The position numbers and the translations under genes were made by a program. Source: Candidatus Uhrbacteria bacterium (lineage in GTDB: Bacteria > Patescibacteriota > Patescibacteriia > UBA9934 > GWF2-40-263). From it: DNA of 64,000 nt. Below are positions 1 to 64,000 of the stretch, one piece after another (position 1 is the first letter of the stretch; every line of letters starts with the position of its first letter). Below the pieces are notes generated by a model. That model did not search any database. It was not told the DNA's origin and saw only the letters and a program-made list of their open reading frames with translations. Where the stretch lies: assembly GCA_016205975.1 (NCBI GenBank), contig JACQSK010000015.1, positions 10,624-74,623 of the forward strand, in the 5' to 3' direction.

Positions 1-743
1 TGAAAAAAATCAAGTCGACCGATTCGTCCTTGAAGGCGACGGAGGAAGTGGCGTCTATAAAGGTAACAAAGAGCGCAGAAGGCGCAGAGGGCGCAGAGGG
101 AGGAAAGGAAATTGTGAATTTGATTATCCGCGCGGACGTGCTGGGATCCTTGGAGGCCATCTTGGGCATGCTCGACAAGATTCATCACGAGGCCGTGGGG
201 GTGCGTGTGATCCAGAAAGGCTTGGGGAACATCACGGACGCAGACGTGAATACGGCTGAAGCGAGTCAGGCGATTCTGATGGGCTTCAATGTGAAGCCCA
301 GCGGCGGCGCGCAGGACTTGGCGCGCGACAAGGGCGTGGACGTGCGCGAGTACAAAATTATCTATAAACTGTTTGAGGACGTCGTGGAGGAGCTCAAGAA
401 GCGCGTGCCCTCCGAGACGGTCATCCATGAGCAGGGGCACTTCGTGGTCATGAAGAACTTCCGCAAGAGCGATCACGGATGGATCATCGGCGGGCGCGTG
501 AAGGGTGAGAAGATTTTGCCGGGGGCGAAACTTCGCTTGTCGCGTGGCGGCGAGTATATCGGCGAGGGAGTCGTGAAATCGCTACAGCTTGGGAAGGCCG
601 AGATGAAAGACGCACAGCCGGGACAGGAATGCGGGATGCTCTATGACGGCAAGATCAAACCGGAGGAAGGAGACATCTTGGAGGCGTACAGCGAAGAGCG
701 TAAAATACAATCATTCAAAATTGAAGGCGTCCATTTGCGATAA
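1..743 (+). CDS. infB: Translation initiation factor IF-2, C-terminal ~247 aa; 5' end lies outside the window (frame is open back to nt 1)
   Basis: Translation matches IF-2 C-terminal beta-barrel domains (GSLEAI...VGVRVI...GNITDADV...ECGM). No in-frame stop upstream to the window edge. Confidence 0.85.
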   Translation, partial: KKIKSTDSSLKATEEVASIKVTKSAEGAEGAEGGKEIVNLIIRADVLGSLEAILGMLDKIHHEAVGVRVIQKGLGNITDADVNTAEASQAILMGFNVKPSGGAQDLARDKGVDVREYKIIYKLFEDVVEELKKRVPSETVIHEQGHFVVMKNFRKSDHGWIIGGRVKGEKILPGAKLRLSRGGEYIGEGVVKSLQLGKAEMKDAQPGQECGMLYDGKIKPEEGDILEAYSEERKIQSFKIEGVHLR

Positions 744-746
744 CCT

Positions 747-1064
747 ATGAGCGAGCTCACTCTGACCAATGATAATTTTGAAGCCGCCGTTCTTCAGGCG
801 CACAAGCCTGTGCTAGTCGATTTTTGGGCACCCTGGTGCGGACCGTGCAAGGTCATGGGCCCAGTGGTCGAAGCACTGGCTCGCGACGTCGAAGAGATCG
901 TCGTGGGCAAGGTGAACGTGGACGAAAATAGCGAGATCGCGCAGAAGTACAACATCCTTTCCATCCCGACGTTTATGATCTTCAAAGGCGGCCAGGTCGT
1001 GGAACAGTTTTCCGGCTCCATGAGCCATGACCAGCTGCGCGCGAAAGTTGAGAAGTATTTGTGA
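747..1064 (+). CDS. trxA: Thioredoxin
   Basis: WCGPC active-site motif in a 105-aa thioredoxin-fold protein. Confidence 0.92.
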   Translation: MSELTLTNDNFEAAVLQAHKPVLVDFWAPWCGPCKVMGPVVEALARDVEEIVVGKVNVDENSEIAQKYNILSIPTFMIFKGGQVVEQFSGSMSHDQLRAKVEKYL

Positions 1065-1999
1065 ACACAGAAAACCTCATTATCATCGGCTCGGGCCCGG
1101 CGGGCTACACGGCGGCGATTTATGCGGCGCGAGCGGAGTTGAAGCCGCTGTTGTTTGAGGGCGAGCGTCTGGGAGGCAATCCCGGGGGCCAGCTCATGCT
1201 CACCACGGACGTTGAAAATTTTCCTGGATTTCCAGACGGCTTGCTTGGGCCTGAGATGATGGAGAAGTTTAAGAAGCAAGCCGAGCGATTTGGCACGCGG
1301 ATTGTTTCCGAGGATGTAACCCGCGTGGATTTTTCAAAGACGCCCCTCAGCGTTCAGACGGCCAGCGGGGCCTATGCGGCTCATGCCGTCATCATTGCCA
1401 CGGGCGCCGGCGCCCTCTGGCTTGGCGTCCCGGGTGAGCAAACCTATCAAGGCCATGGCGTCAGTGCGTGCGCGACTTGCGACGGGTTCTTTTTTAAGGA
1501 TAAGCACGTGCTGGTCGTGGGCGGGGGAGACGCGGCCATGGAGGAGGCGACGTTTCTGACGAAGTTTGCGAGCCGAGTCACCGTCTTGGTACGCAAGGAC
1601 TCGCTGCGCGCTTCCAAGATCATGCAAGAGCGCGCGCAGAAAGACCCGAAGATTTCTTTTGCGTGGAACACGGAAGTGAAAGAAGTCTTGGGGGACGGAA
1701 AAAAGATGACCGGCGTGCGCGTGCTCAACAACAAGACGAACGAAGAAGGCGAGATGACGGCCGACGGTCTGTTTGTCGCGATCGGTCATAAGCCGAACTC
1801 AGAGATTTTTAAGGGTCAGATCGAGCTGGACGCGAAGGGCTATGTGGTGACGAAACCTGGCACGAGTGCCACGAGCGTCGAAGGCGTGTTCGCCGGCGGC
1901 GACGTCGCCGACTACCGCTATCGCCAAGCCGTTACGGCCGCAGGCACCGGCTGCATGGCAGCTCTGGACGCCGAGAAGTGGCTCGCCGCGCGGGAGTGA
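1061..1999 (+). CDS. trxB: Thioredoxin-disulfide reductase
   Basis: GSGPAGYTAA FAD-binding motif, CATCDGFF redox cysteines, GGGDAAMEEA NADPH motif. 4-nt overlap with trxA. Confidence 0.92.
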   Translation: MNTENLIIIGSGPAGYTAAIYAARAELKPLLFEGERLGGNPGGQLMLTTDVENFPGFPDGLLGPEMMEKFKKQAERFGTRIVSEDVTRVDFSKTPLSVQTASGAYAAHAVIIATGAGALWLGVPGEQTYQGHGVSACATCDGFFFKDKHVLVVGGGDAAMEEATFLTKFASRVTVLVRKDSLRASKIMQERAQKDPKISFAWNTEVKEVLGDGKKMTGVRVLNNKTNEEGEMTADGLFVAIGHKPNSEIFKGQIELDAKGYVVTKPGTSATSVEGVFAGGDVADYRYRQAVTAAGTGCMAALDAEKWLAARE

Positions 2000-2000
2000 T

Positions 2001-3191
2001 ATGGCTCTGCACCCGGACGTGAAAAAGTATTATGTCTTCCGTGCGCTCTTGAAGCGTTTCATTCTCCCTATTCTTGTCCTGTACGGACTGGATCGCGGAC
2101 TCACGCTGAGCGAACTGTCGCTCATCGCCGCGGTCGGGTCCGTTCTTTCGTTTGTGCTGGAGGTTCCCAGCGGCGCGCTCGCGGATCGCTTTGGCCACAG
2201 ACGGGCGCTCGTCCTGTCCATGTTCGGCCAGGCGCTCTCGATGTTTCTGTATCTGGGCGGCTCATTTTGGTGGATCCTCCTTGGGACCACAACCTACTTC
2301 GGGTTCAGCACGCTCATGACCGGCACAGCCGAGGCCTTTTTCTATGAACGCGTAAAACAGCTTGACCTCACCGATCAGCACGCCAAGCTCTACGGCGCGG
2401 GGAAAGGGTTCGCCACGGGCGTGAGCATTCTCTCCATGCTCTTGGCCGGCGTTTTTTATGAGATCGCTTGGGAGCTCCCATTTGTGATCGGCATTCTGCA
2501 ATTTCTCGTTGCGGCATGGGTGATTTCCTCCATGGGGAACACGCACGACGAGATCTCGGTTCAAAAAAAGGAGGCGAAGCAGACGACAATCCTCAGGCAC
2601 TTTTCATCGGCGTTTCATGAGGTGTGGAAGCGGCCAGAATTATTTTGGATGATCGTGGCAAGCGCGCTCATCATGGGTCCGCTCTTTGCCGTGGGAGATT
2701 TTCAACAAGCGGTAATGAGCGACGTCGGTCTCTCTGCTTCCTTGATCGGAGTCGTCTATGCCATCAAGCGCGGCCTCTCTGTCCTCGTTCAAGGTTCGAC
2801 GCATCAGCTCATGAGGTTTATGCGTCCTCCCCTATTTCTTTTGGTGAGCGCCATGATCATGGTTGTCCATTACGTCGGAGTCGGCCTCATTGAGGATCCG
2901 TGGCTCATCCAAGCACCGCTCCTCATCGGTTCCCTCGCGTGGGTTGGATTGGAAATAGCCGTCAACGACTACATCAATCGTTCCACAGAAACGTCTTCGC
3001 GCGCCACGCTGCTCTCGATGAATAATTTTTTTCGCAGCCTCGTCTCGGTTTTTACGATCGCGCTGTTTGGCTTCATCACGACTCCTGCCCCTGCCGCGCA
3101 CGGGTTTCTCGTGTTGGGAATCGTCTTCTCCGTCCTGTTGGTCATTCCGCTCGTGATGCTATTCAGGCAGAAAAGAGCGTTCGTAAGTTGA
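2001..3191 (+). CDS. MFS-family transporter (about 12 TM helices)
   Basis: Hydrophobic multi-helix protein. ATG at 2001 directly follows the trxB stop; the longer track ORF from 1866 overlaps trxB and was shortened. Confidence 0.7.
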   Translation: MALHPDVKKYYVFRALLKRFILPILVLYGLDRGLTLSELSLIAAVGSVLSFVLEVPSGALADRFGHRRALVLSMFGQALSMFLYLGGSFWWILLGTTTYFGFSTLMTGTAEAFFYERVKQLDLTDQHAKLYGAGKGFATGVSILSMLLAGVFYEIAWELPFVIGILQFLVAAWVISSMGNTHDEISVQKKEAKQTTILRHFSSAFHEVWKRPELFWMIVASALIMGPLFAVGDFQQAVMSDVGLSASLIGVVYAIKRGLSVLVQGSTHQLMRFMRPPLFLLVSAMIMVVHYVGVGLIEDPWLIQAPLLIGSLAWVGLEIAVNDYINRSTETSSRATLLSMNNFFRSLVSVFTIALFGFITTPAPAAHGFLVLGIVFSVLLVIPLVMLFRQKRAFVS

Positions 3192-3216
3192 CATAGAATT
3201 GAACGTCAAATAATAT
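3188..3216 (+). promoter_or_regulatory. Sigma70-like promoter (TTGACA-17-TAATAT) for TA module 1; near-leaderless ATG at 3225
   Basis: Consensus -35/-10 hexamers with a 17-nt spacer seen directly. Overlapping TTGACAT/ATGTCAG inverted repeat may be the operator. Confidence 0.45.
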
Positions 3217-3224
3217 GTCAGCAT

Positions 3225-3500
3225 ATGTATCCTATTCCACGCACCTTTTCGACCAGGGACCTCCAGAGACAGTATCGTTCCATTATTGATTCAGCCAAGC
3301 AGACAAAAGAGGCCGTCGTGCTCATCAACAACAGCACACCCGAGGCGGTCTTGCTGGATGTAGAAACGTACAACCAGCTTGTCCAGGACGACTATGCGTG
3401 GGACGAATCTTTTGTTCTCAAACAAGTAGCGCAGGCAAACAAATCATCGCGCGGAGGCAAATCCAAAAAACTGACCTCCTGGGGCGATCTTGACGACTAA
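3225..3500 (+). CDS. Phd/YefM-family type II antitoxin
   Basis: N-terminal pattern RTFSTRDLQRQYRSIIDSAKQTKEAVVLINNSTPEAVLLDVETYNQL matches the Phd/YefM fold. Sits 4 nt upstream of a RelE-like toxin gene. Confidence 0.7.
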   Translation: MYPIPRTFSTRDLQRQYRSIIDSAKQTKEAVVLINNSTPEAVLLDVETYNQLVQDDYAWDESFVLKQVAQANKSSRGGKSKKLTSWGDLDD

Positions 3501-3503
3501 GCT

Positions 3504-3773
3504 ATGCCGGTCGTCATTCTATACACGCCGGAGTTTAAACGTGATTACAAAAAACTTTCAGGAGCGTTGCAAGAGTTGCTTAAGAAAAAAGGACGCGTTT
3601 TTGAGATCGAGCCATTTCATCCACTCCTGCGCACGCACAAACTTTCAGGGAAACTCCGTGACCTCTGGTCATTTTCTTTGGATTATCGCTGTCGCGTGAT
3701 TTTTCATTTTCGAGGTCAGGGTGAAGTTGAACTCCTGCGCGTTGGCGACCATTCGATTTATCGAAAGAAGTAG
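3504..3773 (+). CDS. RelE/YafQ-family mRNA-interferase toxin (paralog 1)
   Basis: HKLSGKLRDLWSFSLDYRCRVIFH...LLRVGDHSIY signature. Paralogous to the ORFs at 27645 and 31949. Confidence 0.75.
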   Translation: MPVVILYTPEFKRDYKKLSGALQELLKKKGRVFEIEPFHPLLRTHKLSGKLRDLWSFSLDYRCRVIFHFRGQGEVELLRVGDHSIYRKK

Positions 3774-3814
3774 CGGACGAAAGACGACAGGATCAACTGA
3801 AAGCGGGAGATTTT

Positions 3815-4378
3815 TTGGCCACGCGTGCGTCTCTTGCTTTTTTTTCAGATGAGGTGTATCACAGGCTCACAGAGTCATCCTCTCTGTTCCACCATTTCCT
3901 TCCGAGGTCAACCGTGTCTTCACAAGACGACCGTGTGTCACCAGACACGTGGCTCGATCGGTGGGGACACCCTATCCTCTGGATGGGTCCCTACATCGCG
4001 ATCGTGTCACTCCTTGCTTGGACCCCGCGCTTGGCGCCTCTGCTCCTGGGCGTCGAGCTCGTGCAGTTCACCGTGCACGTGCAAGCTCGCCATGTGTCCC
4101 ACCCCATGGCTCCTGTCTCGTTTCTGTTCATGGCCCTAGGAGCCGCGATCGTCGTCCTGGGATCGCTCGTGTTCCCTCTCATCTGGGCGAGCGCCCTGCT
4201 CGTCGTGAGCCAGGTGCTGTTCAGCCAGAGCGTGCACGTGAACACCCATGGTCCCGCACCCCGATGGCTCTGGTACCAGCCCGTCATGTATACACTCGTC
4301 AGCCTCTACGCTCTTTGGGGCATGGCCGGCACGACCTACGTCCCTGGTCACCCATCCCTGCGAGGCTTCCTGCTCTAG
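3815..4378 (+). CDS. Possible small integral membrane protein (3-4 TM helices); coding status uncertain
   Basis: Only the C-terminal ~130 aa are hydrophobic. Very GC-rich region with several overlapping ORFs on both strands and no recognisable family. Confidence 0.2.
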   Translation: MATRASLAFFSDEVYHRLTESSSLFHHFLPRSTVSSQDDRVSPDTWLDRWGHPILWMGPYIAIVSLLAWTPRLAPLLLGVELVQFTVHVQARHVSHPMAPVSFLFMALGAAIVVLGSLVFPLIWASALLVVSQVLFSQSVHVNTHGPAPRWLWYQPVMYTLVSLYALWGMAGTTYVPGHPSLRGFLL

Positions 4379-4423
4379 ACCGAGCAGGATTTTTTTGCAA
4401 AATGGAAACGGAAGCCCTATCCT

Positions 4424-5653
4424 ATGAGCACTATGCCAACGCCATTTGAACACGCCATGCATCAGCTCGCACGCGCCGCGTCGCTCGCTTCCTTCTCTCA
4501 AGATTTTCTTGAACGCGTCGCGCACCCCAACCGTCAGATCCGTGTTTCGATTCCGGTGAAGATGGACGACGGAAGCCTGAAGGTCTATGAGGGGTATCGC
4601 GTGCAGTTCAACAATGCGCGCGGGCCCTACAAGGGCGGCATCCGCTATCATCAAGAGACCGACATCGAGGAAGTGAAGGCGCTCGCGTTTTGGATGGCGC
4701 TCAAGTGCGCGGTCGTGAATATTCCGATGGGTGGAGGCAAGGGCGGCGTGAATGTAGATCCCAAGGGGCTCTCCAAGCGCGAGCTCGAGGCACTGTCGCG
4801 AGGGTGGATGCGCGCGCTCGTGGACGTCGTGGGACCGCAAAAAGATGTCCCCGCGCCCGACGTGAACACGACGCCTGAGATCATGGCGTGGATGGCCGAC
4901 GAGTTTGGCAAGGCAACAGGGGATACAAGCGGCGCGGTCATCACGGGGAAACCGTTGGAGGCTGGAGGGTCAGAAGGCCGTGGGACCGCGACCGCGCAAG
5001 GAGGGTTCTATGTGTTTGAAGCTCTGAGGGAGAGGCTCGGCCTTCCGGCGTCGTGTCGCGTGGCGATTCATGGATTCGGCAACGCGGGAGAGCACGCGGC
5101 TGACATTTGGAGCAAGGCCGGGCGCAAGGTCGTGGCCGTGTCGGACTCGAAGGCGTGCGTGCGTAACGATGATGGTTTGGATGTCGTCGCACTTGCTCGG
5201 CATAAAAAAGCAACAGGATCTGTCGGCGGGTTTGTCGGCGCCACGACGCTCGCTCCGGAAGAGGTCTTGTACGTCCCATGCGACCTCTTGATTCCAGCCG
5301 CTCTAGAAAATCAAATCCGCGCGGACAACGTTGCGCGTATCCAAGCCAAAGCGATCCTTGAACTTGCCAATGGTCCCACGACTCCGGAGGCAGACGACGC
5401 GCTTTTCGCGCGCGGTGTTCCCGTGGTGCCCGACATTCTGGCCAACTCCGGCGGCGTGACCGTCTCGACGTTTGAGTGGGAACAGAATCTCAAGGGCGAG
5501 CACTGGAGCGAGGCAGATGTTTTTGAGAAGTTAAAGGCGATCATGGTGCGCGAGGCCGACGGCATTTTTGTTCGCGCGCAGTCGCTCCAGAGTGATCTGC
5601 GCCGCGCCGCGTTCGTGGTTGCCCTTGAGCGGATCGAGTCGGCTATGGTTTAA
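4424..5653 (+). CDS. gdh: Glutamate dehydrogenase (Glu/Leu/Phe/Val dehydrogenase family)
   Basis: KGGIRYH and PMGGGKGG motifs and a C-terminal NAD(P) Rossmann fold. Confidence 0.9.
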   Translation: MSTMPTPFEHAMHQLARAASLASFSQDFLERVAHPNRQIRVSIPVKMDDGSLKVYEGYRVQFNNARGPYKGGIRYHQETDIEEVKALAFWMALKCAVVNIPMGGGKGGVNVDPKGLSKRELEALSRGWMRALVDVVGPQKDVPAPDVNTTPEIMAWMADEFGKATGDTSGAVITGKPLEAGGSEGRGTATAQGGFYVFEALRERLGLPASCRVAIHGFGNAGEHAADIWSKAGRKVVAVSDSKACVRNDDGLDVVALARHKKATGSVGGFVGATTLAPEEVLYVPCDLLIPAALENQIRADNVARIQAKAILELANGPTTPEADDALFARGVPVVPDILANSGGVTVSTFEWEQNLKGEHWSEADVFEKLKAIMVREADGIFVRAQSLQSDLRRAAFVVALERIESAMV

Positions 5654-5663
5654 TTGATCCGTT

Positions 5664-7979
5664 ATGCCCTACAACCATCAAGAGATTGAAAAGAAATGGC
5701 AGGATCGCTGGGAAGCGAGCGGGATTTTTCATGCGCATGACGGAGGCGAGAAACAGAAGTTTTACTGTTTGATCGAGTTTCCCTATCCGTCTGGTGCCGG
5801 CCTGCACATCGGGCATCCGCGCAGTTACACGGCGCTCGATGTCGTTGCGCGCAAGAGGCGTCATCAGGGGTATAACGTCTTGTACCCGATCGGTTGGGAT
5901 GCGTTTGGACTCCCGACCGAAAATTACGCGATCAAGCACAAACGCAAGCCGCAGGAGGTGACGCTCGAGAACGTCGCAACGTTCAGGCGCCAGCTCCAGT
6001 CGCTCGGGTTTTCTTTTGACTGGTCACGCGAAGTGAACACGACGGATCCCAGCTATTACAAGTGGACGCAGTGGATGTTCCTTCAGTTTTTCAAGGCCGG
6101 ACTTGCGTACAAGTCCAAACAGCCGATCAACTGGTGCCTGTCGTGCAAGATCGGACTCGCGAACGAGGAAGTCGTAAACGGGAAGTGCGAGCGCTGCGGG
6201 GGAGAGACGGAGAAGCGCGACAAGGAGCAGTGGATGATCGCGATTACGAAGTATGCGGAGCGACTCCTTGAAGATCTCGACGGGGTTGACTATCTCGAGA
6301 AGATCAAAACGCAGCAGCGCAACTGGATTGGAAAGAGCGAAGGCGCGGAGATTGATTTTGTGCTCAATGTCCCAGGGCAAGAATCAGGCAAACAGAAGGT
6401 GACCGTCTTTACCACGCGCGCGGACACTATTTTTGGCGCGACGTTCTTGGTGATCTCGCCGGAGGTCGCCAAGCAGTGGATCGATGTCGGTTGGGTGGCG
6501 CCAGCGTCCGTGCGTGAGTATGTGCAGGAGGCGCTCTCTCGCGCCGAGATGGAACGTGCAGCCGAAGGCAAAGAGAAGACAGGCGTGGACACTCAAATCG
6601 TCGCGATCCATCCTGCCAACGGAAAAGCAATCCCCGTGTGGGTCGCCGATTACGTCTTAGGGAGTTACGGGACAGGGGCGATCATGGCTGTCCCTCAGCA
6701 CGACGAGCGTGACCGAGCGTTTGCCGAGCAGTTCCGTTTACCGATCGCGGACGAGCCGCTTGCGGCTGTTGATGAAGTCGTGGAGAAAGTCGGTGGAAAA
6801 AAAACCGTGAAGTACAAACTCCGCGACTGGGTGTTTTCGCGACAGCGCTACTGGGGTGAACCGATCCCGCTTGTGTGGTGTGAGAAACATCAGTGGGTCG
6901 CGGTACCCGATGAGCAACTTCCTGTTGTCCTGCCAGAGGTCGAGAAGTACGAACCGACCGATACGGGAGAGTCACCGCTTGCCGCGATGACCGACTGGGT
7001 CAACACGACCTGTCCGACGTGTGGCGGGCCAGCCCGTCGAGAGACGGACACGATGCCTAACTGGGCTGGTTCGAGTTGGTACTTTTTGCGCTACATCGAT
7101 GCACACAACGATCAGGCGTTCGCGTCGCGGGACAAGCTCAAGTATTGGATGCCGGTGGATCTCTACAACGGCGGCAATGAGCACACGACACTTCACCTGC
7201 TGTACTCCCGATTCTGGAACAAGTTTTTATTCGACCAAGGCCACGTCCCAACCAGTGAGCCGTATGCGCGCCGCCACAGCCACGGACTCGTGCTTGCAAG
7301 CGACGGGATCAAGATGAGCAAGTCCAAAGGAAACGGTGTGGATCCAGATGAGATCATCACCCAGTATGGCGCCGACGCCCTGCGCATGTATATCCTTTTC
7401 ATGGGTCCGTTTGAGGAGCCGGTGCCGTGGAGTTTGAACGGGCTTATCGGCGTGCGCCGATTTTTGGATAAGGTTGAGCGGTATGTACAAGCATGGGTCC
7501 CATCGGACCATGATGGCCTATCTGGCGCAGGTCTCTTAGAGCGCAGTCTTAAGAAAATCTCCGACGACATCGAAAGTTTTAAGTTCAACACAGCCGTGTC
7601 CGCCTTCATGTCGCTCTTCAATGCGATCGCCGTGAGTCACATCACGCGCGAGCAGCTCAAAAAGATTCTCGTCGTGCTTGGACCGTTCGCTCCGCACCTC
7701 GCCAACGAGTGCTGGGAGAAAATAGGCGAGGGCGGACTCGTCGAGGAACAGGCCTGGCCAGAGTTCGACGCGCGCCTTTTGGTTCAAGACGAAATCGAAA
7801 TAGCGGTGCAGGTGAACGGCAAAGCGCGCGCAACGATTCAAATCTCACCCAACGCTGACGAAGCCGCGGCCAAACAACTCGCGCTCGCACAAGAGAAAGT
7901 CCAGAAGCACCTGGAAGGCAGGGAGATCGTGCAGATCATCTACGTGCCAGGTCGGATTTTGAACATCGTCATCAAGTGA
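5664..7979 (+). CDS. leuS: Leucyl-tRNA synthetase (compact, 771 aa)
   Basis: HIGH-type motif (HIGHPRSY) and KMSKS motif. Overall class I LeuRS architecture. Confidence 0.92.
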   Translation: MPYNHQEIEKKWQDRWEASGIFHAHDGGEKQKFYCLIEFPYPSGAGLHIGHPRSYTALDVVARKRRHQGYNVLYPIGWDAFGLPTENYAIKHKRKPQEVTLENVATFRRQLQSLGFSFDWSREVNTTDPSYYKWTQWMFLQFFKAGLAYKSKQPINWCLSCKIGLANEEVVNGKCERCGGETEKRDKEQWMIAITKYAERLLEDLDGVDYLEKIKTQQRNWIGKSEGAEIDFVLNVPGQESGKQKVTVFTTRADTIFGATFLVISPEVAKQWIDVGWVAPASVREYVQEALSRAEMERAAEGKEKTGVDTQIVAIHPANGKAIPVWVADYVLGSYGTGAIMAVPQHDERDRAFAEQFRLPIADEPLAAVDEVVEKVGGKKTVKYKLRDWVFSRQRYWGEPIPLVWCEKHQWVAVPDEQLPVVLPEVEKYEPTDTGESPLAAMTDWVNTTCPTCGGPARRETDTMPNWAGSSWYFLRYIDAHNDQAFASRDKLKYWMPVDLYNGGNEHTTLHLLYSRFWNKFLFDQGHVPTSEPYARRHSHGLVLASDGIKMSKSKGNGVDPDEIITQYGADALRMYILFMGPFEEPVPWSLNGLIGVRRFLDKVERYVQAWVPSDHDGLSGAGLLERSLKKISDDIESFKFNTAVSAFMSLFNAIAVSHITREQLKKILVVLGPFAPHLANECWEKIGEGGLVEEQAWPEFDARLLVQDEIEIAVQVNGKARATIQISPNADEAAAKQLALAQEKVQKHLEGREIVQIIYVPGRILNIVIK

Positions 7980-7980
7980 T

Positions 7981-8589
7981 ATGTCTGAGCAGCCACGCTC
8001 GTTTCAGGAATACCATACGAAGCGGTTTGCCGCGCCCGAGCTTCCATTGCCGGAGCGCCAACCGGTCCGCGAGGAGTCGGATGGAATGAAGGTCTTTCAG
8101 GCGCATCCTCCTGAGGCGTATATCGCGCATCTTGAGCGCGTGCAGGGAGAAGGGGCGGTTGAGGCCTTTCAACAAGTTCTCTCCGTGGCTCGTAGCATTC
8201 AAGGAGCCGGTGGGCGGGCGCTGCTTGTCGGTGGGTCTGTTCGCGACGAGGTGCTCGGGATGCCTTCAAAAGATTTCGACATCGAAGTCTACGGGATCGA
8301 GCCGTCCAAGCTTGAGTTGCTTTTGGCGCGATGTGGCCGCGTGGATTCTGTGGGCCGGGCGTTCGGGATCCTCAAGTTGGTTTCAACGGATGGGTTAGAT
8401 TTGGACTTCTCCATTCCCCGTCGTGATTCTAAAGTGGCGGAAGGTCATAAGGGTTTTGACGTGAACATGGATCCAGACATGAGTATCCTGGAAGCCGCCC
8501 GAAGGAGAGACTTAAGGGGTTCGTCATCGCCATCTCATGTACGCCGCGCTCTGCCACGATCTCGGCAAACCTCTCACGACGAAGTTTGA
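7981..8589 (+). CDS. cca: CCA tRNA nucleotidyltransferase, head (pol-beta nucleotidyltransferase) domain ORF
   Basis: GGSVRDEVLG...DFDIEV nucleotidyltransferase motif and RRD motif, preceded by a ~70-aa N-terminal extension. The ORF runs out of homology right after RRDL. Confidence 0.65.
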   Translation: MSEQPRSFQEYHTKRFAAPELPLPERQPVREESDGMKVFQAHPPEAYIAHLERVQGEGAVEAFQQVLSVARSIQGAGGRALLVGGSVRDEVLGMPSKDFDIEVYGIEPSKLELLLARCGRVDSVGRAFGILKLVSTDGLDLDFSIPRRDSKVAEGHKGFDVNMDPDMSILEAARRRDLRGSSSPSHVRRALPRSRQTSHDEV

Positions 8590-9175
8590 AGACGGACGAT
8601 TGCGTTCCAAGGCGCACGAGCCTGCCGGGGAGGAGCCGACCCGAACGCTATTGGCGCGGTTGGGAGTGAAAAAAGAAGAGATCGATGGGATCGTTGGTTT
8701 GGTGAAAGAACATCTCTGGCCGGGAGTGACCTACCGCGCGTTCCAGAAAGGGGAAAAGGTGACCGAAGGCGCTTTCCATCGTCTTGCCAAGCGTCTTGCT
8801 CCCGCCACCATTGAAGATCTGACGTACGTCATGGAGGCGGACGCCGGAGGACGCGGCCCGTTTCTTCATCCAGATTTGCCAGACCAACTTCTGCTGCCGT
8901 TCCCAGACCAAGCGGGCGCGTGGACGCGAGAGCAAGCTCGAGCGTTTGGCGTAGACCGGACAAAGCCGGCGCCCGTCCTTCAGGGTCGAGATCTATTAGG
9001 ACTCGGGTTGAAAGCGGGAACGGCGTTTGGTGAGATCATCGCCCTTGCAGAAGAGCTTCGCGATCGTGGGGTCACAAGAGAACAGATTTTGTTGCGGCTC
9101 GATGGGGTGGCTGGGAGTGACGAAGCGAAACAACGCTTAACGAAAGAGTATGAGCAAAGTGCCGATCAAGGCTAA
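8537..9175 (+). CDS. cca: CCA-enzyme HD (phosphohydrolase) domain ORF; different frame, overlaps the head ORF by 53 nt
   Basis: Starts at the LCHDLGKP HD motif and aligns to the C-terminal half of class II CCA enzymes. Frame 2 opens at a TAA at 8513-8515. Confidence 0.6.
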   Translation: MYAALCHDLGKPLTTKFEDGRLRSKAHEPAGEEPTRTLLARLGVKKEEIDGIVGLVKEHLWPGVTYRAFQKGEKVTEGAFHRLAKRLAPATIEDLTYVMEADAGGRGPFLHPDLPDQLLLPFPDQAGAWTREQARAFGVDRTKPAPVLQGRDLLGLGLKAGTAFGEIIALAEELRDRGVTREQILLRLDGVAGSDEAKQRLTKEYEQSADQG

Positions 9176-9719
9176 AAAAGTTTTTGACGGCGTGATCTTC
9201 GACGTCTACCAGTGGCCTCAGAAAATGTTCGACGGGACTGAGCAGACGTTCGAGCGGCTCAAACGTCAGGACACGGCAGAGATGATCGTCACCCAGGGTG
9301 ATCGCATCTTGATTCAGGCGGAAGAGCAGCCGGATCGCGCGCCGTTCCTCACGTTTCCCGGCGGGAGAGTCGAGGACAGGGAAGAGCCGCTTGCGGCCGC
9401 CAAGCGGGAACTCCTGGAGGAGACGGGTTTTGTTTCAGATGCATGGACATTGCATCAGGCCGTGATGCCCTTGGTAAAAATCGACTGGACGGTTTATCTG
9501 TTCATCGCCCAAGAAGCGCGTCAGGTGCAAGAACCGCATCTGGACGCGGGGGAAAAGATTTCTGTGCGGTGGGTGACGTTCGATGCATTTCTCGATCTCG
9601 CTGACTCGGGGGAGCTCACGTACTTTCTCGAACCGTTCCGCACCGAGCTCGTCCGCGCCAAGTATCACGCCCCGAGTCGGGAGGCGTTGCGGCGAAAATT
9701 ATTCACAGAATCGCCTTGA
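9150..9719 (+). CDS. NUDIX hydrolase
   Basis: Nudix box GGRVEDREEPLAAAKRELLEETG. Confidence 0.8.
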   Translation: MSKVPIKAKKVFDGVIFDVYQWPQKMFDGTEQTFERLKRQDTAEMIVTQGDRILIQAEEQPDRAPFLTFPGGRVEDREEPLAAAKRELLEETGFVSDAWTLHQAVMPLVKIDWTVYLFIAQEARQVQEPHLDAGEKISVRWVTFDAFLDLADSGELTYFLEPFRTELVRAKYHAPSREALRRKLFTESP

Positions 9720-9855
9720 CGCTCAATTCGTTTTGTGATGGAATAGGTCTAGGCAGGTGAGGGTTTCCCTTCATTCTGTTGTCAAATAAATTCCTCCAAC
9801 TAAAAGGCCGCTTGGTCTTTGGCGTTGGGGGTTTTTATTTATCCCGGATCAACAC

Positions 9856-9931
9856 GGGCTCGTGGAGGTAATGGTAACCTCACCTGCTTTGACAACAGAA
9901 GTTGCCGGTTCGAATCCGGTCGGGTCCACCA
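9856..9931 (+). tRNA. tRNA-like gene with encoded CCA; canonical acceptor, D and T arms but a weak anticodon stem (nominal anticodon loop UUUGACA)
   Basis: Acceptor GGGCTCG/CGGGTCC (two G.U pairs), D stem GAGG/CCTC, T arm GCCGG-TTCGAAT-CCGGT, then discriminator A + CCA. The anticodon stem has C.A mismatches at both ends, so identity is unresolved. Confidence 0.5.
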
Positions 9932-9943
9932 TGATCCGGGTCC

Positions 9944-9994
9944 ACACCAAATCCGTCTCACGCGGACGGTTTGGTGTTTCTGGAGTTTTCTTTC
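9944..9994 (+). terminator. Intrinsic terminator after the tRNA-like gene
   Basis: 13-bp stem ACACCAAATCCGTC/GACGGTTTGGTGT, followed by a tandemly duplicated 14-nt T-rich unit TTTCTGGAGTTTTC. Confidence 0.55.
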
Positions 9995-10032
9995 TGGAGT
10001 TTTCTTTTCGACTTTGTTAAGCTCTCCCCACT

Positions 10033-11361
10033 ATGAATCTCGTCATGATAGGAACCGGCTATGTGGGGCTTACCACCGGCGTTGGGTTTGCCACGCTTGG
10101 GCACCAGGTGGCCTGCGTGGATATTGATGCGGGGAAAGTCGCGCGGCTGGATCGCGGGGAGGTCCCCTTTTATGAGCCGGGCCTTCAGGAGGCTCTGAAA
10201 CACGTCCAGGAAAAAGGACGCATCTTATTTACGTCTGATTTGAAAAGCGTCATCGGCGGCGCCGAGGTCGTGATGATCGCGGTGGGCACGCCGCCCAAGA
10301 GTTCGGGCGAGGCGGATTTGACCGCGCTATTTGCCGTGGCAGACCAGATCGGGAGCGTGTTGGATCATGAGGCCGTCATCGCGACCAAGAGCACCGTGCC
10401 CGTGGGCACCAACCGGATCGTCCTTGCGCGTGTGCGCGAAGCGATGCGCGCGGCCGGACGCGAGGAGCTTACGAGTCTTATCAACATCGTGTCCATTCCC
10501 GAGTTCCTGCGCGAGGGCTCGGCGTTTGAAGATTTTCTGCAGCCGGACCGCCTGGTGATCGGCTCGGACGATCGCGTCGCGGCACAGATCACCGAGCGCT
10601 TGCATCGTGACATCATCGCGCCCAGGGTGATGACCTCGCTTGAATCTGCGGAGCTCATCAAGTACGCGGCCAACGCGTTTCTCGCCACCAAGATTTCCTT
10701 CATCAATGAAATCGCCAACCTCGCCGACCGCGTGGGCGCGGATGTGCGCCACGTCGCCGAGGGTCTCGGGCATGACCACCGCATCGGTCCGCATTTTTTG
10801 AAAGCGGGCGTGGGATACGGCGGGTCGTGTTTTCCCAAAGACGTTTCCGCGCTCGAGCAAATCTCCGGCGCTCATGGGTATGCCTTCAAGCTGCTCTCCG
10901 CAGTGATCGAAGTGAATAATCGCCAGCGCGAGATGTTTTTTAAGCGCCTGGTGGAAGAGCTTGGTGGCGTGAGAGGGCGGCGCGTGGCCGTATGGGGGTT
11001 GGCCTTCAAAGCGCAGACGGACGATATTCGCGAGTCGGCGGGAATTGAGATCGCCCAGCGGCTGCACGCCACGGGAGCGGAGCTGTGCGTCTATGACCCG
11101 CAAGCGATGAACAACGCGCGCGCGGTCCTGTCGCCGCACGTTGAGTTCGCGCCCACGGCCATGGACGCCGCAGAGGGCGCGGACGCGCTGGTGGTCCTCA
11201 CCGAGTGGCCGGAGTTCCGCGAAGTGTCTTTTTCCACGCTGCACGACCGCATGCTCGAACCCAGGATTTTTGACGGCCGCAACCATCTTGCGGACCTGCA
11301 TCTGGAGAACCAAGGATTTATCTATCGCGGCGTGGGCTTGGGGAGCTATGCGTCTGCATGA
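10033..11361 (+). CDS. ugd: UDP-glucose 6-dehydrogenase
   Basis: N-terminal GTGYVGL Rossmann motif and GGSCFPKD catalytic-Cys motif. Confidence 0.9.
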   Translation: MNLVMIGTGYVGLTTGVGFATLGHQVACVDIDAGKVARLDRGEVPFYEPGLQEALKHVQEKGRILFTSDLKSVIGGAEVVMIAVGTPPKSSGEADLTALFAVADQIGSVLDHEAVIATKSTVPVGTNRIVLARVREAMRAAGREELTSLINIVSIPEFLREGSAFEDFLQPDRLVIGSDDRVAAQITERLHRDIIAPRVMTSLESAELIKYAANAFLATKISFINEIANLADRVGADVRHVAEGLGHDHRIGPHFLKAGVGYGGSCFPKDVSALEQISGAHGYAFKLLSAVIEVNNRQREMFFKRLVEELGGVRGRRVAVWGLAFKAQTDDIRESAGIEIAQRLHATGAELCVYDPQAMNNARAVLSPHVEFAPTAMDAAEGADALVVLTEWPEFREVSFSTLHDRMLEPRIFDGRNHLADLHLENQGFIYRGVGLGSYASA

Positions 11362-12820
11362 GGTGCTCAGCTCTCCCTCTAAGACACTCGCCATTTCGTT
11401 GGCGGTGTTTTGTTTTGGCATCCTGCTCGCCCGCGCGGTTCCCGTCTCCTGGTGGCAGGCGTTCTTTCTCTTGGCGGTTGTGCTGTGTGCGCTGTGTCTG
11501 ATCGTGAGACGCCGCGAGCTCCGGTTCCTCTTCGCGCTCGCCGCGATTTTTTTCTTCGCCCTGTTCCGCTTCACCTCCGCCATGACACCGTCCATGGTCC
11601 TCTCGCTCGCCGATGTCCCGAGCGCAGCCGCACGCGTGGAAGGCGTTGTCGCGGGACAGGTCGAGCGACGCGCGAACACGACTCGGGTCGTGCTCGAACA
11701 AGTCGTGGTCGGTCGTGATGCGCGTGCGGGCAAACTGCTCGTGTGGGCGCCGCTGTATCCGGAGATTCCTTTTGGCGCGCGCCTGGTGTTCAACTGCCGC
11801 ATCGCTCCGCCCGAGCCGATCGAAGGATTTGCCTATGACCGGTATCTGGAGAGCCAAGGGATTTTGGCCGTGTGTCTGCGGCCCGAGTATATCGACGTGA
11901 TCCCCTCGGAGTCGTTTTCTGTCGTGGGCGCGCTGCTCATGGTGAGAGACGCTGCCGTGCATCGCCTAGAACAGTCGGTGCCCGAACCGCACGCTTCGTT
12001 TCTGACGGGTCTCTTGTTGGGAGGGAGCTCGTCGCTCTCGCGTGAGCTGAAAGACGACTTTGCCGCGACGGGGACCTCGCACATCCTCGCCGCGTCCGGG
12101 TTCAACGTCTCTCTGTTCTCGCTCACGTTCCTTTCGTGGATCCTCACCACCCGCATCGGCCGCCGGCGCGGACTGCTCTTGGCGACCTTTCTGATCGTGA
12201 GCTATGTCCTCATGGCCGGGGCGACGCCCGCGGTGGTGCGTGCCGGGATCATGGGCGGCGTGGTGATCGTGTCCAAGTGGATTTCGCGCAAAGCGTACCT
12301 CGTGAACGTCTTGCTCGCGACCGCGAGCGTGATGCTCCTCATAGACCCGCTCGTCCTGAGCGACGTCGGGTTCCAGCTTTCGTTTGCGGCGACCGCGGGG
12401 ATCATCGCCCTGACCGACCGCGTGAGCGAGCGCCTCTCGTTTATTCCAGACCTGTTCGCGCTACGCACATCCTTTGCCGCGTCGCTGTGTGCCATCCTCG
12501 TTACGCTTCCAATCGTGCTCTGGCAGTTCGGCACCGTATCCTTGGTGGCACCATTCGTGAATCTCCTCGTCCTTCCGCTGGTTCCCTATGCAATGTGGCT
12601 GACCCTGCTCGCACTGGGAGCTGTGACTGTTTTTGGAACGCTAGTTCAGGCTGTGTTCATCCCTGCATGGGCCCTGTCCTCCTTCATGCTCTTTGTCATC
12701 TCCGCCTTCGGCGCGCTTCCGTTTGCCCTTGTGGAACCTGCCTATGCACAGATCCTCGCGGCTTTCGTGGCCGCGGTGCTCGTCGCATTTTTTCTCCGTC
12801 ATCGCTATGCCTCGCGTTAA
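11348..12820 (+). CDS. comEC: ComEC/Rec2 competence channel, membrane (DUF4131 + competence) part
   Basis: Polytopic membrane protein with the GLLLGG...ELKDDFAATGTSHILAASGFNVSL competence-domain signature. Start moved to ATG 11348; the track ORF from 11141 overlaps ugd. Confidence 0.8.
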   Translation: MRLHEVLSSPSKTLAISLAVFCFGILLARAVPVSWWQAFFLLAVVLCALCLIVRRRELRFLFALAAIFFFALFRFTSAMTPSMVLSLADVPSAAARVEGVVAGQVERRANTTRVVLEQVVVGRDARAGKLLVWAPLYPEIPFGARLVFNCRIAPPEPIEGFAYDRYLESQGILAVCLRPEYIDVIPSESFSVVGALLMVRDAAVHRLEQSVPEPHASFLTGLLLGGSSSLSRELKDDFAATGTSHILAASGFNVSLFSLTFLSWILTTRIGRRRGLLLATFLIVSYVLMAGATPAVVRAGIMGGVVIVSKWISRKAYLVNVLLATASVMLLIDPLVLSDVGFQLSFAATAGIIALTDRVSERLSFIPDLFALRTSFAASLCAILVTLPIVLWQFGTVSLVAPFVNLLVLPLVPYAMWLTLLALGAVTVFGTLVQAVFIPAWALSSFMLFVISAFGALPFALVEPAYAQILAAFVAAVLVAFFLRHRYASR

Positions 12821-13712
12821 GCCGCATCACCCCCTCATCGACGCGCGCAGCGTGCACGGCGTGCTGCTCGTCAGCGCCACGCTGTTGTTTTCTTTTGGCC
12901 TCTGGATCGTGCACAGCGCGCAGCCGTTTCCCTGGCAAGAGTGGCCGCTCAAAGTTTGGATGTTGGACGTGGGCCAAGGCGATGCGCTCTTCATCGAGTT
13001 TCCCACGGGCGAGCAGATGCTCGTGGACGGCGGACCCGACAACGCCGTGCTCGAGCGCCTCGGAAGCGTGCTTGCGCCCTGGGATCGCACGCTCAACGCC
13101 GTCGTCCTCACGCACCCGGATGCCGATCATGTGACGGGCATCATCGCCGTTCTCGACCGCTACCGTGTGGGCACGGTTTACGAGAGTGGCGTGGGGGCGC
13201 ACACGCCGTTTGGGGCTGCGTACGAGGCGCGCAAAGAAGGCGCGGGGAGGCTCGAGCAGATCGCCTTGGGCGACGTCATTGCGGTGGGCGAGGTGACACT
13301 CACGGTGTTGTGGCCGGAGGAAACGCAGGAGGGGCGCTACCCGGAAACGCGCAATAACCTCTCGGTGAACTTCCTGCTCGAGTACGGCGACACGTCCATG
13401 CTCTTCACAGGCGACGCCGAGCAGGACGTCGAGGCTTTCGTGGCTCCGCGCGCAAAGGACATCGACGTCTTGAAGGTCGGCCATCACGGCAGTCTCACCT
13501 CTACAAGCTGGAAGCTCCTCGAACTCACGCAGCCGGAGATCGCGCTCATCTCGGCGGGGAAGGATAATGCCTATGGCCATCCTCATCCCGTCGTGCTTGA
13601 TCGCCTTGAGAGGTTCGGCGCGCAGATTTTCCGAACGGACATGGACGGCGACATCTTGCTGACATCCTTTGGCGGCGAGCCCAGCGTTGACGCTCGCACC
13701 TTGCCGTTCTAG
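12807..13712 (+). CDS. comEC: ComEC C-terminal metallo-beta-lactamase domain, encoded as a separate overlapping ORF
   Basis: THPDADHVTG (HxHxDH) MBL motif and LKVGHHGS. ATG at 12807 overlaps the upstream stop (12818-12820) by 14 nt in another frame. Confidence 0.75.
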   Translation: MPRVKPHHPLIDARSVHGVLLVSATLLFSFGLWIVHSAQPFPWQEWPLKVWMLDVGQGDALFIEFPTGEQMLVDGGPDNAVLERLGSVLAPWDRTLNAVVLTHPDADHVTGIIAVLDRYRVGTVYESGVGAHTPFGAAYEARKEGAGRLEQIALGDVIAVGEVTLTVLWPEETQEGRYPETRNNLSVNFLLEYGDTSMLFTGDAEQDVEAFVAPRAKDIDVLKVGHHGSLTSTSWKLLELTQPEIALISAGKDNAYGHPHPVVLDRLERFGAQIFRTDMDGDILLTSFGGEPSVDARTLPF

Positions 13713-13744
13713 TGGAGTCGTGATAGTTTTTGTGCAACAAATCT

Positions 13745-14212
13745 ATGCCAGACAAACAACAGACACTCGTCTTACTCAAACCCGATGCGCTCCAGCGCGA
13801 TCTCTTGGGTGAGATTATTCGCCGCTTTGAAATGAAGGGACTCAAAATCGTTGGTCTCAAGTTCGTGCGTCTGACTGAGGCACTCCTGGAGGAGCATTAT
13901 GCACACCTTGCCGACAAGCCGTTTTTTGCGAGCTTGAAACAGTTCATGATGCAGACGCCCGTGGTGGGCCTTGTCTTGGAAGGTTATGACGCGGTTGCCG
14001 AAATCCGTAAAGTCGTCGGCTCAACAAACCCCCGCGCGGCCGACGCCGGTACGATCCGCGCGGACTTCTCCATGAACATGCCTTCCAACCTGATTCACGC
14101 ATCCGACTCTCCCGAGTCGGCCGAGACGGAGATCAAACGATTCTTCAAGGACGACGAGCTCTTTTCCTACGAGAAAATCACGGATCGCTATATTTTTGGA
14201 GAAGGCGTCTAA
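13745..14212 (+). CDS. ndk: Nucleoside diphosphate kinase
   Basis: NLIHASDSPESAE active-site His region and typical Ndk length. Confidence 0.9.
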   Translation: MPDKQQTLVLLKPDALQRDLLGEIIRRFEMKGLKIVGLKFVRLTEALLEEHYAHLADKPFFASLKQFMMQTPVVGLVLEGYDAVAEIRKVVGSTNPRAADAGTIRADFSMNMPSNLIHASDSPESAETEIKRFFKDDELFSYEKITDRYIFGEGV

Positions 14213-14235
14213 CTGTGTAAAACTTCTGGATGAAC

Positions 14236-14590
14236 GAGGGATAACGTACCCTTGCGCGGCTTGCGGCATTTTGAGAGCATGGTACATTTAGATTGCCTTA
14301 CGGTCAGATGGGTGTGTCCCATGAACAAACCTTACCCACGGTCCGGGAATGCCAAGCTTCGGCAGGGCAATAGGACCTTACGGTTTGAACCCACTGTTGA
14401 CGTCGACATGGTGGATACGACAAGCTGCCATCATCGCGCAACAACAGGACTGATACGGAACCCGAGGAAACGGCTAAGAGGGTTATCCGTCGCAACCGCA
14501 CTCTGCACCAACCTTATCTGGGCCACCCATTTTTCCGTAGGGCGCCAAAAATGAAACCACTCTTCGAACCATTCGGAGAGTGGTTTTGTG
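14236..14590 (+). ncRNA. Candidate structured ncRNA with faint RNase P RNA-like motifs, ending in a strong intrinsic terminator; identity unproven
   Basis: No credible ORF. GGUCCGGG (14345) and ACGGAACCCG...GGCUAAG (14455) resemble P4 strands. GGGATAAC (14238) can pair with GTTATCC (14482). A 15-bp hairpin plus U-run sits at 14554-14590. Confidence 0.25.
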
Positions 14591-14635
14591 TGAGGCGTCT
14601 TTTCAATCGCTCTCATTTCAGGCAATCTGTGACGT

Positions 14636-14669
14636 AATGAGCCATCAATTCCAATGAGCCATCGATTCA
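14636..14669 (+). repeat. Tandem 17-nt direct repeat (AATGAGCCATCRATTCM x2) inside the non-coding stretch
   Basis: Seen directly in the sequence. Confidence 0.6.
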
Positions 14670-15053
14670 AAGGACCTTTCAAAGACTAGCCATAGCTTCA
14701 GCGATGGCTGGCAGGGGCGTTCCTGAGGTGAGCGCGTACTTCGTCTCTCGGGTAGACCCAAAGGCCTCATCCTAGACTGCGCCAACGCTTTCCGTCATCC
14801 TAACGACGAGTCCTCGAAAAGTAAGGATCCCATTTCCGAGCGTGCGATCCACAACGCGATCCCTCACTCCCTACGAGATAACGGACAATGAACCATAGCC
14901 CACCATGTCTCCTATGCGCCCCTTTCTTGAAAACCCATTCACCCCAGAACCCAAGACCCCACGCCGCATCGGTACCCTGGCCGCGTGCGGCGGGCGAACG
15001 CATCGACCTCGGCCGCGCATGGGGCTTGTTCTCAATTAAAACAGTTCACCACG

Positions 15054-15077
15054 AAAGGCTGATACAGCCTTTTTTCT
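15054..15077 (+). terminator. Intrinsic terminator closing the 14.2-15.1 kb non-coding stretch
   Basis: Stem AAGGCTG / CAGCCTT with loop ATA, followed by TTTTTT. Confidence 0.55.
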
Positions 15078-15125
15078 TATCGCAAAAAACCGCCCACGGG
15101 ATGTGAGCGGTCGAAGGTGACTACG

Positions 15126-17051
15126 CTATGACCGCATCCACGACCGGTCTTGCACGACCGGCAGTTGCAAGGCGCGTTCGCGGTCCAGGTCGAGGCTGCC
15201 CAGGTGGGCGCACAGCGGCGTCTGCACCCACTTGAAAATGGAGTTCAGGAACAGCCGTGCGAAGCGGTCGACCCACTCGGGGATCCGGGGTTCATCGCTC
15301 CACATCTGTTGGAGCACGACCTTGACCTCCTCGATGGTCATTTTCTCGCCCACGAACAGGGCGAAGCAGGCATCGAGGATCGGGAAGGGCATGAGGTCGT
15401 TTTCATCCGACTGGCCGTCCTGCAGTTCGGCCGATGCCGTGCTCGTGTCCAGAACCGAGAGGATCCACAGGCCTGTCTTCTCATACCACCAGCGGAGGAA
15501 TTCGATCACGACCGTCTTGGGCAGGTTCGCGATGAGACCGTAGGCACCCATCATGTCCCCGCCGATGGTCGTATAGCCGACAGCCTTCTCGCTCATATTG
15601 GACGTCTGCAGCCACAGACCCTGGCACTCGTTGGCTAGGTTCCACATCCGCTCGCCGCGCACGCGCGCTTGGATGTTCTGTTCCACCTGGGGGCTGAGCG
15701 TTTGTGTGTTGAGAGTCGCCATGAGGGCTGCGCGTTCTTGCTGCACGGCTTCGTGGATGGGGGAGACGAGGAGCGTTACGCCCAGGTCGTCGCAGACCCG
15801 GCGCGAGATTGAGCGTGTTTCCTGCGAGTTGTGGACGCTTGGCATGTCCACGCACCAAATCATCTCGCGCAGGAATGCAGAGCGCTCTTCACCCACAAGT
15901 CCGCGCCGCGCCGCCTCTTGCTCTACGGCTCGATGGACAAGCAGGAGCGTCAGGCAGGAATCCTTCCCGCCCGAGAGGGCGATGAGGAACCGCTTGAACG
16001 CGCCGGACTTTTCAAAGTAGTCCCAGGCGGCTAGGGGGATGACGAGAGCGAGGTCCTCGAAGTAGCGATCGCGCGCGCTTGTGGGCTTCTCTGATTCCGG
16101 AAGGAAGAAGCTCTTGTGTGCGGGGGCGGGGTAGGGGAGACTCGAGTCGGGAACGGCCACGGCCTTGAGGGCGTCATCGGTGATGAGAGCGGTGCGCTTG
16201 TGGAGCGCCAAGTATTGCTGGGCGCTGCGCCGCCAGGTTGTGTTCTCGTTTCTCATGCGTCGTACGCGGTCGAGGTCGACCACGCACGCTTCCCAGCCCA
16301 CGCGGCCGCGCGTGGCGTCCATGCACAGTCGGCCGCACTGGTTCACACAGCCGCCGCCGTCGAAGACGAGGCTGTCCTGCGCGCCCACGAGGTTGGCGTA
16401 GACGACCGTCGCACAGTTGTCGCTGGCGCGCGTGGCGATCATCTCGCGGCGCGTGTTCGTGATGCCGATATGAAACGGCGAGGCACTGATGTTGACGACG
16501 ACCTCCGCGCCGGAAAACGCGCGACGCACCATAGGGCCATCTGGGCGCCAGAGGTCTTCGCAGACTTCCAGCGCGAGCTTGCCAAACCCCAGCTCGAAGA
16601 TCATGTCGCCGATAGGGATCGCGCCTACGCTTTCACGCATACCGATCGAGCCGGACGTGACCGTGCGTCCTTCGTAGAAGACGTTGTAGTCGGGGAGGTT
16701 CTCCTTGGGGACCAGTCCTACCACGCGTCCGTCAGCCAAGAGCGCGGCGACGTTGTAGAGATGGCCGTCCAGGGGAACCGTGAGGCCGACCACTACGGCC
16801 ATGTCTTTCGTAACACTCTCTCCCAGCGTGCGGGCAAGCCGCTCGAGCTCGACGCCTTGCTGGTCAACGAAGCTCGACCACTGCACAAGGTCCTCGCAGG
16901 GATATCCTGAAACCGACAGCTCGCCGAAGGCCGCAATCTGACAGCCCGTTTGGGCCATATCGTGTGCCTGTCCGAGGATGGCGTCGACGTTCTTCCTGAA
17001 CGCGCCGACCGTTGGGTTCACGTTGCCGATGCCGATTTGGACGAGGCGCAT
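15126..17051 (-). CDS. nadE: Glutamine-dependent NAD+ synthetase (CN-hydrolase domain + NAD-synthase domain)
   Basis: N-terminal nitrilase-type domain and the SGGKDS PP-loop of NAD synthetase. Confidence 0.9.
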   Translation of the reverse strand: MRLVQIGIGNVNPTVGAFRKNVDAILGQAHDMAQTGCQIAAFGELSVSGYPCEDLVQWSSFVDQQGVELERLARTLGESVTKDMAVVVGLTVPLDGHLYNVAALLADGRVVGLVPKENLPDYNVFYEGRTVTSGSIGMRESVGAIPIGDMIFELGFGKLALEVCEDLWRPDGPMVRRAFSGAEVVVNISASPFHIGITNTRREMIATRASDNCATVVYANLVGAQDSLVFDGGGCVNQCGRLCMDATRGRVGWEACVVDLDRVRRMRNENTTWRRSAQQYLALHKRTALITDDALKAVAVPDSSLPYPAPAHKSFFLPESEKPTSARDRYFEDLALVIPLAAWDYFEKSGAFKRFLIALSGGKDSCLTLLLVHRAVEQEAARRGLVGEERSAFLREMIWCVDMPSVHNSQETRSISRRVCDDLGVTLLVSPIHEAVQQERAALMATLNTQTLSPQVEQNIQARVRGERMWNLANECQGLWLQTSNMSEKAVGYTTIGGDMMGAYGLIANLPKTVVIEFLRWWYEKTGLWILSVLDTSTASAELQDGQSDENDLMPFPILDACFALFVGEKMTIEEVKVVLQQMWSDEPRIPEWVDRFARLFLNSIFKWVQTPLCAHLGSLDLDRERALQLPVVQDRSWMRS

Positions 17052-17185
17052 AGGAGACTCCTAAAGAAGTTCAATTTCGAACAAGGGCCGAGGAAGGAGA
17101 GGGCCGCGAGGTTCATCATGGGCGTGGGGGACGCGTCCTGTCAAATCGAAGTCATTTGAGACCTACGCGAAAAGCAGATCGCCAT

Positions 17186-17240
17186 TTGAAAACCACCCTG
17201 AGCGAGCTCGGTTCAGGGACCGAGTCGAAGGGTGGTGTGT
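17186..17240 (-). terminator. Intrinsic terminator (minus strand) after the 17248-17880 membrane-protein gene
   Basis: On the minus strand: CACCACCCT...AGGGTGG hairpin with a nested CTCGG/CCGAG stem, followed by TTTTCAAAT. Confidence 0.5.
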
Positions 17241-17247
17241 TGTCGTG

Positions 17248-17880
17248 TCAGGCGGCGCGGGCGCGGTGGTAGTCCAGCTCGGCATCACGAGCCACGCGGC
17301 GGGCGGTGGAACGGATGATGAGCGCGGTGGTTGCGATCCCTCCGATGACCGCGCCGATCACGAGCAGGATCACGAGGAGCTTGCCCTTGTCGTCGCCCTT
17401 GAAGAAGGACGACACGCCCGAGAAGGCGCTGGGTACGTTGCGCAGGCCCGAGCCGATGTTGTAGATCTGGGCGAAGGTGTTCCACCCGGCGATGGCGCCG
17501 TTCTTGAGCGAGCGCTCCCGGTAGAAGTGCGCCCAGCTCTGGAGCGTGATCGCGAGGCCCGAACCGACGATCGGGAAGTAGACCACGAGGTATCCGAGCT
17601 CCAAGGACGCCTTGGCCATCGCCTCGCTCACGAGCGGGGCCGTGACGGCTTGCACCCCTTCCCCGTCGGTGATGGGGATGAAGGTTCCCCCTACGACGAG
17701 CACGATCAGGTAGCACCAGGTGAACCCCGATGCCGACATGATGGCGCCCATCCAGTTCATGAAGTGGGCGAACCCTCCGACCGCCCTGGTTTCGTTCCAG
17801 GCGCGGCCGCAGCTCCAGGCGTTGAACCAGGAGATGGCGAAGTTGAGCACGAACATGAATGCAACGAGGGCCAAGACCAT
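17248..17880 (-). CDS. Hypothetical integral membrane protein (210 aa)
   Basis: Sensible hydrophobic multi-TM composition. The overlapping + strand ORFs (17245-17964 etc.) are Arg/Gly/Asp-rich antisense artefacts. Confidence 0.6.
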   Translation of the reverse strand: MVLALVAFMFVLNFAISWFNAWSCGRAWNETRAVGGFAHFMNWMGAIMSASGFTWCYLIVLVVGGTFIPITDGEGVQAVTAPLVSEAMAKASLELGYLVVYFPIVGSGLAITLQSWAHFYRERSLKNGAIAGWNTFAQIYNIGSGLRNVPSAFSGVSSFFKGDDKGKLLVILLVIGAVIGGIATTALIIRSTARRVARDAELDYHRARAA

Positions 17881-17979
17881 GGGATCTCCCAGCCGTTGAT
17901 TTCGGCGCCGACATCATGCTCGTTTTTTGGAAAATTGTCAATGGCCTTTTGGAAGATTGTTTGACGTGCGCGGCAGAAC

Positions 17980-18441
17980 GTGATAGCCTGGCCCCTCGTT
18001 TCTCAAGGAGTCGAGATGGAAGAGGTACTGACCAAACCGTTCTACGTCGTCCGTGTTTCGGCCGATGCGAAGTTCGTTCTCGTAGCGCAGTATGCGAAGG
18101 GCACTCCGCTCAAGGAGCGAACCTACTACCGTTGCACGTATGCGGACAACAGGTTCCGTAGGTGCACCTGGGAAGCCGCTCTGCAGTCAAGCAGCGGGAT
18201 CGCCAGCGGGATGGGCTACGGGGAGTTGCCGGACGCTCCGTTCGATTCGATGAAAGCCGTCCGTGCTTGGAGGACGCGCGCGCGACTGGTGGCGCAGATC
18301 GCGTCGTGCCGGGAGATCATCGGGTTCTACGAGGGTGAGCCTCGCACGCAAGCCCAGATGCGAGCCCGGGTCAAGTCTCTCGAAAAGAAACTCGCGAAGC
18401 TGGACGCGCAGGCGGCGGCCCATTCTCCCCTCGGATCCTGA
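17980..18441 (+). CDS. Hypothetical protein (possible true start at the MEEVLTKPF ATG near 18016)
   Basis: ORF with ordinary composition lying between divergent genes. No recognisable family. Confidence 0.45.
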   Translation: MIAWPLVSQGVEMEEVLTKPFYVVRVSADAKFVLVAQYAKGTPLKERTYYRCTYADNRFRRCTWEAALQSSSGIASGMGYGELPDAPFDSMKAVRAWRTRARLVAQIASCREIIGFYEGEPRTQAQMRARVKSLEKKLAKLDAQAAAHSPLGS

Positions 18442-18483
18442 CCCGCGAGTTCAAACGAGCAACCACGCACTGGTTGCTTTTTT

Positions 18484-19845
18484 ATGACAGCATCGGTCTT
18501 GCCCGATGCGCTCGGGAAGGATAGAGTGTCACACGATATGTCCGACGTTTTCAAAATTACGGGCGGCGCGCCGCTCAAGGGAGAGATGGCGGTTTCGGGC
18601 GCGAAGAACGCGGCGTCTAAAATGATGATCGCTTCGCTCCTCACCGACGAGCCTGTCGTGCTCACGAACGTTCCGCGCCAGCAGGAGACGGAGATCACCC
18701 ATGAGATCATTTCAACCGTCGGCGCCAAGGGGCACTGGCAGGACGAACATACGCTGGTTGTGCGCACGTCGTCGATCGCGTCCAATCACGTGGCCGAGCT
18801 CAGCCGCAAGAACAGGATCAGCGTGCTGGCGATCGCGCCTCTCTTGCATCGCACGGGCGAGGCGTTCGTGCCGCTCTTGGGCGGCGACAAGATCGGCGCG
18901 CGACCAGTCAACTTTCACATCCAGGCGCTCCAGACTCTGGGCGCCGTGATCGAAGAAACGCCTGACGGTTACCGCGCCACCTCGAAGGGGAGGCTCAGGG
19001 GCGGGCTGATCGAGTTTCCGTATCCGTCGGTGATGGCGACCGAGACCGCGATTCTCGGGGGCGTACTGGCTGAAGGCCGCACCGTCATTCGCAACGCCGC
19101 GGGCGAGCCGGAGGTGAAGGCGCTCATCATGATGCTGCAGAACATGGGCGCGATCATCCAGATCAACTCTGGGCGCTTGATTGAAATCATCGGCGTGGAA
19201 AAATTGCATGGCACCAGCGCGCGCATCATGCCCGACCGCATCGAGGCGGCTTCCTACGGCGCGATGGCCGTGGGCACGCGCGGCGAGATTTTTGTGCGCG
19301 GGGCAGAGCACGAGCACATGATCACGTTTTTGAATGCCGTGCGAAAAATTGGCGGCAGCTACGAAGTGCAGACGGACGGCATTGTGTTTCGCGGAGCAGA
19401 ATCGTTGAAAGGCATCGAGCTGGAGACAGACACGCATCCGGGATTTATGACCGACTGGCAACAGCCGTTTGTGGTGTGCCTGACTCAAGCGCGCGGCACG
19501 AGCGTCGTGCACGAGACGGTCTATGAGGAACGCTTCGGCTACACGAGCGCCCTCAAAAACATGGGCGCAGATATCACCCTCTTCAGCAACTGCCTGGGCG
19601 AGATGGCTTGCCGCTTCCGCGGGCAAAATTATAAACACTCGGCCGTGATTACGGGACCGGCCAAACTTCGCGCGGCCGAAGTCGAAGTCCCCGACATCCG
19701 TGCCGGCCTCGCCTTTGTGGTCGCGGCGCTCGTCGCAGAAGGGACGTCCACCCTTACCGGTATTCATCATCTCGAACGCGGGTACGAGCGGCTGGAGGAG
19801 AAATTGAAAGGCGTTGGCGCGAGGATTGAACGCGTGGTAGAGTAA
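18484..19845 (+). CDS. murA: UDP-N-acetylglucosamine 1-carboxyvinyltransferase
   Basis: EPSP-synthase fold with a MurA-type N-terminus (KITGG...LKGEMAVSGAKNAA). Alternative start MSDVFKI at about 18538. Confidence 0.9.
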   Translation: MTASVLPDALGKDRVSHDMSDVFKITGGAPLKGEMAVSGAKNAASKMMIASLLTDEPVVLTNVPRQQETEITHEIISTVGAKGHWQDEHTLVVRTSSIASNHVAELSRKNRISVLAIAPLLHRTGEAFVPLLGGDKIGARPVNFHIQALQTLGAVIEETPDGYRATSKGRLRGGLIEFPYPSVMATETAILGGVLAEGRTVIRNAAGEPEVKALIMMLQNMGAIIQINSGRLIEIIGVEKLHGTSARIMPDRIEAASYGAMAVGTRGEIFVRGAEHEHMITFLNAVRKIGGSYEVQTDGIVFRGAESLKGIELETDTHPGFMTDWQQPFVVCLTQARGTSVVHETVYEERFGYTSALKNMGADITLFSNCLGEMACRFRGQNYKHSAVITGPAKLRAAEVEVPDIRAGLAFVVAALVAEGTSTLTGIHHLERGYERLEEKLKGVGARIERVVE

Positions 19846-19864
19846 CAGCACTAACCTTATTTTT

Positions 19865-20413
19865 ATGGCAAAAGGCGATACAAGAGGGACTCATGATTTT
19901 TATTCTGGGCGCTTGAACGAACGGGACGTCTTGGGAGAGTTTAGGGGCACGTCTGAGTATGGGGCGGCTTTCCGTGAAGCGGCGAACGAGCGAGGGTATG
20001 TGACCTACGACAGAGCCATGGAGCTGGTGCGCCGGTACAGCTCAGAGGATCCTCTCAATCCCAAAAAGCCGTTTGCCCGAGAGCTGCGCTTGGCCGTTTT
20101 GGATGAACTCGGTTTTGAAGAGGATGCGGACACGGATCGCGTGAAGTTTTATTCAGCCGTCGGAACGCCGCTGGACGTGTTTCACGGCGTGGACGCTTGG
20201 ATCGAGCTCGTGACGCAAAGGGGGAGACGCCATGCCGTGACGCTGGACGTCACGATGAATCCTGGCAAAGAAACTCACAAAGCGGACGTGATCGTCCAGG
20301 CCATTCCTGATCCCAGTGAAGATGAAAAAGGATTCCTCGACGCGGTCTACCAGATCTACGGCCCTGAGGTGGCGCAGAGACTTCGGGATGCAGAAATTCA
20401 AAAAAGCGCTTAG
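19865..20413 (+). CDS. Hypothetical protein (182 aa)
   Basis: ORF ends within a palindromic terminator. No family recognised. Confidence 0.5.
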   Translation: MAKGDTRGTHDFYSGRLNERDVLGEFRGTSEYGAAFREAANERGYVTYDRAMELVRRYSSEDPLNPKKPFARELRLAVLDELGFEEDADTDRVKFYSAVGTPLDVFHGVDAWIELVTQRGRRHAVTLDVTMNPGKETHKADVIVQAIPDPSEDEKGFLDAVYQIYGPEVAQRLRDAEIQKSA

Positions 20414-20424
20414 CGCTTTTTTTG
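20397..20424. terminator. Bidirectional-type terminator palindrome AAAAAAGCGC-TTA-GCGCTTTTTT
   Basis: GCGC stem extended by complementary A/T runs on both sides. Confidence 0.45.
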
Positions 20425-20489
20425 GTAGGAGCCATTGACAAAGGTCTTCGATTCAATTATGGTCTCGCGTCATTGCCGTGGAGGTCGAC

Positions 20490-20822
20490 ATGGGACGAAT
20501 GATCCGCTCAGGGCGGCGAGCGCAGGCTCCTCCGCTGTGCTCGGTGTGCGATGCGCGAGGGAAGCAGGAGCCGATCCTGTTGTGCGTGGATTGTGCGCAT
20601 CCGGATCGGGTGCGGACCTACTGCGCCGCTTGCCATGGGCGTTTGGACTTGTCGCTCGGGCAGGCACAGGAATTGTTTCTGCGCGCCGGACTCACGGTGC
20701 GACGGACTGGAGTCGTCTTCTTCTATGCGGACGGCTGTCCGGAGTGTTGCCCGGACGCAGGGTCGGACCCGGACGTCTATGTACTCAATACGGAGGAAGA
20801 ACTTCTCGACGGCGCCGCGTAG
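20490..20822 (+). CDS. Small Cys-rich (zinc-ribbon-like) hypothetical protein
   Basis: Four CxxC pairs (CSVC...CVDC...CAAC...CPEC). ATG at 20490 chosen over the upstream GTG at 20478. Confidence 0.45.
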   Translation: MGRMIRSGRRAQAPPLCSVCDARGKQEPILLCVDCAHPDRVRTYCAACHGRLDLSLGQAQELFLRAGLTVRRTGVVFFYADGCPECCPDAGSDPDVYVLNTEEELLDGAA

Positions 20823-20848
20823 CCTGAGGCTGCGCGGTTTTTTTGTTT
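20806..20848 (+). terminator. Intrinsic terminator overlapping the stop of the Cys-rich ORF
   Basis: 10-bp stem CCGCGTAGCC/GGCTGCGCGG with loop TGA, then TTTTTTTG. Confidence 0.55.
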
Positions 20849-20849
20849 C

Positions 20850-21557
20850 ATGCTAAACTATAGTCATCACACTATGTTTCTCAACCTTTTTTTCGGCGCG
20901 CCGGCGGTCGGACTTGCGTGGCTTGTGGCCATTCTCTTGTCGCTGACGATTCATGAGTTTTCCCACGCGGCCGTAGGCAAGCTCGTCGGAGACAAGACGG
21001 CCGAGCGGGAAGGGCGGCTCACGCTCAATCCTGTCGCGCACATTGATCCCATGGGATTCATCTTGCTCTTGTTGTTTGGGTTCGGCTGGGCCAAGCCCGT
21101 GCCGTACAACCCCTACAACCTCAAGGACCCGAAGTGGGACTCGGTAAAGATTGCGCTGGCGGGTCCGCTCTCGAATCTCGCGGTTGCGGTGGTGGCGGGC
21201 GTGATGTTCCGTCTGTTGGTTGGCGGCGGCGCAATCGAGAGCTTAAATCTGCTCGCGGTTTTTTTGTTCCTGACGATTCTCCTCAATCTGTTCCTTCTGT
21301 TCTTCAATGTGATTCCCGTGCACCCGCTGGATGGTTCCAAACTTTTTTTCGCGCTGTTTGATCAGCCAAAGCATGCCGCCCTGCGCGCGGCTGTTGCCCA
21401 GCAGGGCCCGCGCGTGCTCATGATCGCGGTTCTCCTCTCCGCCTTCACCTCGCTCAACGTCTTCTTTTTTGTGAGCGGCCCGGCATTCGTGACCTGCAAC
21501 GCGCTGCTTGGCCAAAGCTGCGGCGGCTACTTTTCGTCGATTTTTTCCTTACTCTAA
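20850..21557 (+). CDS. Site-2 protease family (peptidase M50) membrane metalloprotease
   Basis: HEFSH (HExxH) motif in TM1 and a downstream LDG motif. Alternative start MFLNLFF at 20874. Confidence 0.75.
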   Translation: MLNYSHHTMFLNLFFGAPAVGLAWLVAILLSLTIHEFSHAAVGKLVGDKTAEREGRLTLNPVAHIDPMGFILLLLFGFGWAKPVPYNPYNLKDPKWDSVKIALAGPLSNLAVAVVAGVMFRLLVGGGAIESLNLLAVFLFLTILLNLFLLFFNVIPVHPLDGSKLFFALFDQPKHAALRAAVAQQGPRVLMIAVLLSAFTSLNVFFFVSGPAFVTCNALLGQSCGGYFSSIFSLL

Positions 21558-21624
21558 CGCCCCTAAAGGGGCTTTGGACTCAGCTTCAGTTCAGCCTCAA
21601 TTCAAAGGGCCTTTAGGCCCGTTC
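21556..21624. repeat. Intergenic palindromic element, copy A: GCCCCTAAAGGGGC ... CTCAATTCAAAG ... GGGCCTTTAGGCCC
   Basis: Two 5-bp GC hairpins with TAAA/TTTA loops flank a core shared with the element at 57897-57960. Confidence 0.6.
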
Positions 21625-21626
21625 CT

Positions 21627-22004
21627 GTGAACTCCGACGACCCAAAACACAACCTCACCCCTGCGCAATACAACATCTGTTTCCTCAAGGGAACCGAGCC
21701 GCCGTTCTCGGGCAAGTATGACGATTTCCATGAGGACGGGATGTACGTCTGCGTTGCCTGTGGCACGCCGCTGTTTTCGTCGGAGGCAAAATTTGATTCC
21801 GGCACGGGCTGGCCGAGTTTTACTGACGTTGTGCAGAAGGGGAACGTGAAGCTCGTCGAGGACTCCACTCTCGGGATGCGTCGCACCGAAGTCCAGTGCG
21901 CCACGTGCGGCGCGCACATGGGTCATGTGTTCGACGACGGCCTCGCGCCCACAGGCAAGCGGTACTGCATCAATTCCCTCGCGCTTGATTTTCAGAAAAA
22001 ATAA
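21627..22004 (+). CDS. msrB: Peptide-methionine (R)-S-oxide reductase
   Basis: SelR-domain motifs CVACGTPLF...GWPSF...RTEVQCATCGAHMGHVF. Confidence 0.9.
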   Translation: MNSDDPKHNLTPAQYNICFLKGTEPPFSGKYDDFHEDGMYVCVACGTPLFSSEAKFDSGTGWPSFTDVVQKGNVKLVEDSTLGMRRTEVQCATCGAHMGHVFDDGLAPTGKRYCINSLALDFQKK

Positions 22005-22028
22005 ATGGTATCCATTCATGCGAAAAGA

Positions 22029-22062
22029 AAAAGCCCTCGACTCTGTCGAAGGGCATGAGGGC
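22029..22062 (-). terminator. Intrinsic terminator (minus strand) for the 22074-22931 gene
   Basis: Minus-strand hairpin GCCCTTCGAC...GTCGAGGGC followed by TTTTTCTTTT. Confidence 0.5.
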
Positions 22063-22073
22063 GTCCGTGGACG

Positions 22074-22931
22074 CTAGCGGGGCGCGAGCCAGGAGCGCAG
22101 GTTCGCCGTGACGCTGTCCGCGCGCTGGATGAACGCCTCGGCGATCACGGGAGCGCGCTCGCGCAGGAGGTCATTGCCGGCCTCCTCCATGAGCTGCACG
22201 CACAGGTCGAAGAACGGGTGGGCGTGGGTGATCCCCGCGCTCAGGAGGAACTCGTTCGCGCGCAGCGGCGGGGCGTTGATCAGGGAGAGGATCTCGGCAT
22301 GCAGCTTCGTGCTCTCGTCATCGCGCAGTGCACAGCCATGAGCCTTGAGCTCTTGGATCGCGCGATCGAGTGCCGTCGCGAGACCTTCCTTGGCTCCAGG
22401 CGCTTGCATCGAGGACGGCATCTGGACGTGCCTGGGACAGCGCACCACCAAGCGCAACTCGCGCGGGTCGATCGTCTGGCCGTCGTGCACCATCCTGAGC
22501 AGCTTCGCGTGCACGCCGCGGTCGACGGCGTCCTGGAGTTGTGCCCGGGTGGGCAGCGCGCGTAGCAGATCCTCGAGCTCTTCGAACACGACGCCCAGGT
22601 CGCGGCGCATCAGGCTGAAGAGGAATCGCGCGGCATCCTTGTCCTGTGCGAGCGTCACCAGGTCGCCGAACTGGTGCACCTTCCAGATGTAGGAGCCGGG
22701 CACCTTGGGCGCCGGGTTTTCTTTCAGGCGCTCGCGCAGAACCGCGGTGAGCGGGCCGTCGTTGCCGTCGCTGGGCACGAGGAAGAGCTGCGGGTCTTCA
22801 CCGTCCTTGATCTGCAGACGCACGGTCAGGACCGGGTCGCTGGGATCGGTGAGGCCGGAGTGCGCGAGCAGGGCAGGGGAAATGAGACTCAGCATGGGCT
22901 GGCTCCTGTGGAAGTTCCAGTTGAATGACAC
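22074..22931 (-). CDS. Hypothetical protein (285 aa; probable start MLSLISPALL at 22893)
   Basis: Long ORF of ordinary composition. Overlapping + strand ORFs are Arg-rich artefacts. Confidence 0.55.
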   Translation of the reverse strand: MSFNWNFHRSQPMLSLISPALLAHSGLTDPSDPVLTVRLQIKDGEDPQLFLVPSDGNDGPLTAVLRERLKENPAPKVPGSYIWKVHQFGDLVTLAQDKDAARFLFSLMRRDLGVVFEELEDLLRALPTRAQLQDAVDRGVHAKLLRMVHDGQTIDPRELRLVVRCPRHVQMPSSMQAPGAKEGLATALDRAIQELKAHGCALRDDESTKLHAEILSLINAPPLRANEFLLSAGITHAHPFFDLCVQLMEEAGNDLLRERAPVIAEAFIQRADSVTANLRSWLAPR

Positions 22932-23048
22932 GCCTCAGGATAAGGCCAAGTCGAGGTCAGGGTAGCCAAAACCTCGAAAGACGTCAAGATCACCACTCAG
23001 TGTTATCCTCACTTCCATTCCACCATTCTTGACCTTTTTTGACTCTCC

Positions 23049-23077
23049 GTGATAATCTCCAGGCGCTTTTCTTTTCG
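23049..23077 (+). promoter_or_regulatory. Candidate sigma70-like promoter of the str operon (TTGACC-17-GATAAT)
   Basis: Hexamers and spacing seen directly, 35 nt upstream of the rpsL ATG. Confidence 0.35.
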
Positions 23078-23111
23078 ACTCCTTATTTCCAACCTCCAAC
23101 AACCACTATTT

Positions 23112-23540
23112 ATGCCAACCGTAAACCAACTCATCCGAAAAGGACGACACCCTAAGTCGTACAAGAGTAAGTCGCCAGCGCTGCAATATACGCTCGACTC
23201 TTTGCATCGCAAGCGCACCCCGCTTGCCCATGGCAGCTCTTTCAAGCGCGGCGTGTGCGTGAAGGTGACGACCATGACGCCAAAGAAACCGAACTCCGCC
23301 ATCCGCAAAATCGCGCGCGTGCGCCTTTCCAACGGCACGGAAGTTAACGCGTACATTCCCGGTGAGGGACATAACCTCCAAGAGCACTCCATCGTGATGC
23401 TCCGCGGCGGGCGCGTGAAAGATTTGCCTGGCGTGCGCTATCACATCGTGCGCGGCGTGTTCGACACCCAAGGCGTGGACGGCCGCCGTCGCGGTCGGTC
23501 GAAGTATGGCATGAAGAAGCCGAAGGAGAAGAAAAAATAG
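23112..23540 (+). CDS. rpsL: 30S ribosomal protein S12
   Basis: [13 protein letters not shown]-terminus and PKKPNSA motif. The track ORF was trimmed to the conserved ATG. Confidence 0.95.
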
Positions 23541-23686
23541 CAGAGATCTCAGTAGCAAGTAGCTAGTAGTTGGAAGCAAGTATACTTGCTACACGCTACT
23601 AACTACCGACGACCTTATTTATTAACATCAACCGTCGGAGTACCTCACGCATGGGGGAAGCCAACCGATGAGATAACGTCAAAATT
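23541..23686 (+). promoter_or_regulatory. Nested palindromic structure in the rpsL-rpsG spacer; possible S7 autoregulatory target
   Basis: GTAGCAAGTA...TACTTGCTAC 10-bp inverted repeat, a 16-nt perfect palindrome AGCAAGTATACTTGCT, and a GTAGTT/AACTAC pair, all seen directly. The S7 role is by analogy with E. coli str mRNA feedback. Confidence 0.35.
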
Positions 23687-24157
23687 ATGCGAGGTAAGCA
23701 AGCGCCAAAGCGGGAGATCGATCCCGACCCGAAGTTCGGAAACATTCATGTCGCCAAATTGATTAACAGCATCATGCACGACGGAAAGAAATCCGTCGCG
23801 CGTTCGGTTGTCTACGACGCCTTTGATCTGATGGCCGAGAAGACGAAACTCGAACCGCTCGAGGTCTTCGAGCGCGCCATCAAGAACGTCATGCCCAGCT
23901 TGGAAGTGAAGAGCCGCCGCGTGGGCGGAGCCAACTACCAGGTGCCAATGTCCGTGCGCGGCGAGCGCCGGTATCTGTTGTCGTTCCGTTGGATCATCAC
24001 CGCCGCGCGTTCCAAGAAAGGCCGTGGGATGGCGGAACGCCTGTCCGATGAACTCGTCGCCGCTTCCAATAACGAAGGCGATGCGGTGAAAAAGAAACTC
24101 GACGTGCAGCGCATGGCAGAAGCCAACCGCGCGTTTGCTCATTTTGCTAAGCGCTAG
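23687..24157 (+). CDS. rpsG: 30S ribosomal protein S7
   Basis: Full-length S7 homology. Confidence 0.95.
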
Positions 24158-24160
24158 CCT

Positions 24161-26254
24161 ATGCCACGAGAATATCCGCTTGCCGCCACAAGGAACTTTG
24201 GAATCTTCGCGCATATCGACGCGGGGAAGACGACCGTGTCTGAGCGCATTCTTTTTTACACGGGAAAAAAGCACAAGATCGGCGAGGTACACGAAGGCGC
24301 CGCCACCATGGACTGGATGGAACAGGAGCGCGAGCGCGGCATCACCATCACCGCGGCGGCGACGACCTGCTTTTGGAAAGACCATCGCTTGAACCTGATC
24401 GATACGCCTGGGCACATTGACTTTACCGTTGAGGTGAAGCGCTCCATGCGCGTGCTGGATGGCGGCGTGGCTGTGTTCGACGGCGTCGCGGGCGTGGAAC
24501 CGCAGTCGGAAACCAACTGGCGCTACGCGGACGACTTCAAGGTCCCGCGCATTGCCTTTGTGAACAAGCTCGACCGCACGGGCGCAGATTTTTATAAGGA
24601 CCTCGACTCCATCCACCGCCGACTGACCAAAAATGCGCATCCGATCCAGCTTCCCATAGGCACAGAAGCAAACTTTGCCGGCGTGATTGACTTGCTGCAC
24701 ATGAAGGCGCACATCTACAAAGATGATTTGGGGAAAGACGTGGAGGTCGGGGAGATTCCCGCCGAGTACCTGGACCGCGCCAAGGAATATCGCGCCAAGC
24801 TCGTGGAGGCCGTTGCCGAGAACGACGAGGCGCTCATGAACAAGTATGTGGGTGGCGAGGAGATCAGCATTGAAGAGATGAAGCCGGTGATCCGCAAGGC
24901 AACCATTGCCAACACATTCGTGCCGGTCATGTGCGGTTCGGCTTTGAAGAACAAAGGCGTGCAGCTCTTGCTCGATGCCGTCGTGGACTATCTGCCCAAT
25001 CCGCTGGAGGTGCCTCCTGTGATCGGACATGATCCAGACGACATGGAGAAAGAACTCGTGCGCCATGCCTCTGACGAAGAGCCGTTTTCGGCGCTCGCCT
25101 TCAAGATCGCGGCAGACCCGTTCGTAGGTAAGCTCGCGTTCTTTCGCGTGTACTCCGGCATGGTCAAGGCGGGTTCGTATATTTTGAACTCCTCCACGGG
25201 AAACAAGGAACGCGTCGGCCGCATCGTGCGCCTGCACGCCAACACGCGCGAGGAAGTGGGAGAGGTCTATGCCGGGGAGATCGCCGCCATGGTGGGCTTG
25301 AAGGAAACCTTCACCGGTCACACGCTGTGCGATCCAGATCACCCAATCGTGCTGGAGGCGATCAGCTTTCCCGAGCCGGTTATTTCCATTGCGATTGAAC
25401 CCAAGACCAAAGCCGACCAGGAAAAGATGGCCATCGCCCTGCAGAAGTTGTCTGAGGAAGATCCGACGTTCCGCGTGCGGACGGATGAGGAGACCAACCA
25501 GGTCATCATCTCGGGCATGGGCGAGCTGCACTTGGATATTATCGTCGATCGCATGAAGCGCGAGTTTTCGGTCGAGTGCAACGTCGGCCAGCCGCAGGTC
25601 AGCTACCGTGAGACCGTGAAAGGAAGCGCGGAAGGGGAAGGCAAGTACATCCGTCAGACCGGCGGGCGAGGACAGTATGGCCACTGTTTGGTGCGTATTG
25701 AAAAGCTGCCGCCTGGTTCCGGCGTCCAGTTTGAAGAGGAGGTCAAGGGCGGCACGATTCCTCGCGAGTACTTCAACCCGATCGAGAAAGGCATTCGCGA
25801 GGCGGCTGATCGCGGGGTCATGGCCGGGTATCCTCTGCTGGATTTGAAAGTGACGCTCACCGACGGGTCCTACCACGAGGTTGACTCCTCAGAAGCGGCC
25901 TTCAAGATCGCCGGGTCCATGGCGTTCCAGGACGCGGCAAAGAAAGCCGGCGTGGATCTCTTGGAGCCGATGATGAAAGCGGAAGTGTCCACGCCAGAGG
26001 ACTTCATGGGATCGGTCGTGGGAGATTTGAATGCCAAGCGCGGACAGATTCAAGAGATGTCGGACCGCAGCGGCGCCAAGATCATCACCGCGTTCGTGCC
26101 ACTGGCTGAGATGTTCGGCTATGCGACGAGCTTGCGCTCGATGACGCAGGGCCGTGCCAGCTATTCGATGGAGTTTGATCATTACGATGTGGTGCCTGGG
26201 AACGTCGCGAAAGAGATCGTTGAGAAACGCGGAAGCGGACCCACGCGAGCGTAA
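24161..26254 (+). CDS. fusA: Elongation factor G
   Basis: [10 protein letters not shown]1 motif, DTPGHIDF motif, 697 aa. Confidence 0.95.
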
Positions 26255-26261
26255 AATACAA

Positions 26262-26285
26262 AACAGAGCTTCGGCTCTGTTTTTG
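26262..26285 (+). terminator. Intrinsic terminator immediately after fusA
   Basis: AACAGAGC-TTCG-GCTCTGTT hairpin followed by TTTT, starting 8 nt after the stop. Confidence 0.6.
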
Positions 26286-26308
26286 GTTGTGCTAAAATCT
26301 ACCCGTCT

Positions 26309-27340
26309 ATGAAAACTGTTCCGAAAAGCGTCCTTGGCGCCTACGCGATTGGGGCCGTCCAGTCGATCACGCAGGTGACGGCAGGGCTGGTCCACGAGAC
26401 GTTCGCGGTCAAGACCGATCAGGGACGCTACATCATCCAAAAACTCCATCCAGTGCTCGCGAGCAAAGCGATCGGAGAGGACTTCTTCGCCGTGACCGAG
26501 TTTTTGCGATCGCAGAAATTCTTGTCGCCTGTGTGCGTCCGCACAAAAAAGGGAGAGGTGCTTTCCGTGGACCAGACAGACGTCTGGCGGATGCAGACGC
26601 TGTTGCCTGGACGGACGATTCACGTAATCGAGAGTCTTATCATGGCTCGAGAGGCTGGGCAGATCTATGCCAGGTTCCACAAAGTCATGGACAAGATGGA
26701 CTATCGGTTTAAGTCAAAGAAGATTTTGCACGAGACGGAGAAGGTGTACGAGGCACTAGGGAAGGCGACAAAGGGGGCAGAGGGCGCAAAGGGAGCTGAG
26801 GTCGCACAGGAGGTTGCGTTCATCCGTCGGAATCTGCCGGAGTTTTTCCTACCTGCGGATCTCCCGCTGCGCGTCATCCATGGTGATCCAAAGATTTCCA
26901 ATATTTTGTTTGACCGCCACGGCAGGGCCAAGGCCATTATTGATCTTGATACCTGCAATCGTCGTCCGCTCCTTGTAGAACTTGGGGACGCGTTCCGTTC
27001 GTGGTGCGGTGGGCGAGAGGACGATCCGAGCAATACGTTCTCGCTTTCACGATTCCGCGCTGCGTGGAAGGGCTATGAGGCTGGCGCACAGGGATTTCTG
27101 ACCCGACGCGAGCGTCAGCTCGTGCCCCGCGCGATCGGTACGATTACGCTTGAGCTCGCTGCACGCTTCCTTACCGATTACTTTACCGACAACTACTTCG
27201 GTTGGGATGCCTCTCGTTATCCGTCTCGAGCTTCTCATAATCTCGCACGAGCCCGCGGCCAAATCGCAGAGTTTAAGGATTATCAAAAGAAGCTTCCGCA
27301 GATCAAGAAGATCGTGGAAGTACAGCCCACGGTAAGATGA
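26309..27340 (+). CDS. Phosphotransferase-family (APH/choline-kinase-like) small-molecule or protein kinase
   Basis: Brenner motif HGDPKISNILF and IDLDTCNRRP (DFG-equivalent) in a 343-aa protein. Confidence 0.7.
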   Translation: MKTVPKSVLGAYAIGAVQSITQVTAGLVHETFAVKTDQGRYIIQKLHPVLASKAIGEDFFAVTEFLRSQKFLSPVCVRTKKGEVLSVDQTDVWRMQTLLPGRTIHVIESLIMAREAGQIYARFHKVMDKMDYRFKSKKILHETEKVYEALGKATKGAEGAKGAEVAQEVAFIRRNLPEFFLPADLPLRVIHGDPKISNILFDRHGRAKAIIDLDTCNRRPLLVELGDAFRSWCGGREDDPSNTFSLSRFRAAWKGYEAGAQGFLTRRERQLVPRAIGTITLELAARFLTDYFTDNYFGWDASRYPSRASHNLARARGQIAEFKDYQKKLPQIKKIVEVQPTVR

Positions 27341-27362
27341 ATATCTACACGTGCGGTTAATG

Positions 27363-27391
27363 TTGACGGTAGGTGAAAGATATCGTATGAT
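27363..27391 (+). promoter_or_regulatory. Sigma70-like promoter (TTGACG-17-TATGAT) for TA module 2 and the downstream genes
   Basis: Hexamers and spacing seen directly. A palindromic ATGATAA...TTAATCAT candidate operator lies between -10 and the ATG. Confidence 0.4.
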
Positions 27392-27418
27392 AATTTCATA
27401 CTTAATCATCACTACCCT

Positions 27419-27640
27419 ATGTCCACCATCTCCGTGCCGCTTACAGGACCTCTCGAGCAGTTTATCGATGACATGATTCGTCGGGGGGCTGCGCCTAATA
27501 AAGCCGAAGTTGTCCGACAGGCGCTTGTTCGTTTTGCAGAGGATCAGGCGGTTGAGGCGGTTCTTCGTTCTGAACAAGAAGCGCGAGATGGAAAAGTTTT
27601 GCGCGGCGATTTACGTGACCTCATAAAACAGGTGACGTAG
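27419..27640 (+). CDS. Ribbon-helix-helix (ParD/CopG-like) type II antitoxin
   Basis: Small RHH-like protein sitting 4 nt upstream of a RelE-family toxin. Confidence 0.65.
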   Translation: MSTISVPLTGPLEQFIDDMIRRGAAPNKAEVVRQALVRFAEDQAVEAVLRSEQEARDGKVLRGDLRDLIKQVT

Positions 27641-27644
27641 ACTT

Positions 27645-27908
27645 ATGGACGTTTCCTACACGCCGTCCTTTATTCGCATGTTGAAATCGCTCCCAGACGT
27701 ACTGATTGATGAAGCGTTAGAGAAAATAGCATTGTTTCGAGATCCGACGAACCACAAACAACTGAAAGTTCACAAGCTCAGTGGTCGCTTGAAAGGTCGT
27801 TACAGTTTTTCCGTGAACTACAAAATTCGAATCGTTTTTAATTATCTCCCTACAGATCCTAAACAAGCACGACTCGACGCGATAGGTGATCATCGTGTTT
27901 ATGATTAG
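27645..27908 (+). CDS. RelE/YafQ-family toxin (paralog 2)
   Basis: HKLSGRLKGRYSFSVNYKIRIVF...AIGDHRVYD. Confidence 0.75.
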   Translation: MDVSYTPSFIRMLKSLPDVLIDEALEKIALFRDPTNHKQLKVHKLSGRLKGRYSFSVNYKIRIVFNYLPTDPKQARLDAIGDHRVYD

Positions 27909-27940
27909 GATGAGTCTCCAAACACAACTCTGCAAATGCG

Positions 27941-29749
27941 GTGCGATGTGATATGAGCATCTTCTCTCGCGGTACAGATCATCGTCTTTATCTATTCTGC
28001 ACTCTGTTGGTGCTGATTTTTTTGTTGGGCATAGTGATCGGTGGTTCAACGCAAGAAAAGGGAGCCTCTCAAACCGAGCTGGTAAGTGGTCCGGTTTTTT
28101 CGTATGGTTACGCCGCCGCGTCGTTTTATGAGAGAGCCAACGGGACGGCAGAGGCGATCGGGAGAACGAGAGCGCACTCGGCGATTGTGGCACATCATCT
28201 TCTCGTCGCAGACAAGATCGCGCAAGTGTTTGCTGCGCTGGGAGACGGGAAGGAGAAGACGGTCGTAATTCTTTCGCCGAATCATTTTTTTGCTGGACGT
28301 TCTGCCCTGCAGACGACGACAGGATCCTGGACAACGCCGTTTGGGGAGGTGGAGGTTGATCGTGAGAGTGTCGGCGCGCTCCTGGCGGCCGTGCCGGAGC
28401 TGTCCCTCGAGCCTGGGACGTTCAAAGAGGAACACGGCGTGGCTTCGCTCACGCCATTTGTGAAAACGTGGTTTCCCGAATCTAAGCTCGTGCCGCTTGT
28501 GATTCATGACAAGGCAACCGATGAAGAAGTCGCGGCGCTCGCTCGAGCGATTGAAGACGAACTTCCCGACGCTCTCGTGATTGCCTCGATCGACATGTCG
28601 CATTATCTTCCCGAGCACATTCAAGAGTATCACGATGCGGTGACGATGCGATCGATCGCGCAGGGCGCGGCGGACTTCGATCTCGAGATCGATGCCAATG
28701 ATGTGTTGCAGACACTGTTTGAAGTGAATCGTCTGCGCGGGGACCAGCAGTGGGTACAGACGCATCACGGAAGCTCGCTCGCGATGGAGGCAACGGACGA
28801 CTGGCGAGAGAATACCAGTCACATCCTTGGATATTTTATGGATGGCGAACCCGTGCCGGATCCGTTCGTGAGTTTGCAGTTTGTCGGCGACGTCATGCTC
28901 GATCGCGGCGTTCGTATCAAGATGGAAGAACACGGAGCGGCTTATCCATGGGAGAACGTCCAGCGTTTCCTGCAAGGATCGCATCTGCGCATTGCCAATC
29001 TTGAAGGGACGGTGAGTGAGAAGGAGATCCCCATGACCTACGAGTCGCCGTTCACCTTCACCTTTGCGCCGGAGTTCATAGAGGCGATGAAGCCGTTCAT
29101 CGACGCGGTGAGTCTTGCAAATAATCACTCAGACGACTTTGGCGCAGAAGGTGAACAGGAGACGCGGGATCGCCTCGCCATCGATCTCGGGATCGATTGG
29201 TTCGGAGGCTCCTCACGTTCTGATGATATTTACCGATACGACCTCTGTGACCAATCGGGGTGCTCTCTTGGGATCAGTCTGATCGGCTTCAATCAGTTCG
29301 GATTCCCGATTCCCGACCTGACCCCCATTATTGAGGCTGAGGATCAGGCTGGGCGGTTTGTCATCGTCGTGCCGCACTGGGGCGAGGAATATGTCACGGA
29401 GCCACAGGAGAGCCAGCGCGAGCTGGCGACGGCGATGATCGCGGCTGGCGCGGACTTCATCGTCGGCGCGCACCCCCACGTCGTCCAGGGGATCGAAGTC
29501 ATTGACAACGTCCCTGTCGTTTACTCGCTCGGGAACTTTGTCTTCGATCAAGGCTTTGATGAGACCGCGCGTGGCCTGACGCTTGGTGTGATTCTGGACG
29601 ATAGAAGTGCTACACTTTACCTGTCACCGATCTCGACCCTGGACGGACAGCCAACGCCCATGTCAGACGAGGAAGCCGCACAGCTGCTTCTTGATCGAAA
29701 CATTTCAGCAAACTCTCTAACCATTTTTTATGATGAACCTTCATCCTGA
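27941..29749 (+). CDS. Membrane-anchored fusion protein: MEMO1-family domain (res ~60-300) + CapA/PGA_cap metallophosphatase-like domain (res ~305-602)
   Basis: N-terminal signal-anchor TM helix. MEMO1 landmarks: AIVAHHLL, ILSPNHF, EEHGVASLTPF, PLVIHD, IASIDMSHY. CapA landmarks: FVGDVMLDRG, ANLEG, SLANNHSDDFG, VVPHWGEEY, GADFIVGAHPHVVQG, YSLGNFVFDQ. Confidence 0.8.
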   Translation: MRCDMSIFSRGTDHRLYLFCTLLVLIFLLGIVIGGSTQEKGASQTELVSGPVFSYGYAAASFYERANGTAEAIGRTRAHSAIVAHHLLVADKIAQVFAALGDGKEKTVVILSPNHFFAGRSALQTTTGSWTTPFGEVEVDRESVGALLAAVPELSLEPGTFKEEHGVASLTPFVKTWFPESKLVPLVIHDKATDEEVAALARAIEDELPDALVIASIDMSHYLPEHIQEYHDAVTMRSIAQGAADFDLEIDANDVLQTLFEVNRLRGDQQWVQTHHGSSLAMEATDDWRENTSHILGYFMDGEPVPDPFVSLQFVGDVMLDRGVRIKMEEHGAAYPWENVQRFLQGSHLRIANLEGTVSEKEIPMTYESPFTFTFAPEFIEAMKPFIDAVSLANNHSDDFGAEGEQETRDRLAIDLGIDWFGGSSRSDDIYRYDLCDQSGCSLGISLIGFNQFGFPIPDLTPIIEAEDQAGRFVIVVPHWGEEYVTEPQESQRELATAMIAAGADFIVGAHPHVVQGIEVIDNVPVVYSLGNFVFDQGFDETARGLTLGVILDDRSATLYLSPISTLDGQPTPMSDEEAAQLLLDRNISANSLTIFYDEPSS

Positions 29750-31622
29750 GGACAATGAGTCTCGATCTGTGCGACCATGGCTTCTCTATTTGATCGGCGG
29801 AGCTCTTATCGTCGTCGCGTTTGCGACGGGCGTTTTTTTCTCTGATGTGATGGAGAGGCGTGCTGGCGATGTGTACCCGATTGTCGACGAAGAAGCCCTC
29901 GAGGAGGAGGGAGCTCCAGGATTCACTCAGGACGAGGAAGGAGAACCCGTCAAGTACACCGCCACCGGGACGCTCACGATCGATTGGATCGCTCCTGACG
30001 AGCAGCCGAGTTATCCGGACGATGGCGTGTTCGATCGAGCGATGTGCTACGACGTGTACGATGGAGAGATGGGCAATAGCTGTGCCGAAGACCCCGACGG
30101 AGGGCCTCGTTGGTCCTACAAACTTGGAACCGTGGAGGGCGGCGCCTATGACGGACGAGATGTGGTCATGACAAGCGTGCCGATGTCCGGCATGGGAGTT
30201 TATTACGAGACGTTCTATCTTCTCTATGATCCTGCGAGAGAACAGGCGCCGGTGATTATTGATTCCCAGACACGAGGGGAAGGGTGGACTCTTGGCGACG
30301 GGAACGCGATCACCGCTACGGAGCTGATCGGCGAGACTCGTCTTGCAAAACTTTCAGGCTATGTGATCGACACCGAAGCGCTGATTCCCGAGCTTGCGAT
30401 CGACAGGGCGCTGGTGGAACCACCACCCGGGAACGAATTTGCTTTTGTCGGCTCTTGGAGGCGTTTGTATTCTGACGAGGCGATTTCGCTCACAGGGGCA
30501 ACCGCGTCGACGACGCTTTCAGATGGGAGGACTTTGTATCTCTGGGAGCCGAAAGTGGACGCCGATGGAATGATCCTGGAAGGTCAGACAGGGGTCGGTA
30601 AGAACTTGTTTTACCTGGTCGATGAAGATGGTCGGGTGCTGTTCTATGATCTCATCGTTCCGTTTTTTGCTAACGAGGTCGATCAGGAAGGATATACAAA
30701 CCAGGCCATAGGCATTCCCAACGTGGAGTGGAAAGATGGATCGACCAACGACGCAACGTATCTGAAAGGGGACGTGGGTGGATGCGGGTTCACGACCGTG
30801 ACGCATGTCATCTCTCCTGCGGTTGTCACGTCTCTCGATTTGCAGTATGCCGGCGTAGGTGTCATGCCAGGAAGGGGAACGGAATACCCCGTGTACGAGC
30901 CCGAGAGCTACGAGAACGCGTATTACGAAGACGCGTTCAACGCCGTGACCTTTGGGGGCGAGGGCACAGAGCCCAAGACGTACGACGATTACTCTCATCC
31001 CTATTTTTACTTCCAGGATTCTTTTGGCCGATGGATCGAGTTCATGAGCAACGAGCTGATCCCACCGGTGGAATGTGGCAAGCCGGTGGTCTATCTCTAT
31101 CCTGAGCAGGAAACGGACCTGGAGGTCTTCGTGCATCCGCGCGGCGGGTTCTCCTCTACCGAGCCTGAGTACGGCGATGGGTGGGACGTGACGGCCTATC
31201 CCGACGGCCACCTTGTGAACCGAGCGGACGGCATCGGCTATCCGTACCTGTTCTGGGAAGGTCGTGGTGGACTGTATGCGCCGCCGAGTTCGTATTGGGT
31301 CATGGCTCGGTCGGATGTTGAATCATTCTTGAGAGCCACGCTCACAAAAATGAATCTGAGCGGAAACGAAACGGACGACTTCATCGAGTTCTGGCTGCCG
31401 CGCATGCAAGAGGCGTCGTACTACAAGATCGGTTTCCACGACACGCGGGTGATGGATGCACTTGCTCCACTCAGCTTCTCGGTCGCACCTGATCACGTCT
31501 TCCGCATCCTGATGGATTACTCCGAGCTTCAAACTCCCGAGCCGTCCAAGCCACCGGCACGTCTGCCTCGCGCCAACCGCGAAGGGTTCGATGTGCTTGA
31601 ATGGGGCGGCGTGCTTCGCTAG
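29730..31622 (+). CDS. Hypothetical exported/membrane-anchored protein (630 aa) translationally coupled to the MEMO1-CapA gene
   Basis: N-terminal TM anchor and an acidic, aromatic-rich extracytoplasmic body. 20-nt overlap with the upstream gene. No family recognised. Confidence 0.6.
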   Translation: MMNLHPEDNESRSVRPWLLYLIGGALIVVAFATGVFFSDVMERRAGDVYPIVDEEALEEEGAPGFTQDEEGEPVKYTATGTLTIDWIAPDEQPSYPDDGVFDRAMCYDVYDGEMGNSCAEDPDGGPRWSYKLGTVEGGAYDGRDVVMTSVPMSGMGVYYETFYLLYDPAREQAPVIIDSQTRGEGWTLGDGNAITATELIGETRLAKLSGYVIDTEALIPELAIDRALVEPPPGNEFAFVGSWRRLYSDEAISLTGATASTTLSDGRTLYLWEPKVDADGMILEGQTGVGKNLFYLVDEDGRVLFYDLIVPFFANEVDQEGYTNQAIGIPNVEWKDGSTNDATYLKGDVGGCGFTTVTHVISPAVVTSLDLQYAGVGVMPGRGTEYPVYEPESYENAYYEDAFNAVTFGGEGTEPKTYDDYSHPYFYFQDSFGRWIEFMSNELIPPVECGKPVVYLYPEQETDLEVFVHPRGGFSSTEPEYGDGWDVTAYPDGHLVNRADGIGYPYLFWEGRGGLYAPPSSYWVMARSDVESFLRATLTKMNLSGNETDDFIEFWLPRMQEASYYKIGFHDTRVMDALAPLSFSVAPDHVFRILMDYSELQTPEPSKPPARLPRANREGFDVLEWGGVLR

Positions 31623-31626
31623 ACAA

Positions 31627-31668
31627 ACAAAAAACACTCGGGTCAATGACTCGGGTGTTTTTTATGGA
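31627..31668 (+). terminator. Intrinsic terminator, which is also copy 1 of a 30-nt direct repeat: AAAAAACACTCGGGTCAATGACTCGGGTGTTTTTT
   Basis: 13-bp stem (with G.U pairs) plus U-run, 5 nt after the stop of the 630-aa gene. Near-identical copy at 32317-32355. Confidence 0.6.
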
Positions 31669-31725
31669 GCATTTGACCACTCGTCTTGAGGATGATAGAG
31701 TAACAAAAATTGTTACAGTTTATCT

Positions 31726-31944
31726 ATGCGCAACATCGTCAACATTTCCCTACCAGGCAGTCTTACAAAAGAAGTCGAACGTGGAGTCAAAGAATTCCAT
31801 TTTGCTTCCAAGAGTGAATTTTTTCGGCATCTGGTCCGAGAGTGGCTCACAGGACACTTGGTTTTGGACTTGGCTCAGAGTCGTCGTGAGTACGCCCAGG
31901 GGAAAGCCAAAGTTTTGTCGAACGTAAAAGATCTTTGGAAGTAG
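31726..31944 (+). CDS. Ribbon-helix-helix (CopG-like) antitoxin
   Basis: Small RHH protein sitting 4 nt upstream of a RelE paralog. Confidence 0.65.
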   Translation: MRNIVNISLPGSLTKEVERGVKEFHFASKSEFFRHLVREWLTGHLVLDLAQSRREYAQGKAKVLSNVKDLWK

Positions 31945-31948
31945 TGTT

Positions 31949-32209
31949 ATGGCGGAAGTTCTCTACACGCCGCATTTCAAGCGTGACGCAAAACGCTTGC
32001 CGGTTTCTCTGCGCAAACTTATTGAGGATCGGCTCAAGCGTTTCAAAACAGATCCGTTCGATCCCTTACTCAAGACTCACAAGTTAGACGGGAAGCTGCG
32101 CGGACACTGGTCGTTTTCCATCGACCACAAGATTCGTGCGATCTTTAGCATCGAGGACAAATCAGTGTTTGTCCTTCATGCGATCGGTGATCATTCCATC
32201 TACGATTAG
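31949..32209 (+). CDS. RelE/YafQ-family toxin (paralog 3)
   Basis: HKLDGKLRGHWSFSIDHKIRAIF...AIGDHSIYD. Confidence 0.75.
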   Translation: MAEVLYTPHFKRDAKRLPVSLRKLIEDRLKRFKTDPFDPLLKTHKLDGKLRGHWSFSIDHKIRAIFSIEDKSVFVLHAIGDHSIYD

Positions 32210-32316
32210 GAACAAATAACCTATGCCTCCAGAAGACAGAGCTTCCTTCTGTCCATCCTGTGGCTATCCTGCTCATGCTGGTCACGCGCCGAAATGCTCG
32301 GTTGTTGCAGGAAAGA

Positions 32317-32355
32317 AAAAACACTCGGGTCATAGACTCGGGTGCTTTTATATCT
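32317..32355 (+). repeat. Copy 2 of the 30-nt repeat/terminator hairpin (AAAAAACACTCGGGTCATAGACTCGGGTGCTTTTAT)
   Basis: 27 of 30 core positions match copy 1. Together the two copies bracket TA module 3. Confidence 0.6.
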
Positions 32356-32599
32356 GGGGTGGAAGTGCTGTTTCTGGCTTGCCGTGTGACTTATTCCAGT
32401 TCATCTACCTCTTTTCCTGTGCGGTCAATTCCCAGATGATTTCCGTCGAAGGACAAGCCAGGACGGGGTTCTTGCCCACCGAGACCTCAGTGGTATTGGC
32501 GAGACACGATACTGCACAAGAGGACAGGCTACCAGAAGGTCAGGTTTCTGTCAAACGATCGTGGGCTTTTCCCTGTAAAAGCAGCTGATTACTCATTTC

Positions 32600-32627
32600 T
32601 TGACACAGCCCTCTCATCGGCTAAAAT
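32600..32627 (+). promoter_or_regulatory. Sigma70-like promoter (TTGACA-16-TAAAAT) for the 137-aa ORF
   Basis: Consensus hexamers. The ATG lies 10 nt after the -10. Confidence 0.45.
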
Positions 32628-32636
32628 GCGCTCACT

Positions 32637-33050
32637 ATGAGCAACCACTTACAGCGTATCCTCGACCTCGTCCGCCGAACGGGAAACACCATGGTTGTCG
32701 TTGAAAAGGATCAAGATCAGGGATTTGTCGTCATGGACTTGGATCAGTATGAGGTTCTCCTAGATTCTCAGATCATTTCACCCACTCGTCCAGAATCCTC
32801 GACTCCCAACATCTGGGACGTGATGCCGGAGGCTAAGGAACAAGGGGAAACATGGGATCCAGACAGTCTATCCGAGGCAGAGATGGCCGAGTTGGAGAAG
32901 CAATACGAGCAGTTTGCCAAGAGAAACGTGAAGGTGGCGATACAAGAGACACAGACTGGGCCAACACCGGTTGAGCCTCCAAAGCCGCCAGAAACCAAAA
33001 AAGACGAGGACTTTGGCGAAGAAGAGTTCTATCTTGAACCTGTGGACTAA
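32637..33050 (+). CDS. Hypothetical protein with a Phd/YefM-like N-terminus and an acidic C-terminal tail (orphan antitoxin-like)
   Basis: QRILDLVRRTGNTMVVVEKDQDQGFVVMDLDQYEVLL resembles the Phd/YefM fold. No toxin partner is adjacent. Confidence 0.45.
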   Translation: MSNHLQRILDLVRRTGNTMVVVEKDQDQGFVVMDLDQYEVLLDSQIISPTRPESSTPNIWDVMPEAKEQGETWDPDSLSEAEMAELEKQYEQFAKRNVKVAIQETQTGPTPVEPPKPPETKKDEDFGEEEFYLEPVD

Positions 33051-33067
33051 GAGGGGAACCCAGAGAC

Positions 33068-33096
33068 TTGCGCGATTTCAGGCCCTTTGTTATACT
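33068..33096 (+). promoter_or_regulatory. Candidate independent promoter for tuf (TTGCGC-17-TATACT)
   Basis: Hexamers seen 80 nt upstream of the tuf ATG. Confidence 0.4.
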
Positions 33097-33176
33097 TTCG
33101 CACGTCTTCAAAAAAGGAGGCACGGATCAAAAATCATAAATAATTTTGGGTAAAAATTGCCCTTACTTTCAATCGT

Positions 33177-34370
33177 ATGGCTGAAGTCTTTCAGCGCACT
33201 AAGCCGCACGTGAACGTCGGTACCATTGGTCACGTTGACCATGGCAAGACCACGACCACGGCCGCCCTGCTCGCCGTTTTGAACGCGAAGGGCATGACTG
33301 CCCAGAAAAAGGGCGTGGATGATTTGGATAAGGCTCCTGAGTCCAAGGCGCGTGGAATCACGATCGCCACGGCTCACTGTGAGTATGAGTCCGACAAGCG
33401 TCATTATGCGCACGTCGACTGCCCAGGTCACGCCGACTACATTAAGAACATGATCACCGGTGCCGCCCAGATGGACGGAGCCATTTTGGTCGTGTCGGCC
33501 GCTGATGGTCCCATGCCTCAGACTCGTGAGCACATTCTGCTCGCTCGTCAGGTTGGCGTTCCAGCCGTTGTCGTGTTTTTGAACAAAGTCGATCAAGTGG
33601 ATGACCCAGAGCTGATTGATTTGGTTGAGGAAGAAGTCCGCGACCTGTTGAAGAAGTATGAGTTCCCAGGCGATGAAGTGCCCGTGATCCGTGGCTCAGC
33701 GCTCAAGGCGCTTGAGAACCCGACAGACGATGCGGCGACCAAGTGCATCATGGATCTCGTGAACGCCTTGGACACCTACATCCCAGAGCCCGTGCGTCAG
33801 ACCGACAAACCCTTCTTGATGCCAATCGAAGACGTGTTTTCGATCGAGGGTCGAGGAACCGTGGTGACAGGTCGCATCGAGCGCGGCATGGTCAAGATCA
33901 ACGAGGAGCTCCAGATCGTCGGTATGCGTCCAGAGGCCATGAAGACGGTCGTGACCGGTATTGAAATGTTCAACAAGCAGCTTTCTGAAGGGCGCGCTGG
34001 CGACAACGCAGGTTTGCTCTTGCGCGGAACGAAGAAAGAGGAAGTCGAGCGCGGCATGGTTTTGGCCGCTCCTGGTTCCATCACCCCTCACACCGAGTTT
34101 GAGGCCGAGACGTATGCACTCACCAAAGAGGAAGGCGGCCGCCATAAGCCATTCTTCAAAGGCTACAAGCCACAGTTTTACATTCGCACCACGGACGTGA
34201 CGGGCGAGGTGACACTGCCTGAGGGAACAGAGATGGTCATGCCGGGCGATACCGTGAACCTGACCATCAAGCTCATCCAGCCTGTGGCTCTTGAAGAGAA
34301 GATGTCTTTCGCGATCCGCGAAGGAGGTCACACGGTTGGCGCTGGTGTGGTAACAAAGATTATCAATTAA
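33177..34370 (+). CDS. tuf: Elongation factor Tu
   Basis: [21 protein letters not shown] motifs; 397 aa. Confidence 0.96.
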
Positions 34371-34377
34371 CCCATGA

Positions 34378-34420
34378 GGAGCTCCGGCGCGTTGCGTCGG
34401 GGCTCCTTATTCGTTCTTTT
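34378..34420 (+). terminator. Intrinsic terminator after tuf
   Basis: 13-bp GGAGCTCCGGCGC/GCGTCGGGGCTCC stem (two G.U pairs) followed by a T-rich tract. Confidence 0.55.
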
Positions 34421-34762
34421 TTGAAGCTTGTGACTGATCAGAACAAACAACCAGACGAGAAAGCGCGCATCCGCATCAAGATTCGTGCCTACGATCACAA
34501 GGTCATCGACTCCGCTACTCAGACCATCATGAAGACGGCTGAGCGGTCAGGGGCGGTGGTGATCGGCCCGGTTCCTCTTCCCACCGAGAAGCGGAAGTAC
34601 ACCGTGAACCGTTCCACGTTCGTCCATAAGGACTCACGGGACCAGTATGAGATGCGCGTCCACAAGCGCATCATCGACATCACGGATCCTACCGAGAAGA
34701 CGATCGACTCACTCATGAGTCTCAATCTTCCGGCAGGAGTAGACGTTGAGATTAAAACCTAG
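34421..34762 (+). CDS. rpsJ: 30S ribosomal protein S10
   Basis: [11 protein letters not shown] core. Non-ATG start (TTG 34421 or GTG 34430). Confidence 0.9.
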
Positions 34763-34918
34763 CGACGTTTGAACAAGGAAGAAAGATCTCGGGCAACAGT
34801 CAGATCTTGGAGAAAACCTTCCTCGTGCTTTGAACGCCGCTCTCGGGAGACGCGTATCCTCACAACTCACATTCCTCACGCTTGGAACCAACGGCCAACG
34901 CCGTTTTCGATCATGAGG

Positions 34919-34961
34919 CTAGAAGCCAGAAAAGAATCAAGGATTCTGTTCTGACTTCTAG
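34919..34961 (+). other. Long imperfect hairpin (20-bp stem, 2 mismatches, AAG loop) in an unusual 240-bp rpsJ-rplC spacer
   Basis: CTAGAAGCCAGAAAAGAATC-AAG-GATTCTGTTCTGACTTCTAG seen directly. Confidence 0.5.
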
Positions 34962-35004
34962 CTTTTACAGTTGGAAGTTAGAGATTGGAGGTTGGATAGA
35001 CATT

Positions 35005-35631
35005 ATGGCATTCATCATCGGACGCAAAATTGAAATGACGCAGAAGTTCAAGGACGATGGAACCGTGGTTCCTGTGACGTTGATTCTGGCTGAACCAAAC
35101 GTAGTGACGCAGGTGAAGAGCGAGGAAGCCGACGGCTATAAGGCCGTGCAAATCGGTACAGAGGTTCGCGATGCGCTCTCCAAACCTCGGACAGGACATC
35201 TGAAGGATATCCCTCTGGTTTCCCTCTTGCGCGAGTTTCGTGCGAGCCCGGGCGAGCTCAAGCGCGGAGACGCGATCACGGTTGAGGCGTTTGCTCCCGG
35301 AGTGCACGTCGATGTGGTGGGAATCTCCAAAGGACGCGGCTATGCGGGCGTCATGAAGCGACACCACTTCCATGGAAAGAAAGCCACGCACGGAACCAAA
35401 GACCAGGAACGCATGCCAGGGTCTATCGCCTCACAGCGTCAGGGGAAAGTGATCAAGGGCCAGCGCATGTCAGGACACATGGGCACCGATCGCGTCACGG
35501 TTAAAAACTTGGAAGTCATTTCTGTCGATCCCCAAACGAACGTCATCGCGCTAAAAGGCGCCATTCCAGGAGCGCGCGGGGGACTGGTGATGATTAAAAC
35601 CAGAACAGGCAACACGGTATGGCAAGTGTAG
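35005..35631 (+). CDS. rplC: 50S ribosomal protein L3
   Basis: L3 homology; start trimmed to MAFIIGRK. Confidence 0.93.
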   Translation: MAFIIGRKIEMTQKFKDDGTVVPVTLILAEPNVVTQVKSEEADGYKAVQIGTEVRDALSKPRTGHLKDIPLVSLLREFRASPGELKRGDAITVEAFAPGVHVDVVGISKGRGYAGVMKRHHFHGKKATHGTKDQERMPGSIASQRQGKVIKGQRMSGHMGTDRVTVKNLEVISVDPQTNVIALKGAIPGARGGLVMIKTRTGNTVWQV

Positions 35632-36254
35632 AACTCTACTCCGAACAAGGGGAGGCAAAGGGCACGCTCGCATTGGACGATCGTCTGTTTGGCGTGACCG
35701 TCACTCCGGCGCTGGTCCACCAGGCCGTCGTCACCCAAGCCGCGAACGGTCGCGCGTCCATTGCGCACACGAAGACGCGAGGCGAAGTGCAGGGCACGAC
35801 CAAGAAGCCTTGGAAGCAGAAGGGAACAGGACGCGCCCGACATGGATCCCGCCGCTCGCCGATTTGGATCGGCGGAGGCATCACCTTCGGTCCGCGCTCC
35901 GAACGGAACTTCAGTTTGAAGATGAACAAGCGCGCGCGCCAGAAGGCGCTCGCGATGGTGCTGAGTGACAAGGTCGCCAATGGCAGGGTTGTGGCCATTG
36001 AGCAGCTGACACTGACGGAAGGAAAGACAAAGTCCCTCATGAGCCTCTTGAAGAAGCTGCCACTGACCGGACGCAAGACGCTTGTGGTTTCCGAACCCGA
36101 CAACAAGAGCGTGGCACGCGCGGCGCGCAATCTGCGCGGCGTCGAGACGATCCCGGCCAATGCTCTGAACGTCGTGGATCTTCTGCGCGTAGATCAAATC
36201 GTCGTCACCGTGCCGGCGGTTGCGGTCATGACCCATCTCTTTAAGCGTATCTGA
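35619..36254 (+). CDS. rplD: 50S ribosomal protein L4
   Basis: L4 homology (KPWKQKGTGRAR). Confidence 0.93.
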   Translation: MASVELYSEQGEAKGTLALDDRLFGVTVTPALVHQAVVTQAANGRASIAHTKTRGEVQGTTKKPWKQKGTGRARHGSRRSPIWIGGGITFGPRSERNFSLKMNKRARQKALAMVLSDKVANGRVVAIEQLTLTEGKTKSLMSLLKKLPLTGRKTLVVSEPDNKSVARAARNLRGVETIPANALNVVDLLRVDQIVVTVPAVAVMTHLFKRI

Positions 36255-36255
36255 T

Positions 36256-36648
36256 ATGGGGATTTTTAACCGATTCAAGAAAACCAAGCACGAGCCGGAG
36301 GCGGCTCAAGAGAAGGCGACGGTGGTGATCCCCACGGCTCAGGGTTCGGTCACGATCCAAAAGCGCGCGACCTCCGACGTCATTGTGCGTCCTCTGGTCA
36401 CCGAAAAGGCCGCCATTCTTTCAAGCGGCAACACATATGTCTTTGTGGTGCGCAAGGATGCCAACCGCATCCAGGTGCGCTCGGCCATCAAAGAGATGTA
36501 CGGCATCACCCCGGTGCGCGTGAACATCCAAAACGTGCCAGGCAAGTGGGTACGTTTTGGACGCTCACAAGGCAAACGGTCAGACTGGAAAAAGGCTTTG
36601 GTGACGCTGCCTGCAGGCAAGACGATTAACGTCCACGAAGGAGTCTAA
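36256..36648 (+). CDS. rplW: 50S ribosomal protein L23 (with ~35-aa N-terminal extension)
   Basis: L23 core [11 protein letters not shown]...[12 protein letters not shown]. Confidence 0.88.
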
Positions 36649-36650
36649 GT

Positions 36651-37499
36651 ATGGGAGTGAAACACTACAGACCGACGACCAATGCACGGCGCCTCTCAAG
36701 CGTGGACGATTTTTCTGATGTCACGAAACATTCGCCAGAAAAGAAACTTACGCTCAAGAAGAAAAAGTTTGCCGGCCGCACGAAGGGCAAGATCACCGTC
36801 CGCCATCAGGGCGGCGGCGCCAAACAGCGCATTCGCATCATCGATTCCCGCCGAGAGAAGTTCGACATCCCCGCCCGCGTGGTGGCGATCGAGTATGATC
36901 CAAACCGCGGCGCGCGCCTGGCGCTCCTGCAGTATGCCGATGGCGAGAAGCGATACATCATCGCACCTCTGGGTCTTGGGGTAGGGGCATCCATCATCTC
37001 ATCCATGCAAAAGGGCGAGATTCAAACAGGCAACCGTTTTCAGTTGCAGCACATTCCCGTGGGCATGCAGGTGTATGACATTGAGCTGAAGCCCGGCAAA
37101 GGCGGACAGATGGTCCGCGGCGCCGGCACGACAGCTCAGCTCATGGCCGTGGAAGGCGCCTACGCCACGCTGCGTTTGCCTTCGGGGGAAGTGCGCATGG
37201 TCGCCAAAGAATGCCAGGCGACGCTGGGACAGTCATCCAATCCGGATCGGCGCCTCATCCGATGGGGCAAGGCAGGACGCACGCGTCATCGCGGCATCCG
37301 TCCCACGGTTCGTGGAAAAGTGATGAATCCCGTTGACCACCCCCACGGCGGTGGAGAGGGGAGAAACCCGATCGGACTCAAGCGTCCGAAGACCCCGACA
37401 GGCAAACCTGCCCTGGGCGTGAAGACACGCAAGCGCCAGGCGTCAGACGCGCTGATTGTTACGCGCCGTAAGCGCGGACGGTTCGTCGGTAGCTCGTAA
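36651..37499 (+). CDS. rplB: 50S ribosomal protein L2
   Basis: L2 homology ([11 protein letters not shown]). Confidence 0.95.
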
Positions 37500-37503
37500 T
37501 CTT

Positions 37504-37821
37504 ATGTCACGAAGCATTAAAAAAGGATCCTACGTCCACCCGAAACTCTTGAAGAAACTCGCGACGCGCAAACCAGGCGTCGGGGGCCCGATCAAGACCT
37601 GGGCGCGTTCCTCCACGATCACTCCGGAAATGGTTGGATTCATCTTCGCTGTCCATAACGGTCGCGATTTTCTCCAAGTGCGCGTGGTGGAAAACATGGT
37701 CGGTCACAAACTCGGAGAGTTTTCTCCGACGCGGAAATTTGTGAAACACGGTGGGACCACCCAGAAGCCAGAGGAAGGCGGAACTCCTGCTTCTTCTCCC
37801 GCTCCGGCCGCTAAAAAATAA
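37504..37821 (+). CDS. rpsS: 30S ribosomal protein S19 (with Pro/Ala-rich C-terminal tail)
   Basis: [18 protein letters not shown] start; S19 core. Confidence 0.92.
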
Positions 37822-37826
37822 GATGT

Positions 37827-38219
37827 ATGGAAGTCCAAGCGAAAGCACGCTACCTGCGCATGTCTCCGACCAAAGTTCGGCTGGTGATTGATATTGTCCG
37901 CGGGATGAAGGTGCGCGAGGCCCAGGCTCAGCTTGCTTTCATGAAAAAGGCCGCGGCCGAGCCGGTCCTCAAACTCTTGAACTCGGCGATCGCCAACGCG
38001 ACGCACAATTTCCAGATGGACAAGGACGGGCTCTACATTAAGTCGATCGTCGCAGATGGGGGACCGATGCTTGGACGCTTCCGCGCGCGCGCCATGGGAC
38101 GAGCGGCTCCGATCCGAAAGCGCAGCACGCACATCTCGATTGTCCTGGACGAGGTGAAGAATCGCACAAAGGCAAAAGCTCAAAAGAAACAACAGACGCT
38201 TAGCACGCAACCAGCATAA
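37827..38219 (+). CDS. rplV: 50S ribosomal protein L22
   Basis: L22 homology. Confidence 0.92.
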   Translation: MEVQAKARYLRMSPTKVRLVIDIVRGMKVREAQAQLAFMKKAAAEPVLKLLNSAIANATHNFQMDKDGLYIKSIVADGGPMLGRFRARAMGRAAPIRKRSTHISIVLDEVKNRTKAKAQKKQQTLSTQPA

Positions 38220-38227
38220 TCAATCCT

Positions 38228-38872
38228 ATGGGAAACAAGGTACATCCAAATGCATTCCGCATTGGCGTCATCCGAGGATGGGACGGGGTTTGGTTTGCCA
38301 ATCGCCAGCAGTTTAAGACGTTCCTCAAAGAAGACGTCGCGATTCGGGACGAGCTCAAGAAAATGCTCAAAGAGGCGTTGGTGGATCGGATTGAAATTGA
38401 GCGCGCGCGGGGGGAGATCCGTCTCACGATCTACTCGGCCAAGCCCGGCATCATCATCGGCCGCGGCGGCGCGGGCATTGAGGATCTTACGAAAAAATTG
38501 CGCACGAAGTTTTTTCCCGGACGGCGCGTGAAGATGAGCGTGAACGTCAAAGAAATTCAGAAACCGTCTTTGAGCTCTCAGGTCATCGGCCAGCAGATTG
38601 CGGCCGACATTGAAAAGCGTATGCCGTTCCGACGCGTGATGAAAATGGCGATTGAGCGCGCAAAGAAAGCGGGCGCGCTGGGCGTGAAAGTGACGATTGG
38701 CGGGCGCTTGAACGGTTCAGACATTGCCCGCAAAGAGACGATCGCTGACGGAAAAATCCCTCTGCACAACCTGCGTTCCGATATCGACTTTGCGTCCGTG
38801 AAGGCACAGACGATCTGGGGATCGATCGGCGTGAAGGTGTGGATTAATCGCGGAGAGGTTTTCGAGCCATAG
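38228..38872 (+). CDS. rpsC: 30S ribosomal protein S3
   Basis: KH domain + S3 C-terminal domain. Confidence 0.94.
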
Positions 38873-38873
38873 T

Positions 38874-39293
38874 ATGTTGATGCCCAAGAAGGTCAAACAT
38901 CGCAAGTGGCACAAGGGCCGCCGTCTCGGCCGCCGCATTGCCACCACCAAGACGATGCTCGCGTTTGGATCGTTTGGTTTGAAAGCGACCAGCGAGTCCT
39001 GGGTCACCTCTCGGCAGATTGAGGCCGCCCGCCGCGCCATGACGCGCGCCGTGGCCCGCGGAGGGAAAATTTGGATTCGCATTTTTCCCGATAAGCCTGT
39101 CACGACCAAGGGGTCGGAGATGCCGATGGGAAAAGGAAAAGGCGCGGTGGATCATTATGTGGCGATCGTGCGGCCCGGCACCATCATGTTTGAGATGGGC
39201 GGCATCGACGAGGCGCTCGCGCGTTCTGCCTTGACGCTCGCTTCCCACAAGCTGCCGGTCACCACCAAAATCGTGACGCGCGAAGTCGTGTAA
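38874..39293 (+). CDS. rplP: 50S ribosomal protein L16
   Basis: [16 protein letters not shown] start. Confidence 0.94.
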
Positions 39294-39297
39294 CCCT

Positions 39298-39498
39298 ATG
39301 GATATCAAGTCGATCCGATCAAAATCTCAAGAGGTTCTCGCACAAGAACTCGCGCAAGCGCAGACGCACCTGAAGTCTCTGGACTTTAAGCTTGCGGCCA
39401 ACCAGTTAAAGAACGTCCGTGAGAGCCGCAAGACCAAGCGTTTGGTCGCGCGCCTGCAGACGGTGCTGCGCGAAAAGCGAAACGTCTCAACCCCATAA
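39298..39498 (+). CDS. rpmC: 50S ribosomal protein L29
   Basis: L29 homology, 66 aa. Confidence 0.9.
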   Translation: MDIKSIRSKSQEVLAQELAQAQTHLKSLDFKLAANQLKNVRESRKTKRLVARLQTVLREKRNVSTP

Positions 39499-39501
39499 GC
39501 T

Positions 39502-39756
39502 ATGAACAAGAAAACCATTCAACGCACGTTTACCGGAGTCGTCGTCGCCGCCAAGATGGCGAAGACGCTTGTGGTACGCGTCGAGCGCACGGTCGTGCAT
39601 CCCAAGTACGGGAAACGCTATGTGCAAAGCAAGAAGTTTCATGTTCATGACGAAGCACAGGCTCACAAGGCGGGGGACACGGTCACCTTCCGGGCGTGCC
39701 GTCCGATTTCCAAGACGAAGTGTTGGAGGGTGTTAACCCAGCCGTCACAGAAGTAA
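39502..39756 (+). CDS. rpsQ: 30S ribosomal protein S17
   Basis: S17 homology. Confidence 0.92.
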
Positions 39757-39757
39757 T

Positions 39758-40129
39758 ATGGTTCAACTTCGATCCATGGTCAAAGTGGCAGACAACACCG
39801 GAGCCCGCAAACTGCAGGTCATTCGTGTGATTGGCGGCTATCAGCAGCGCTATGCCTTCATCGGCGACATTGTGACGGCGGCGGTGAAAGAAGCCGTGCC
39901 GCATGGCACCGTGAAGAAAAGCGATGTTGTCACCGCGGTGATGGTTCGCGCCCGCAAGGAGATTCGACGCAAGGACGGCACCTACATCCGTTTTGACGAG
40001 AACGCGGCCGTGATCATCGATGCCAAGACCAAAGAACCAAAAGGCACGCGTATCTTCGGGCCCGTGGCTCGTGAACTGCGCGCCCTGGGTTTTGGAAAAA
40101 TTATTTCATTGGCCCCCGAGGTCCTCTAG
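39758..40129 (+). CDS. rplN: 50S ribosomal protein L14
   Basis: L14 homology. Confidence 0.94.
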
Positions 40130-40134
40130 ACGCT

Positions 40135-40458
40135 ATGAAGATTAAGACAGGTGACAAAGTCCGTGTCCTCACGGGAAAAGACAAAGGCAAGGAAGGAGCC
40201 GTCCTCCAGGTGTTCCCTGGTCTTCAGCGTGTCGTCGTGGAAGGGGTGAACAAGATGACCAAGCACTTGCGCAAAACCGGACAACGCGCCGGACAGAAAA
40301 TTGAGTTTTCTTCTCCGCTGCATGTTTCCAACGTCGCGCTCGTCTCGCCCAAGAGCGGGAAGACGGGACGCGTGGCCTACAAGAGCATCGAACAAGAAGG
40401 GAAGAAGAAACGCATTCGCGTGATTCGTAAAAAGGGCGTGGTCGAGGACATCGAGTAA
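40135..40458 (+). CDS. rplX: 50S ribosomal protein L24
   Basis: KOW-domain L24. Confidence 0.92.
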   Translation: MKIKTGDKVRVLTGKDKGKEGAVLQVFPGLQRVVVEGVNKMTKHLRKTGQRAGQKIEFSSPLHVSNVALVSPKSGKTGRVAYKSIEQEGKKKRIRVIRKKGVVEDIE

Positions 40459-40462
40459 TCCT

Positions 40463-41005
40463 ATGGCATTTCAAGACACCTATCGCAAAGACGTTGTTCC
40501 CAAATTGCAAGCTGAGTTTGGGTACAAAAATATCCACGCGGTTCCGACCGTCAAGGCCGTGACGTTGAATGTGGGTCTGGGTTCGGGACTCAAGGACGCC
40601 AAGTTTTTGGAAACCGCCGAGAAAACGCTTACGCGCATCTCGGGACAAAAACCCGTCATGACCAAGTCTCGCAAGTCCATTGCCGGCTTCAAGATTCGTG
40701 AGGGGATGGTGGTGGGAATGAAGGTCACGTTGCGCGGGAAGCGGATGTGGAACTTCCTGGAGAAGCTCATCCGCGTTTCTCTGCCGCGCGTGCGGGACTT
40801 CCGAGGCCTGTCGCCGGACGCCTTTGACGGACAGGGCAACTACTCCATCGGGTTTAAAGAGCACATGGCTTTTCCAGAAATCCGCAGCGACGAGATCGAA
40901 TTGATCCACGGCCTTCAGGTCACCATCGCGACCAATGCTGGAAATGATGCCCAAGCCCGCTCTCTGCTTAAACATCTGGGAATGCCTCTCAAGACCGAGA
41001 ACTAA
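40463..41005 (+). CDS. rplE: 50S ribosomal protein L5
   Basis: L5 homology. Confidence 0.94.
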
Positions 41006-41006
41006 T

Positions 41007-41192
41007 ATGGCCACGTCCAATCAAATTGCCAAATCAAAAAAACGCGCCAAGTTTTCGACGCGGATCGTCCACCGTTGCTGGCGGTGCGGACGCGCGCGCG
41101 GGTATATGCGCGTGTTTGGCCTGTGCCGTATCTGTTTTCGAGAGCTCGCCAACCGCGGAGAGATCCCAGGCGTTAAAAAATCAAGTTGGTAG
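41007..41192 (+). CDS. rpsN: 30S ribosomal protein S14 type Z (zinc-binding, 61 aa)
   Basis: CWRCGR...CRIC zinc motif; start trimmed to MATSNQ. Confidence 0.9.
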
Positions 41193-41210
41193 AACGACCC
41201 CACGCTTCCT

Positions 41211-41603
41211 ATGATTACGGATCCTATCTCGGACATGCTTACACGCATTCGTAACGCTCAGCTGGTTCACCTGCCTGAGATCGTTTTGCCATACTCTAAG
41301 ATCAAGTTCGCGATTGCGAAGATCCTTGAGAAGGAAGGCTACGTCGGCCAGGTGCAACAGACACAAGAGCAGAAGCGGCCCACCCTTAAAATGGAGTTGA
41401 TGTATGACGCGGGCCGGCCGAAGATTCAGATGATCGCGCGCGTCAGCCGACCGAGCCGCCGGGTCTATGCCAAGTCCAGCGACCTGCCACGCGTGCTTTC
41501 CGATTTCGGTATCGCGATCATCTCGACGCCGAACGGCATGATGACGAATAAAGAAGCCCGAGCGCGTCACTTGGGTGGAGAAGTGATTTGCGAAATTTCC
41601 TAA
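41211..41603 (+). CDS. rpsH: 30S ribosomal protein S8
   Basis: S8 homology. Confidence 0.94.
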   Translation: MITDPISDMLTRIRNAQLVHLPEIVLPYSKIKFAIAKILEKEGYVGQVQQTQEQKRPTLKMELMYDAGRPKIQMIARVSRPSRRVYAKSSDLPRVLSDFGIAIISTPNGMMTNKEARARHLGGEVICEIS

Positions 41604-41604
41604 T

Positions 41605-42168
41605 ATGTCTCGCGTTGGAAAAAAACCTATTCTCATTCCCGCCGGCGTGGAGGTCCTCGTGGAGGGTCAGACCGTTACGGTGAAAGGCCCGAAGGCCACG
41701 CTCGCCACGCAGATCAATCACGCCGTGCGCGCGGATATCGTTCAAGGCCAAGACGGCCGTGAAGTCGTTTTCCTCGTGGACGAGGCCATGGCTTCAGATA
41801 CCAACACACGCGCGCAGTGGGGGACCGCGCGCGCAAACGTCGCCAATCTGGTGAAAGGCGTGACGACAGGATTCACGAAAAAACTGGAAGTGAACGGCGT
41901 GGGCTATCGCGTGAGCGCGTCCGCCGCTGGCCTGGTTTTAAACGTCGGCTTCTCCCACGAGGTGAAGGTCGCCATCCCGAAAGGCATCGAAGCGAGCGTG
42001 GAGGGGAACGTCATTACCCTCACGGGCGCTGATACGCAGGCCGTAGGCGAGCTTGCCGCGCAGCTGCGAGCCATCCGCAAACCCGAACCGTATAAAGGAA
42101 AAGGCATTAAGTATGCCGATGAGGTTGTCCGTCGCAAGGCAGGCAAGACTCAGAAGGCAGGAGCATAA
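41605..42168 (+). CDS. rplF: 50S ribosomal protein L6
   Basis: L6 homology. Confidence 0.94.
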   Translation: MSRVGKKPILIPAGVEVLVEGQTVTVKGPKATLATQINHAVRADIVQGQDGREVVFLVDEAMASDTNTRAQWGTARANVANLVKGVTTGFTKKLEVNGVGYRVSASAAGLVLNVGFSHEVKVAIPKGIEASVEGNVITLTGADTQAVGELAAQLRAIRKPEPYKGKGIKYADEVVRRKAGKTQKAGA

Positions 42169-42171
42169 CCT

Positions 42172-42528
42172 ATGAGTGGAGCCACCAAACAAAAACGACA
42201 GCACGCTGCCCTGCGCGCACACCGCACGCGTTCCCGGATTCGCGGAACGGCGGCGTGTCCGCGCCTGAGCGTGAAGCGCAGCCTGAAGCATATCTACGCA
42301 CAGCTCATCGATGACGCGCGCGGCGTGACGCTTGTCAGCGCCTCAGACACAGCCGTAGAAGCCAAAGGCCGTCCGGTTGAGGTTGCCCATGCCGTAGGGA
42401 AAAGGCTCGCAGAAAAGGCCGTTGCGGCCGGAATGACTCAAGCTGTGTTTGATCGCGGGAGCTATCGTTATCACGGCCGCGTGGCCGCGATTGCCGATGG
42501 CGCGCGTGAGGGAGGACTCACCATCTAA
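42172..42528 (+). CDS. rplR: 50S ribosomal protein L18
   Basis: L18 homology. Confidence 0.92.
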   Translation: MSGATKQKRQHAALRAHRTRSRIRGTAACPRLSVKRSLKHIYAQLIDDARGVTLVSASDTAVEAKGRPVEVAHAVGKRLAEKAVAAGMTQAVFDRGSYRYHGRVAAIADGAREGGLTI

Positions 42529-42529
42529 T

Positions 42530-43093
42530 ATGCCAGACCCAAAATATCCATCAAAACCGGCTCGGGGAGGAGGACGCCGCGGCGGGGAAGACGACAAGCG
42601 CGGTCGCGGACGCGGGCGTGGACGCAAAAACGATGAACGAGCTCCTCGCGAGTTCGAGCAGAAGATTTTGGATCTCGCGCGCGTGACGCGCGTGACGGCG
42701 GGAGGGAAGCGCATGACGTTCCGCTGCGCGCTCATCATCGGAGACAAAAAAGGACGCGTGGGTCTTGGGATTGCCAAAGGGGCAGACGTGCAGATTGCCA
42801 TTGAGAAGGCGTACAAGCAAGCCAAGAAAGACGTGCTGGTCGTCCCCATTGTCAACCAGACGCTTCCGCATCCCATTCAGGTGAAGTTCGGTTCCGCGAT
42901 GATCATCTTGAAACCGGCTCCATTGGGAACAGGGCTCAAGAGCGGCGGAGCCATGCGTATGGTTCTTGAATTTGCCGGCGTCCCGAATGCCGTTTCCAAG
43001 ATCGTAAACTCAAGCAACAAAATTAACATTGCTAAGGCGACGCTGGAAGCCATCCGACGTCTGCAACACGCCAAAGCGCCTGTCCGTCTATGA
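42530..43093 (+). CDS. rpsE: 30S ribosomal protein S5 (Arg/Gly-rich N-terminal tail)
   Basis: S5 dsRBD + C-terminal domain; start trimmed to MPDPKYP. Confidence 0.92.
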   Translation: MPDPKYPSKPARGGGRRGGEDDKRGRGRGRGRKNDERAPREFEQKILDLARVTRVTAGGKRMTFRCALIIGDKKGRVGLGIAKGADVQIAIEKAYKQAKKDVLVVPIVNQTLPHPIQVKFGSAMIILKPAPLGTGLKSGGAMRMVLEFAGVPNAVSKIVNSSNKINIAKATLEAIRRLQHAKAPVRL

Positions 43094-43533
43094 CCCTCTC
43101 TCTGCACACCCTGCGACCGCAAAAAGGTTCCGCGAAGTCCAAGAAGCGCGTTGGACGCGGATTAGGTTCGACGGGAACCTATTCAGGACGAGGCGTGAAG
43201 GGTCAGAGCGCCCGCTCCGGTGTCTCCGGCCTCAAGCTCCAAGGTCTGCGCCAGATTATGCTTGCCACGCCAAAGTCGCGCGGGTTTACCAGCGGCTATG
43301 AGCGCGCACAGGCTGTGAACGTCGACGACTTGTCAAAGACGTTTAAGCCAGGCACAAAGGTCACGCCCAAGATGCTTGAGAAGGCGGGTCTCATCGGTCG
43401 CGCCACCTCGCCCGTGAAAGTTCTGGGCGGCGGCGCGATCGCGATCGCCATCACCCTTTCCGGCTGCCGCGTGTCGGCGTCGGCCAAGCAGAAGATCGAG
43501 GCCGCTGGAGGCACGATCGTTGACCGAGTATAA
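43090..43533 (+). CDS. rplO: 50S ribosomal protein L15
   Basis: L15 homology. Overlaps the rpsE stop, so no L30 gene intervenes. Confidence 0.93.
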   Translation: MTLSLHTLRPQKGSAKSKKRVGRGLGSTGTYSGRGVKGQSARSGVSGLKLQGLRQIMLATPKSRGFTSGYERAQAVNVDDLSKTFKPGTKVTPKMLEKAGLIGRATSPVKVLGGGAIAIAITLSGCRVSASAKQKIEAAGGTIVDRV

Positions 43534-43542
43534 TGGAGTGAT

Positions 43543-44805
43543 ATGAATACGCTCCTTCGCATTTGGAAAACCAAAGACATCCGCAACAGTCTCCTGTTCA
43601 TTGGAGCCATGCTCGTGGTCTTCCGTCTGACGGCGCACATTCCGGTCCCCGGCGTCGATACCTCCGTGCTCGGCTCTATTTTTTCCGGCAACCAATTTTT
43701 TGGACTCCTGAATATTTTCTCAGGGGGCACGCTTGAGAACTTTTCCGTTGTGGCCATGGGGGTCATGCCCTACATCACCTCCTCCATCATCTTCCAGCTC
43801 TTGGGCATGATCTTGCCATCCGTGGAGGAGATGCAGAAGGAAGAGCAAGGACGGCAGCGGCTCAATCAGTGGACGCGCCTGGCCACAGTGCCGCTGGCGA
43901 TTGTCCAGGGGTATGGACTGATTTTGCTCCTCTCCCAGCAAGGGCAGTTTTTTACCACGGCCGGCTTCCAAACCATGGCGTTTGCCATTTTGAGCATGAC
44001 CGCCGGGACGATGTTCCTCATGTGGCTGGGAGAATTGATTACAGAGAAAAACATCGGTAACGGTATTTCGATCGTGATCTTGGCGGGCATTTTGGCTGGA
44101 TTGCCTACGACGCTCAGCCAGTCGCTCTCCGTGTTTGACCGCAGCCAGCTGGTGACGCTTATCTTGTTTGTGGCGGCGACCGTCGTGACCGTGGTCGCGA
44201 TCGTGGTGATGCACGAAGCGCAGAGGAACATCCCGGTGCAGTATGCGCGCCAGGTGCACGGCGCACGGCTCTCCGGAGCCGTGAGCTCGCACATCCCGCT
44301 GCGCCTGAACATGAGCGGCGTGATCCCCATCATCTTCGCGATCTCTATCGTCCTGTTCCCCACCGTGCTCGCGCAGTTTTTCTTGAACGCAAAGACGGAA
44401 GTCCTGCGCGCGGCGGCCAACTGGGTTTTGCAGGTCTTCCAAAACCAGATCGTCTATGGGGTGATCTACTTCGTGCTCGTGTTTTTCTTCTCCTATTTCT
44501 ATACCGCCGTCATTTTCCATCCCGACCGTGTGGCCGAGAACATCCAAAAGCAAGGCGGGTTCATTCCTGGCATCCGTCCCGGCAAACAAACGGCCGAGTA
44601 TCTTGGGTGGATCGTGAACCGCATCCTCCTGGTAGGTGCCACCTTCCTTGCCGTGATCGCCGTCTTGCCGCTAGTGGTCCAGAGTCTGACGGGCAACGCT
44701 GCCCTCTCGCTTGGGGGAACCTCCATCTTGATCACGGTTGCCGTGATCGTCGAGAGCGTGAAACAGATCCAGGCGCAGCTGACGATGCGCGAGTACGAAA
44801 TCTAA
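43543..44805 (+). CDS. secY: Preprotein translocase subunit SecY
   Basis: 10-TM SecY homology. Confidence 0.95.
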   Translation: MNTLLRIWKTKDIRNSLLFIGAMLVVFRLTAHIPVPGVDTSVLGSIFSGNQFFGLLNIFSGGTLENFSVVAMGVMPYITSSIIFQLLGMILPSVEEMQKEEQGRQRLNQWTRLATVPLAIVQGYGLILLLSQQGQFFTTAGFQTMAFAILSMTAGTMFLMWLGELITEKNIGNGISIVILAGILAGLPTTLSQSLSVFDRSQLVTLILFVAATVVTVVAIVVMHEAQRNIPVQYARQVHGARLSGAVSSHIPLRLNMSGVIPIIFAISIVLFPTVLAQFFLNAKTEVLRAAANWVLQVFQNQIVYGVIYFVLVFFFSYFYTAVIFHPDRVAENIQKQGGFIPGIRPGKQTAEYLGWIVNRILLVGATFLAVIAVLPLVVQSLTGNAALSLGGTSILITVAVIVESVKQIQAQLTMREYEI

Positions 44806-44869
44806 TCAGGATCTCAACCAAAAGAGGTCGCCCTAGTCGGGTGCCTCTTTTTTGATATACTGGCATGGT

Positions 44870-45484
44870 ATGACATACAAGATATTGCTCATGGGACCCC
44901 AAGGGAGCGGGAAAGGCACGCAGGCCGAGAAGCTCGCCGCACATTTGGGGGTCCCCGCCTTTGGCATGGGACAGCTTCTGCGCGATGAGATCGCCAGCGG
45001 GTCGGAACTGGGGGAGAAGTTTGATGTGATTTTGAAGCGAGGCGATCTGGTCAGCGACAGGGATGCGGCAGAGATGCTCAAGCGCCGCCTCTTAAAACCC
45101 GACACCCAGAACGGCTATATCCTCGACGGCTATCCACGCAACCTCTCCCAGTACGCCGCGTTTGATTTTGACACGCCCACGCACGTCCTCGTGATCGACG
45201 TGCCGCGCGATGAATCGCTGAAGCGCTTGGGAGGACGTCTCACGTGCCGAGCCTGCAACAAGGTTGGTTCCATGGACGACGGAATCAAGCCTGGCGACCG
45301 ATGTGCGTGCGGGGGAGAGTGGTACCAGCGCACGGACGACACGCCCGCGGCTATCGCGCGCCGGCTCGAGATTTATGAAAACGACACGCAGCCGGTCATC
45401 CAAAAGTACGAGGCGCTGGTTGTTCACGTGGATGGCGTCGGATCGGTGGAAGAGGTGGCGGAGCGAATAAAAGCCGTCTTGTAA
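44870..45484 (+). CDS. adk: Adenylate kinase (zinc-lid type)
   Basis: GPQGSGKGTQ P-loop and CRACNKV...CACGG lid cysteines. Confidence 0.93.
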   Translation: MTYKILLMGPQGSGKGTQAEKLAAHLGVPAFGMGQLLRDEIASGSELGEKFDVILKRGDLVSDRDAAEMLKRRLLKPDTQNGYILDGYPRNLSQYAAFDFDTPTHVLVIDVPRDESLKRLGGRLTCRACNKVGSMDDGIKPGDRCACGGEWYQRTDDTPAAIARRLEIYENDTQPVIQKYEALVVHVDGVGSVEEVAERIKAVL

Positions 45485-45487
45485 CGT

Positions 45488-46267
45488 ATGGCCCTTACCA
45501 AATCACAAGAGGAGATCGAGAAGATGCGCCGAGGGGGACACCTGCTTTCTCGCGCCCTGAAGGCCGCCGTCGATGCGGTCGCTCCAGGCGTGAGCTTGCG
45601 TGAGCTGGACACGATTGCCGAGCGTGTCATTGTCGAGGGCGGCGGCGAACCATCGTTCAAAGGATATCGTTCAAAACCCTCTGACGTGCCGTTTCCCAGT
45701 ACGTTGTGTGTTTCTGTGAATGAAGAGATCGTCCATGGGCTTGGGAATCGTGAACGCCCATTGAAGAAAGGCGATATCGTGGGACTCGACATCGGGTGCT
45801 GGTTTGAGGGGCTGTGCACGGACATGGCCGTCACCGTCCCGGTCGGGGAGGTGAGCGATGACGCCAAGAAGTTGATCCAGGTCACAAAGGACTCCCTCAT
45901 GGCGGGCGTGCGCGCCGCAAGAATCGGGGGAGAGATTAAAGACATCAGCACGGCTGTTGAGGCGTACGTGAAGCCCTACGGCTACGGCATTGTCCGCGCC
46001 CTGGTGGGCCATGGCGTTGGCCACGCCGTCCACGAAGACCCGCACGTGCCCAACTACGTGTCTGACCGCTACCCGAAGGTCGTGATCGAAGAGGGGATGT
46101 GCTTGGCCCTTGAGCCGATGCTGGGCATGGGAGGCGACTATCATGTCGAGACAGCGAAAGACGGATGGAGCATCGTGATGGCCGACGGCTCACTCGGCGG
46201 GCATTTTGAAGTCACGATCGCCGTAACAAAAAAAGGCACGGAGATTTTGACGCCTCTGCCGGTATGA
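45488..46267 (+). CDS. map: Methionine aminopeptidase type I
   Basis: Pita-bread fold with metal ligands (D..D..H..E..E pattern). Confidence 0.93.
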   Translation: MALTKSQEEIEKMRRGGHLLSRALKAAVDAVAPGVSLRELDTIAERVIVEGGGEPSFKGYRSKPSDVPFPSTLCVSVNEEIVHGLGNRERPLKKGDIVGLDIGCWFEGLCTDMAVTVPVGEVSDDAKKLIQVTKDSLMAGVRAARIGGEIKDISTAVEAYVKPYGYGIVRALVGHGVGHAVHEDPHVPNYVSDRYPKVVIEEGMCLALEPMLGMGGDYHVETAKDGWSIVMADGSLGGHFEVTIAVTKKGTEILTPLPV

Positions 46268-46656
46268 GAATCCTCGGCGTCGATTACGGCGACAAAAAAA
46301 TCGGGCTCGCATTCGGGGACTCTGTTGCGCATGTGGCTGTGCCGTTGGACGTTGTTCCCAATTTGGGCGCGGAGACGCTGCAGGTCTTTGCCAAAAAGGT
46401 CTCGGCAGAAGACATTGATCTGATCGTGGTGGGCGTGCCGTTGTCCACGGGCGCGCATCATTCATCCGTCCAGCTCGAGAAGACTCGCGCATTCATCCAA
46501 GCGCTCCAGGGTGCTGTGGCCGTGCCGGTCGTAGAGGAAGACGAGTCCTATACGAGCGCGGAGAGCATCCGGTTGCAACGCGAGGAGGGTGCGCAGGCGT
46601 ATGAGGATGCGCTCTCGGCTATGCTTATCGTTCAAGCGTACTTAGAACATCTATGA
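46264..46656 (+). CDS. ruvX: Holliday-junction resolvase-like YqgF/RuvX (pre-16S rRNA nuclease)
   Basis: ILGVDYGDKKIGLAFGD N-terminal RNase H-like motif. Confidence 0.85.
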   Translation: MRILGVDYGDKKIGLAFGDSVAHVAVPLDVVPNLGAETLQVFAKKVSAEDIDLIVVGVPLSTGAHHSSVQLEKTRAFIQALQGAVAVPVVEEDESYTSAESIRLQREEGAQAYEDALSAMLIVQAYLEHL

Positions 46657-47093
46657 ATCATCTTACACGTGTGTTCTTCGTTCTTTTGGTCCTGGTTGGC
46701 GTGTATTGGTTATGGCAGGATGCGGAGGAGCCCGTCGAAGCGCCGTCGACGGAGTTTGTTTCAGAGGGTGGCGTGATCCTGCGTGTCACTTCGCCTCTGA
46801 AAGAGGCGCTCGTGATCTCGCCTCTCATGCTCACAGGAGAAGCGCCGGGCACATGGTACTTTGAGGCGAGCTTTCCTATCGTGCTTGTGGACTGGGATGG
46901 ACGCATCATTGCGCAGGGACACGCGGAAGCTCAAGCGGACTGGATGACAGAGATCCTCGTCCCGTTTGTAGCGACGCTTGAGTTTACGAAGCCCGACTAC
47001 GGCACGACCGGCGCCTTGATTTTGCAGCGCGATAATCCATCGGGGCTTCCCGAGAACGATGATGCCGTGGAGGTTCCTATTCGATTTGAATAA
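46653..47093 (+). CDS. Hypothetical exported protein (N-terminal TM/signal, 146 aa)
   Basis: Signal-anchor plus a beta-rich body; no firm family. Confidence 0.55.
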   Translation: MNHLTRVFFVLLVLVGVYWLWQDAEEPVEAPSTEFVSEGGVILRVTSPLKEALVISPLMLTGEAPGTWYFEASFPIVLVDWDGRIIAQGHAEAQADWMTEILVPFVATLEFTKPDYGTTGALILQRDNPSGLPENDDAVEVPIRFE

Positions 47094-47096
47094 CCT

Positions 47097-47753
47097 ATGC
47101 GTATCTCTCCCTTAGCCGCGTTTGCCCTCCTGCCCCTCTTGGGTGCTGGATGTGTCTCGTCCATTGCCACCCATCCCATGCCCGATGAGTTTTGGGGTTC
47201 TGGTTCCTGGAGGTTCGATTCTCAAGAAGAGCGTTTGCACGATGGCGCAAGCGGCGTGGCGCTCGTGGTCCTGAAGTTCACACGCATCACGGGCGACCAG
47301 TACGAGATTTTCGGCGACGTGACTTACGTTGAGGACGAAATGCGCTGCGACGAAGCGCAGCCTTCCGGCCGTATCTGTCCCCTGAACACCTGCAGCTATG
47401 TGAATGCGGACCCCGGCACCATCGCCGGCACAGCCGAGGTGACAAATGGCGTGCTGACGCTCAAGCCGGTCTGGAACGGCGACGATCTGCCGATGGAGCG
47501 CGTGCGTTTCTCCTGTAGAACGGACGGCGACATGGAGCACGACACCGCGGCGGTACGTTCGACCATGGATGTCTATGGTGCGGGGTTTGTGGACACCGTC
47601 TGGACGATGGACGTGGACGGCATCACATTCATCGACGATTTGCCAGGCGGCGAGGTGACGGACACGAAGACCGCGTCCAAGAGTTTTGAGACGGAAGTCG
47701 GGCTGGTCAAAGCGGAGGGGTTGTTTGCCTTGTATCGGAATGAACCGGAGTAG
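47097..47753 (+). CDS. Putative lipoprotein (lipobox LLGAGC)
   Basis: Signal peptide with an L-x-G-C lipobox, seen directly. Confidence 0.6.
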   Translation: MRISPLAAFALLPLLGAGCVSSIATHPMPDEFWGSGSWRFDSQEERLHDGASGVALVVLKFTRITGDQYEIFGDVTYVEDEMRCDEAQPSGRICPLNTCSYVNADPGTIAGTAEVTNGVLTLKPVWNGDDLPMERVRFSCRTDGDMEHDTAAVRSTMDVYGAGFVDTVWTMDVDGITFIDDLPGGEVTDTKTASKSFETEVGLVKAEGLFALYRNEPE

Positions 47754-47873
47754 AGAACGCTGGGTTTTGTCCCCTTGACTTGCGTTTTTTAGGTGTATAC
47801 TTAGGACACTGGAGTCATAATTCATCTCATTAAATAACGTACGGTAAAGTCTAACCTATCTTAGTCTCATCCT

Positions 47874-48239
47874 ATGCAGACACTCTTTCTCATCGGCCAG
47901 GTCGTGCTTGGCGTCTACTTCATCCAAGCCGGCCTTACACATCTCACCAAGCTCGACATGCTGAGCGGCTACGCAGCATCGAAAAACGTGCCAGCGCCCA
48001 AGCTCGCCGTGGGCGTGACAGGGCTCATGCTGCTGTTGGGCGGCGTGGGCGTGCTGTTCCAGTATCAACTCGTCTGGGCCTACGGATTTCTCGTCGCGTT
48101 TCTCGTCCTGGCCGCCTTTACTATGCATCGGTACTGGGCTGACCAAGACCCGAACATGAAAATGTCGAACCGCGTGAATTTCCAAAAAAATCTGGCTCTC
48201 GCCGCCGCGCTTATCATGCTACTCGCACTGCAAGCATAG
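47874..48239 (+). CDS. DoxX-family membrane protein
   Basis: Four TM helices in the DoxX pattern. Confidence 0.65.
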   Translation: MQTLFLIGQVVLGVYFIQAGLTHLTKLDMLSGYAASKNVPAPKLAVGVTGLMLLLGGVGVLFQYQLVWAYGFLVAFLVLAAFTMHRYWADQDPNMKMSNRVNFQKNLALAAALIMLLALQA

Positions 48240-48275
48240 AACAGGAGTATGAACACGCCGTAAAGGAATTGTCTC

Positions 48276-48830
48276 GTGATACATGGCTGTCCTGAGAGCG
48301 CAGAGTCTCGCATGGATTTAAGTGAGCGGACGTACACGAAGCACTGGATCCCCTGGATCCGACGCGAGTTGAACGCGCGAGGGATTCCCACACAAGTGCC
48401 GCTTCTCCCGGAACCGTGGGCGCCGGTGTATGAGAACTTTAAGGCCGAGTTTGAGAAGTATCCCGTAAACGAGTCGACGATCTTGATCGGTCATTCTTGT
48501 GGTGGAGCGTTCCTGGTGCGATGGCTCGGCGACACGAAACAAAAAATCGACACGCTCATCCTCGTCGCACCATGGAAGATCCCCGATCCCGACAAGGTGG
48601 GACGCGATGCCTACTACGAGTACCCCATCGACGAGACGATCAAGGAGCGCGTCGGTCGTATTGTGATGTTCATTGCCGACGATGAAGAAGAGGACGGGAA
48701 GAAAAGCGTCGAGATTTTTCACAACGCCCTGGGCGGTAAGCTCATCGAACTCCACGGTCGCGGCCACTTCACCATGGACTCCATGAGGACGGATGCGTTT
48801 CCGGAGTTGCTGGATGAGGTTCTTGCATAA
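48276..48830 (+). CDS. Alpha/beta hydrolase, YdeN/RBBP9-like serine hydrolase
   Basis: GHSCGG nucleophile elbow. Confidence 0.65.
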   Translation: MIHGCPESAESRMDLSERTYTKHWIPWIRRELNARGIPTQVPLLPEPWAPVYENFKAEFEKYPVNESTILIGHSCGGAFLVRWLGDTKQKIDTLILVAPWKIPDPDKVGRDAYYEYPIDETIKERVGRIVMFIADDEEEDGKKSVEIFHNALGGKLIELHGRGHFTMDSMRTDAFPELLDEVLA

Positions 48831-48872
48831 TCGTGAAAATTGATGATTTAACAGACTTTTTCACGATTATGG

Positions 48873-48902
48873 TTGACATAAACGTGAAAATTGGCGTATA
48901 AT
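48873..48902 (+). promoter_or_regulatory. Strong sigma70-like promoter (TTGACA-18-TATAAT) for the fic gene in an AT-rich patch
   Basis: Perfect consensus hexamers seen directly. Confidence 0.5.
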
Positions 48903-48917
48903 GTGGAAACTAACGAT

Positions 48918-49799
48918 ATGGCACGCATTCCACAGACATTCTCCGTCATCCAGTCGCTTCGCGATCGCTATTACCAAGCCCTCCCCGGTAAGGAGGCTTT
49001 AGTTAAGCTTATTACCGAGGCAGAGATTCCTGAGCAGGTTTATAACTCCAACGCCATTGAGAACAGCACGTTGACCCTTCAGGAGACAGAAAAAATTCTT
49101 CTTCAGATGGATCTTGATCGTTTTGTCAGTGAGCGAGAAATTTTTGAAGCCAAGAATCTTGCGCGTGTCGCGCAGTACATAGAAGCCAAGGCAAAAGAGG
49201 CCGAGATTTCGCTTCCCCTGATGCTCCTGCTTCACAAGATGCTCATTGCCAATATTCGCGATGAGATCGCCGGTCGTTTTAGAAAGGACGATGAGTGGGT
49301 GCGTGTAGGTACGCATTTAGGTGCGGACCCCAAACAGGTCGAGTCATTACTCACCGACATGCTCACGCAATACCACGCAAGCGCGAGCGAACATATTGTA
49401 AAGCGTATTGCACGCCTGCATCTGACCTTCGAGAATATCCATCCATTTTGTGATGGGAATGGACGTATTGGCCGCGTGCTGAATAATTACGCGCTTATCC
49501 GTGAAGGCTATGTCCCGATCAACATCGCGTTCATCAACCGTTCCAGATATTACGACGCGTTCAGAGAGTTTGAGACAACAAACAAGACAGCCATTATGGA
49601 GGAGCTGGTCGGACGAGCACTGACCATGAGTTATCATAAGCGCCTCGCGTACCTGGAAGGCAAACGCATTGTCCCATTGATCCAATACGCGAAGGAGCGC
49701 AAGGAGTCGCACTCGAACCTCATTAACAAAGCCCATCGACAAACCATTTCTGCATTCATGGAAAAAGGAGAATGGAAAATCGCCTATGACCGACTTTGA
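48918..49799 (+). CDS. Fic-family protein (AMPylator type) with intramolecular inhibitory motif
   Basis: Fic motif HPFCDGNGRIGR. Upstream SNAIEN matches the (S/T)xxxE(G/N) inhibitory helix. Start taken at the MARIPQ ATG (48918). Confidence 0.8.
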   Translation: MARIPQTFSVIQSLRDRYYQALPGKEALVKLITEAEIPEQVYNSNAIENSTLTLQETEKILLQMDLDRFVSEREIFEAKNLARVAQYIEAKAKEAEISLPLMLLLHKMLIANIRDEIAGRFRKDDEWVRVGTHLGADPKQVESLLTDMLTQYHASASEHIVKRIARLHLTFENIHPFCDGNGRIGRVLNNYALIREGYVPINIAFINRSRYYDAFREFETTNKTAIMEELVGRALTMSYHKRLAYLEGKRIVPLIQYAKERKESHSNLINKAHRQTISAFMEKGEWKIAYDRL

Positions 49800-50136
49800 A
49801 CAACTCACACAAGCGATCCAGCAGTTTATTGAGGAGCGCGACTGGAAACAGTTTCACAAGCCCAAAGACTGCGCGATCTCGCTCACGCTTGAAGCCGCAG
49901 AAGTGGCCGAGCTCTTCCAATGGAAAACCGACGAGCAGATGGAGGCGATGAAGACCGGCGACAAACAAGAGGAACTCGCCGACGAATTCTCCGACGTCCT
50001 CTTCTGGGTCCTCGCCATGGCGCACGACTTCAACATCGACATCAAATCCGCCTTCCTGCGCAAGCTCGAGAAGTCTGCGGCGAAGTATCCGGTTGAGAAG
50101 GCGAAGGGGAATAATAAGAAGTATACGGAGTACTAG
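49786..50136 (+). CDS. MazG-like nucleotide pyrophosphohydrolase (all-alpha NTP-PPase)
   Basis: EAAEVAE...DEFSDVLFWV MazG-domain signature. Confidence 0.7.
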   Translation: MTDFEQLTQAIQQFIEERDWKQFHKPKDCAISLTLEAAEVAELFQWKTDEQMEAMKTGDKQEELADEFSDVLFWVLAMAHDFNIDIKSAFLRKLEKSAAKYPVEKAKGNNKKYTEY

Positions 50137-50149
50137 GTATTATGTTTTT

Positions 50150-50793
50150 GTACAAGGATTATACTGTTGCAGAGTTCCAGTTACCGGAGCAGAAGGATAT
50201 ATCAACTGGCTCAACGACGTGTTGCACATCAAGCAGACAGCCAACTTTGACGGATGGGATAAGGGAGCATTTGATTTCAAGATTTTCAATGATCCTAACA
50301 AATTACGAGAGGCCATAAAAAAGAAGCATGAGGAAGGGCAGAAGGCGCGCATCCTTGCTGGTTACGCATGGAACCGGACAAGTGCCAAAGATGGAAATGC
50401 AGACGCTCAAGCAACGGACGTCGAGATTGCCGAGTACGATTTTCGGATGCCATGGAATTCGCGACGTGTTGGAACTACCTGGGCCATCGACCCATCAGGT
50501 GTCGATCAGGTCGGTTGCATCCACACCTCACAGGGGCTAGAGTTCGACTACGTCGGCGTCATTGTCGGCCCCGACCTTCGTTCAATCCTGAGACAATGAA
50601 GTACTTCACGAACTGGAGCGAGTACAAAGACGCAAGCGGAAAGAAAGGCCTCAAAGACGATCCAGAAAAGATGAACCAGTTCGTGCGGAACATTTACAAG
50701 GTGCTAATGACGCGGGGAAAGAAAGTGACAGTATCATATTTGACACAGAGTTATTTGACAACCGCAAAAAAATCTTGTACGCTCTTCTTATAA
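50150..50793 (+). pseudogene. 3' remnant of a DUF2075 (Schlafen-like ATPase/helicase) gene; N-terminal ATPase region absent and frameshifted near 50590
   Basis: ARILAGYAWNRTS and GCIHTSQGLEFDYVGVIVGPDL in one frame; the downstream NIYKVLMTRGKK tail in another frame. Confidence 0.6.
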
Positions 50794-50831
50794 GCGAACG
50801 AGAAGCACTCAGCCATGGGCTGAATTTTTTT

Positions 50832-52343
50832 ATGCTGGATCATCTTAAGACCCATTTTGGATTCGATGCGTTCCGGCCACTGCAGGAGGAAATCGTGACC
50901 ACGGTTCTGGCGCGCCAGGACACGCTCGTGCTGATGCCTACAGGGGGCGGGAAGTCGATGTGTTATCAATTGCCGGCGTTGTTGTTGGATGGGGTCACGC
51001 TGGTCGTGTCTCCGCTCATCGCGCTCATGAAGGATCAGGTGGATGCGCTCAACGGGAGCGGCGTACCGGCGGCGTATCTCAACAGCTCCCTCTGTGCGAA
51101 GGACGCCGCGGGCGTGCAAGAAGACGCGCTTGCGGGGAAGGTGAAACTTTTGTATGTGGCGCCTGAGCGGCTTGCGAGCTTCAGTTTTCGGCCGTTTTTT
51201 AAGCGTTTGAACGTGAGCCTGGTGGCGATTGACGAGGCCCATTGCATCTCACAATGGGGGCATGACTTCAGGCCAGAGTATGGCAACCTGCGCGACGTGC
51301 GCGCCCTGTTTCCAGAGGTGCCTCTCATCGCCCTGACCGCCACAGCCACGCCGCAGGTGCGGGAGGATATCGTAGCCTCGCTTGGGTTGCGCGACGTGAA
51401 GACGTTTGTCTCCAGCTTCAACCGTCCCAATCTCCACTATCGCGTGCAGCCAAAGTACAACACCTTTGCCGCGCTGTCCGTCCTCCTTGCACAGCACAAG
51501 CACCAATCCGTTATCATCTACTGCTTCTCACGCAAGGACACGGAAGAGCTTGCATGGGATCTTTCCCGCGCCGGATTTACGGCGCTCCCGTATCACGCGG
51601 GCCTGCCGCGAGAGGTGCGCGCGCACACGCAAGAGCAATTCATCCGCGATGAGGTGAAAATTATTGTGGCGACCATTGCCTTTGGGATGGGGATCGACAA
51701 GCCGGATGTGCGTCTGGTGGTGCACATGGACTTGCCAAAGGCTATGGAGTCGTACTATCAGGAGACCGGCCGCGCTGGCCGTGACGGGTTGCAGAGTGAC
51801 TGCGTGTTGTTTTATTCGGTGGCGGATCGGCGCAAGCAGGAGTACTTCATCAATCAGATTCCAGACGAACCAGAACGCGCGCGGGCGCGGCACAAGCTCA
51901 GGCAGATGCTGGAGTATTGTGAGGGCTCGTCCTGCCGCCGGCGTTTTGTACTTGGGTATTTTGGAGAGGCATACGCGCAACCCTCCTGTGACGCGTGCGA
52001 CAACTGCGTGAAACCCACGGACAGTCAACCTCGCGATGTCACCATGACGCAAAAAATCTTGAGTGCCGTTCTGCGCACAGGCGAACGATTCGGCATGGGA
52101 TACATTTGTGACGTGTTGCGCGGCTCCCGCAAAAAGCGCGTGCTTGAAAATAAACACGACCGCCTTTCCGTCCACGGTCTGTTGCGCAGCGTCCCCGAAG
52201 CAGACCTGCGCGGTCACATCTCCTCCCTTGTGCGCACCGGCGAACTGGAGAAAGTCGCGGGCGAGTATCCGACGCTGCGCGTGAGCAAGGCTGGGAGGGA
52301 GTCGTTGAAGCAGGCCGTTCCTCCGGAGACTCCATCGGTGTGA
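50832..52343 (+). CDS. recQ: ATP-dependent DNA helicase RecQ (compact form with zinc-binding domain)
   Basis: FRPLQEE, PTGGGKS (motif I), DEAH-box region, RecQ-C zinc cysteines CRR...CDACDNC. Confidence 0.9.
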   Translation: MLDHLKTHFGFDAFRPLQEEIVTTVLARQDTLVLMPTGGGKSMCYQLPALLLDGVTLVVSPLIALMKDQVDALNGSGVPAAYLNSSLCAKDAAGVQEDALAGKVKLLYVAPERLASFSFRPFFKRLNVSLVAIDEAHCISQWGHDFRPEYGNLRDVRALFPEVPLIALTATATPQVREDIVASLGLRDVKTFVSSFNRPNLHYRVQPKYNTFAALSVLLAQHKHQSVIIYCFSRKDTEELAWDLSRAGFTALPYHAGLPREVRAHTQEQFIRDEVKIIVATIAFGMGIDKPDVRLVVHMDLPKAMESYYQETGRAGRDGLQSDCVLFYSVADRRKQEYFINQIPDEPERARARHKLRQMLEYCEGSSCRRRFVLGYFGEAYAQPSCDACDNCVKPTDSQPRDVTMTQKILSAVLRTGERFGMGYICDVLRGSRKKRVLENKHDRLSVHGLLRSVPEADLRGHISSLVRTGELEKVAGEYPTLRVSKAGRESLKQAVPPETPSV

Positions 52344-52355
52344 AGACGAGAGGAT

Positions 52356-52667
52356 ATGGAAATCCGTTTCTTTCATACAGAGATCGAACAGTTTATCGCC
52401 ACACTCGAAAAGTCAACGATTGCAAAAGTCTTGCGGACGTTCGATTTGTTGGAGACGTTTGGATACCGACTCGGCATGCCTCATTCTAAAAAGATTGACA
52501 CGAGTCTTTTTGAGTTGCGGATTCGTGGTGTCCAAGAGGTTCGATTTTTGTATACGTTTCGAAAAGGAGAGATCGTGATCGTCTTGCATGGTTTTGTGAA
52601 AAAATCTCAAAAACTTGCACTGAAGGAGAGAAAGCTCGCACAACAGAGGAAAATTTCGTTGACCTAG
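52356..52667 (+). CDS. HigB/Gp49-like (RelE/ParE superfamily) toxin
   Basis: LFELRIRGVQEVRFLYTFRKGEIVIVLHGFVKKSQK signature. Confidence 0.7.
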   Translation: MEIRFFHTEIEQFIATLEKSTIAKVLRTFDLLETFGYRLGMPHSKKIDTSLFELRIRGVQEVRFLYTFRKGEIVIVLHGFVKKSQKLALKERKLAQQRKISLT

Positions 52668-52695
52668 TATAACAGATGTGTTATATTTTTTTTGT

Positions 52696-52968
52696 ATGAA
52701 ATCTTACCGCGTCCTCAGAGAGAGCTTTTTGGCTGATAGGGAAGTACGAAAAGCCTACGACGAACTTGGTCCGGAGTTTGTCATTATTGAGAAACTTATC
52801 CAAAGACGATTGCACAGAGGCGTGACACAAGGACAGCTGGCTGAGATGATCGGAACAAAGCAGGCGGCCATTTCTCGTTTCGAGTCTGGAAAATATAATC
52901 CCACGGTTGGTTTTCTGTATAAGGTTGCCGATGCTCTTGATGTCAAATTGAAAGTGACCATTTCCTAG
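52696..52968 (+). CDS. HTH XRE-family antitoxin (HigA-like)
   Basis: LAEMIGTKQAAISRFESG helix-turn-helix, immediately downstream of the toxin gene. Confidence 0.7.
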   Translation: MKSYRVLRESFLADREVRKAYDELGPEFVIIEKLIQRRLHRGVTQGQLAEMIGTKQAAISRFESGKYNPTVGFLYKVADALDVKLKVTIS

Positions 52969-52982
52969 CCTGCTGAATCTCT

Positions 52983-53513
52983 ATGACCTGGCGAACCCAT
53001 GCCGTCGTTGGCGCCAATGCCGTTTGGATCACTGCGTTTTTTTCGTCCGTGGACGCAACCGCGTTCGGGCTCCTGGTGGCGGGCGCGTTTGCGGGTCTTT
53101 TGCCCGATATTGACGCGAGCGCGCGCGGGGCAAAAATCCACTACGTCGCAGAAGGGACGTTCGGCATGTTCAAGGGCGTGTTCCAACATCGCGGATTTTT
53201 TCACTCGCTCCTGGCCGTGGCGACCGTATTCCTCTTGAGTTTCTGGTTTCTGCGCGCTTATCACCCGTTCCTTCCTGCGATCCTCGCGCTCGGCTACGCG
53301 AGTCATCCGATCATCGACGGCTTTAACACGGTGGGCGTGCGCTATCTGTTTCCCAAACGCGAGAGGTACAACCTCATTCCAAAATTATTCCGCACGCCCG
53401 TTCACGGCTTTGCCGATCAGCTTTTCTTTATCGCAGGGAGCTTGGGCATCGCCCTGTTTGTTCTCTCCTACGCTGTTAATTTTTCTTTCTCGTTTGGCAC
53501 GATTGCTTTGTAA
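52983..53513 (+). CDS. Membrane-bound metal-dependent hydrolase (DUF457/YdjM family)
   Basis: TM segments with conserved His/Asp pattern (HSLLA...HPIIDGF). Confidence 0.6.
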   Translation: MTWRTHAVVGANAVWITAFFSSVDATAFGLLVAGAFAGLLPDIDASARGAKIHYVAEGTFGMFKGVFQHRGFFHSLLAVATVFLLSFWFLRAYHPFLPAILALGYASHPIIDGFNTVGVRYLFPKRERYNLIPKLFRTPVHGFADQLFFIAGSLGIALFVLSYAVNFSFSFGTIAL

Positions 53514-53521
53514 CCACAGCT

Positions 53522-54238
53522 ATGACGCTTTTTCTCCTGGCTCTCTTGGCCCTCCTGGCCTCTATGATCGGGACCGTCACGGGATTTGGCGTCTCGATGG
53601 TTATGGTTCCTGTGCTCCTTCTTTTTTTTCCTCTCCCGACCACGCTGCTGCTTGTGGGAGTCATCCACTGGTTTGAGGACGTCTGGAAACTGGTGTTGTT
53701 CCGCGAGGGCGTGCGATGGAAGTTGCTACTGCTGTTTAGCGTTCCCGGTAGCGTGTTTACCCTTTTGGGTGCGCGCATCGTTCTGGCTTCCTCTGGCGAG
53801 CAGATGCTCCCATGGCTTGCCTGGTTTCTTATCGCCTACGTCTTCTTTCTGTTCCTCCATCCGTCCTTCAAGATCCGTCCGCGCCCTGCCGTGGCCGCCG
53901 TCGGTGGAGCGCTTTCGGGATTTGCAGCCGGCCTCTTGGGTATCGGCGGCGCGATTCGCGGCGCGTTCTTGAGCGCGTTTGATTTACCCAAGGCCGTCTA
54001 TTTGGCGACGGGAGGCGCGGTCGGACTCATCGTCGACTCGGTGCGGCTGGGTGCCTATGTGCAAGGAGGCTTTGTGCTCCCCTCGACGCTCCTGTTTGGC
54101 TTGGGGCTTTTTATTCCTGCCTCATTCTTGGGCGCGTTCTTGGGGAGGCGTCTGGTGGCTCGGATCCCGCAAAAACAATTCCGCACCGTCGTGGCCGTAT
54201 TCCTGCTCGCCGTCGCCGTGCGGTTGCTGTTGGTTTGA
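53522..54238 (+). CDS. TauE/SafE-family (DUF81) anion exporter
   Basis: Two repeated 4-TM halves with GxGGG-type motifs. Confidence 0.7.
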   Translation: MTLFLLALLALLASMIGTVTGFGVSMVMVPVLLLFFPLPTTLLLVGVIHWFEDVWKLVLFREGVRWKLLLLFSVPGSVFTLLGARIVLASSGEQMLPWLAWFLIAYVFFLFLHPSFKIRPRPAVAAVGGALSGFAAGLLGIGGAIRGAFLSAFDLPKAVYLATGGAVGLIVDSVRLGAYVQGGFVLPSTLLFGLGLFIPASFLGAFLGRRLVARIPQKQFRTVVAVFLLAVAVRLLLV

Positions 54239-54281
54239 CAGCCCATGGACCGCAACGCATCGACTTTTCTAGAGATCTCTT

Positions 54282-54923
54282 ATGAAAGAAAGCATCACCC
54301 TCACAACCTCCGACCGAATCGAACTGGCGGCGATCTATCGGCATACGGGCCAAGACAGGATCGCCATCTTGTTGCACATGATGCCCTCGACCAAGGAAAG
54401 CTGGGACGCGATCGCGGAGGCGTTGCTCGAGCGCGGGGTTGCGTCACTCGCGTTTGATCAGCGCGGGCACGGGGGAAGCACGATGGGCGGCACGCTCGAT
54501 TACAAAACATTCACGCCCGAGCAGCAACAGCATAAGCGTCTCGATCTGGAGGCCGCGCTTGCCTGGGCGCGCGAACAGGGATTCGACGAAGCGCGCACGA
54601 TCCTCATCGGCGCCTCGATCGGCGCGAACCTCGCGATCCGCGCGCTCGCGCAGCACCGCGGCTTGCCGCTCGCGATCGCCCTCTCGCCCGGCCTCGATTA
54701 CCGCGGGGTTAAAACCAACGAGGCGATCCAGACCCTGGGGTCCAATCAAAAAGTCGTGCTTGTTGCCAGCGATGATGATGACCGCCCGTCCTGGGACAGC
54801 GTGCATGAACTGCATCGTCTTAACCCGTCTACCGTTTTGATAGAGCGCCATGGCCTGGGCCACGGCACGGACATGACCGACCGTGACCCAACGCTCGTTG
54901 CCGAGCTTCTAGCCTTTTTATAA
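54282..54923 (+). CDS. Alpha/beta hydrolase (dienelactone-hydrolase-like)
   Basis: GASIG nucleophile motif. Confidence 0.6.
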   Translation: MKESITLTTSDRIELAAIYRHTGQDRIAILLHMMPSTKESWDAIAEALLERGVASLAFDQRGHGGSTMGGTLDYKTFTPEQQQHKRLDLEAALAWAREQGFDEARTILIGASIGANLAIRALAQHRGLPLAIALSPGLDYRGVKTNEAIQTLGSNQKVVLVASDDDDRPSWDSVHELHRLNPSTVLIERHGLGHGTDMTDRDPTLVAELLAFL

Positions 54924-54969
54924 GTTTGCGTGTGGCTGCACGAGTCGCCGTGCGCTATACTGAAGTCAT

Positions 54970-55335
54970 ATGATCAACGTCAATATCGTAAACGCCGCGG
55001 TGTTTATCACTGTGGCCGTGCTCCATGTCGTGAGGCTTCTCACCGGAGCCGATGCCGTAATCGGCGGCATCGAAATCGCCCCTTGGCTCTCGGCCGTCGC
55101 GGTCGCGGGCGCGGTGGTGCTCGCCTGGTGGAATCTAAAATCTCTCCCCGCCATCGGCAAGAGAGAGATTCTGCGGCTCATCCAGGCACTCGTCGCAATC
55201 GACGCCGTTATCTGTTTTTATTCTTGGGTTGCCGGACTTTCTTATTGGGGATTCTCTGGGAACCTATTCCTCTGGGGCGTCGCCTTTGACGTGGTCGTGA
55301 TTCTCGTGATCGCTCAGGCGCTCAAGAAGTCCTAG
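54970..55335 (+). CDS. Small hypothetical membrane protein
   Basis: Four predicted TM helices. Confidence 0.5.
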   Translation: MINVNIVNAAVFITVAVLHVVRLLTGADAVIGGIEIAPWLSAVAVAGAVVLAWWNLKSLPAIGKREILRLIQALVAIDAVICFYSWVAGLSYWGFSGNLFLWGVAFDVVVILVIAQALKKS

Positions 55336-55690
55336 GTCGGCGGTGAGGTTTATTCGCCCACACGAGTGCGAGGCTGGCGGCGAGGAGCCCGATGTCGCGC
55401 ACAGTCGTCGCGTCAATGCCCACAAGCGTGAGCACCAGCACCAAGTGGATACTGGCGATCAAGGCAGCGATCCAGGTAAAAAGATCTACGAGGAGAAAGA
55501 GACCTACCAGGACATCCAAGACGGCCGTGCCGACCATGGCCGCAGTCTGCGATAAGGGGAGGAGATCGACGGCCCAGGGCTGCAGCAGACCGCCCCAGGC
55601 TTCTGGGTCGCGGAAGATGAGGACACCGATCCACAGGAACGTGATGCCAACGCCTACGCGCACGAGGTGCATGGCTTGATTAGTTTGCAT
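55322..55690 (-). CDS. DoxX-like membrane protein (minus strand)
   Basis: Hydrophobic 4-TM protein. The opposite-strand ORFs here are Arg-rich artefacts. Confidence 0.5.
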   Translation of the reverse strand: MQTNQAMHLVRVGVGITFLWIGVLIFRDPEAWGGLLQPWAVDLLPLSQTAAMVGTAVLDVLVGLFLLVDLFTWIAALIASIHLVLVLTLVGIDATTVRDIGLLAASLALVWANKPHRRPRTS

Positions 55691-56108
55691 AGGGAGTGAG
55701 GATGAAGGCGTGAGTGAGCAAGATGATGGACATGATGAGGATGGTGAGGCTTGAGAGCAAGCACCAGAAACACCAGGCGCGGATGACGCGCCACTGCAAA
55801 TAGAAAAATCGCACGGAGAGAAGGAGCGCGACCAAGGTCGCCGCGCTCACAATCTGGTTCAAGAGCGGCAGGGGACCGATGCCCACGACGATGATCGCCG
55901 AGAGGGTGCTCACGCCCAGGTAGAAGACCAAACCGAGCACGTCGTTGTAGACGCCCAGGAGCTTGTTGTACTTGCTTTCGAGGACTTGTGCACACCCTCC
56001 ACCAATAGGACAGATCGGTTTTCGGCTAGCATAGCGCTCGCCAATGAGATAGGCCGTTTCGGCAATGCCGATTGCCGCCATCGTAAAGAACAGGGAAGAA
56101 GCCGTCAT
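55680..56108 (-). CDS. Vitamin K epoxide reductase (VKOR) family protein
   Basis: CPIGGGC loop cysteines and a CFWC active-site motif in a TM helix. Confidence 0.7.
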   Translation of the reverse strand: MTASSLFFTMAAIGIAETAYLIGERYASRKPICPIGGGCAQVLESKYNKLLGVYNDVLGLVFYLGVSTLSAIIVVGIGPLPLLNQIVSAATLVALLLSVRFFYLQWRVIRAWCFWCLLSSLTILIMSIILLTHAFILTPYAN

Positions 56109-56152
56109 AAGCCGCTCGATAAAATACGCCGTTCACGTTATACTCCTAGTAT

Positions 56153-57115
56153 ATGACAACACCCCTCTCATCGAAAAGCACCGCTCGGGACGTCTTTTCG
56201 TATCTGCTCATGATCATCATGCTCTATGTGGGCGTGGTGAGTTTTATTACGCTCCTGTTCCAGTACGTGAACGTGAGTTTTCCCGACGCGCTCGACTCCT
56301 GGATGATGTTCAGTGCCGGCGAGATTATGCGCCGCGCGATCTCGGCCCTCCTCATCGTGTGGCCGGTGTACGTGCTCATGTCTTGGTTTATCGGTAAGGA
56401 CCTACGAGCCGACCAAACCAAGCAAGGGCTCTGGGTGCGCAAGTGGCTGTTGTACCTCACGCTGTTCGTGGCCTCGCTCACCGTCATCATTGATCTTATC
56501 ACGCTCGTGAATACGTTTTTGAGCGGAGAGATTACCACGCGTTTTATCTTGAAGGTCCTGGTCGTGCTGGTGGTGGCCGTCGCCGTGTTTGCCTATTACC
56601 TCTGGGAGCTTCGGCGCGATCCAAGCGTCCGCACAAAACTTCCCCTACACGCCGCGGTGGCCACGTCGGTGGTGATCGCAGGCGCGATCGTGGCGAGCTT
56701 TATCATCGTGGGGAGCCCTGCCAAGCAGCGCGCCGTGCGCATGGACGAGCAGCGCGTCTGGGACTTGCAGTCGATCCAAAACGAGACGCTGAGCTACTGG
56801 ATCCAGAAAGAGGCACTGCCCGCAACGCTGCAAGATTTGAAAGATCCTTTCAGCGGCTATGACGCGCCGACCGATCCTTTGACCGGGGAGCCGTATGTCT
56901 ACACCGTAAAAGGAGACCTTGAGTTTGAAGTCTGCGCCGTATTTGAGACGGAAGTGGCATCGGACGTACAGGGCACGGGAGCCAAGCCCACGATGTATTA
57001 CAGCTATCGCGATTCTTCTTTCGACGTGTGGGCGCACGGCATGGGCATGACCTGTTTCTCACGCACCATCGATCCCGAACTCTACGATGACCAAGGAGGA
57101 GCAATCGTCCCATGA
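56153..57115 (+). CDS. Hypothetical membrane protein (N-terminal 4-5 TM + C-terminal soluble domain)
   Basis: Hydropathy only; no family assigned. Confidence 0.55.
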   Translation: MTTPLSSKSTARDVFSYLLMIIMLYVGVVSFITLLFQYVNVSFPDALDSWMMFSAGEIMRRAISALLIVWPVYVLMSWFIGKDLRADQTKQGLWVRKWLLYLTLFVASLTVIIDLITLVNTFLSGEITTRFILKVLVVLVVAVAVFAYYLWELRRDPSVRTKLPLHAAVATSVVIAGAIVASFIIVGSPAKQRAVRMDEQRVWDLQSIQNETLSYWIQKEALPATLQDLKDPFSGYDAPTDPLTGEPYVYTVKGDLEFEVCAVFETEVASDVQGTGAKPTMYYSYRDSSFDVWAHGMGMTCFSRTIDPELYDDQGGAIVP

Positions 57116-57888
57116 GCACCGTCCTCTCGCAGACCACCGGTATCGTTCTTTCCCACAGAGACCACCGGGAAGCGGACCGGTGGTATTCGGTTTTCACGCC
57201 TGACCGCGGTAAGGTGGAGTTCCTCGCGCGCGGGGGGCACAAGCCGCTGGCGAAGCTCACGCCGCACTTGGAGATGGTCGCGGTGGTTGAGCTCATGCTC
57301 GTGCACGGACGCGCGTATCAGATTGTAGCGGGCGTGGAGCGGCGGCGGGCGTTTGCTCGCATCTACGACGACTTGCAAAAACTGACGCTCGCGCAAAATG
57401 GGTTGCACCTGGTGGATATCGGCACGCGCGAGCAGGAGGCGGATCCGCACCTATTCGAGCTGCTCGTAAGCTGGCTTTCCTTTCTCAACGACCAAGCGTC
57501 CATGACGACCGAGCGTGCCGGGTTCCTGCTGGGCGCATTTGCCCTGAAGCTCATGGCGCTCATCGGGTACCGGCCGGAGCTTGCCCTGTGCCTTTCGTGC
57601 CGCGCGGTAATCGTGGAGGCGCAGTATCGCTGGCACGCGCTTAAGGGCGGCGTCGTGTGTCAGGCGTGTGTTGCGCGAGATCAGGAACAGTGGTTTGCCG
57701 CCAGAGCCATGGGGGACGGCACGCTTAAGCTCCTGCGGTTGGGGCTGGAGGAACCGTTCGTGGTCCACCTGCGGCCTCACCTGCTCGGAGTGGATCTCGC
57801 CGGTTTCCACGAGGCCCTGGAATCGCTGATGATCTCGCACTTTCCGACGATCCCCGCGTCGTCGTTGAGGGCGGCGTGCGCGGTGTGA
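57112..57888 (+). CDS. recO: DNA repair protein RecO
   Basis: OB-fold N-terminus and CLSC...CQAC zinc motif. Confidence 0.85.
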   Translation: MSTVLSQTTGIVLSHRDHREADRWYSVFTPDRGKVEFLARGGHKPLAKLTPHLEMVAVVELMLVHGRAYQIVAGVERRRAFARIYDDLQKLTLAQNGLHLVDIGTREQEADPHLFELLVSWLSFLNDQASMTTERAGFLLGAFALKLMALIGYRPELALCLSCRAVIVEAQYRWHALKGGVVCQACVARDQEQWFAARAMGDGTLKLLRLGLEEPFVVHLRPHLLGVDLAGFHEALESLMISHFPTIPASSLRAACAV

Positions 57889-57896
57889 TAGAGTTT

Positions 57897-57960
57897 CACG
57901 AACGGGCCTAAAGGCCCTAAGAATTTCATTCTCAATTCAAAGCCCCTTTAGGGGCGTTCA
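57897..57960. repeat. Intergenic palindromic element, copy B: GGGCCTAAAGGCCC ... CTCAATTCAAAG ... GCCCCTTTAGGGGC
   Basis: Same hairpin pair and core as the element at 21556-21624, with the stems swapped. Confidence 0.6.
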
Positions 57961-57969
57961 TCCAGACGT

Positions 57970-59352
57970 ATGCTGACAACCGTCTCTCATATCCACGAAC
58001 ACCTTGGCGAAACCGTCGAGCTTAAAGGCTGGTGCTACAACTTCCGTTCCAGCGGAAAGATTTTTTTCTTGCAGCTCCGCGACGGCACCGGCCGCGTGCA
58101 AGTGGTGTACTCGAAGGCAGAATTGCCATCAGGCCAATGGGACCTATTGGACGCATTGCGACTTGAGTCTTCTGTGGTAGTCACGGGTGTTGTGAAAACC
58201 GAGCCGCGCGCGCCGTCGGGGTTTGAACTCGCCGGTCTGTCGGTTCAGGTTGTTCATCTCGCCCACGAAGGCTACCCCATCGGCAAAAAAGAACACGGCC
58301 CCGAGTTCCTTCTGGACAACCGTCACCTGTGGCTGCGTGCCGAGAGTCAGTGGGCGGTGCAGCGCGTGCGTGATCGCATCATCACCTCTACGTACGAGTG
58401 GTTTCACGAAAACGGCTTTATCAAGTTCGACACGCCGATTCTGACACCGACGTCGTGCGAGGGGACGACGGAATTGTTTGAGATGGAGTATTTTTCGGAG
58501 GAGGACAAAGGGGGACAAAGGTCGGCAGAGGACGGCAAAGGGCGGTTGGGGAAAGGAGAACCAGGGGAAGATGCCGCATCAGCGGGAGGCAAGGCCTACC
58601 TCGCGCAGTCCGGCCAGCTGTACCTCGAGGCGGGCATCATGAGCCTTGGGCGGGCGTTTGATTTTGGTCCGGTGTTCCGCGCGGAGAAGTCCAAGACGCG
58701 TCGTCATCTCACCGAGTTTTGGATGATGGATGCCGAGGCCGCGTTCGTGGAGCACGAAGGGAATATGGCGATCCAGGAGGCGCTTATCTGCCGAATCGTC
58801 GAGGATGTTCTCAAGCACTGTGCCTATGAGTTGAAGGTACTCGAGCGCGATCTCGAACCGCTCAAAAAAGTCCAGGCGCCGTTCGTACACCTGACCCACG
58901 AGGAGGCGACCAAGAAACTTCGCGAGCTCGGGAGCGACATCGGCGAGCGCGCTGACTTGGGAGCCGACGACGAGACGCTGCTGACACAACACTATGACCG
59001 TCCGATCTTCATCGAGAAGTATCCGGCCGAGGTGAAGGCGTTCTACATGAAGCGTGATCCCGACGACGACACACGCGTGCTCAACAACGACCTCTTGGCG
59101 CCAGAAGGCTACGGTGAAATCATCGGCGGCTCACAGCGTGAGGACGATTATGAAACACTTCTGAAACGCATCCGCGACCACGGTCTTGACCCAGAACCCT
59201 TCGACTGGTACCTCGACCTGCGCCGCTATGGTTCGGTTCCACATTCCGGTTTCGGCTACGGCCTTGAGCGCATCGTCGCCTGGACCTGCGGCTTGCACCA
59301 TGTCCGCGAGACGATTCCGTTTCCGAGATTGGTCAATCGGATCCATCCGTAA
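57970..59352 (+). CDS. asnS: Asparaginyl-tRNA synthetase (with a ~30-aa Gly/Glu/Lys-rich insertion)
   Basis: Class IIb motifs: FRAE, GYGEIIGGSQRE, RYGSVPHSGFGYGLERIV. Confidence 0.9.
   Translation: MLTTVSHIHEHLGETVELKGWCYNFRSSGKIFFLQLRDGTGRVQVVYSKAELPSGQWDLLDALRLESSVVVTGVVKTEPRAPSGFELAGLSVQVVHLAHEGYPIGKKEHGPEFLLDNRHLWLRAESQWAVQRVRDRIITSTYEWFHENGFIKFDTPILTPTSCEGTTELFEMEYFSEEDKGGQRSAEDGKGRLGKGEPGEDAASAGGKAYLAQSGQLYLEAGIMSLGRAFDFGPVFRAEKSKTRRHLTEFWMMDAEAAFVEHEGNMAIQEALICRIVEDVLKHCAYELKVLERDLEPLKKVQAPFVHLTHEEATKKLRELGSDIGERADLGADDETLLTQHYDRPIFIEKYPAEVKAFYMKRDPDDDTRVLNNDLLAPEGYGEIIGGSQREDDYETLLKRIRDHGLDPEPFDWYLDLRRYGSVPHSGFGYGLERIVAWTCGLHHVRETIPFPRLVNRIHP
59298..59345 (+). repeat. attL-like direct repeat = native asnS 3' end
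   Basis: About 83% identical to 60729-60776. Core TCCGCGARACGATTCCGTTTCYGAGATTGGT. Confidence 0.65.
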
Positions 59353-59493
59353 ATAGGCAAAGACACAAAAAGAAAAGGGCTCCTTAGGTAGTTAACCGTT
59401 CGGATCCCTTTTCGTATTGATAAAACAATCTATCACAACAAAGCGTTTTCGTCTTGTTTTTCGAAAGACGTTCTTGTAAGATATCTCTGTGAT

Positions 59494-59661
59494 ATGCCAA
59501 TGAATCATCAAACTTCATCGTACGTTGTTCTCCCCCGTCAGCAGGATTCGCTCCGAGCTCCTTTTGTGAGTTTGCAAACGCTTCGCCGTGCGGTTTCAAA
59601 AGCTTGGAAAGGTGTCTCAGCGACTCAAGAGATTCGTCGACAGCGCAAACGCAGTACATAG
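59494..59661 (+). CDS. Small ORF (55 aa) immediately upstream of the PIN toxin; putative VapB-like antitoxin
   Basis: Positional only: stop TAG lies 5 nt before the vapC ATG. Basic C-terminus. Below the track's ORF length cutoff. Confidence 0.35.
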   Translation: MPMNHQTSSYVVLPRQQDSLRAPFVSLQTLRRAVSKAWKGVSATQEIRRQRKRST

Positions 59662-59666
59662 GTGAT

Positions 59667-60086
59667 ATGCAGTTGGTCATAGATAGTTCAGTTTTTGTTG
59701 CGGCGTTTCGTGAGCAGGAAAAAGATTCAGCTGTCTGTTTCCGTCTTCTGACTCAGTTGGAACAGGGAAAGCTGACAGCCATCATTCCTGTGAGTGTGTT
59801 ATTGGAAGTCGTTGCGGCGATCGCGCGTAGAACGTCTGACGTGGAATTAGCAAGACGGGTGGGCGCACGTCTTGTTTCTTTTTCTTCTTTAAGTTTCATT
59901 GACCTCAGTATTTTTCGAACGCTTCAGTATCTCGATCTTACGGCAGAGTTGAAGCTGGCTGGCATGGATGCCATTGTTGTGGGAACAGCAAAAGAGTTCA
60001 ATCTTCCCCTCGTGACACTCGACAAAGAAATTCAACGCCGAGCCTCAGGTACTGTTACATGCGTTTCCGTTCAAGATTTATTCTAA
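59667..60086 (+). CDS. vapC: PIN-domain ribonuclease toxin (VapC-like)
   Basis: N-terminal MQLVIDSSVFVAAF with conserved Asp, an acidic-residue pattern, and a C-terminal LPLVTLD motif. Confidence 0.75.
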   Translation: MQLVIDSSVFVAAFREQEKDSAVCFRLLTQLEQGKLTAIIPVSVLLEVVAAIARRTSDVELARRVGARLVSFSSLSFIDLSIFRTLQYLDLTAELKLAGMDAIVVGTAKEFNLPLVTLDKEIQRRASGTVTCVSVQDLF

Positions 60087-60124
60087 CTCCTTTAACTTGA
60101 GATGGAATCAAGAGTATCTTTTTT

Positions 60125-60715
60125 ATGAAACCATTCCAAACCCTTCTTTTCCTCATCGTGATCGTTCTCATCGGCGGCGTGGCCGTGCTCTATTGGGGTA
60201 CAACCGTTGAGGATGCGACCGTGCCTGTTGAGGTCGTTGAGGAGCCAAGGATTGAACCCAGAGCAGAGGAGAAAGAAAAAATATATGAAGATACGTTTCT
60301 ATCATTTGAGTACCCTCACAATGTAGAGCTTCTATTTGAAAAGCCTATGGGTGGTCGTTCGGATTCTCAGAGTATTAGTTTTCTCGTGTATGATGAAACT
60401 CAAAAAATCTACATTCCCACACATCTTAGATTAAGCTACATGGTATCGCTGGGCGAAAGCGAAGATTCGTCCTTCGAGACGATCGACGATTTATTGAAAA
60501 ACTACGAAGAGTATTCTTTAGAAACCAAAGAATACGCAGTAGATGGTAAGCGTGCGATTCAAATAGTCACTGGTGACATGTCAGGCGAAACTTTTTTTCT
60601 TGTTGTTCAGGCCGATGAACCTGGAGATGCCTATAGATTTAGTGGCTCATATCTGAATGAAACAGTTGATGAGATTTTGGGATTATTCATGGAAACAGCA
60701 AAGTTGAATCAATAA
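60125..60715 (+). CDS. Hypothetical membrane-anchored protein (196 aa), AT-rich gene
   Basis: N-terminal TM anchor and an acidic body. Low-GC codon usage unlike the core genes. Confidence 0.55.
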   Translation: MKPFQTLLFLIVIVLIGGVAVLYWGTTVEDATVPVEVVEEPRIEPRAEEKEKIYEDTFLSFEYPHNVELLFEKPMGGRSDSQSISFLVYDETQKIYIPTHLRLSYMVSLGESEDSSFETIDDLLKNYEEYSLETKEYAVDGKRAIQIVTGDMSGETFFLVVQADEPGDAYRFSGSYLNETVDEILGLFMETAKLNQ

Positions 60716-60728
60716 ATGAAGTGAAGTT

Positions 60729-60776
60729 TTGTGACTACATCATATCCGCGAAACGATTCCGTTTCTGAGATTGGTA
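60729..60776 (+). repeat. attR-like direct repeat = degenerate second copy of the asnS 3' end (would encode ..RETIPFLRLVNRI..)
   Basis: Aligned base by base to 59298-59345. Confidence 0.65.
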
Positions 60777-60812
60777 AACCGGATCAATTCATTGAAAGGG
60801 AAAAAGTGATCT

Positions 60813-61907
60813 ATGCAAAAAATAAACGTTGGGGTCATATTTGGTGGCAGGTCGGCAGAGCATGAAATTTCCTTGCTGTCGGCCTACAACATCATCGCTG
60901 CGATCCCAAAAAAGAAATATAACATCGTCCCGATCGGTGTGCGCAAGGACGGTTCGTATGTGTATTTTTCAAAAGGCGATTTTATCCTCCATTCTGGTGA
61001 TGCAAAAAAAGTTCGTCTAGCAGCTCGTGGTGTTCCTGTGACATTTGAGTTTGGTGAGGAAGGCCGCATTGTTTCACTGAAAGGAGGCGGTACGAAAAAA
61101 AAACTCGACGTTGTTTTTCCCGTTTTGCACGGAACGTATGGCGAAGATGGAACGATGCAGGGACTTCTGAGTCTCGCCAACATTCCGTTTGTTGGTTCAG
61201 GAGTTTTGGGCTCAGCCGTTGGCATGGATAAGGATGTTGCTAAACGGTTGTGGCGTGACGCAGGTTTGCCGATGGCTGACTTTATTGTTTTTCGAAAATC
61301 TGATCTGAGGAAGATTCAGTTTCGTTCGATTGTGCGCAAACTCGGTCTGCCATTTTTTATAAAGCCTGCCGTCGCAGGCTCGTCTGTCGGCGTTCATAAA
61401 GTGACGAGTGCGAAACAGTTTACAGCGGCTCTGCGCGATTCGTTCTCGTACAGTCACAAAGTATTGATTGAACGAATGATTGTCGGTAAAGAAATCGAGT
61501 GCTCTGTTTTAGGTAACGAGCACCCGATTGTCTCTCTTCCAGGTGCGGTGATTCCCACCCACGGTTTTTATTCTTACGAGGCAAAGTATCTTGATGAGGA
61601 TGGCGCGCATTTTGAAATTCCTGCTCCATTGCCAACGACTGTTGTAAAAAAAATTCATCGAATTGTGTTAGAGGCGTTTCAGGTTCTCGAGCTTGAAGGC
61701 ATGGCGCGTGTTGATGGATTTTTGACGCCTAAAGGTGTGTTCATCCTGAACGAAGTGAATACCATCCCAGGTTTTACCAAGATCAGTATGTATCCAAAAC
61801 TGTGGGAGGTGAGTGGTGTGAGTTATTCTGAGCTTATCGATCGACTTCTTCAGCTCGCAATTGCGCGTCATTACAGGGAACATGCCTTGAAAACCGTCCG
61901 ACAATGA
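60813..61907 (+). CDS. ddl: D-alanine--D-alanine ligase (compositionally atypical, ~47% GC)
   Basis: ATP-grasp ligase with the Ddl N-terminus (VGVIFGGRSAEHEISLLSA) and C-terminal motifs. Confidence 0.88.
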   Translation: MQKINVGVIFGGRSAEHEISLLSAYNIIAAIPKKKYNIVPIGVRKDGSYVYFSKGDFILHSGDAKKVRLAARGVPVTFEFGEEGRIVSLKGGGTKKKLDVVFPVLHGTYGEDGTMQGLLSLANIPFVGSGVLGSAVGMDKDVAKRLWRDAGLPMADFIVFRKSDLRKIQFRSIVRKLGLPFFIKPAVAGSSVGVHKVTSAKQFTAALRDSFSYSHKVLIERMIVGKEIECSVLGNEHPIVSLPGAVIPTHGFYSYEAKYLDEDGAHFEIPAPLPTTVVKKIHRIVLEAFQVLELEGMARVDGFLTPKGVFILNEVNTIPGFTKISMYPKLWEVSGVSYSELIDRLLQLAIARHYREHALKTVRQ

Positions 61908-63346
61908 TTTCCAGGTATGATAGACTAATGCTCACTATGACAAGAACATGGATCGATGAAACGACACAAAAAGTAGGCGAGACGGTGGTGCTCAAGGGCT
62001 GGGTGCATCGGCTGCGAAAAATGGGCGATAAGCTCGTATTTATTGACTTGCGCGATGGATCGGGCTTGGCGCAGGTGGTGTTTTATAAGCCAGATTTGGA
62101 CGAGGCAACGTGTACGGCTGTGGATGAATTAAAGCCCGAGTTCGTCATCGAGGTTGAAGGCGTTGTGAATGATCGAGGAGCCAAGCAGGTGAATCCTGAG
62201 ATGCTCACGGGGACGATTGAGATTGGCGCCAAGACGGTCAACATTTTGAATGCGGCGCTCACACCGCCGTTTCCGATCGATCAAGATTCCGCGAACGTCG
62301 CCGAGCACGTGCGCATGAAGTATCGGTACTTGGATTTACGCACGGAGCGCCTCCAGCATCATCTGCGCTTGCGCAGCCGGTGGGTGCAGGCGTGCCGAGA
62401 GTATTTGTTCCAGAATCGTTTCGTTGAAATCGAAACGCCGCTGCTCACCAAAGCCACGCCGGAAGGCTCGCGCGACTTTGTCGTGCCTTCGCGTCTGCAG
62501 CCGGGAAAATTTTTTGCGCTCCCGCAGAGCCCGCAGCAGTACAAGCAGCTCCTCATGTGCTCGGCCTTCGAGCGGTACTTCCAGACCGCGCGCGCCTTGC
62601 GCGATGAAGACCCGCGCGCCGACCGCGGGTTCGAGCACACGCAAGTGGACCTTGAGATGAGTTTTGTCGAGCGCGAGGACGTCATGCAGATGGTTGAGGG
62701 CATGGTGATCTCGGCTGCGGAGAAACTCGGTTTCACGATTCGCGAGAAGCCATTCCCGCGCATCAGCTACAAGGACGCGATGGCGAAGTACGGCGCGGAC
62801 AAGTTTGATATGCGTACGGATGAAGAGAAGGCGGCGGGAGTGTTGGCGTACGCTTGGGTAGTTGACTTTCCATTTTTTGAGCGCGATACGAAGAGCGGCC
62901 GATGGACGTTCACACACAACCCCTTCTCCAATCCTCTGCCGGAGTTCCGCGACGACCTCTTGGCCGGCCGCAACATCGAGAACATCTTGACCTCGCAGTA
63001 CGACCTGGTGTGCAACGGCTATGAGTCAGGCGGCGGCAGTATTCGCGCGCACGAGGCGGAAGTGCTGGAGGCGACGTATCGGGTTATGGGTTACAGCAAG
63101 GATGAGCTTACGGCGTCTGTCGGACACATGCTGGAGGCGTTCCGCTACGGTGCGCCACCGCATGGCGGGATCGCTCTGGGCGTGGAGCGCAACCTCATGA
63201 ACCTCACGGGCGAGTCCGCGCTGCGCGAAGTGGTCGCGTTCCCGATGACGGCCTCAGGCACGACATCGGTGATGGAGGCGCCAACGTCCCTGGACGTCGA
63301 AACGTTGCTGGAACTCTCGATTAAAACCACAGAGAAAAAAAGCTGA
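61904..63346 (+). CDS. aspS: Aspartyl-tRNA synthetase, bacterial-type but lacking the GAD insertion domain (480 aa)
   Basis: QSPQQYKQLLM motif 1, FRDED motif 2, GGGSIR, PPHGGIALGVERNLM motif 3. Alternative start at 61934. Confidence 0.9.
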   Translation: MISRYDRLMLTMTRTWIDETTQKVGETVVLKGWVHRLRKMGDKLVFIDLRDGSGLAQVVFYKPDLDEATCTAVDELKPEFVIEVEGVVNDRGAKQVNPEMLTGTIEIGAKTVNILNAALTPPFPIDQDSANVAEHVRMKYRYLDLRTERLQHHLRLRSRWVQACREYLFQNRFVEIETPLLTKATPEGSRDFVVPSRLQPGKFFALPQSPQQYKQLLMCSAFERYFQTARALRDEDPRADRGFEHTQVDLEMSFVEREDVMQMVEGMVISAAEKLGFTIREKPFPRISYKDAMAKYGADKFDMRTDEEKAAGVLAYAWVVDFPFFERDTKSGRWTFTHNPFSNPLPEFRDDLLAGRNIENILTSQYDLVCNGYESGGGSIRAHEAEVLEATYRVMGYSKDELTASVGHMLEAFRYGAPPHGGIALGVERNLMNLTGESALREVVAFPMTASGTTSVMEAPTSLDVETLLELSIKTTEKKS

Positions 63347-63351
63347 CGCGT

Positions 63352-64000
63352 ATGTCTTTTGAGGTGAGGCTTGAGACGTTCGATGGGCCGCTGCACGTGC
63401 TGTTGGAATTGATCCAAACGTCCAAGCTCCCCATCACCGAAGTCTCGCTTTCGAAAGTTACGGACGACTACTTGCGTTACATCGACGCGCATGATGTGCC
63501 CGCTTCCGAGCTTGCGGACTTTCTCGTGATCGCCACGCGTCTCTTGCTCATCAAGTCTCAAGCGATTCTTCCCGGCCCCCTGGACGACGAACAGGAAGAC
63601 GCCACCACGCTCGCGCTCCAGCTGCGTCTGTACCAAGAGTTCGTGGAGGCGTCCAAACATTTGGAGACGCTGTTCGATCGCGCGCAGCGATCGTTTGAAC
63701 GAGCGCGCTGTGACGTGGTGAAACCCTCTCACATGGAGATTCCCCCAGGCGTGCATGCGGCCGCCTTGCGCGAGGCGTTCGCCGGACTTCTGCGCAGACT
63801 CGAACCGTTTTTCCGTTTGCAGGAAGCGGCGATCGAGCGCGTGGTCTCCGTGCAGGAGCGTCTGCGGGAGATCCATGAGGCCATTTTGAGCAAAGCGAAA
63901 CTGACCTTTGCGCACTTCGCCGGCCACGGCCGTTCGCGCGTGGATGTGGTGGTCAGTTTTCTGGCGCTGTTGGAACTCGTGAAACAGCGAGTCGTGCGCG
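63352..64000 (+). CDS. scpA: Segregation and condensation protein A; 3' end beyond the window
   Basis: N-terminal FDGPLHVLLELIQTSKLPI ScpA signature. Open frame to the window end, so not in the ORF track. Confidence 0.75.
   Translation, partial: MSFEVRLETFDGPLHVLLELIQTSKLPITEVSLSKVTDDYLRYIDAHDVPASELADFLVIATRLLLIKSQAILPGPLDDEQEDATTLALQLRLYQEFVEASKHLETLFDRAQRSFERARCDVVKPSHMEIPPGVHAAALREAFAGLLRRLEPFFRLQEAAIERVVSVQERLREIHEAILSKAKLTFAHFAGHGRSRVDVVVSFLALLELVKQRVVR

Follow-up and report, generated by a model that had tools for sequence, protein, structure and literature searches.

The AmmeMemoRadiSam trio, in which Memo is the B component beside AMMECR1 and a radical SAM protein, is cytoplasmic, and we know of no activity of prokaryotic Memo proteins in bacteria. 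Bacterial alpha-2-macroglobulin (A2M) gene pairs (e.g., yfhM-pbpC) encode a large anchored surface protein beside an envelope enzyme, a penicillin-binding protein. In the CapA (PGA_cap) family, the CapA/PgsA protein of the Bacillus PgsBCA system comprises an N-terminal membrane anchor followed by a catalytic domain and governs the polymer's D/L content, with deletion of pgsA shifting the D/L ratio of poly-gamma-glutamate (PGA) from 75/25 to 5/95 (PMC6029982). Another member, the lasso-peptide C-terminal Trp epimerase MslH (PDB 8gq9), is a soluble cytoplasmic RiPP enzyme encoded in a lasso-peptide cluster. It inverts a peptide C-alpha by metal-dependent acid/base catalysis, the sole chemistry shown for the CapA family. 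The PgsA-dependent shift fits a stereochemical role for this family. We found no mention in the literature of PGA_cap together with Memo, nor of AmmeMemoRadiSam in Patescibacteria.

The window analyzed here (64,000 nt of contig JACQSK010000015.1 in assembly GCA_016205975.1, Candidatus Uhrbacteria bacterium) encodes a fusion of a Memo and a CapA domain, together with a partner protein, on the plus strand. Both open reading frames described in an earlier sequence-only reading were present, a 602-aa frame at 27941..29749 and a 630-aa frame at 29730..31622, with an overlap of exactly 20 nt (29730-29749). The ATG at 27953 ('MSIFS') is the likelier start of the fusion gene than the GTG at 27941, because the database entry of identical sequence (P0001) has 598 residues, and we therefore place the gene at 27953..29749. 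Each protein carries a single hydrophobic N-terminal segment, in agreement with the membrane anchors that had been proposed for both. In the fusion, hydropathy places this segment at residues 16–34 (602-aa numbering), and no hydropathy window other than the anchor LYLFCTLLVLIFLLGIVIGG exceeds 1.6; the AF2 model has a helix at about residues 8–32 (598-aa form; 27974..28048, plus strand) with basic R and H on its N side. The corresponding segment of the partner spans about residues 17–38 by hydropathy (29778..29843, plus strand) and lies in a modeled helix at 17–46. Both proteins are acidic (D+E/K+R: 92/37 in the fusion, 105/41 in the partner), and hydropathy combined with analogy suggests an outward-facing topology for the two.

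Upstream of the pair, consensus scanning of the plus strand gave a promoter-like site at 27363-27391 and no terminator-like site from the RelE-like cassette up to the start of the fusion. The pair had been described as transcriptionally downstream of this toxin-antitoxin cassette with no terminator between; the absence of a terminator-like site was borne out, but the link to the cassette is incidental and varies among relatives. Two related loci share the fusA-APH-pair-tuf context, one of which lacks the cassette (L001) and one of which has an AbiEii-like pair instead (L008). A functional link to the RelE-type cassette was rejected on this basis, and the toxin-antitoxin cassettes on either side of the pair represent variable insertions. 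An anti-phage defence system, suggested by the cassettes that flank the pair, was likewise rejected, with no PADLOC match for either protein.

Both domains of the fusion were recovered above threshold by profile searches and again by fold, which confirms the proposal that MEMO1 and CapA domains occur in one polypeptide. The Memo-like domain (LigB superfamily; about residues 45–300; 28085..28852, plus strand) matched PF01875 at 93 bits (cut-off 27) over only part of the profile (positions 47–211 of 269), and fold comparison shows a complete Memo/LigB fold. The CapA/PGA_cap domain (MslH-like; about residues 305–598; 28865..29749, plus strand) has a calcineurin-like fold, with a PGA_cap member as the nearest solved structure. 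In the AF2 model the fusion forms a compact single body with a pTM of 0.89, and because this value was obtained for a two-domain chain, the model suggests a fixed arrangement of the Memo and CapA domains.

To analyze the predicted active sites, residues of the fusion were compared to those of the described proteins. The catalytic and metal residues of MslH (D11, E44, N87, H88, D91, H259, and H295; PMC10406935) correspond to D313, E351, N391, H392, D395, H475, and H509 of the fusion, all of which are invariant in 62 homologs. There are several differences from MslH: the CapA domain of the fusion is membrane-anchored and fused to Memo, MslH H261 aligns with a Gly (with E479 nearby), and the neighbourhood in the window contains no lasso-peptide or other RiPP genes. 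At the level of sequence the fusion does not qualify as an MslH orthologue, because the MslH equivalog model NF038314 scored it at only 41.9 bits (cut-off 700). In the Memo half, counterparts of MEMO1 H49, H81, D189, and H192 were found at H81, H111, D214, and H217, and these are conserved. D247, which is invariant, is a candidate and probable replacement of MEMO1 C244, although this is a by-eye reading in a region where the hhalign alignment is unreliable.

The 630-aa partner (29730..31622, plus strand) had been described as having no recognisable family. Searches of Pfam, NCBIfam, PADLOC, and the PDB (sequences and folds) matched it to no curated family; nonetheless, it is a member of a very large uncharacterised family with 7,555 representatives at 50% identity. 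Behind the anchor, AF2 secondary structure indicates a variable, beta-rich N-terminal ectodomain (about residues 70–440; 29937..31049, plus strand), followed by a conserved C-terminal domain (about residues 441–630; 31050..31622, plus strand) with the motifs KPV[IV]YLYP, GW, LFWEG, and R-GF-VEWGG. Among relatives, profile E-values of the N-terminal region range from 1e-5 to 1e-60 and those of the C-terminal domain from 1e-58 to 1e-105, which indicates that the N-terminal region diverges fast. In the C-terminal domain, 29 columns are invariant across 16 diverse sequences; the domain matches at least 6,855 clusters at 90% identity, whereas Pfam gave nothing for it at E<=1. It also occurs alone as Clostridial lipoproteins such as the 210-aa P0389, fused to dockerin, and in dockerin/SH3_3 proteins. 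By analogy this domain is extracellular, because elsewhere it is found behind lipoprotein signal peptides and beside dockerin or SH3_3 domains.

Gene neighbourhoods were compared to determine if the pair is conserved. Of 32 fusion loci, 17 independent ones have the partner gene directly beside the fusion gene; both gene orders occur, in at least five unrelated genomic contexts, with tight spacings of -20, -8, -20, +1, +46, and +19 nt. The link was also recovered reciprocally: in a search begun from the partner side, a distant partner homolog (P0290) adjoins a 606-aa fusion gene. Fusion and partner thus form a conserved module in Patescibacteria, and their adjacency, occurrence in both orders, and reciprocal recovery support a functional pair. 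Complete or near-complete genomes with the pair include OZ246408.1, FLOH01000012, and the HY631 assembly. No further neighbour is conserved across contexts. An APH kinase, a Phd-like protein, and tuf recur in the closest relatives only. The partner was not found near the CapA-only genes of other Patescibacteria (L033-L087).

Taken with these results, our preferred though tentative reading, which we hold at somewhat less than even odds, is that the fusion, together with the co-encoded surface protein, modifies a peptide-type envelope substrate as an outward-facing metalloenzyme that needs no ATP. A single N-terminal helix would anchor two metal-dependent domains outside the membrane, packed as a rigid body. 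The CapA domain would epimerise a peptide-type substrate on the outer face of the membrane, or otherwise process it without ATP; we propose this because the MslH residues listed above are all conserved here and because peptide C-alpha inversion is the only chemistry demonstrated in the family, even though epimerase chemistry may not transfer from MslH to the fusion. The Memo domain may add another His/Asp metal site, at which the same substrate would be bound or oxidised. Many hosts probably live anaerobically, and this speaks against O2-dependent chemistry. The anchored partner might hold or present the substrate through its conserved C-terminal domain, or might itself be the substrate. While domain identity, active-site residue conservation, membrane anchors, and gene linkage are direct observations, we infer the outward topology, the chemistry, the substrate, and a physical interaction between fusion and partner. 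In favour of this reading, fusions of other clades also adjoin large anchored surface proteins. These neighbours, however, are of four unrelated kinds among which no homology was detected, and loose clustering of envelope genes would account for them as well as a dedicated enzyme-substrate relation. The C-terminal domain functions without a Memo-CapA neighbour in Clostridia and at one further locus (L092), which also counts against this reading. The pair had been suggested to form a cell-surface polymer or modification system; with no linked ligase or polymerase the polymer part was not upheld, and modification is compatible with the data.

A related explanation, which we regard as unlikely, is that the fusion post-translationally modifies, and is dedicated to maturing, whichever surface protein is encoded beside it, rather than a wall polymer. 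In 28 of the 32 loci the gene beside the fusion encodes a large exported or anchored protein, and four unrelated kinds occur: besides the partner family, other fusion clades adjoin A2M-like, DUF3160, or Gmad2/GerMN surface proteins. Neighbour type roughly tracks fusion clade. DUF3160 has one mention in the literature, as a 'secreted enzyme'. Start/stop overlap of the two genes would also fit such a relation in that it suggests stoichiometric co-expression. In having a large anchored surface protein encoded beside an envelope enzyme the loci may resemble the bacterial A2M pairs, and in some clades an A2M-like gene precedes the Memo-CapA gene; here, however, the enzyme is Memo-CapA rather than a penicillin-binding protein, and the partner in the window is not A2M-like by hhalign. 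Homology of the partner to any of the other three neighbour kinds was rejected (hhalign probabilities no higher than 2.2%), and the lack of a motif common to the four kinds (0.2–2%) weakens the maturation explanation. Moreover, judging from its conservation and model, the best-conserved part of the partner looks like a folded functional domain rather than a substrate tail, and in Clostridia this domain exists without the enzyme.

Based on its calcineurin-like fold, the CapA domain could instead be a surface phosphoesterase with which an auxotrophic epibiont acquires nucleotides, phosphate, or lipid head groups by scavenging, with Memo and the partner as accessories, but we consider this improbable. 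Canonical metallophosphoesterases build a dinuclear site from five motifs. Equivalents of motifs III, IV, and V (canonically GNH[DE], H, and GHxH) are retained as NNH, H475, and HPH, whereas the canonical motifs I and II (DxH and GDxxDR) are missing and reduced to GD-M and NLE in the fusion family. PF00149 gave no match to the fusion protein of the window, although a few homologs do match it. The closest solved relative, MslH, binds a single metal and acts as an epimerase rather than a phosphatase (PMC10406935), and a scavenging role leaves both the Memo fusion and the partner unexplained.

Participation in synthesis of a PGA-type capsule, the classical role of CapA, is very unlikely; in its favour are the strong PF09587 match (183 bits, cut-off 27, E-value 9.2e-54) and the name 'poly-gamma-glutamate synthesis protein' that some sources give to homologs. 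CapA is not the polymerase, and PGA is made without it (PMC6029982). The fusion shares PF09587 and the order of anchor and catalytic domain with PgsA, but it has no linked PgsB or PgsC, carries a Memo domain that PgsA lacks, and is paired with another conserved protein. As the sequence-only reading had noted, the classical partners of CapA and MEMO1 are absent: CapB (the amide ligase type), CapC, AMMECR1, and radical SAM genes were found neither among the large ORFs of the window nor, in gene tables, within +/-8 kb of the fusion in five related loci (L001, L003, L004, L006, and L088). Because these genes are absent nearby, neither PGA synthesis nor the name "AmmeMemoRadiSam system protein B" fits the module.

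The latter name, which NCBI uses for many homologs, would make the fusion the B component of an AmmeMemoRadiSam system, and we give this even less credence. The TIGR04336 match is well above threshold (103 bits against 26) but is limited to profile positions 54–208 of 270, and none of the neighbourhoods examined contains an AMMECR1 or radical-SAM gene. Unlike MEMO1 and the prokaryotic Memo proteins of the known cytoplasmic trio, the Memo domain here lies behind a membrane anchor, presumably extracytoplasmic, and is fused to an extracytoplasmic-type CapA domain. The idea that separate genes were joined by an assembly error or a frameshift in this assembly alone is refuted by more than 370 homologs, drawn from independent assemblies and sources, with the same Memo and CapA architecture in one ORF each, by single-ORF fusions in 30 or more species-level genomes, and by the one compact body of the model, the sole 'split' (L068) having its halves parted by one in-frame TGA.

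The two database names were probably carried over from single-domain matches, and both probably mislead pathway reconstruction in Patescibacterial genomes. The module is widespread in Patescibacteria and unites two enzyme families of poorly understood prokaryotic function, which it links to a family of about 7,500 clusters (50% identity) that has neither a Pfam model nor a relative with a solved fold. It thus offers an experimental handle on three uncharacterised families together. Patescibacteria are ultra-small and live attached to other cells, and the surface proteins that decide host contact are largely uncharacterised. A broader reading, to which we assign a low probability, is that Memo-CapA proteins represent a class of enzymes, not recognised before, that modify proteins or peptides outside the cytoplasm and without ATP, with each clade maturing its own surface protein. 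Such chemistry might, for example, combine L-to-D epimerisation with metal-dependent oxidation, and candidate substrates in the respective clades would be the 'KPVIYLYP...EWGG' family, the A2M-like proteins, and the DUF3160 proteins. If true, this would mean a dedicated extracellular pathway of post-translational modification at the surface through which Patescibacteria contact their hosts.

The fusion ORF (27941..29749; 602 aa from a GTG start) and the partner ORF (29730..31622; 630 aa from an ATG start) lie on the same strand and, as the sequence-only reading had proposed, overlap by 20 nt. The database protein P0001, 100% identical to the fusion, is 598 aa long and an ATG occurs at 27953 ('MSIFS'), therefore we took 27953 as the likely start of the fusion. 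The partner is identical to NCBI HY631_02825 (P0121) from a Candidatus Uhrbacteria MAG. Each protein contains exactly one strongly hydrophobic segment, at the N-terminus, and both are strongly acidic (D+E/K+R: fusion 92/37, partner 105/41), in agreement with the earlier description of the partner as acidic and membrane-anchored.

Based on Pfam, the two domains previously read from sequence, Memo (2e-26) and PGA_cap (9.2e-54), are present in one chain, both well over curated cut-offs, and the NCBIfam model TIGR04336 ('AmmeMemoRadiSam protein B') also matches (1.3e-29). The AlphaFold2 model was very confident (pLDDT 93.4, pTM 0.89; 62 homologs used). In the 62-sequence alignment, the invariant CapA-domain residues are D313, E351, N390, N391, H392, D395, H475, E479, H507, and H509. 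HMMER aligned invariant residues of this domain with D11, E44, N87, H88, D91, H259, and H295 of the lasso-peptide epimerase MslH, which are Ca(II) ligands and two His/Asp dyads required for epimerisation according to mutagenesis (PMC10406935). Memo-domain residues H81, H111, D214, and H217 aligned with MEMO1 H49, H81, D189, and H192. The alignment around MEMO1 C244 was not reliable, and invariant D247, at a helix start, is a candidate replacement for this cysteine. HMM, fold, and the residues aligned are concordant: the fusion belongs to the PGA_cap and Memo families at the domain level. It is not an MslH orthologue (NCBIfam: 42 bits vs. a cut-off of 700). Behind a membrane anchor, the fusion therefore carries two complete metal-enzyme domains whose active-site residues are conserved.

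A word-indexed search recovered 374 fusion homologs. Nearly all of the best 120 contain both Pfam domains (one shorter cluster, P0039, 447 aa, has PGA_cap only), and most of these 120 are from Uhrbacteria or other Patescibacteria of many sources. About 32 loci with full-length fusions were found when one genome per species was scanned, some with Moraniibacteriota or Parcubacteria labels, and fusions of ~30% identity exist in Caldisericum, Atribacteria, and Bacillota MAGs. The sole split case (L068) has its Memo and CapA halves parted by one in-frame TGA (6763-6765), possibly owing to a sequencing error, pseudogene formation, or UGA recoding; its contig is AT-rich and labelled 'uncultured Gammaproteobacteria'. 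Several loci with Gammaproteobacteria or Planctomycetota labels carry Patescibacteria-type genes, and these labels look like binning or labelling errors.

The fusion and the partner form a conserved, tightly spaced gene pair. Gene tables showed a Pfam-less protein (598-644 aa) directly downstream of four fusion homologs (39-56% identity) in four different genomic contexts; the neighbour in L003 shares 38% identity with the window partner. HMMs built for this analysis placed the partner beside the fusion at 17 non-redundant loci; the partner gene follows the fusion gene in Uhrbacteria and precedes it in Moraniibacteriota, Parcubacteria, and others. In the reverse search, a 606-aa Memo+PGA_cap gene was found 19 nt downstream of the distant partner representative P0290. 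Spacing was -20, -8, -20, +1, +46, and +19 nt.

The partner had been described as lacking a recognisable family. It has no match in Pfam, NCBIfam, PADLOC, or PDB sequences, but when 1.84 billion representatives were searched with a profile, 7,555 proteins matched at E<=1e-3 and 4,742 at E<=1e-30, which places it in an uncharacterised family of very large size. Its conserved core spans the C-terminal ~190 residues (motifs KPV[IV]YLYP, GW, LFWEG, and R-GF-VEWGG). This C-terminal domain is also found on its own, in Clostridial proteins of ~210 aa that have lipoprotein signal peptides, or paired with dockerin/SH3_3, Big_2, or ankyrin repeats. No Memo-CapA gene was found near the Clostridial copies (L093-L095), which, together with the lipoprotein and dockerin/SH3_3 forms, supports the view that the domain is extracellular and functions autonomously. 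The stand-alone lipoproteins are abundant (P0389, P0406, P0396; P0389 in 211 blocks of the collection), and their genes adjoin a 4HBT thioesterase gene and lie near feoAB.

The larger ORFs of the window are housekeeping genes. The module is flanked by fusA (24161-26254) and tuf (33177-34370), with an APH/homoserine-kinase-like phosphotransferase gene directly upstream (26309-27340; PF01636, 9.6e-23), an arrangement common to the window and its closest relatives, L001 and L008. Because the kinase is conserved there only in these relatives, it probably does not belong to the module. fusA-tuf adjacency is a classical feature of the str operon; in this Uhrbacteria lineage (24161-34370 from fusA through tuf) the two genes are parted by ~7 kb containing the kinase, the pair, a small acidic protein, and the toxin-antitoxin (TA) cassettes. 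In L040, a fusion gene directly follows rpoB-rpoC. Two RelE/YoeB-like TA cassettes lie upstream (27419-27908) and downstream (31726-32209) of the pair, with toxins 41% and antitoxins ~20% identical. A promoter-like site is present at 27363-27391 and no terminator-like site was found between the upstream cassette and the fusion, as earlier noted; read-through is plausible. The cassette itself is not a stable neighbour: the intergenic slot between the kinase and fusion genes is empty in L001 and in L008 (1173-2022) holds a different, 64-aa + 220-aa pair that looks AbiEii-like. TA cassettes are therefore variable insertions, and the slot looks like a TA insertion hot spot. A 137-aa protein (32637-33050), weakly Phd/YefM-like at its N-terminus and ending in a long acidic tail, is kept immediately upstream of tuf in both L001 (15741-16181) and L008 (7416-7874); no cognate toxin gene follows it, and the region's best sigma-70-like match (11/12) lies just upstream (32600-32627). 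GC content falls to 0.44 at 60001-62000 (~0.56 overall), around a D-Ala-D-Ala ligase gene (60813-61907) and the ORFs preceding it.

The sole demonstrated PGA_cap-family chemistry is Ca(II)-dependent acid/base epimerisation of a peptide C-alpha (PMC10406935), and PgsA sets PGA D-glutamate content in vivo (PMC6029982). These reactions proceed without ATP or a diffusible cofactor, and therefore suit an extracytoplasmic enzyme. We tentatively favour an enzyme at the cell surface that acts on a peptide-type envelope substrate by epimerisation or some other processing, with less confidence in the specific chemistry. A dedicated role in maturing the neighbouring protein appears unlikely. A surface phosphoesterase for scavenging is a little more doubtful again. 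PGA capsule synthesis, reflected in the JGI name of some fusions ('poly-gamma-glutamate synthesis protein'), is very improbable, since the B and C genes of PgsBCA have no linked counterpart. AmmeMemoRadiSam membership, reflected in the NCBI name of P0002, P0003, P0022, and others ('AmmeMemoRadiSam system protein B'), is still more remote, as the neighbourhoods examined contain neither AMMECR1 nor a radical-SAM gene; the absence of all these partners had been recorded from the sequence. Each name derives from one domain, and gene neighbourhoods support neither. An assembly artefact, such as two genes joined by a frameshift, is practically negligible given the two-domain homologs, L068 alone being split.

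No paper was found on the Memo-CapA architecture or the partner family; new here is a fusion of known domains that is accompanied by an undescribed conserved partner, and its function is inferred. Other fusions have an alpha-2-macroglobulin-like protein directly upstream (1,700-1,900 aa; Big_5, MG2, A2M_BRD, A2M; five loci), or a DUF3160 (~850 aa; four loci) or Gmad2+Germane (two loci) neighbour, none detectably related to the partner, and neighbour type largely tracks fusion clade in a rough NJ tree. What the clades have in common is that the fusion enzyme is accompanied by a large protein, either surface-exposed or anchored. In the favoured reading, in which the CapA/Memo enzyme would epimerise or otherwise process a peptide-type envelope substrate at the surface, the Memo domain would contribute another metal site, used in binding or oxidation. 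The substrate would either be held by the C-terminal domain of the partner or be the partner itself.

What the first reader, a model, noticed from the sequence alone, without database searches (positions are those of the whole stretch)
31627..32355. TA cassette 3 is bracketed by two copies of a 30-nt hairpin/terminator repeat
AAAAAACACTCGGGTCA-ATG-ACTCGGGTG-TTTTTT (31627-31668) sits right after the 630-aa gene. AAAAAACACTCGGGTCA-TAG-ACTCGGGTG-CTTTTAT (32317-32355) sits after the toxin gene. The RHH-RelE pair lies exactly between the two direct copies. This is the expected footprint if the cassette was inserted at, or duplicated together with, the terminator hairpin, or if the hairpin is a short mobile palindromic element.
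Basis: seen in the sequence. Interest (0 to 1): 0.55.

Follow-up and report, generated by a model that had tools for sequence, protein, structure and literature searches.

The report
Duplicated terminator hairpin flanking accessory-gene slot
The two hairpin repeats are real: they are two copies of one locus-specific, two-way transcription terminator that in Uhrbacteria bracket a small replaceable slot for accessory genes (here a toxin-antitoxin pair), not a mobile repeat and not a common terminator.

Summary
Two hairpins sit at 31629-31663 and 32316-32349. Their 10-bp stems are identical, their loops differ, and there are no other copies in the window.

The source is a Candidatus Uhrbacteria MAG. 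Fourteen orthologous loci from three clades show a conserved slot. It lies between the 630-aa gene and a conserved ~205-nt candidate sRNA gene on the minus strand, whose terminator is the hairpin.

- **Empty slots carry one hairpin:** L016, L042, L045, and L014 (which has a MITE-like insert beside it).
- **Filled slots carry one on each side of the cargo:** RHH-RelE plus kinase in the window, L038 and L041; a ParE pair in L043; an HATPase_c_3 gene in L044, L047 and L074.
- **A multi-cargo array carries several:** L015 has four hairpins around three cargo blocks.

A covariance model finds the hairpin nowhere else in about 220 kb of Uhrbacteria DNA. It does not flank the window's two other RelE cassettes.

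The RHH-RelE insertion is old: its synonymous-site divergence equals that of core genes. Both stems are nevertheless unchanged, so both copies are selected elements rather than a scar.

Between the toxin and copy 2 lies the 31-codon stump of a deleted Zn-ribbon APH-like kinase gene. No integrase or transposase is nearby.

Best reading: duplicated bidirectional terminators insulate a cargo slot, and cargo is lost or exchanged by recombination between the copies. How the duplication first arose is unresolved.

The parts
29730..31622 (+). Conserved 630-aa gene of unknown function (no Pfam hit). It is the left border of the slot, and its stop codon is 6 nt from hairpin copy 1.
   Evidence: ORF. 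No Pfam family. Orthologs at 45-72% identity are always followed by the hairpin or slot.
31625..31663 (+). Hairpin copy 1 (HP1). Bidirectional intrinsic-terminator-like hairpin: A6, 10-bp stem, loop AAT, T6.
   Evidence: covariance-model hit 56.9 bits.
31673..31716 (+). Own promoter of the TA pair (TTGACC-17-TG-TAGAGT), overlapped by the palindrome GTAACAAAAATTGTTAC (31700-31716), a likely antitoxin operator.
   Evidence: Promoter scan. The block is 100% conserved in L038 and L041. The operator role is inferred.
31726..31944 (+). RHH-type antitoxin, 72 aa.
   Evidence: Pfam RHH_1 at 18.9 bits, just below the cutoff. 86-92% aa identity among the window, L038 and L041 copies.
31949..32209 (+). 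RelE/YoeB/YafQ-like toxin, 86 aa.
   Evidence: Pfam YoeB_toxin at 28.3 bits, above the cutoff of 27. 78-91% aa identity to the L041 and L038 orthologs. 41% identity to the TA2 toxin.
32223..32315 (+). 5' stump (31 codons, CPSCGYPAHAGHAPKC zinc ribbon) of an APH-family kinase gene. The gene is full length in relatives (375 aa in L015, 303 aa in L038). The deletion joint lies in the A-tract of hairpin copy 2, at the microhomology GGAAAG/AAAA.
32312..32351 (.). Hairpin copy 2 (HP2). Same stem as copy 1, loop ATA. Terminator for the TA/kinase-stump transcript on the + strand and for the candidate sRNA on the - strand.
   Evidence: covariance-model hit 59.4 bits. Its position next to the sRNA is conserved in 14 loci.
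32316..32520 (-). Candidate ~205-nt structured sRNA gene, the right border of the slot. It ends in hairpin copy 2.
   Evidence: It is conserved more strongly than the flanking coding sequence. Helix P1 has U.G on the minus strand but C.A on the plus strand. Eight pairs show compensatory changes. No Rfam family matches.
32526..32554 (-). Conserved promoter of the candidate sRNA: TTGACA (32554-32549), a 17-nt variable spacer ending in TGn, then TAGCCT (32531-32526).
   Evidence: The -35, TG and -10 elements are conserved with a variable spacer in 11 genomes. Activity is inferred.
32600..33050 (+). Promoter (TTGACA-16-TAAAAT, 32600-32627) and 137-aa gene (32637-33050) that precede tuf (33177-34370). 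This is the next conserved + strand unit.

Best explanation
The two repeats are paralogous copies of one locus-specific, bidirectional Rho-independent terminator.

In Uhrbacteria this terminator sits where the + strand 630-aa gene converges on a conserved ~205-nt sRNA gene on the minus strand. That junction is a slot for accessory genes. When the slot is empty there is one hairpin. When it is filled there is a hairpin on each side of the cargo, and arrays have one hairpin between cargo blocks.

In the window:
- Copy 1 ends the 630-aa transcript and shields the TA promoter.
- Copy 2 ends the TA (and former kinase) transcript, and on the other strand ends the sRNA.

The RHH-RelE pair, with a Zn-ribbon kinase gene that has since been deleted down to a stump, has occupied the slot since before three sampled lineages split. 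Both hairpins have been kept by selection.

Cargo is lost, and probably exchanged, by homologous recombination or gene conversion between the direct hairpin copies. This leaves a single hairpin at empty sites. No dedicated transposase or integrase is involved.

Shown: the anatomy, the locus specificity, the empty and filled sites, the age of the insertion, the conservation, and the lack of a nearby recombinase.
Inferred: terminator activity, sRNA expression, and the recombination route.
For: Terminator character:
- Hairpin with A- and U-tracts, stable on both strands.
- The only weak Rfam matches are to the 3' terminator portions of other RNAs.
- The stem is kept by compensatory change across 16 copies: 89% of pairs intact, 4 pairs changed on both sides, 0 of 500 shuffles reach the observed score.

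Locus specificity:
- Exact stem search of 185,579 GTDB species genomes gives 3 contigs, all at this locus.
- In JGI metagenomes, 3 of 21 hits are real and all are at this locus.
- Covariance model R1 hits only the slot in 205 kb plus 16 kb of Uhrbacteria DNA.

Slot contents:
- L016, L042 and L045 have one hairpin and no cargo. L014 has one hairpin with a MITE beside it.
- The window, L038 and L041 carry RHH-RelE (plus kinase).
- L043 carries an unrelated ParE pair.
- L044, L047 and L074 carry HATPase_c_3 between two hairpins.
- L015 has four hairpins around three cargo blocks.

Age and selection:
- The TA cassette is orthologous in the window, L038 and L041. Its 4-fold-site identity is 0.37-0.62, against 0.40-0.57 for core genes.
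- Stems are still 20/20 identical while loops vary.

Recombination between copies:
- In L074 both copies share a derived G.T state and are identical over 22 of 22 nt, while other lineages of that group differ.
- In L044 the two copies resemble each other and the single L045 copy more than they resemble other genomes' copies.
- Single-hairpin sites have the left flank of copy 1 and the right flank of copy 2.

sRNA: conserved minus-strand promoter, U.G-versus-C.A strand asymmetry and covariation.

No integrase or transposase was found among 37 window ORFs scanned. ComEC, RecO and RecQ are present.
Against: - No transcript data exist, so terminator and sRNA activity are untested.
- The origin of the first duplication is unexplained.
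- In L015 the duplicated unit includes relics of the 3' end of the preceding HATPase gene. This fits homology-driven events but not a simple model.
- In the window's clade the stem is invariant, including both G.T positions that a single T-to-C change would improve on both strands. The sister clade varies by 5.5 of 20 positions at similar core divergence. That is more constraint than a plain terminator needs and hints at sequence-specific recognition.
- The HATPase cargo phylogeny is incongruent with the core gene, yet the cargo always sits in this slot. That could indicate targeted insertion.
- The NJ tree used to argue for secondary loss has short internal branches.
Confidence: 0.55

Rival explanations
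1. The hairpin is a recombination site (att- or attC-like) for a recombinase encoded elsewhere. Cargo genes would be cassettes integrated site-specifically at the 3' end of the sRNA gene. This resembles islands at tRNA/tmRNA genes or integron cassettes, so the locus would be a minimal integrase-distal cassette array.
For: - Arrays of co-oriented cargo are each followed by a hairpin of one family, up to 4 in L015.
- Unrelated cargo sits at the same site in different lineages.
- HATPase cargo is incongruent with the core phylogeny but always in this slot.
- All copies share the frame AAAACAC...GTGTTTT.
- The stem is frozen, including its wobble positions, in one clade.
- The repeat equals the 3' end of an RNA gene, as at tRNA or tmRNA att sites.
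Against: - No integrase was found in the window or in any of the 14 loci.
- The site is 38-45 nt long and lacks the attC R''/R' cores.
- The junction between the hairpin and the cargo is not fixed: 10 to more than 300 nt of unrelated sequence lies between copy 1 and the HATPase leader.
- The duplicated unit varies in length.
- The cargo has its own promoter.
- No copy was found on viral contigs, plasmids or phages.
- HATPase occupies the slot in three clades, which fits vertical descent with losses.
Confidence: 0.12
2. A one-off insertion footprint. The TA cassette inserted at the terminator in this lineage and duplicated its target, and the second copy is a passive scar.
For: A direct repeat brackets the cassette, and single-copy empty sites exist in relatives.
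Against: - The same cassette with both copies is present in three lineages at core-level synonymous divergence.
- A passive scar would have decayed, yet both stems are 20/20 identical while loops and flanks drift.
- Hairpin pairs flank other cargo in three clades.
- No known transposition mechanism gives a ~40-nt target duplication (general knowledge).
Confidence: 0.1
3. The hairpin is a dispersed mobile palindromic element (REP/BIME-, MITE- or PATE-like) that happens to flank the cassette.
For: It is an imperfect palindrome in an intergenic position. A separate MITE-like element does occur at this locus in L014, L040 and L016.
Against: - There are only two copies in 64 kb, and only slot copies in about 220 kb of related DNA.
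- There is one exact copy per genome in each of the three GTDB hits.
- Empty sites keep one copy, unlike IS200/IS605-type ends.
- No RAYT or TnpA gene is present.
Confidence: 0.02
4. Chance similarity of two independent terminators, or an assembly artefact.
For: None beyond the shortness of the element.
Against: 0 of 100 shuffles match. Identity extends into both flanks. The arrangement is identical in 9 or more independent assemblies and in two other lineages.
Confidence: 0.01

Closest known systems
Bidirectional intrinsic (Rho-independent) terminators between convergent genes
   Same: A GC-containing stem-loop flanked by an A-tract and a T-tract, so that either strand gives a hairpin plus a U-tract. 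It sits at the 3' ends of convergent transcription units.
   Different: Here the terminator is duplicated, sometimes several times, around inserted cargo. One clade keeps the exact sequence rather than only the structure.
Integron gene cassettes with attC sites, and CALINs (attC clusters lacking an integrase)
   Same: Co-oriented small cargo units, often TA pairs, each followed by an imperfect palindromic repeat of one family. Arrays vary between relatives. One repeat is left when a cassette is absent.
   Different: There is no IntI. The repeat is 38-45 nt rather than 57-141 nt and lacks the RYYYAAC/GTTRRRY cores and extrahelical bases. The cargo-repeat junctions are not fixed, and the cargo has its own promoter. 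Arrays hold 0-3 blocks at a single site.
Genomic islands integrated into the 3' ends of tRNA/tmRNA genes (att duplication)
   Same: The direct repeat flanking the inserted DNA corresponds to the 3'-terminal hairpin of a small RNA gene, which stays intact. Tandem accretion occurs, with the most decayed copies farthest from the RNA gene (L015).
   Different: The RNA is an uncharacterised sRNA rather than a tRNA or tmRNA. No integrase lies next to it. The inserts are 0.6-4.5 kb of accessory genes, not phage- or ICE-like islands.
REP/BIME elements and MITEs
   Same: A short imperfect palindrome located after stop codons.
   Different: It is not dispersed: one locus per genome, and no RAYT gene.
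dif/pdif modules (XerC/D-site-flanked modules that often carry TA genes on Acinetobacter plasmids). This comparison is recalled from the literature and was not tested here.
   Same: Small modules, frequently TA pairs, bracketed by copies of a short imperfect palindrome and lacking their own recombinase.
   Different: pdif sites are 28 bp (11-6-11) and flank modules in inverted orientation. The hairpin here is 10-3-10, lies in direct orientation, and is a terminator on a chromosome.

Membership tests
Rho-independent (intrinsic) terminator | A stable stem-loop immediately followed by a U-tract in the RNA. | tested here: met
   -20.1 and -16.8 kcal/mol on the + strand, -14.5 and -11.8 on the - strand, all better than every one of 200 shuffles. 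U-tracts are present on both strands. Copy 2 was listed by the terminator scan.
Rho-independent (intrinsic) terminator | Located at the 3' end of a transcription unit. | tested here: met
   Copy 1 is 6 nt after the stop codon of the 630-aa gene. Copy 2 lies at the end of the TA/kinase-stump unit and at the 3' end of the candidate minus-strand sRNA.
Rho-independent (intrinsic) terminator | Structure maintained by compensatory substitutions. | tested here: met
   4 of 10 pairs changed on both sides. The covariation score is 0.283, against 0.188 for shuffles (0 of 500 reach it).
Rho-independent (intrinsic) terminator | Transcripts actually end there. | not testable with these tools
   No transcriptome data are available.
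Integron attC site / CALIN | Integron integrase (IntI) adjacent to the array, or elsewhere for a CALIN. | tested here: not met
   No Phage_integrase hit among 37 window ORFs, nor in the gene tables of 14 related loci. The rest of the genome was not available.
Integron attC site / CALIN | A 57-141 nt site with R''(RYYYAAC)-L''...L'-R'(GTTRRRY) cores and extrahelical bases. | tested here: not met
   The repeat is 38-45 nt. Its ends are AAAACAC and GTGTTTT, and the 10-bp stem is continuous with G.T pairs only.
Integron attC site / CALIN | Cassette boundaries at a fixed point in the site. | tested here: not met
   The distance and sequence between copy 1 and the HATPase leader differ among L015, L044, L047 and L074.
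REP/BIME or MITE dispersed repeat | Many copies scattered over intergenic regions of one genome. | tested here: not met
   copies occur only at this locus. The source MAG outside the 64-kb window could not be scanned.
IS200/IS605-type element or PATE (hairpin-ended) | Subterminal hairpins belong to the element, so the empty site lacks them. TnpA or TnpB is present somewhere. | tested here: not met
   Empty sites retain one hairpin. No Y1 transposase or TnpB is present in the window.
Island at the 3' end of a small RNA gene (tRNA/tmRNA-type att) | The direct repeat equals the 3' end of an RNA gene. | tested here: inconclusive
   The repeat equals the terminator of a candidate sRNA, which is supported by a conserved promoter and covariation. 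The RNA is unverified and is not a tRNA or tmRNA.
Island at the 3' end of a small RNA gene (tRNA/tmRNA-type att) | An integrase gene at the island end next to the RNA gene. | tested here: not met
   The genes next to the sRNA are a kinase, HATPase or TA pair, never an integrase.
Type II toxin-antitoxin, RelE/ParE superfamily with RHH antitoxin | The toxin matches a RelE-superfamily model above its threshold. | tested here: met
   YoeB_toxin at 28.3 bits against a cutoff of 27. YafQ at 27.2 bits is below its cutoff of 30.
Type II toxin-antitoxin, RelE/ParE superfamily with RHH antitoxin | An upstream small antitoxin with a DNA-binding fold, in a tight two-gene operon with an autoregulatory operator. 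| tested here: inconclusive
   RHH_1 at 18.9 bits is below its cutoff of 20.5. There is a 4-nt gap between the genes. A palindrome overlaps the -10 element and is invariant in three lineages. Activity was not tested.

The most novel reading that the evidence does not exclude
The hairpin is the recognition or crossover site of a cassette-exchange system that works without an adjacent integrase, either through a recombinase encoded elsewhere or through a hairpin-specific host factor. It would be anchored at the 3' end of a previously undescribed sRNA gene. On this reading Uhrbacteria carry a minimal, integron-like slot that captures TA and other accessory genes. The frozen ACTCGGGT-N5-ACTCGGGT stem in the window's clade would then reflect protein recognition rather than termination alone.
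Probability: 0.12. Interest if true: 0.8.

Novelty: new variant of a known kind. Interest (0 to 1): 0.4.

Why it matters
CPR/Patescibacteria genomes are tiny and poor in recognisable mobile elements, so how they gain and lose accessory genes is not well understood. This locus is a defined, recurrent site inside the fusA-tuf ribosomal region. TA pairs and other cargo come and go there between two copies of one terminator, with no transposase or integrase in sight.

If recombination between duplicated terminators is the mechanism, it is a simple, recombinase-free way to build and empty a gene slot while keeping neighbouring transcription units insulated.

The analysis also turned up a conserved, structured candidate sRNA with its own promoter that matches no Rfam family.

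None of this changes a major paradigm. It is a neat comparative-genomics case and a handle for experiments.

Tried and rejected
- **Rfam on the locus and three related loci:** no family at E<=1. With a 261-nt query, only weak hits to the terminator ends of other RNAs appeared.
- **tRNA/tmRNA scan:** nothing near the locus.
- **Hairpin pattern in viral contigs:** 0 hits.
- **sRNA motifs in viral contigs:** 0 hits for one motif. The other gave 26 hits; 22 are one repeated sequence, and none of the 26 shares any flanking sRNA sequence, so all are chance matches.
- **Locus DNA against plasmids and phages:** no match.
- **PADLOC on all cargo proteins:** no defence-system hit.
- **Pfam on 37 window ORFs, looking for an integrase or transposase:** none found.
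- **Metagenome pattern hits:** 18 of 21 were chance tandem-repeat matches.
- **Conserved non-coding block as a ribH remnant or an mRNA leader:** rejected. It persists next to an intact ribH in the distant clades and has its own minus-strand promoter upstream of the + strand promoter of the 137-aa gene.
- **Cargo-borne hairpins (each cassette bringing its own):** rejected. The hairpins next to HATPase follow the host lineage, not the cargo.
- **Fixed cargo-hairpin junction:** not found.
- **Literature search for a described equivalent:** nothing specific.
Full report
**1. Observation**

- Copy 1 (HP1): A6 31629-34, stem CACTCGGGTC/GACTCGGGTG 31635-44 and 31648-57, loop AAT, T6 31658-63.
- Copy 2 (HP2): A6 32316-21, the same stem at 32322-31 and 32335-44, loop ATA, CTTTT to 32349.

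The loop-free 29-mer occurs exactly twice in the window and never in 100 shuffles. The repeat extends to 38 nt at 89% identity.

Both fold as A-tract/stem/U-tract hairpins. The + strand RNA is stronger, with two G.U pairs (-20.1 and -16.8 kcal/mol). The - strand RNA is weaker, with two C.A mismatches (-14.5 and -11.8).

The arrangement is identical in at least 9 independent assemblies.

**2. What lies between the copies**

- A promoter, TTGACC-17-TAGAGT. It is overlapped by the palindrome GTAACAAAAATTGTTAC.
- A 72-aa RHH-like gene, 31726-31944.
- An 86-aa RelE/YoeB-like gene, 31949-32209.

In relatives this last ORF is a full 303-375-aa Zn-ribbon APH-family kinase. In the window only 31 codons remain. 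The deletion joint falls in the A-tract of HP2, at the microhomology GGAAAG/AAAA.

**3. Origin and relatives**

The 630-aa protein is annotated in NCBI as a hypothetical protein of a Candidatus Uhrbacteria MAG. I obtained 14 orthologous loci from one DNA-pattern scan of GTDB genomes, one scan of JGI metagenomes, and context look-ups of 630-aa orthologs.

All of them share this gene order: fusA, APH, (variable), Memo/PGA_cap, 630-aa gene, SLOT, a conserved ~200-250-nt non-coding block, (ribH on the minus strand in the distant clades), a 137-160-aa gene, tuf, the S10 operon.

| Locus | Slot content | Hairpins |
|---|---|---|
| L016, L042, L045 | Nothing | One |
| L014/L040 | A ~135-nt MITE-like insert between the stop codon and the hairpin | One |
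| Window, L038 (= L022 + L021), L041 | HP1, RHH-RelE, (kinase), HP2 | Two (L041's contig ends before the second) |
| L043 | HP1, unrelated ParE-type pair, HP2 | Two |
| L044, L047, L074 | HP1, HATPase_c_3 gene, HP2 | Two |
| L046 | HATPase gene | Only the sRNA-proximal one detected |
| L015 | HATPase; DUF5678 plus aspartyl protease; 195-aa gene plus kinase | Four |

**4. Not dispersed**

A covariance model of the hairpin was built from 16 copies, and the stem is supported by compensatory changes. It hits only the slot in 163 kb, 43 kb and 16 kb of Uhrbacteria DNA. The next best hit is an unrelated fusA terminator at E=0.0055 in L047, with the same terminator at E=0.24 in the window.

The exact stem occurs once per genome in the GTDB hits. 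The window's other RelE cassettes, TA1 (3225-3773) and TA2 (27419-27908), have no such hairpin.

The hairpin is therefore neither a genome-wide terminator nor a mobile palindromic element, and it is not tied to TA genes as such.

**5. The right-hand neighbour**

The conserved block after HP2 behaves like a minus-strand sRNA gene.
- Eleven genomes keep TTGAC[A/G], a 17-nt variable spacer ending in TGn, and TAnnnT. In the window the -35 is at 32554-49 and the -10 at 32531-26.
- The predicted transcript runs from about 32520 to 32316, roughly 205 nt.
- It has a closing helix UCUUGUGC/GCACAGGA that contains U.G on the minus strand but C.A on the plus strand.
- Three further helices show compensatory changes.
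- It ends in the hairpin plus U-tract.
- Rfam has no match.

HP2 is therefore a shared terminator for convergent units. Expression is inferred, not shown.

**6. Age and selection**

The RHH-RelE cassette is orthologous in the window, L038 and L041 at 78-79% nt identity.

Identity at 4-fold degenerate sites is 0.37-0.62 for the TA genes and 0.40-0.57 for the 630-aa, Memo/PGA_cap and tuf genes. The cassette has therefore diverged for as long as the core genome.

The TA proteins are 78-92% identical, so they are under purifying selection.

Over the same time both hairpin stems stayed 20/20 identical, with one change in L041 and one in L015c, while loops and T-tracts drifted. Both copies are therefore maintained elements, not a decaying footprint.

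On an NJ tree of the 630-aa protein, the TA-bearing lineages interleave with lineages that lack the cassette (the internal branches are short). This makes precise secondary loss the more likely origin of the single-hairpin sites in L016 and L014.

**7. Evidence that the copies recombine**

- In L074 both copies are identical over 22 nt and share a derived G.T state that other lineages lack.
- In L044 the two copies resemble each other and the single L045 copy more than they resemble other genomes' copies.
- In L015 the left flanks of the two sRNA-proximal hairpins carry relics of the HATPase 3' end, with TGGAGCGAAGCTnCTGAAAA matching at 19 of 20 positions. The duplicated unit can therefore be longer than the hairpin.
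- The spacing between HP1 and the HATPase leader is not fixed.

Variable-length duplicated units and variable junctions argue for homology-driven events (unequal crossover, Campbell-type integration, gene conversion) rather than a fixed att core. The window encodes ComEC, RecO and RecQ but no integrase or transposase.

**8. What remains odd**

In the window's clade the stem is frozen: there are 0 differences among the sRNA-proximal copies of 5 lineages. This includes the two G.T positions, which a single T-to-C change would improve on both strands. The sister clade differs by 5.5 of 20 positions on average at similar core divergence.

HATPase identities are 64-72% in all comparisons and do not track the core gene, which ranges from 48-50% (L046 against the rest of its group) and 50-54% (L015's clade against the distant clades) to 77%. 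HATPase nevertheless occupies the slot in three clades, which also fits descent with losses.

These points keep alive, at low probability, a reading in which the hairpin is recognised sequence-specifically.

**9. Comparison with known systems**

It works like a bidirectional intrinsic terminator, and all testable features of that class are met.

It resembles integron attC arrays, CALINs and att duplications at tRNA/tmRNA genes in layout. It fails their defining features: there is no integrase, the size is wrong, the core motifs are missing, and the junctions are not fixed.

It is not REP/MITE-like, because it is not dispersed. It is not IS200/IS605-like, because empty sites keep one hairpin.

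**10. Verdict**

The locus is best described as an old accessory-gene slot flanked by duplicated terminators at the convergence of a conserved gene and a candidate sRNA. It is a new variant of known hot-spot and cassette architectures and is of moderate interest.

Noticed in passing
window 32316-32554 (minus strand): A candidate new structured sRNA of about 205 nt with a conserved extended -10 promoter. It is present in all 14 Uhrbacteria loci examined and matches no Rfam family. Its function is unknown.
   Followed up: partly
window 32223-32315: A 31-codon stump of a Zn-ribbon APH-family kinase gene (303-375 aa in L038 and L015). About 1 kb was deleted, with the joint in the A-tract of hairpin copy 2.
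   Followed up: yes
window 27377-27908 vs L016 1079-1610: The second RHH-RelE cassette (TA2) is 93% identical to the L016 copy, while the flanking genes are about 78% identical. This suggests recent exchange. The APH-to-Memo/PGA_cap interval is a second variable slot, holding DUF433, Lactamase_B, DUF6629, an AbiEii pair and RibD_C in L038, and an AbiEii pair in L044, L046 and L047. That slot has no flanking hairpins.
   Followed up: partly
L014 ~5596-5712; L040 3678-3741; L016 ~6095-6225: A palindromic MITE-like element of about 110-135 nt. In L014 and L040 it is inserted between the 630-aa stop codon and the hairpin. In L016 it lies in the opposite orientation inside a variable loop of the candidate sRNA gene.
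   Followed up: no
L015 (reverse strand) ~6836-6875; L025; L044 ~10806-10845; L047 ~10599-10635: An extra small hairpin (for example CCACCTTCGCACAAGGCTACGGTGG) is inserted between the terminator and the sRNA 3' end. It appears only in lineages that have, or show relics of, the HATPase cargo.
   Followed up: no
hairpin copies in the window, L014, L015, L016, L025, L038 and L041 versus L042-L047 and L074: The stem sequence, including its two G.T pairs, is invariant in the window's clade. In the sister clades it evolves by compensatory changes at similar core divergence. This is unexplained.
   Followed up: partly
window 21590-21624 and 57925-57959: A second repeated hairpin with identical flanks (CTCAATTCAAAG...GTTC) but compensatory stem changes (GGGCC/GGCCC versus GCCCC/GGGGC).
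   Followed up: no
window 59296-59361 and 60738-60803: A 66-nt direct repeat at 80% identity. One copy lies at the 3' end of a class II aaRS gene and the other just upstream of ddl. A second tRNA-synt_2 gene follows at 61904-63346.
   Followed up: no
window 3225-3500 and 3504-3773: A third TA pair (TA1). Its antitoxin looks Phd/YefM-like (my reading of the sequence, not tested). Its 89-aa toxin appears paralogous to the TA2 and TA3 toxins by shared motifs in the sequence; this was not tested by alignment. No hairpin flanks it.
   Followed up: partly
L015 (CAYHRJ010000031.1): This contig is labelled 'uncultured Gammaproteobacteria bacterium' but is syntenic with Uhrbacteria over 8 kb, with about 70-77% nt identity over the aligned genes. 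It is probably mis-binned.
   Followed up: partly
window 24161-34370: fusA and tuf are separated by about 7 kb of inserted genes: APH, TA2, Memo/PGA_cap, the 630-aa gene, the slot, the sRNA and the 137-aa gene. This layout is conserved across three Uhrbacteria clades.
   Followed up: partly

Follow-up and report, generated by a model that had tools for sequence, protein, structure and literature searches.

Between asnS and aspS, the genes for two aminoacyl-tRNA synthetases, a member of Candidatus Uhrbacteria carries a second, displaced copy of the 3' end of asnS, and the question raised by this locus is whether that copy marks the far border of an integrated element or is the trace of some other kind of rearrangement. 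A first-pass annotation of the stretch of DNA analysed here (64,000 nucleotides, hereafter the window) had read the two copies as the attL and attR sites of an element, probably decayed or a satellite, that was integrated site-specifically into the gene end, with a PIN-toxin module as cargo. Episymbiotic CPR bacteria have few classical mobile elements, and gene exchange among them is little understood.

The repeated end of asnS

The window has the order asnS-hairpin-[orf55-PIN]-p196-a'::c'-ddl-aspS (Table 1). The tail of asnS (59296-59361) recurs at 60738-60803 with 80% identity over 66 nt, and in the coding part of the repeat, A3' against a', 44 of 51 positions are identical. Local alignment of the 93-nt asnS tail with the downstream sequence scored 67, where 300 dinucleotide shuffles gave 20.4 +/- 2.0 with a maximum of 28, and scores of the same type reached at most 38 in about 78 other asnS loci, L058 excepted. 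These shuffle and cross-locus controls place the repeat far above chance and exclude a low-complexity origin, and the repetition noticed in the first-pass annotation is therefore real. The second copy had been placed at 60729-60776, about 11 nt too far to the left; in its true register (60738/60740-60787) it does translate in frame to LHHIRETIPFLRLVNRIN..., as had been claimed. A search of the window for further copies found exactly two occurrences of a 31-nt core, at these two sites, against none expected by chance. Chance or low-complexity similarity and misassembly are negligible as explanations of the repeat, given the same controls and Logan contigs from six independently assembled samples (five SRR12113xxx runs, and L169 from SRR4343428) that match at 100% within 58659-64000, both copies being crossed in three of the six.

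Table 1. Features of the asnS-aspS interval and its borders in the window
Feature	Position	Strand	Remarks
asnS (asparagine--tRNA ligase, 460 aa, intact)	57970..59352	+	Pfam tRNA-synt_2 + OB fold; GC3 0.71, core-type
A3', proximal repeat copy	59296..59346	+	functional final 17 asnS codons preceding HP*
Hairpin term49 (core 59373-59421)	59366..59419	+	18-nt arms, 18-nt loop, T-run after
orf55-PIN cassette, including ~40 nt of conserved upstream sequence	59453..60087	+	L175 homology
orf55 (putative antitoxin)	59494-59661	+	
PIN (VapC-like)	59667-60086	+	Pfam PF01850
p196, N-terminal membrane anchor + ~145-aa extracytoplasmic domain	60125..60715	+	L170-173 homologue
a', distal repeat copy, non-coding relic of the asnS 3' end (HHIRETIPFLRLVNRIN)	60738..60788	+	
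c', relic, last 20 nt (..LKGKK*) of a CxxCxxCC-domain gene	60790..60809	+	identical to L175 8978-8997
ddl (D-alanine--D-alanine ligase, 364 aa)	60813..61907	+	NCBIfam equivalog NF002525, 460.6 bits vs cut-off 457
aspS (aspartate--tRNA ligase)	61937..63346	+	Pfam; start by homology, ORF opens 61904; core-type composition

Both copies are of the lineage's own type. The 44 of 51 matches of a' to A3' compare with 37-38 of 51 to the asnS ends of the sister genome L175 and of L178, and a' and A3' have six derived sites in common that are absent from those two genomes. As both copies carry lineage-specific states, the duplication took place within this lineage and is old. The possibility, raised earlier, that the repeat pair is ancient and fixed is thus partly borne out: the functional asnS has undergone two substitutions since the duplication, and a' retains the ancestral base at both sites. 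A 61-aa C-terminal query for an asnS with a 3' end matching a' returned short fragments only and no informative match; the 90% cluster of asnS has a single member.

asnS has 87-88% amino acid identity to L175 and L178 and is L175-like over its whole length, 3' end included, with no donor switch along the gene. aspS is 91% identical to its L175 counterpart, and the sequence TGATAGACTAATGCTCACT upstream of it is conserved in L175 and L178. A foreign 5' end of aspS was considered and set aside, its GC3 being slightly lower (0.60) in the first 90 codons without a clear breakpoint.

Composition and cargo of the interval

A decayed site-specific integrative element, that is, an island or satellite at the asnS 3' end whose attP carried a replacement gene end and whose integrase was later lost, would account for direct repeats of a gene 3' end around 1.4 kb of accessory genes, for cargo of lower GC than the core, and for relatives in which asnS abuts aspS. 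The interval is indeed AT-rich relative to the core, with GC3 of 0.41-0.44 in orf55, PIN, p196 and ddl (0.44 in ddl) versus 0.71-0.80 in asnS, aspS and recO. The 1.4-kb extent of the low-GC islet described earlier, which had been set by the repeats, does not hold, since the tract is one uniform block of 2.55 kb that begins at the asnS stop and ends at the aspS start (59353-61936), passing through ddl with no compositional edge at the distal repeat. Because the GC3 of this interval lies below that of the flanking core genes in all relatives, and because ddl, on the far side of the distal repeat, does not differ in composition, low GC is no proof of recent import.

The machinery of such an element is also missing. 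A scan of every ORF between asnS and aspS gave only PIN, ddl or no match, in agreement with the earlier remark that no integrase is left, and Pfam gene tables covering +/-8 kb list no integrase, recombinase or transposase, either for L081 or for the four related lineages L170, L175, L176 and L178/L179. The longest exact run between the copies is 13 nt, so the repeats have no identical crossover core, which is a weak test alone, as decay of an old element could give the same result. A phage or satellite origin was dropped, as no relatives of PIN, p196 or the hairpin were found in viral contigs. An integron-type attC cassette array was likewise dropped: there is no intI, and an inverted-repeat scan of 59300-62000 yielded nothing beyond the terminator-like hairpin that follows asnS and some short, weak pairs, with no attC-like palindromes at the cassette borders.

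The cargo had been described as a single element. What lies between the repeats does not form one unit, and its three parts differ in divergence rate and in their position elsewhere. The first part is the orf55-PIN cassette. The PIN protein (139 aa) matches Pfam PF01850 (E = 3.4e-14; 53.9 bits vs a cut-off of 23.6), confirming the domain assigned in the first-pass annotation, and inspection of the sequence places an acidic quartet (D6, E48, D102, D120) at typical spacing. Against the NCBIfam VapC equivalog it scores 20 bits, below the cut-off of 80, and it is therefore not a member of that particular equivalog. The 55-aa ORF reported upstream is present and is a conserved partner of the PIN gene, ending 5 nt before it, with 91% identity to L175, 52% to L170 and an invariant SLQxLRxAVSxAWKG..EIR motif; it has no match in Pfam, NCBIfam or PDB, nor to any known antitoxin or DNA-binding family. 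The NCBI record does not annotate orf55. The two genes probably function today as an ordinary type II toxin-antitoxin pair. No terminator-like site lies between orf55-PIN and the downstream p196 and ddl.

At 90.4% nucleotide identity the same cassette is found in L175 (10128-10762), where it is placed between ddl and aspS and flanked by a 12-nt direct repeat (TTGTGATAGACT), the site being uninterrupted in L178 and in the window. The fraction of identical codons relative to L175 is 0.85 for orf55 and 0.79 for PIN, compared with 0.68 for ddl and 0.60-0.61 for core genes. By eye, an ACTTGA..TGGA motif is seen on the right-hand side of PIN in the window and on the left-hand side of the L175 cassette; a circular permutation of the cassette on the basis of this motif was not relied on, a match of such shortness being near chance level by a rough estimate.

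The other two parts, p196 and the hairpin, point to a different source. The 196-aa membrane-anchored protein is present as reported, with its anchor at the N-terminus, and it has no Pfam or NCBIfam match. It is 80% identical in amino acids to a homologue at the same locus in the more distant lineage L170-173, and its synonymous identity with L170 is 0.66, versus 0.46-0.50 for core genes. In the AF2 model the domain has a pLDDT of ~90, and Foldseek matches to PsbP/CyanoP (E ~1e-3, TM ~0.4) suggest that the extracytoplasmic domain is PsbP/Mog1-like in fold. The hairpin, likely the asnS terminator, is identical at 48 of 49 positions to one found between PIN and p196 in L170 (4682-4730), and it occurs only in the window's organism and L170-173. 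Since both nearest relatives lack p196 and the hairpin, and a distant lineage has them with above-core similarity (98% for the hairpin), they must have been imported.

The idea of a single cargo element thus fails, because orf55-PIN sits at another position in L175, inserted there alone with its own 12-nt duplication, and p196 and the hairpin are shared with L170-173 only, in a different order. From the attL/attR reading, duplicative insertion at the asnS 3' end survives; the att sites do not, given the lack of an exact core, the lineage-own character of both copies and the lack of a recombinase within +/-8 kb in the four related lineages. Taken with the low-GC tract that runs on through ddl and the lack of viral relatives, this makes a decayed integrative element distinctly improbable.

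Relatives, the relic before ddl and the origin of the scar

Comparison with related genomes places the scar in a wider setting. The interval between asnS and aspS is hypervariable in its cassettes across five related Uhrbacteria lineages, with at least seven different contents seen, while the recO-asnS ... aspS-scpA-scpB synteny around it is conserved. asnS directly abuts aspS in L004, L012, L023 and L061; the order is asnS-ddl-aspS in L177, asnS-ddl-H414-aspS in L176, asnS-H421-NYN-CxxCxxCC-ddl-aspS in L178/L179, asnS-H412-CxxCxxCC-ddl-orf55-PIN-aspS in L175 and asnS-orf-PIN-hairpin-p196-aspS2 in L170-173. Examination of related asnS loci, as the first-pass annotation had recommended, thus revealed empty or differently filled sites, with asnS abutting aspS (the four genomes above) or ddl (L176, L177) and no second asnS end. 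The window, L175 and L178 are about equidistant by core genes, and the two nearest relatives both have the order asnS-H-CxxCxxCC-ddl-aspS. At the same locus, ddl is 86% identical in amino acids to that of L175, 77% to L177, 70% to L176 and 66% to L178. The informative relatives came from a protein database and contig look-ups, not from the JGI metagenome scan with ddl, in which the best matches were at most 60% identical and none had asnS context, L092 (ddl-patatin-aspS) excepted.

The remnant reading frame before ddl is a fusion, asnS-derived to 60788 and CxxCxxCC-derived from 60790 to 60809. In c', every base agrees with the final 20 nt of the CxxCxxCC gene found before ddl in L175, the alignment running on into ddl, and CxxCxxCC and ddl are also adjacent in L178/L179. 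The joining of the distal repeat to what is left of a different gene shows that deletion, too, had a part in forming the scar, and c' before ddl, together with the H-CxxCxxCC-ddl order of the nearest relatives, indicates that this order was ancestral to the window and that H and CxxCxxCC have since been deleted. A single lower-GC donor of both a' and ddl, with asnS-ddl adjacency, was suggested by the mostly synonymous, AT-shifted states of a'. It was dropped, because a' is closest to the resident asnS, with the six lineage-specific states in common, and because synteny with L175 takes in both ddl and its c' leader, at 86% identity.

It is very improbable that a' and c' were kept for a function, as a leader, attenuator or small ORF controlling ddl. 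c' does retain a purine-rich AAAGGGA, the presumed ribosome-binding site, 10 nt upstream of the ddl ATG and a 3-nt spacer exactly as in L175, and a 10-nt inverted repeat (I10) brackets a'. Yet the a' frame lacks a start codon and is preceded by an in-frame TGA (60732-60734), and a' is missing upstream of ddl in L175, L176, L177 and L178. Its changes are mostly GC to AT and include P to L in the invariant PFPR motif, as in neutral decay. A structured RNA or riboswitch in a' was dropped, the RNA fold being no better than shuffles (z = 0.55) and the region having no Rfam match. We infer that a' is a non-functional scar, with no present role beyond adjoining the ddl ribosome-binding site on c'.

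We consider it probable that the asnS-aspS interval is a recombination hotspot, and that the scar was left by integrase-free duplicative insertion through general recombination. In such a hotspot, small co-directional cassettes would be gained, lost and reordered between the two conserved synthetase genes, among them the VapBC-like orf55-PIN, the membrane-anchored p196, H412, H414 and H421, the CxxCxxCC protein, an NYN RNase and even ddl. A hairpin-(TA)-p196 block with a fresh asnS 3' end may have entered from a closely related strain by general rather than site-specific recombination, perhaps through a Campbell-type event in which a circularised fragment recombined by a single crossover in the ~57 nt of homology at the asnS end, or perhaps through homology-facilitated illegitimate recombination (HFIR), with asnS as the anchor and the illegitimate joint at 60737/60738. 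The old gene end would have been pushed downstream as a', and a deletion, before or after, would have fused it in frame to c'. Counting against this account, at least two events are needed (insertion and deletion, in either order), 57 nt of homology is short for a RecA-dependent crossover, and the GC3 of ddl (0.44) is unaccounted for while that of the core genes on either side rose to 0.71-0.80. Neither a circular intermediate nor a donor strain nor an empty-site allele was recovered, and the mechanism is read from its end-products only.

A second scar of this kind is present in L058, where asnS is followed by 1 kb of cargo, a chimeric aspS5'(48 nt)::asnS3'(45 nt) junction, 0.4 kb and aspS. 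This locus is an independent analogue, with the topology expected of single-crossover insertion of a circularised asnS3'..aspS5' fragment. In the window a' has no accompanying aspS-5' fragment, and the L058 junction is not replicated.

A purely in-situ history, in which deletions followed a tandem duplication that began 57 nt ahead of the asnS stop and no DNA came in, is unlikely. It fits repeat copies that are both of the lineage's own type, and its topology equals that of a Campbell insertion, the aspS5'::asnS3' junction of L058 being the novel joint expected; but p196 and the hairpin are missing in both nearest relatives and have above-core similarity in a distant lineage, more steps are required, and the two spacers of L058 are unrelated, for which reason tandem duplication was dropped there as well.

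A bolder form of the hotspot reading, to which we give little credence, is that the asnS-aspS junction of Uhrbacteria, and perhaps of other CPR, is a dedicated integrase-free cassette-exchange site through which small promoter-bearing cassettes pass from strain to strain, among them the ~640-bp orf55-PIN unit, membrane proteins and even alleles of ddl. Each insertion would duplicate its target over a length that varies (12 nt in L175, ~51 nt in the window, 45 + 48 nt in L058), and small circular intermediates are one possible route. If true, such a system would be mechanistically distinct from integrons and transposons.

The case is ordinary biology, and the relic itself is non-functional. What it teaches is that the pattern of direct repeat, low GC and toxin gene, when equated with an integrated island, can mislead in reduced CPR genomes. 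The low-GC tract takes in ddl, an essential gene for the cell wall; as its alleles are 66-86% identical versus 88-91% for flanking core genes, even housekeeping functions may be exchanged as cassettes. The dated scars (12-nt, 51-nt and 93-nt target duplications) are concrete junctions to seek in read data.

Comparison with known systems

Like islands and prophages at gene 3' ends (attL/attR), the locus has an intact proximal gene end, a displaced partial end distally and accessory cargo between them; unlike them, it lacks an integrase and an exact core, its cargo is mosaic and its distal copy is fused to the relic of another gene. With integron cassette arrays and CALINs it shares small co-directional cassettes of variable order, a toxin-antitoxin pair among them, but it has no intI or attC-like palindromes, and its sole strong hairpin is terminator-like. 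The orf55-PIN pair resembles VapBC type II systems in its 139-aa PIN protein, in the small conserved ORF 5 nt upstream and in moving as a ~640-bp unit, and differs in that the 55-aa putative antitoxin matches no known family and the PIN protein falls far below the VapC equivalog cut-off.

Campbell insertion and HFIR both place foreign DNA beside a homologous anchor without a dedicated recombinase, the direct repeats of the former being the shared homology and the latter having one homologous and one illegitimate joint. HFIR is described for naturally transformable bacteria and E. coli conjugation (PMC3240628). In the window, by contrast, the homology is only ~57 nt, a further deletion is needed for a'::c', and the mechanism would have to be deduced from end-products.

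Comparative genomics of bacterial pangenomes has described chromosomal hotspots of horizontal gene transfer that lie between conserved core genes. The interval differs from these in being tiny (0-4 kb), in lying in a reduced CPR genome and in having no mobility gene, and it resembles them in that asnS and aspS bracket a content of toxin-antitoxin and small accessory genes, of lower GC, that differs in almost every related genome. Two further differences are that housekeeping ddl lies inside the interval and that the scars of gene-end duplication are still visible.

Duplication of the asnS end and its fusion to a second gene end

The 3' end of asnS is present twice in this Candidatus Uhrbacteria (CPR/Patescibacteria) MAG, on a contig of 113.5 kb. 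A repeat search returned the pair 59296-59361 and 60738-60803 (66 nt, 80% identity, spacing 1442), and a degenerate 31-nt core has exactly two occurrences in the window. When the 93-nt tail of asnS was aligned locally with the 4.6 kb downstream, the score was 67, against 20.4 ± 2.0 (maximum 28) for 300 dinucleotide shuffles; on about 78 other asnS loci the score was at most 38 everywhere, with the sole exception of a distant relative, L058. The duplication described in the first-pass annotation is thus confirmed, although its second copy had been placed about 11 nt too low and lies at 60738-60788 (a'). Assembly artefact as the source of the repeat is ruled out by separately assembled Logan contigs from six samples, which show 100% identity inside 58659-64000; both copies are spanned by three of these contigs.

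In SRR4343428 and SRR4343430 (L085, L086, L169) there are Logan contigs whose first base is exactly 60738, where a' begins on its left side, and one contig stops at 60760; in five other samples the contigs run on through this point. These breaks suggest a candidate co-occurring allele that has sequence in common only from the start of a' rightward, and to the left of a' this allele is possibly the unoccupied site.

The remnant had been read as an asnS end alone; it is instead a two-gene fusion scar. Positions 60790-60809 (c') are the same, base for base, as the final 20 nt of the CxxCxxCC-domain gene of the sister genome L175 (...LKGKK and stop), and are followed, as in L175, by a 3-nt spacer and the ddl start. 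The ancestor of the window therefore had the order asnS-H-CxxCxxCC-ddl-aspS (H, a membrane-anchored protein), with H and nearly all of the CxxCxxCC gene since lost, and the "remnant ORF" LHHIRETIPFLRLVNRINSLKGKK is a fusion of a' and c'. The fused frame is closed upstream by a TGA at 60732-60734, lacks a start codon, and gave no RNA-structure signal and no Rfam match.

Across its 17 asnS-derived codons, a' matches the window's own asnS end at 44 of 51 positions, compared with 37-38 in L175 and the near relative L178 and 41 at the best other locus. At six sites the two copies share a state missing from L175 and L178, so the duplication took place within the window lineage. The asnS end was not replaced by a distant donor; the functional gene is L175-like along its whole length in a sliding comparison. 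Seven sites differ between the copies: at positions 39 and 49 the ancestral base survives in a' and functional asnS has changed, and three to four substitutions fall in a', mostly GC to AT, including a P to L change in the invariant PFPR motif. With substitutions in both copies, the duplication is old, and the decay of a' has been neutral. Further upstream in asnS, a low-complexity charged/Gly-rich insertion (58490-58600; EEDKGGQRSAEDGKGRLGKGEPGEDAASAGG) varies by lineage, and nucleotide identity to all relatives falls to 0.60-0.76 across it.

Genes of the asnS-aspS region in the window
Gene	Position	Strand	GC3	NCBI accession
recO	57112-57888	+	0.80	
asnS	57970-59352	+	0.71	MBI4437908
orf55	59494-59661	+	0.41	
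PIN	59667-60086	+	0.42	MBI4437909
p196	60125-60715	+	0.41	
ddl	60813-61907	+	0.44	
aspS	61937-63346	+	0.73	

Composition and content of the asnS-aspS interval

Low GC over 1.4 kb had been offered as evidence of an island, yet the uniform low-GC block is the entire asnS-aspS interval (59353-61936), with ddl and the distal repeat inside it. Interval GC3 is below that of the flanking core in every relative examined, as in L175 (ddl 0.47, PIN 0.39, core about 0.60) and the more distant L170 (PIN 0.35, p196 0.49, core about 0.59). Other low-GC3 patches in the window hold TA/defence-type genes: a Phd/YefM antitoxin (3225-3500), a Fic/DOC gene with a MazG-like gene and a truncated fragment of a Schlafen-type helicase beside it (48891-50599), and an HTH_3 gene paired with Gp49 (HigB-like; 52356-52968). 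Given these patches and the low interval GC3 of relatives, low GC is not diagnostic of insertion; it is a general mark of the accessory gene pool, and neither dates nor delimits the insertion at asnS.

The recO-asnS...aspS-scpA-scpB synteny is kept across Uhrbacteria, with hypervariable content between asnS and aspS. The interval is empty in L004, L012, L023 and L061, and holds ddl only in L177, ddl-H414 in L176, H421-NYN-CxxCxxCC-ddl in L178 and L179, H412-CxxCxxCC-ddl-orf55-PIN in L175, and orf-PIN-hairpin-p196 in L170-L173, where the next gene is AspRS-like, 436 aa long and non-orthologous. In L170 the latter (5481-6791, in the aspS position after p196) is a class II synthetase with only 27% identity to the window aspS, and in this lineage it is a non-orthologous replacement at the aspS locus.

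By core genes the window, L175 and L178 are about equidistant (asnS 88/88/88.5%, aspS 91/90/90%), and two of the three (L175 and L178) have the order asnS-H-CxxCxxCC-ddl-aspS. The ddl gene encodes a bona fide D-Ala-D-Ala ligase, and its alleles are 66-86% identical among genomes with asnS and aspS at 88-91%. With this and the mosaic cargo, the interval evolves as cassettes are gained, lost and reordered and alleles are replaced; asnS-aspS is a recombination hotspot of an ordinary kind, in a phylum that has been little studied. The divergence of ddl does not follow that of the core: in L178 ddl is only 66% identical although asnS and aspS are 88-90% identical, and in the window this housekeeping gene lies inside the variable low-GC interval with a GC3 of 0.44 versus 0.71-0.80 in the flanking core.

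Cargo between the repeats

The cargo itself is a mosaic. By blastn, window 59453-60087 (orf55-PIN and about 40 nt upstream) is 90.4% identical to L175 10128-10762, located between ddl and aspS. The cassette is 93% identical at the amino acid level, and its identical-codon fraction (0.79-0.85, versus 0.60 for the core) indicates that it is less diverged synonymously. In L175 (region 10080-10800) a direct repeat of 12 nt, TTGTGATAGACT, brackets the cassette and takes in the stop codon of ddl, and the uninterrupted site, ...TGATAGACTAATGCTCACTATG(aspS), is present in L178 (9080-9100) and the window (61905-61936). The repeat looks like a target duplication, and the cassette like a TA mini-cassette of about 700 bp without a mobility gene.

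The p196 gene and a 49-nt hairpin (59373-59421) are present in L170-L173 and missing from L175 and L178. Their order is PIN-hairpin-p196 in L170-L173 and hairpin-orf55-PIN-p196 in the window, so that the hairpin precedes the TA cassette in one and follows PIN in the other. Its identity to L170 4682-4730 is 98%, versus about 72% (nucleotide) for core genes of these lineages, and p196 likewise exceeds core genes in similarity to its L170 homologue. The hairpin was found in none of the other loci compared and in no viral contig.

The PIN protein passes Pfam, shows an acidic quartet (D6, E48, D102, D120) by inspection, and falls below the NCBIfam VapC equivalog cut-off. The NCBI record, in which the accession of PIN directly follows that of asnS, does not annotate orf55. 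Three lineages nevertheless conserve it, its C-terminal motif, SLQxLRxAVSxAWKG...EIR, is invariant, and it has no match to Pfam, NCBIfam or PDB entries or to a known antitoxin family; it is plausibly a putative antitoxin, and may represent a candidate undescribed short antitoxin family. The p196 protein is anchored by its N-terminus, and its domain, modelled with confidence, gives weak matches to PsbP/Mog1-like folds. Only its first ~60 residues (signal anchor and linker; window 60125-60190, compared with L175 7398-7590) are shared, at 45% identity, with the otherwise unrelated 412-421-aa proteins found in the same position after asnS in L175 and L178, which suggests extracytoplasmic domains swapped behind a common N-terminus.

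Route of insertion and a parallel case

The joint at 60737/60738 is sharp, both repeat copies are native-type, and the cargo is an import from a pool shared across the clade. The duplicative insertion first proposed for the asnS end holds, but a discrete integrase-type island does not: the cargo is mosaic, and the gene tables of four related lineages list no recombinase within ±8 kb. Searches for viral relatives of the cargo and for attC-like sites found none. General recombination with DNA of a close relative that already carried asnS-hairpin-(TA)-p196 accounts best for the insertion, perhaps through a circularised fragment and a single crossover within the ~57-nt asnS-end homology, or perhaps through homology-facilitated illegitimate recombination, a concept that appears in PMC3240628. 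A deletion would later have fused a' to c', or would earlier have already made an asnS::c' fusion. The a'::c' fusion is in frame and so compatible with a' being the former end of a working gene, but any joint has a 1-in-3 chance of being in frame.

The L058 locus is an independent parallel to this scar. In this distant relative (30% GC), 9236-10850 comprises asnS, 1 kb of cargo (195-aa and 115-aa ORFs), a chimeric joint, a 0.4 kb unrelated spacer and aspS. The joint, aspS-5'(48 nt)::asnS-3'(45 nt), is fused at a GAAAC microhomology and is 89-92% identical to the real asnS and aspS ends, and the locus has the topology expected of circle insertion, asnS end to aspS start, or of tandem duplication.
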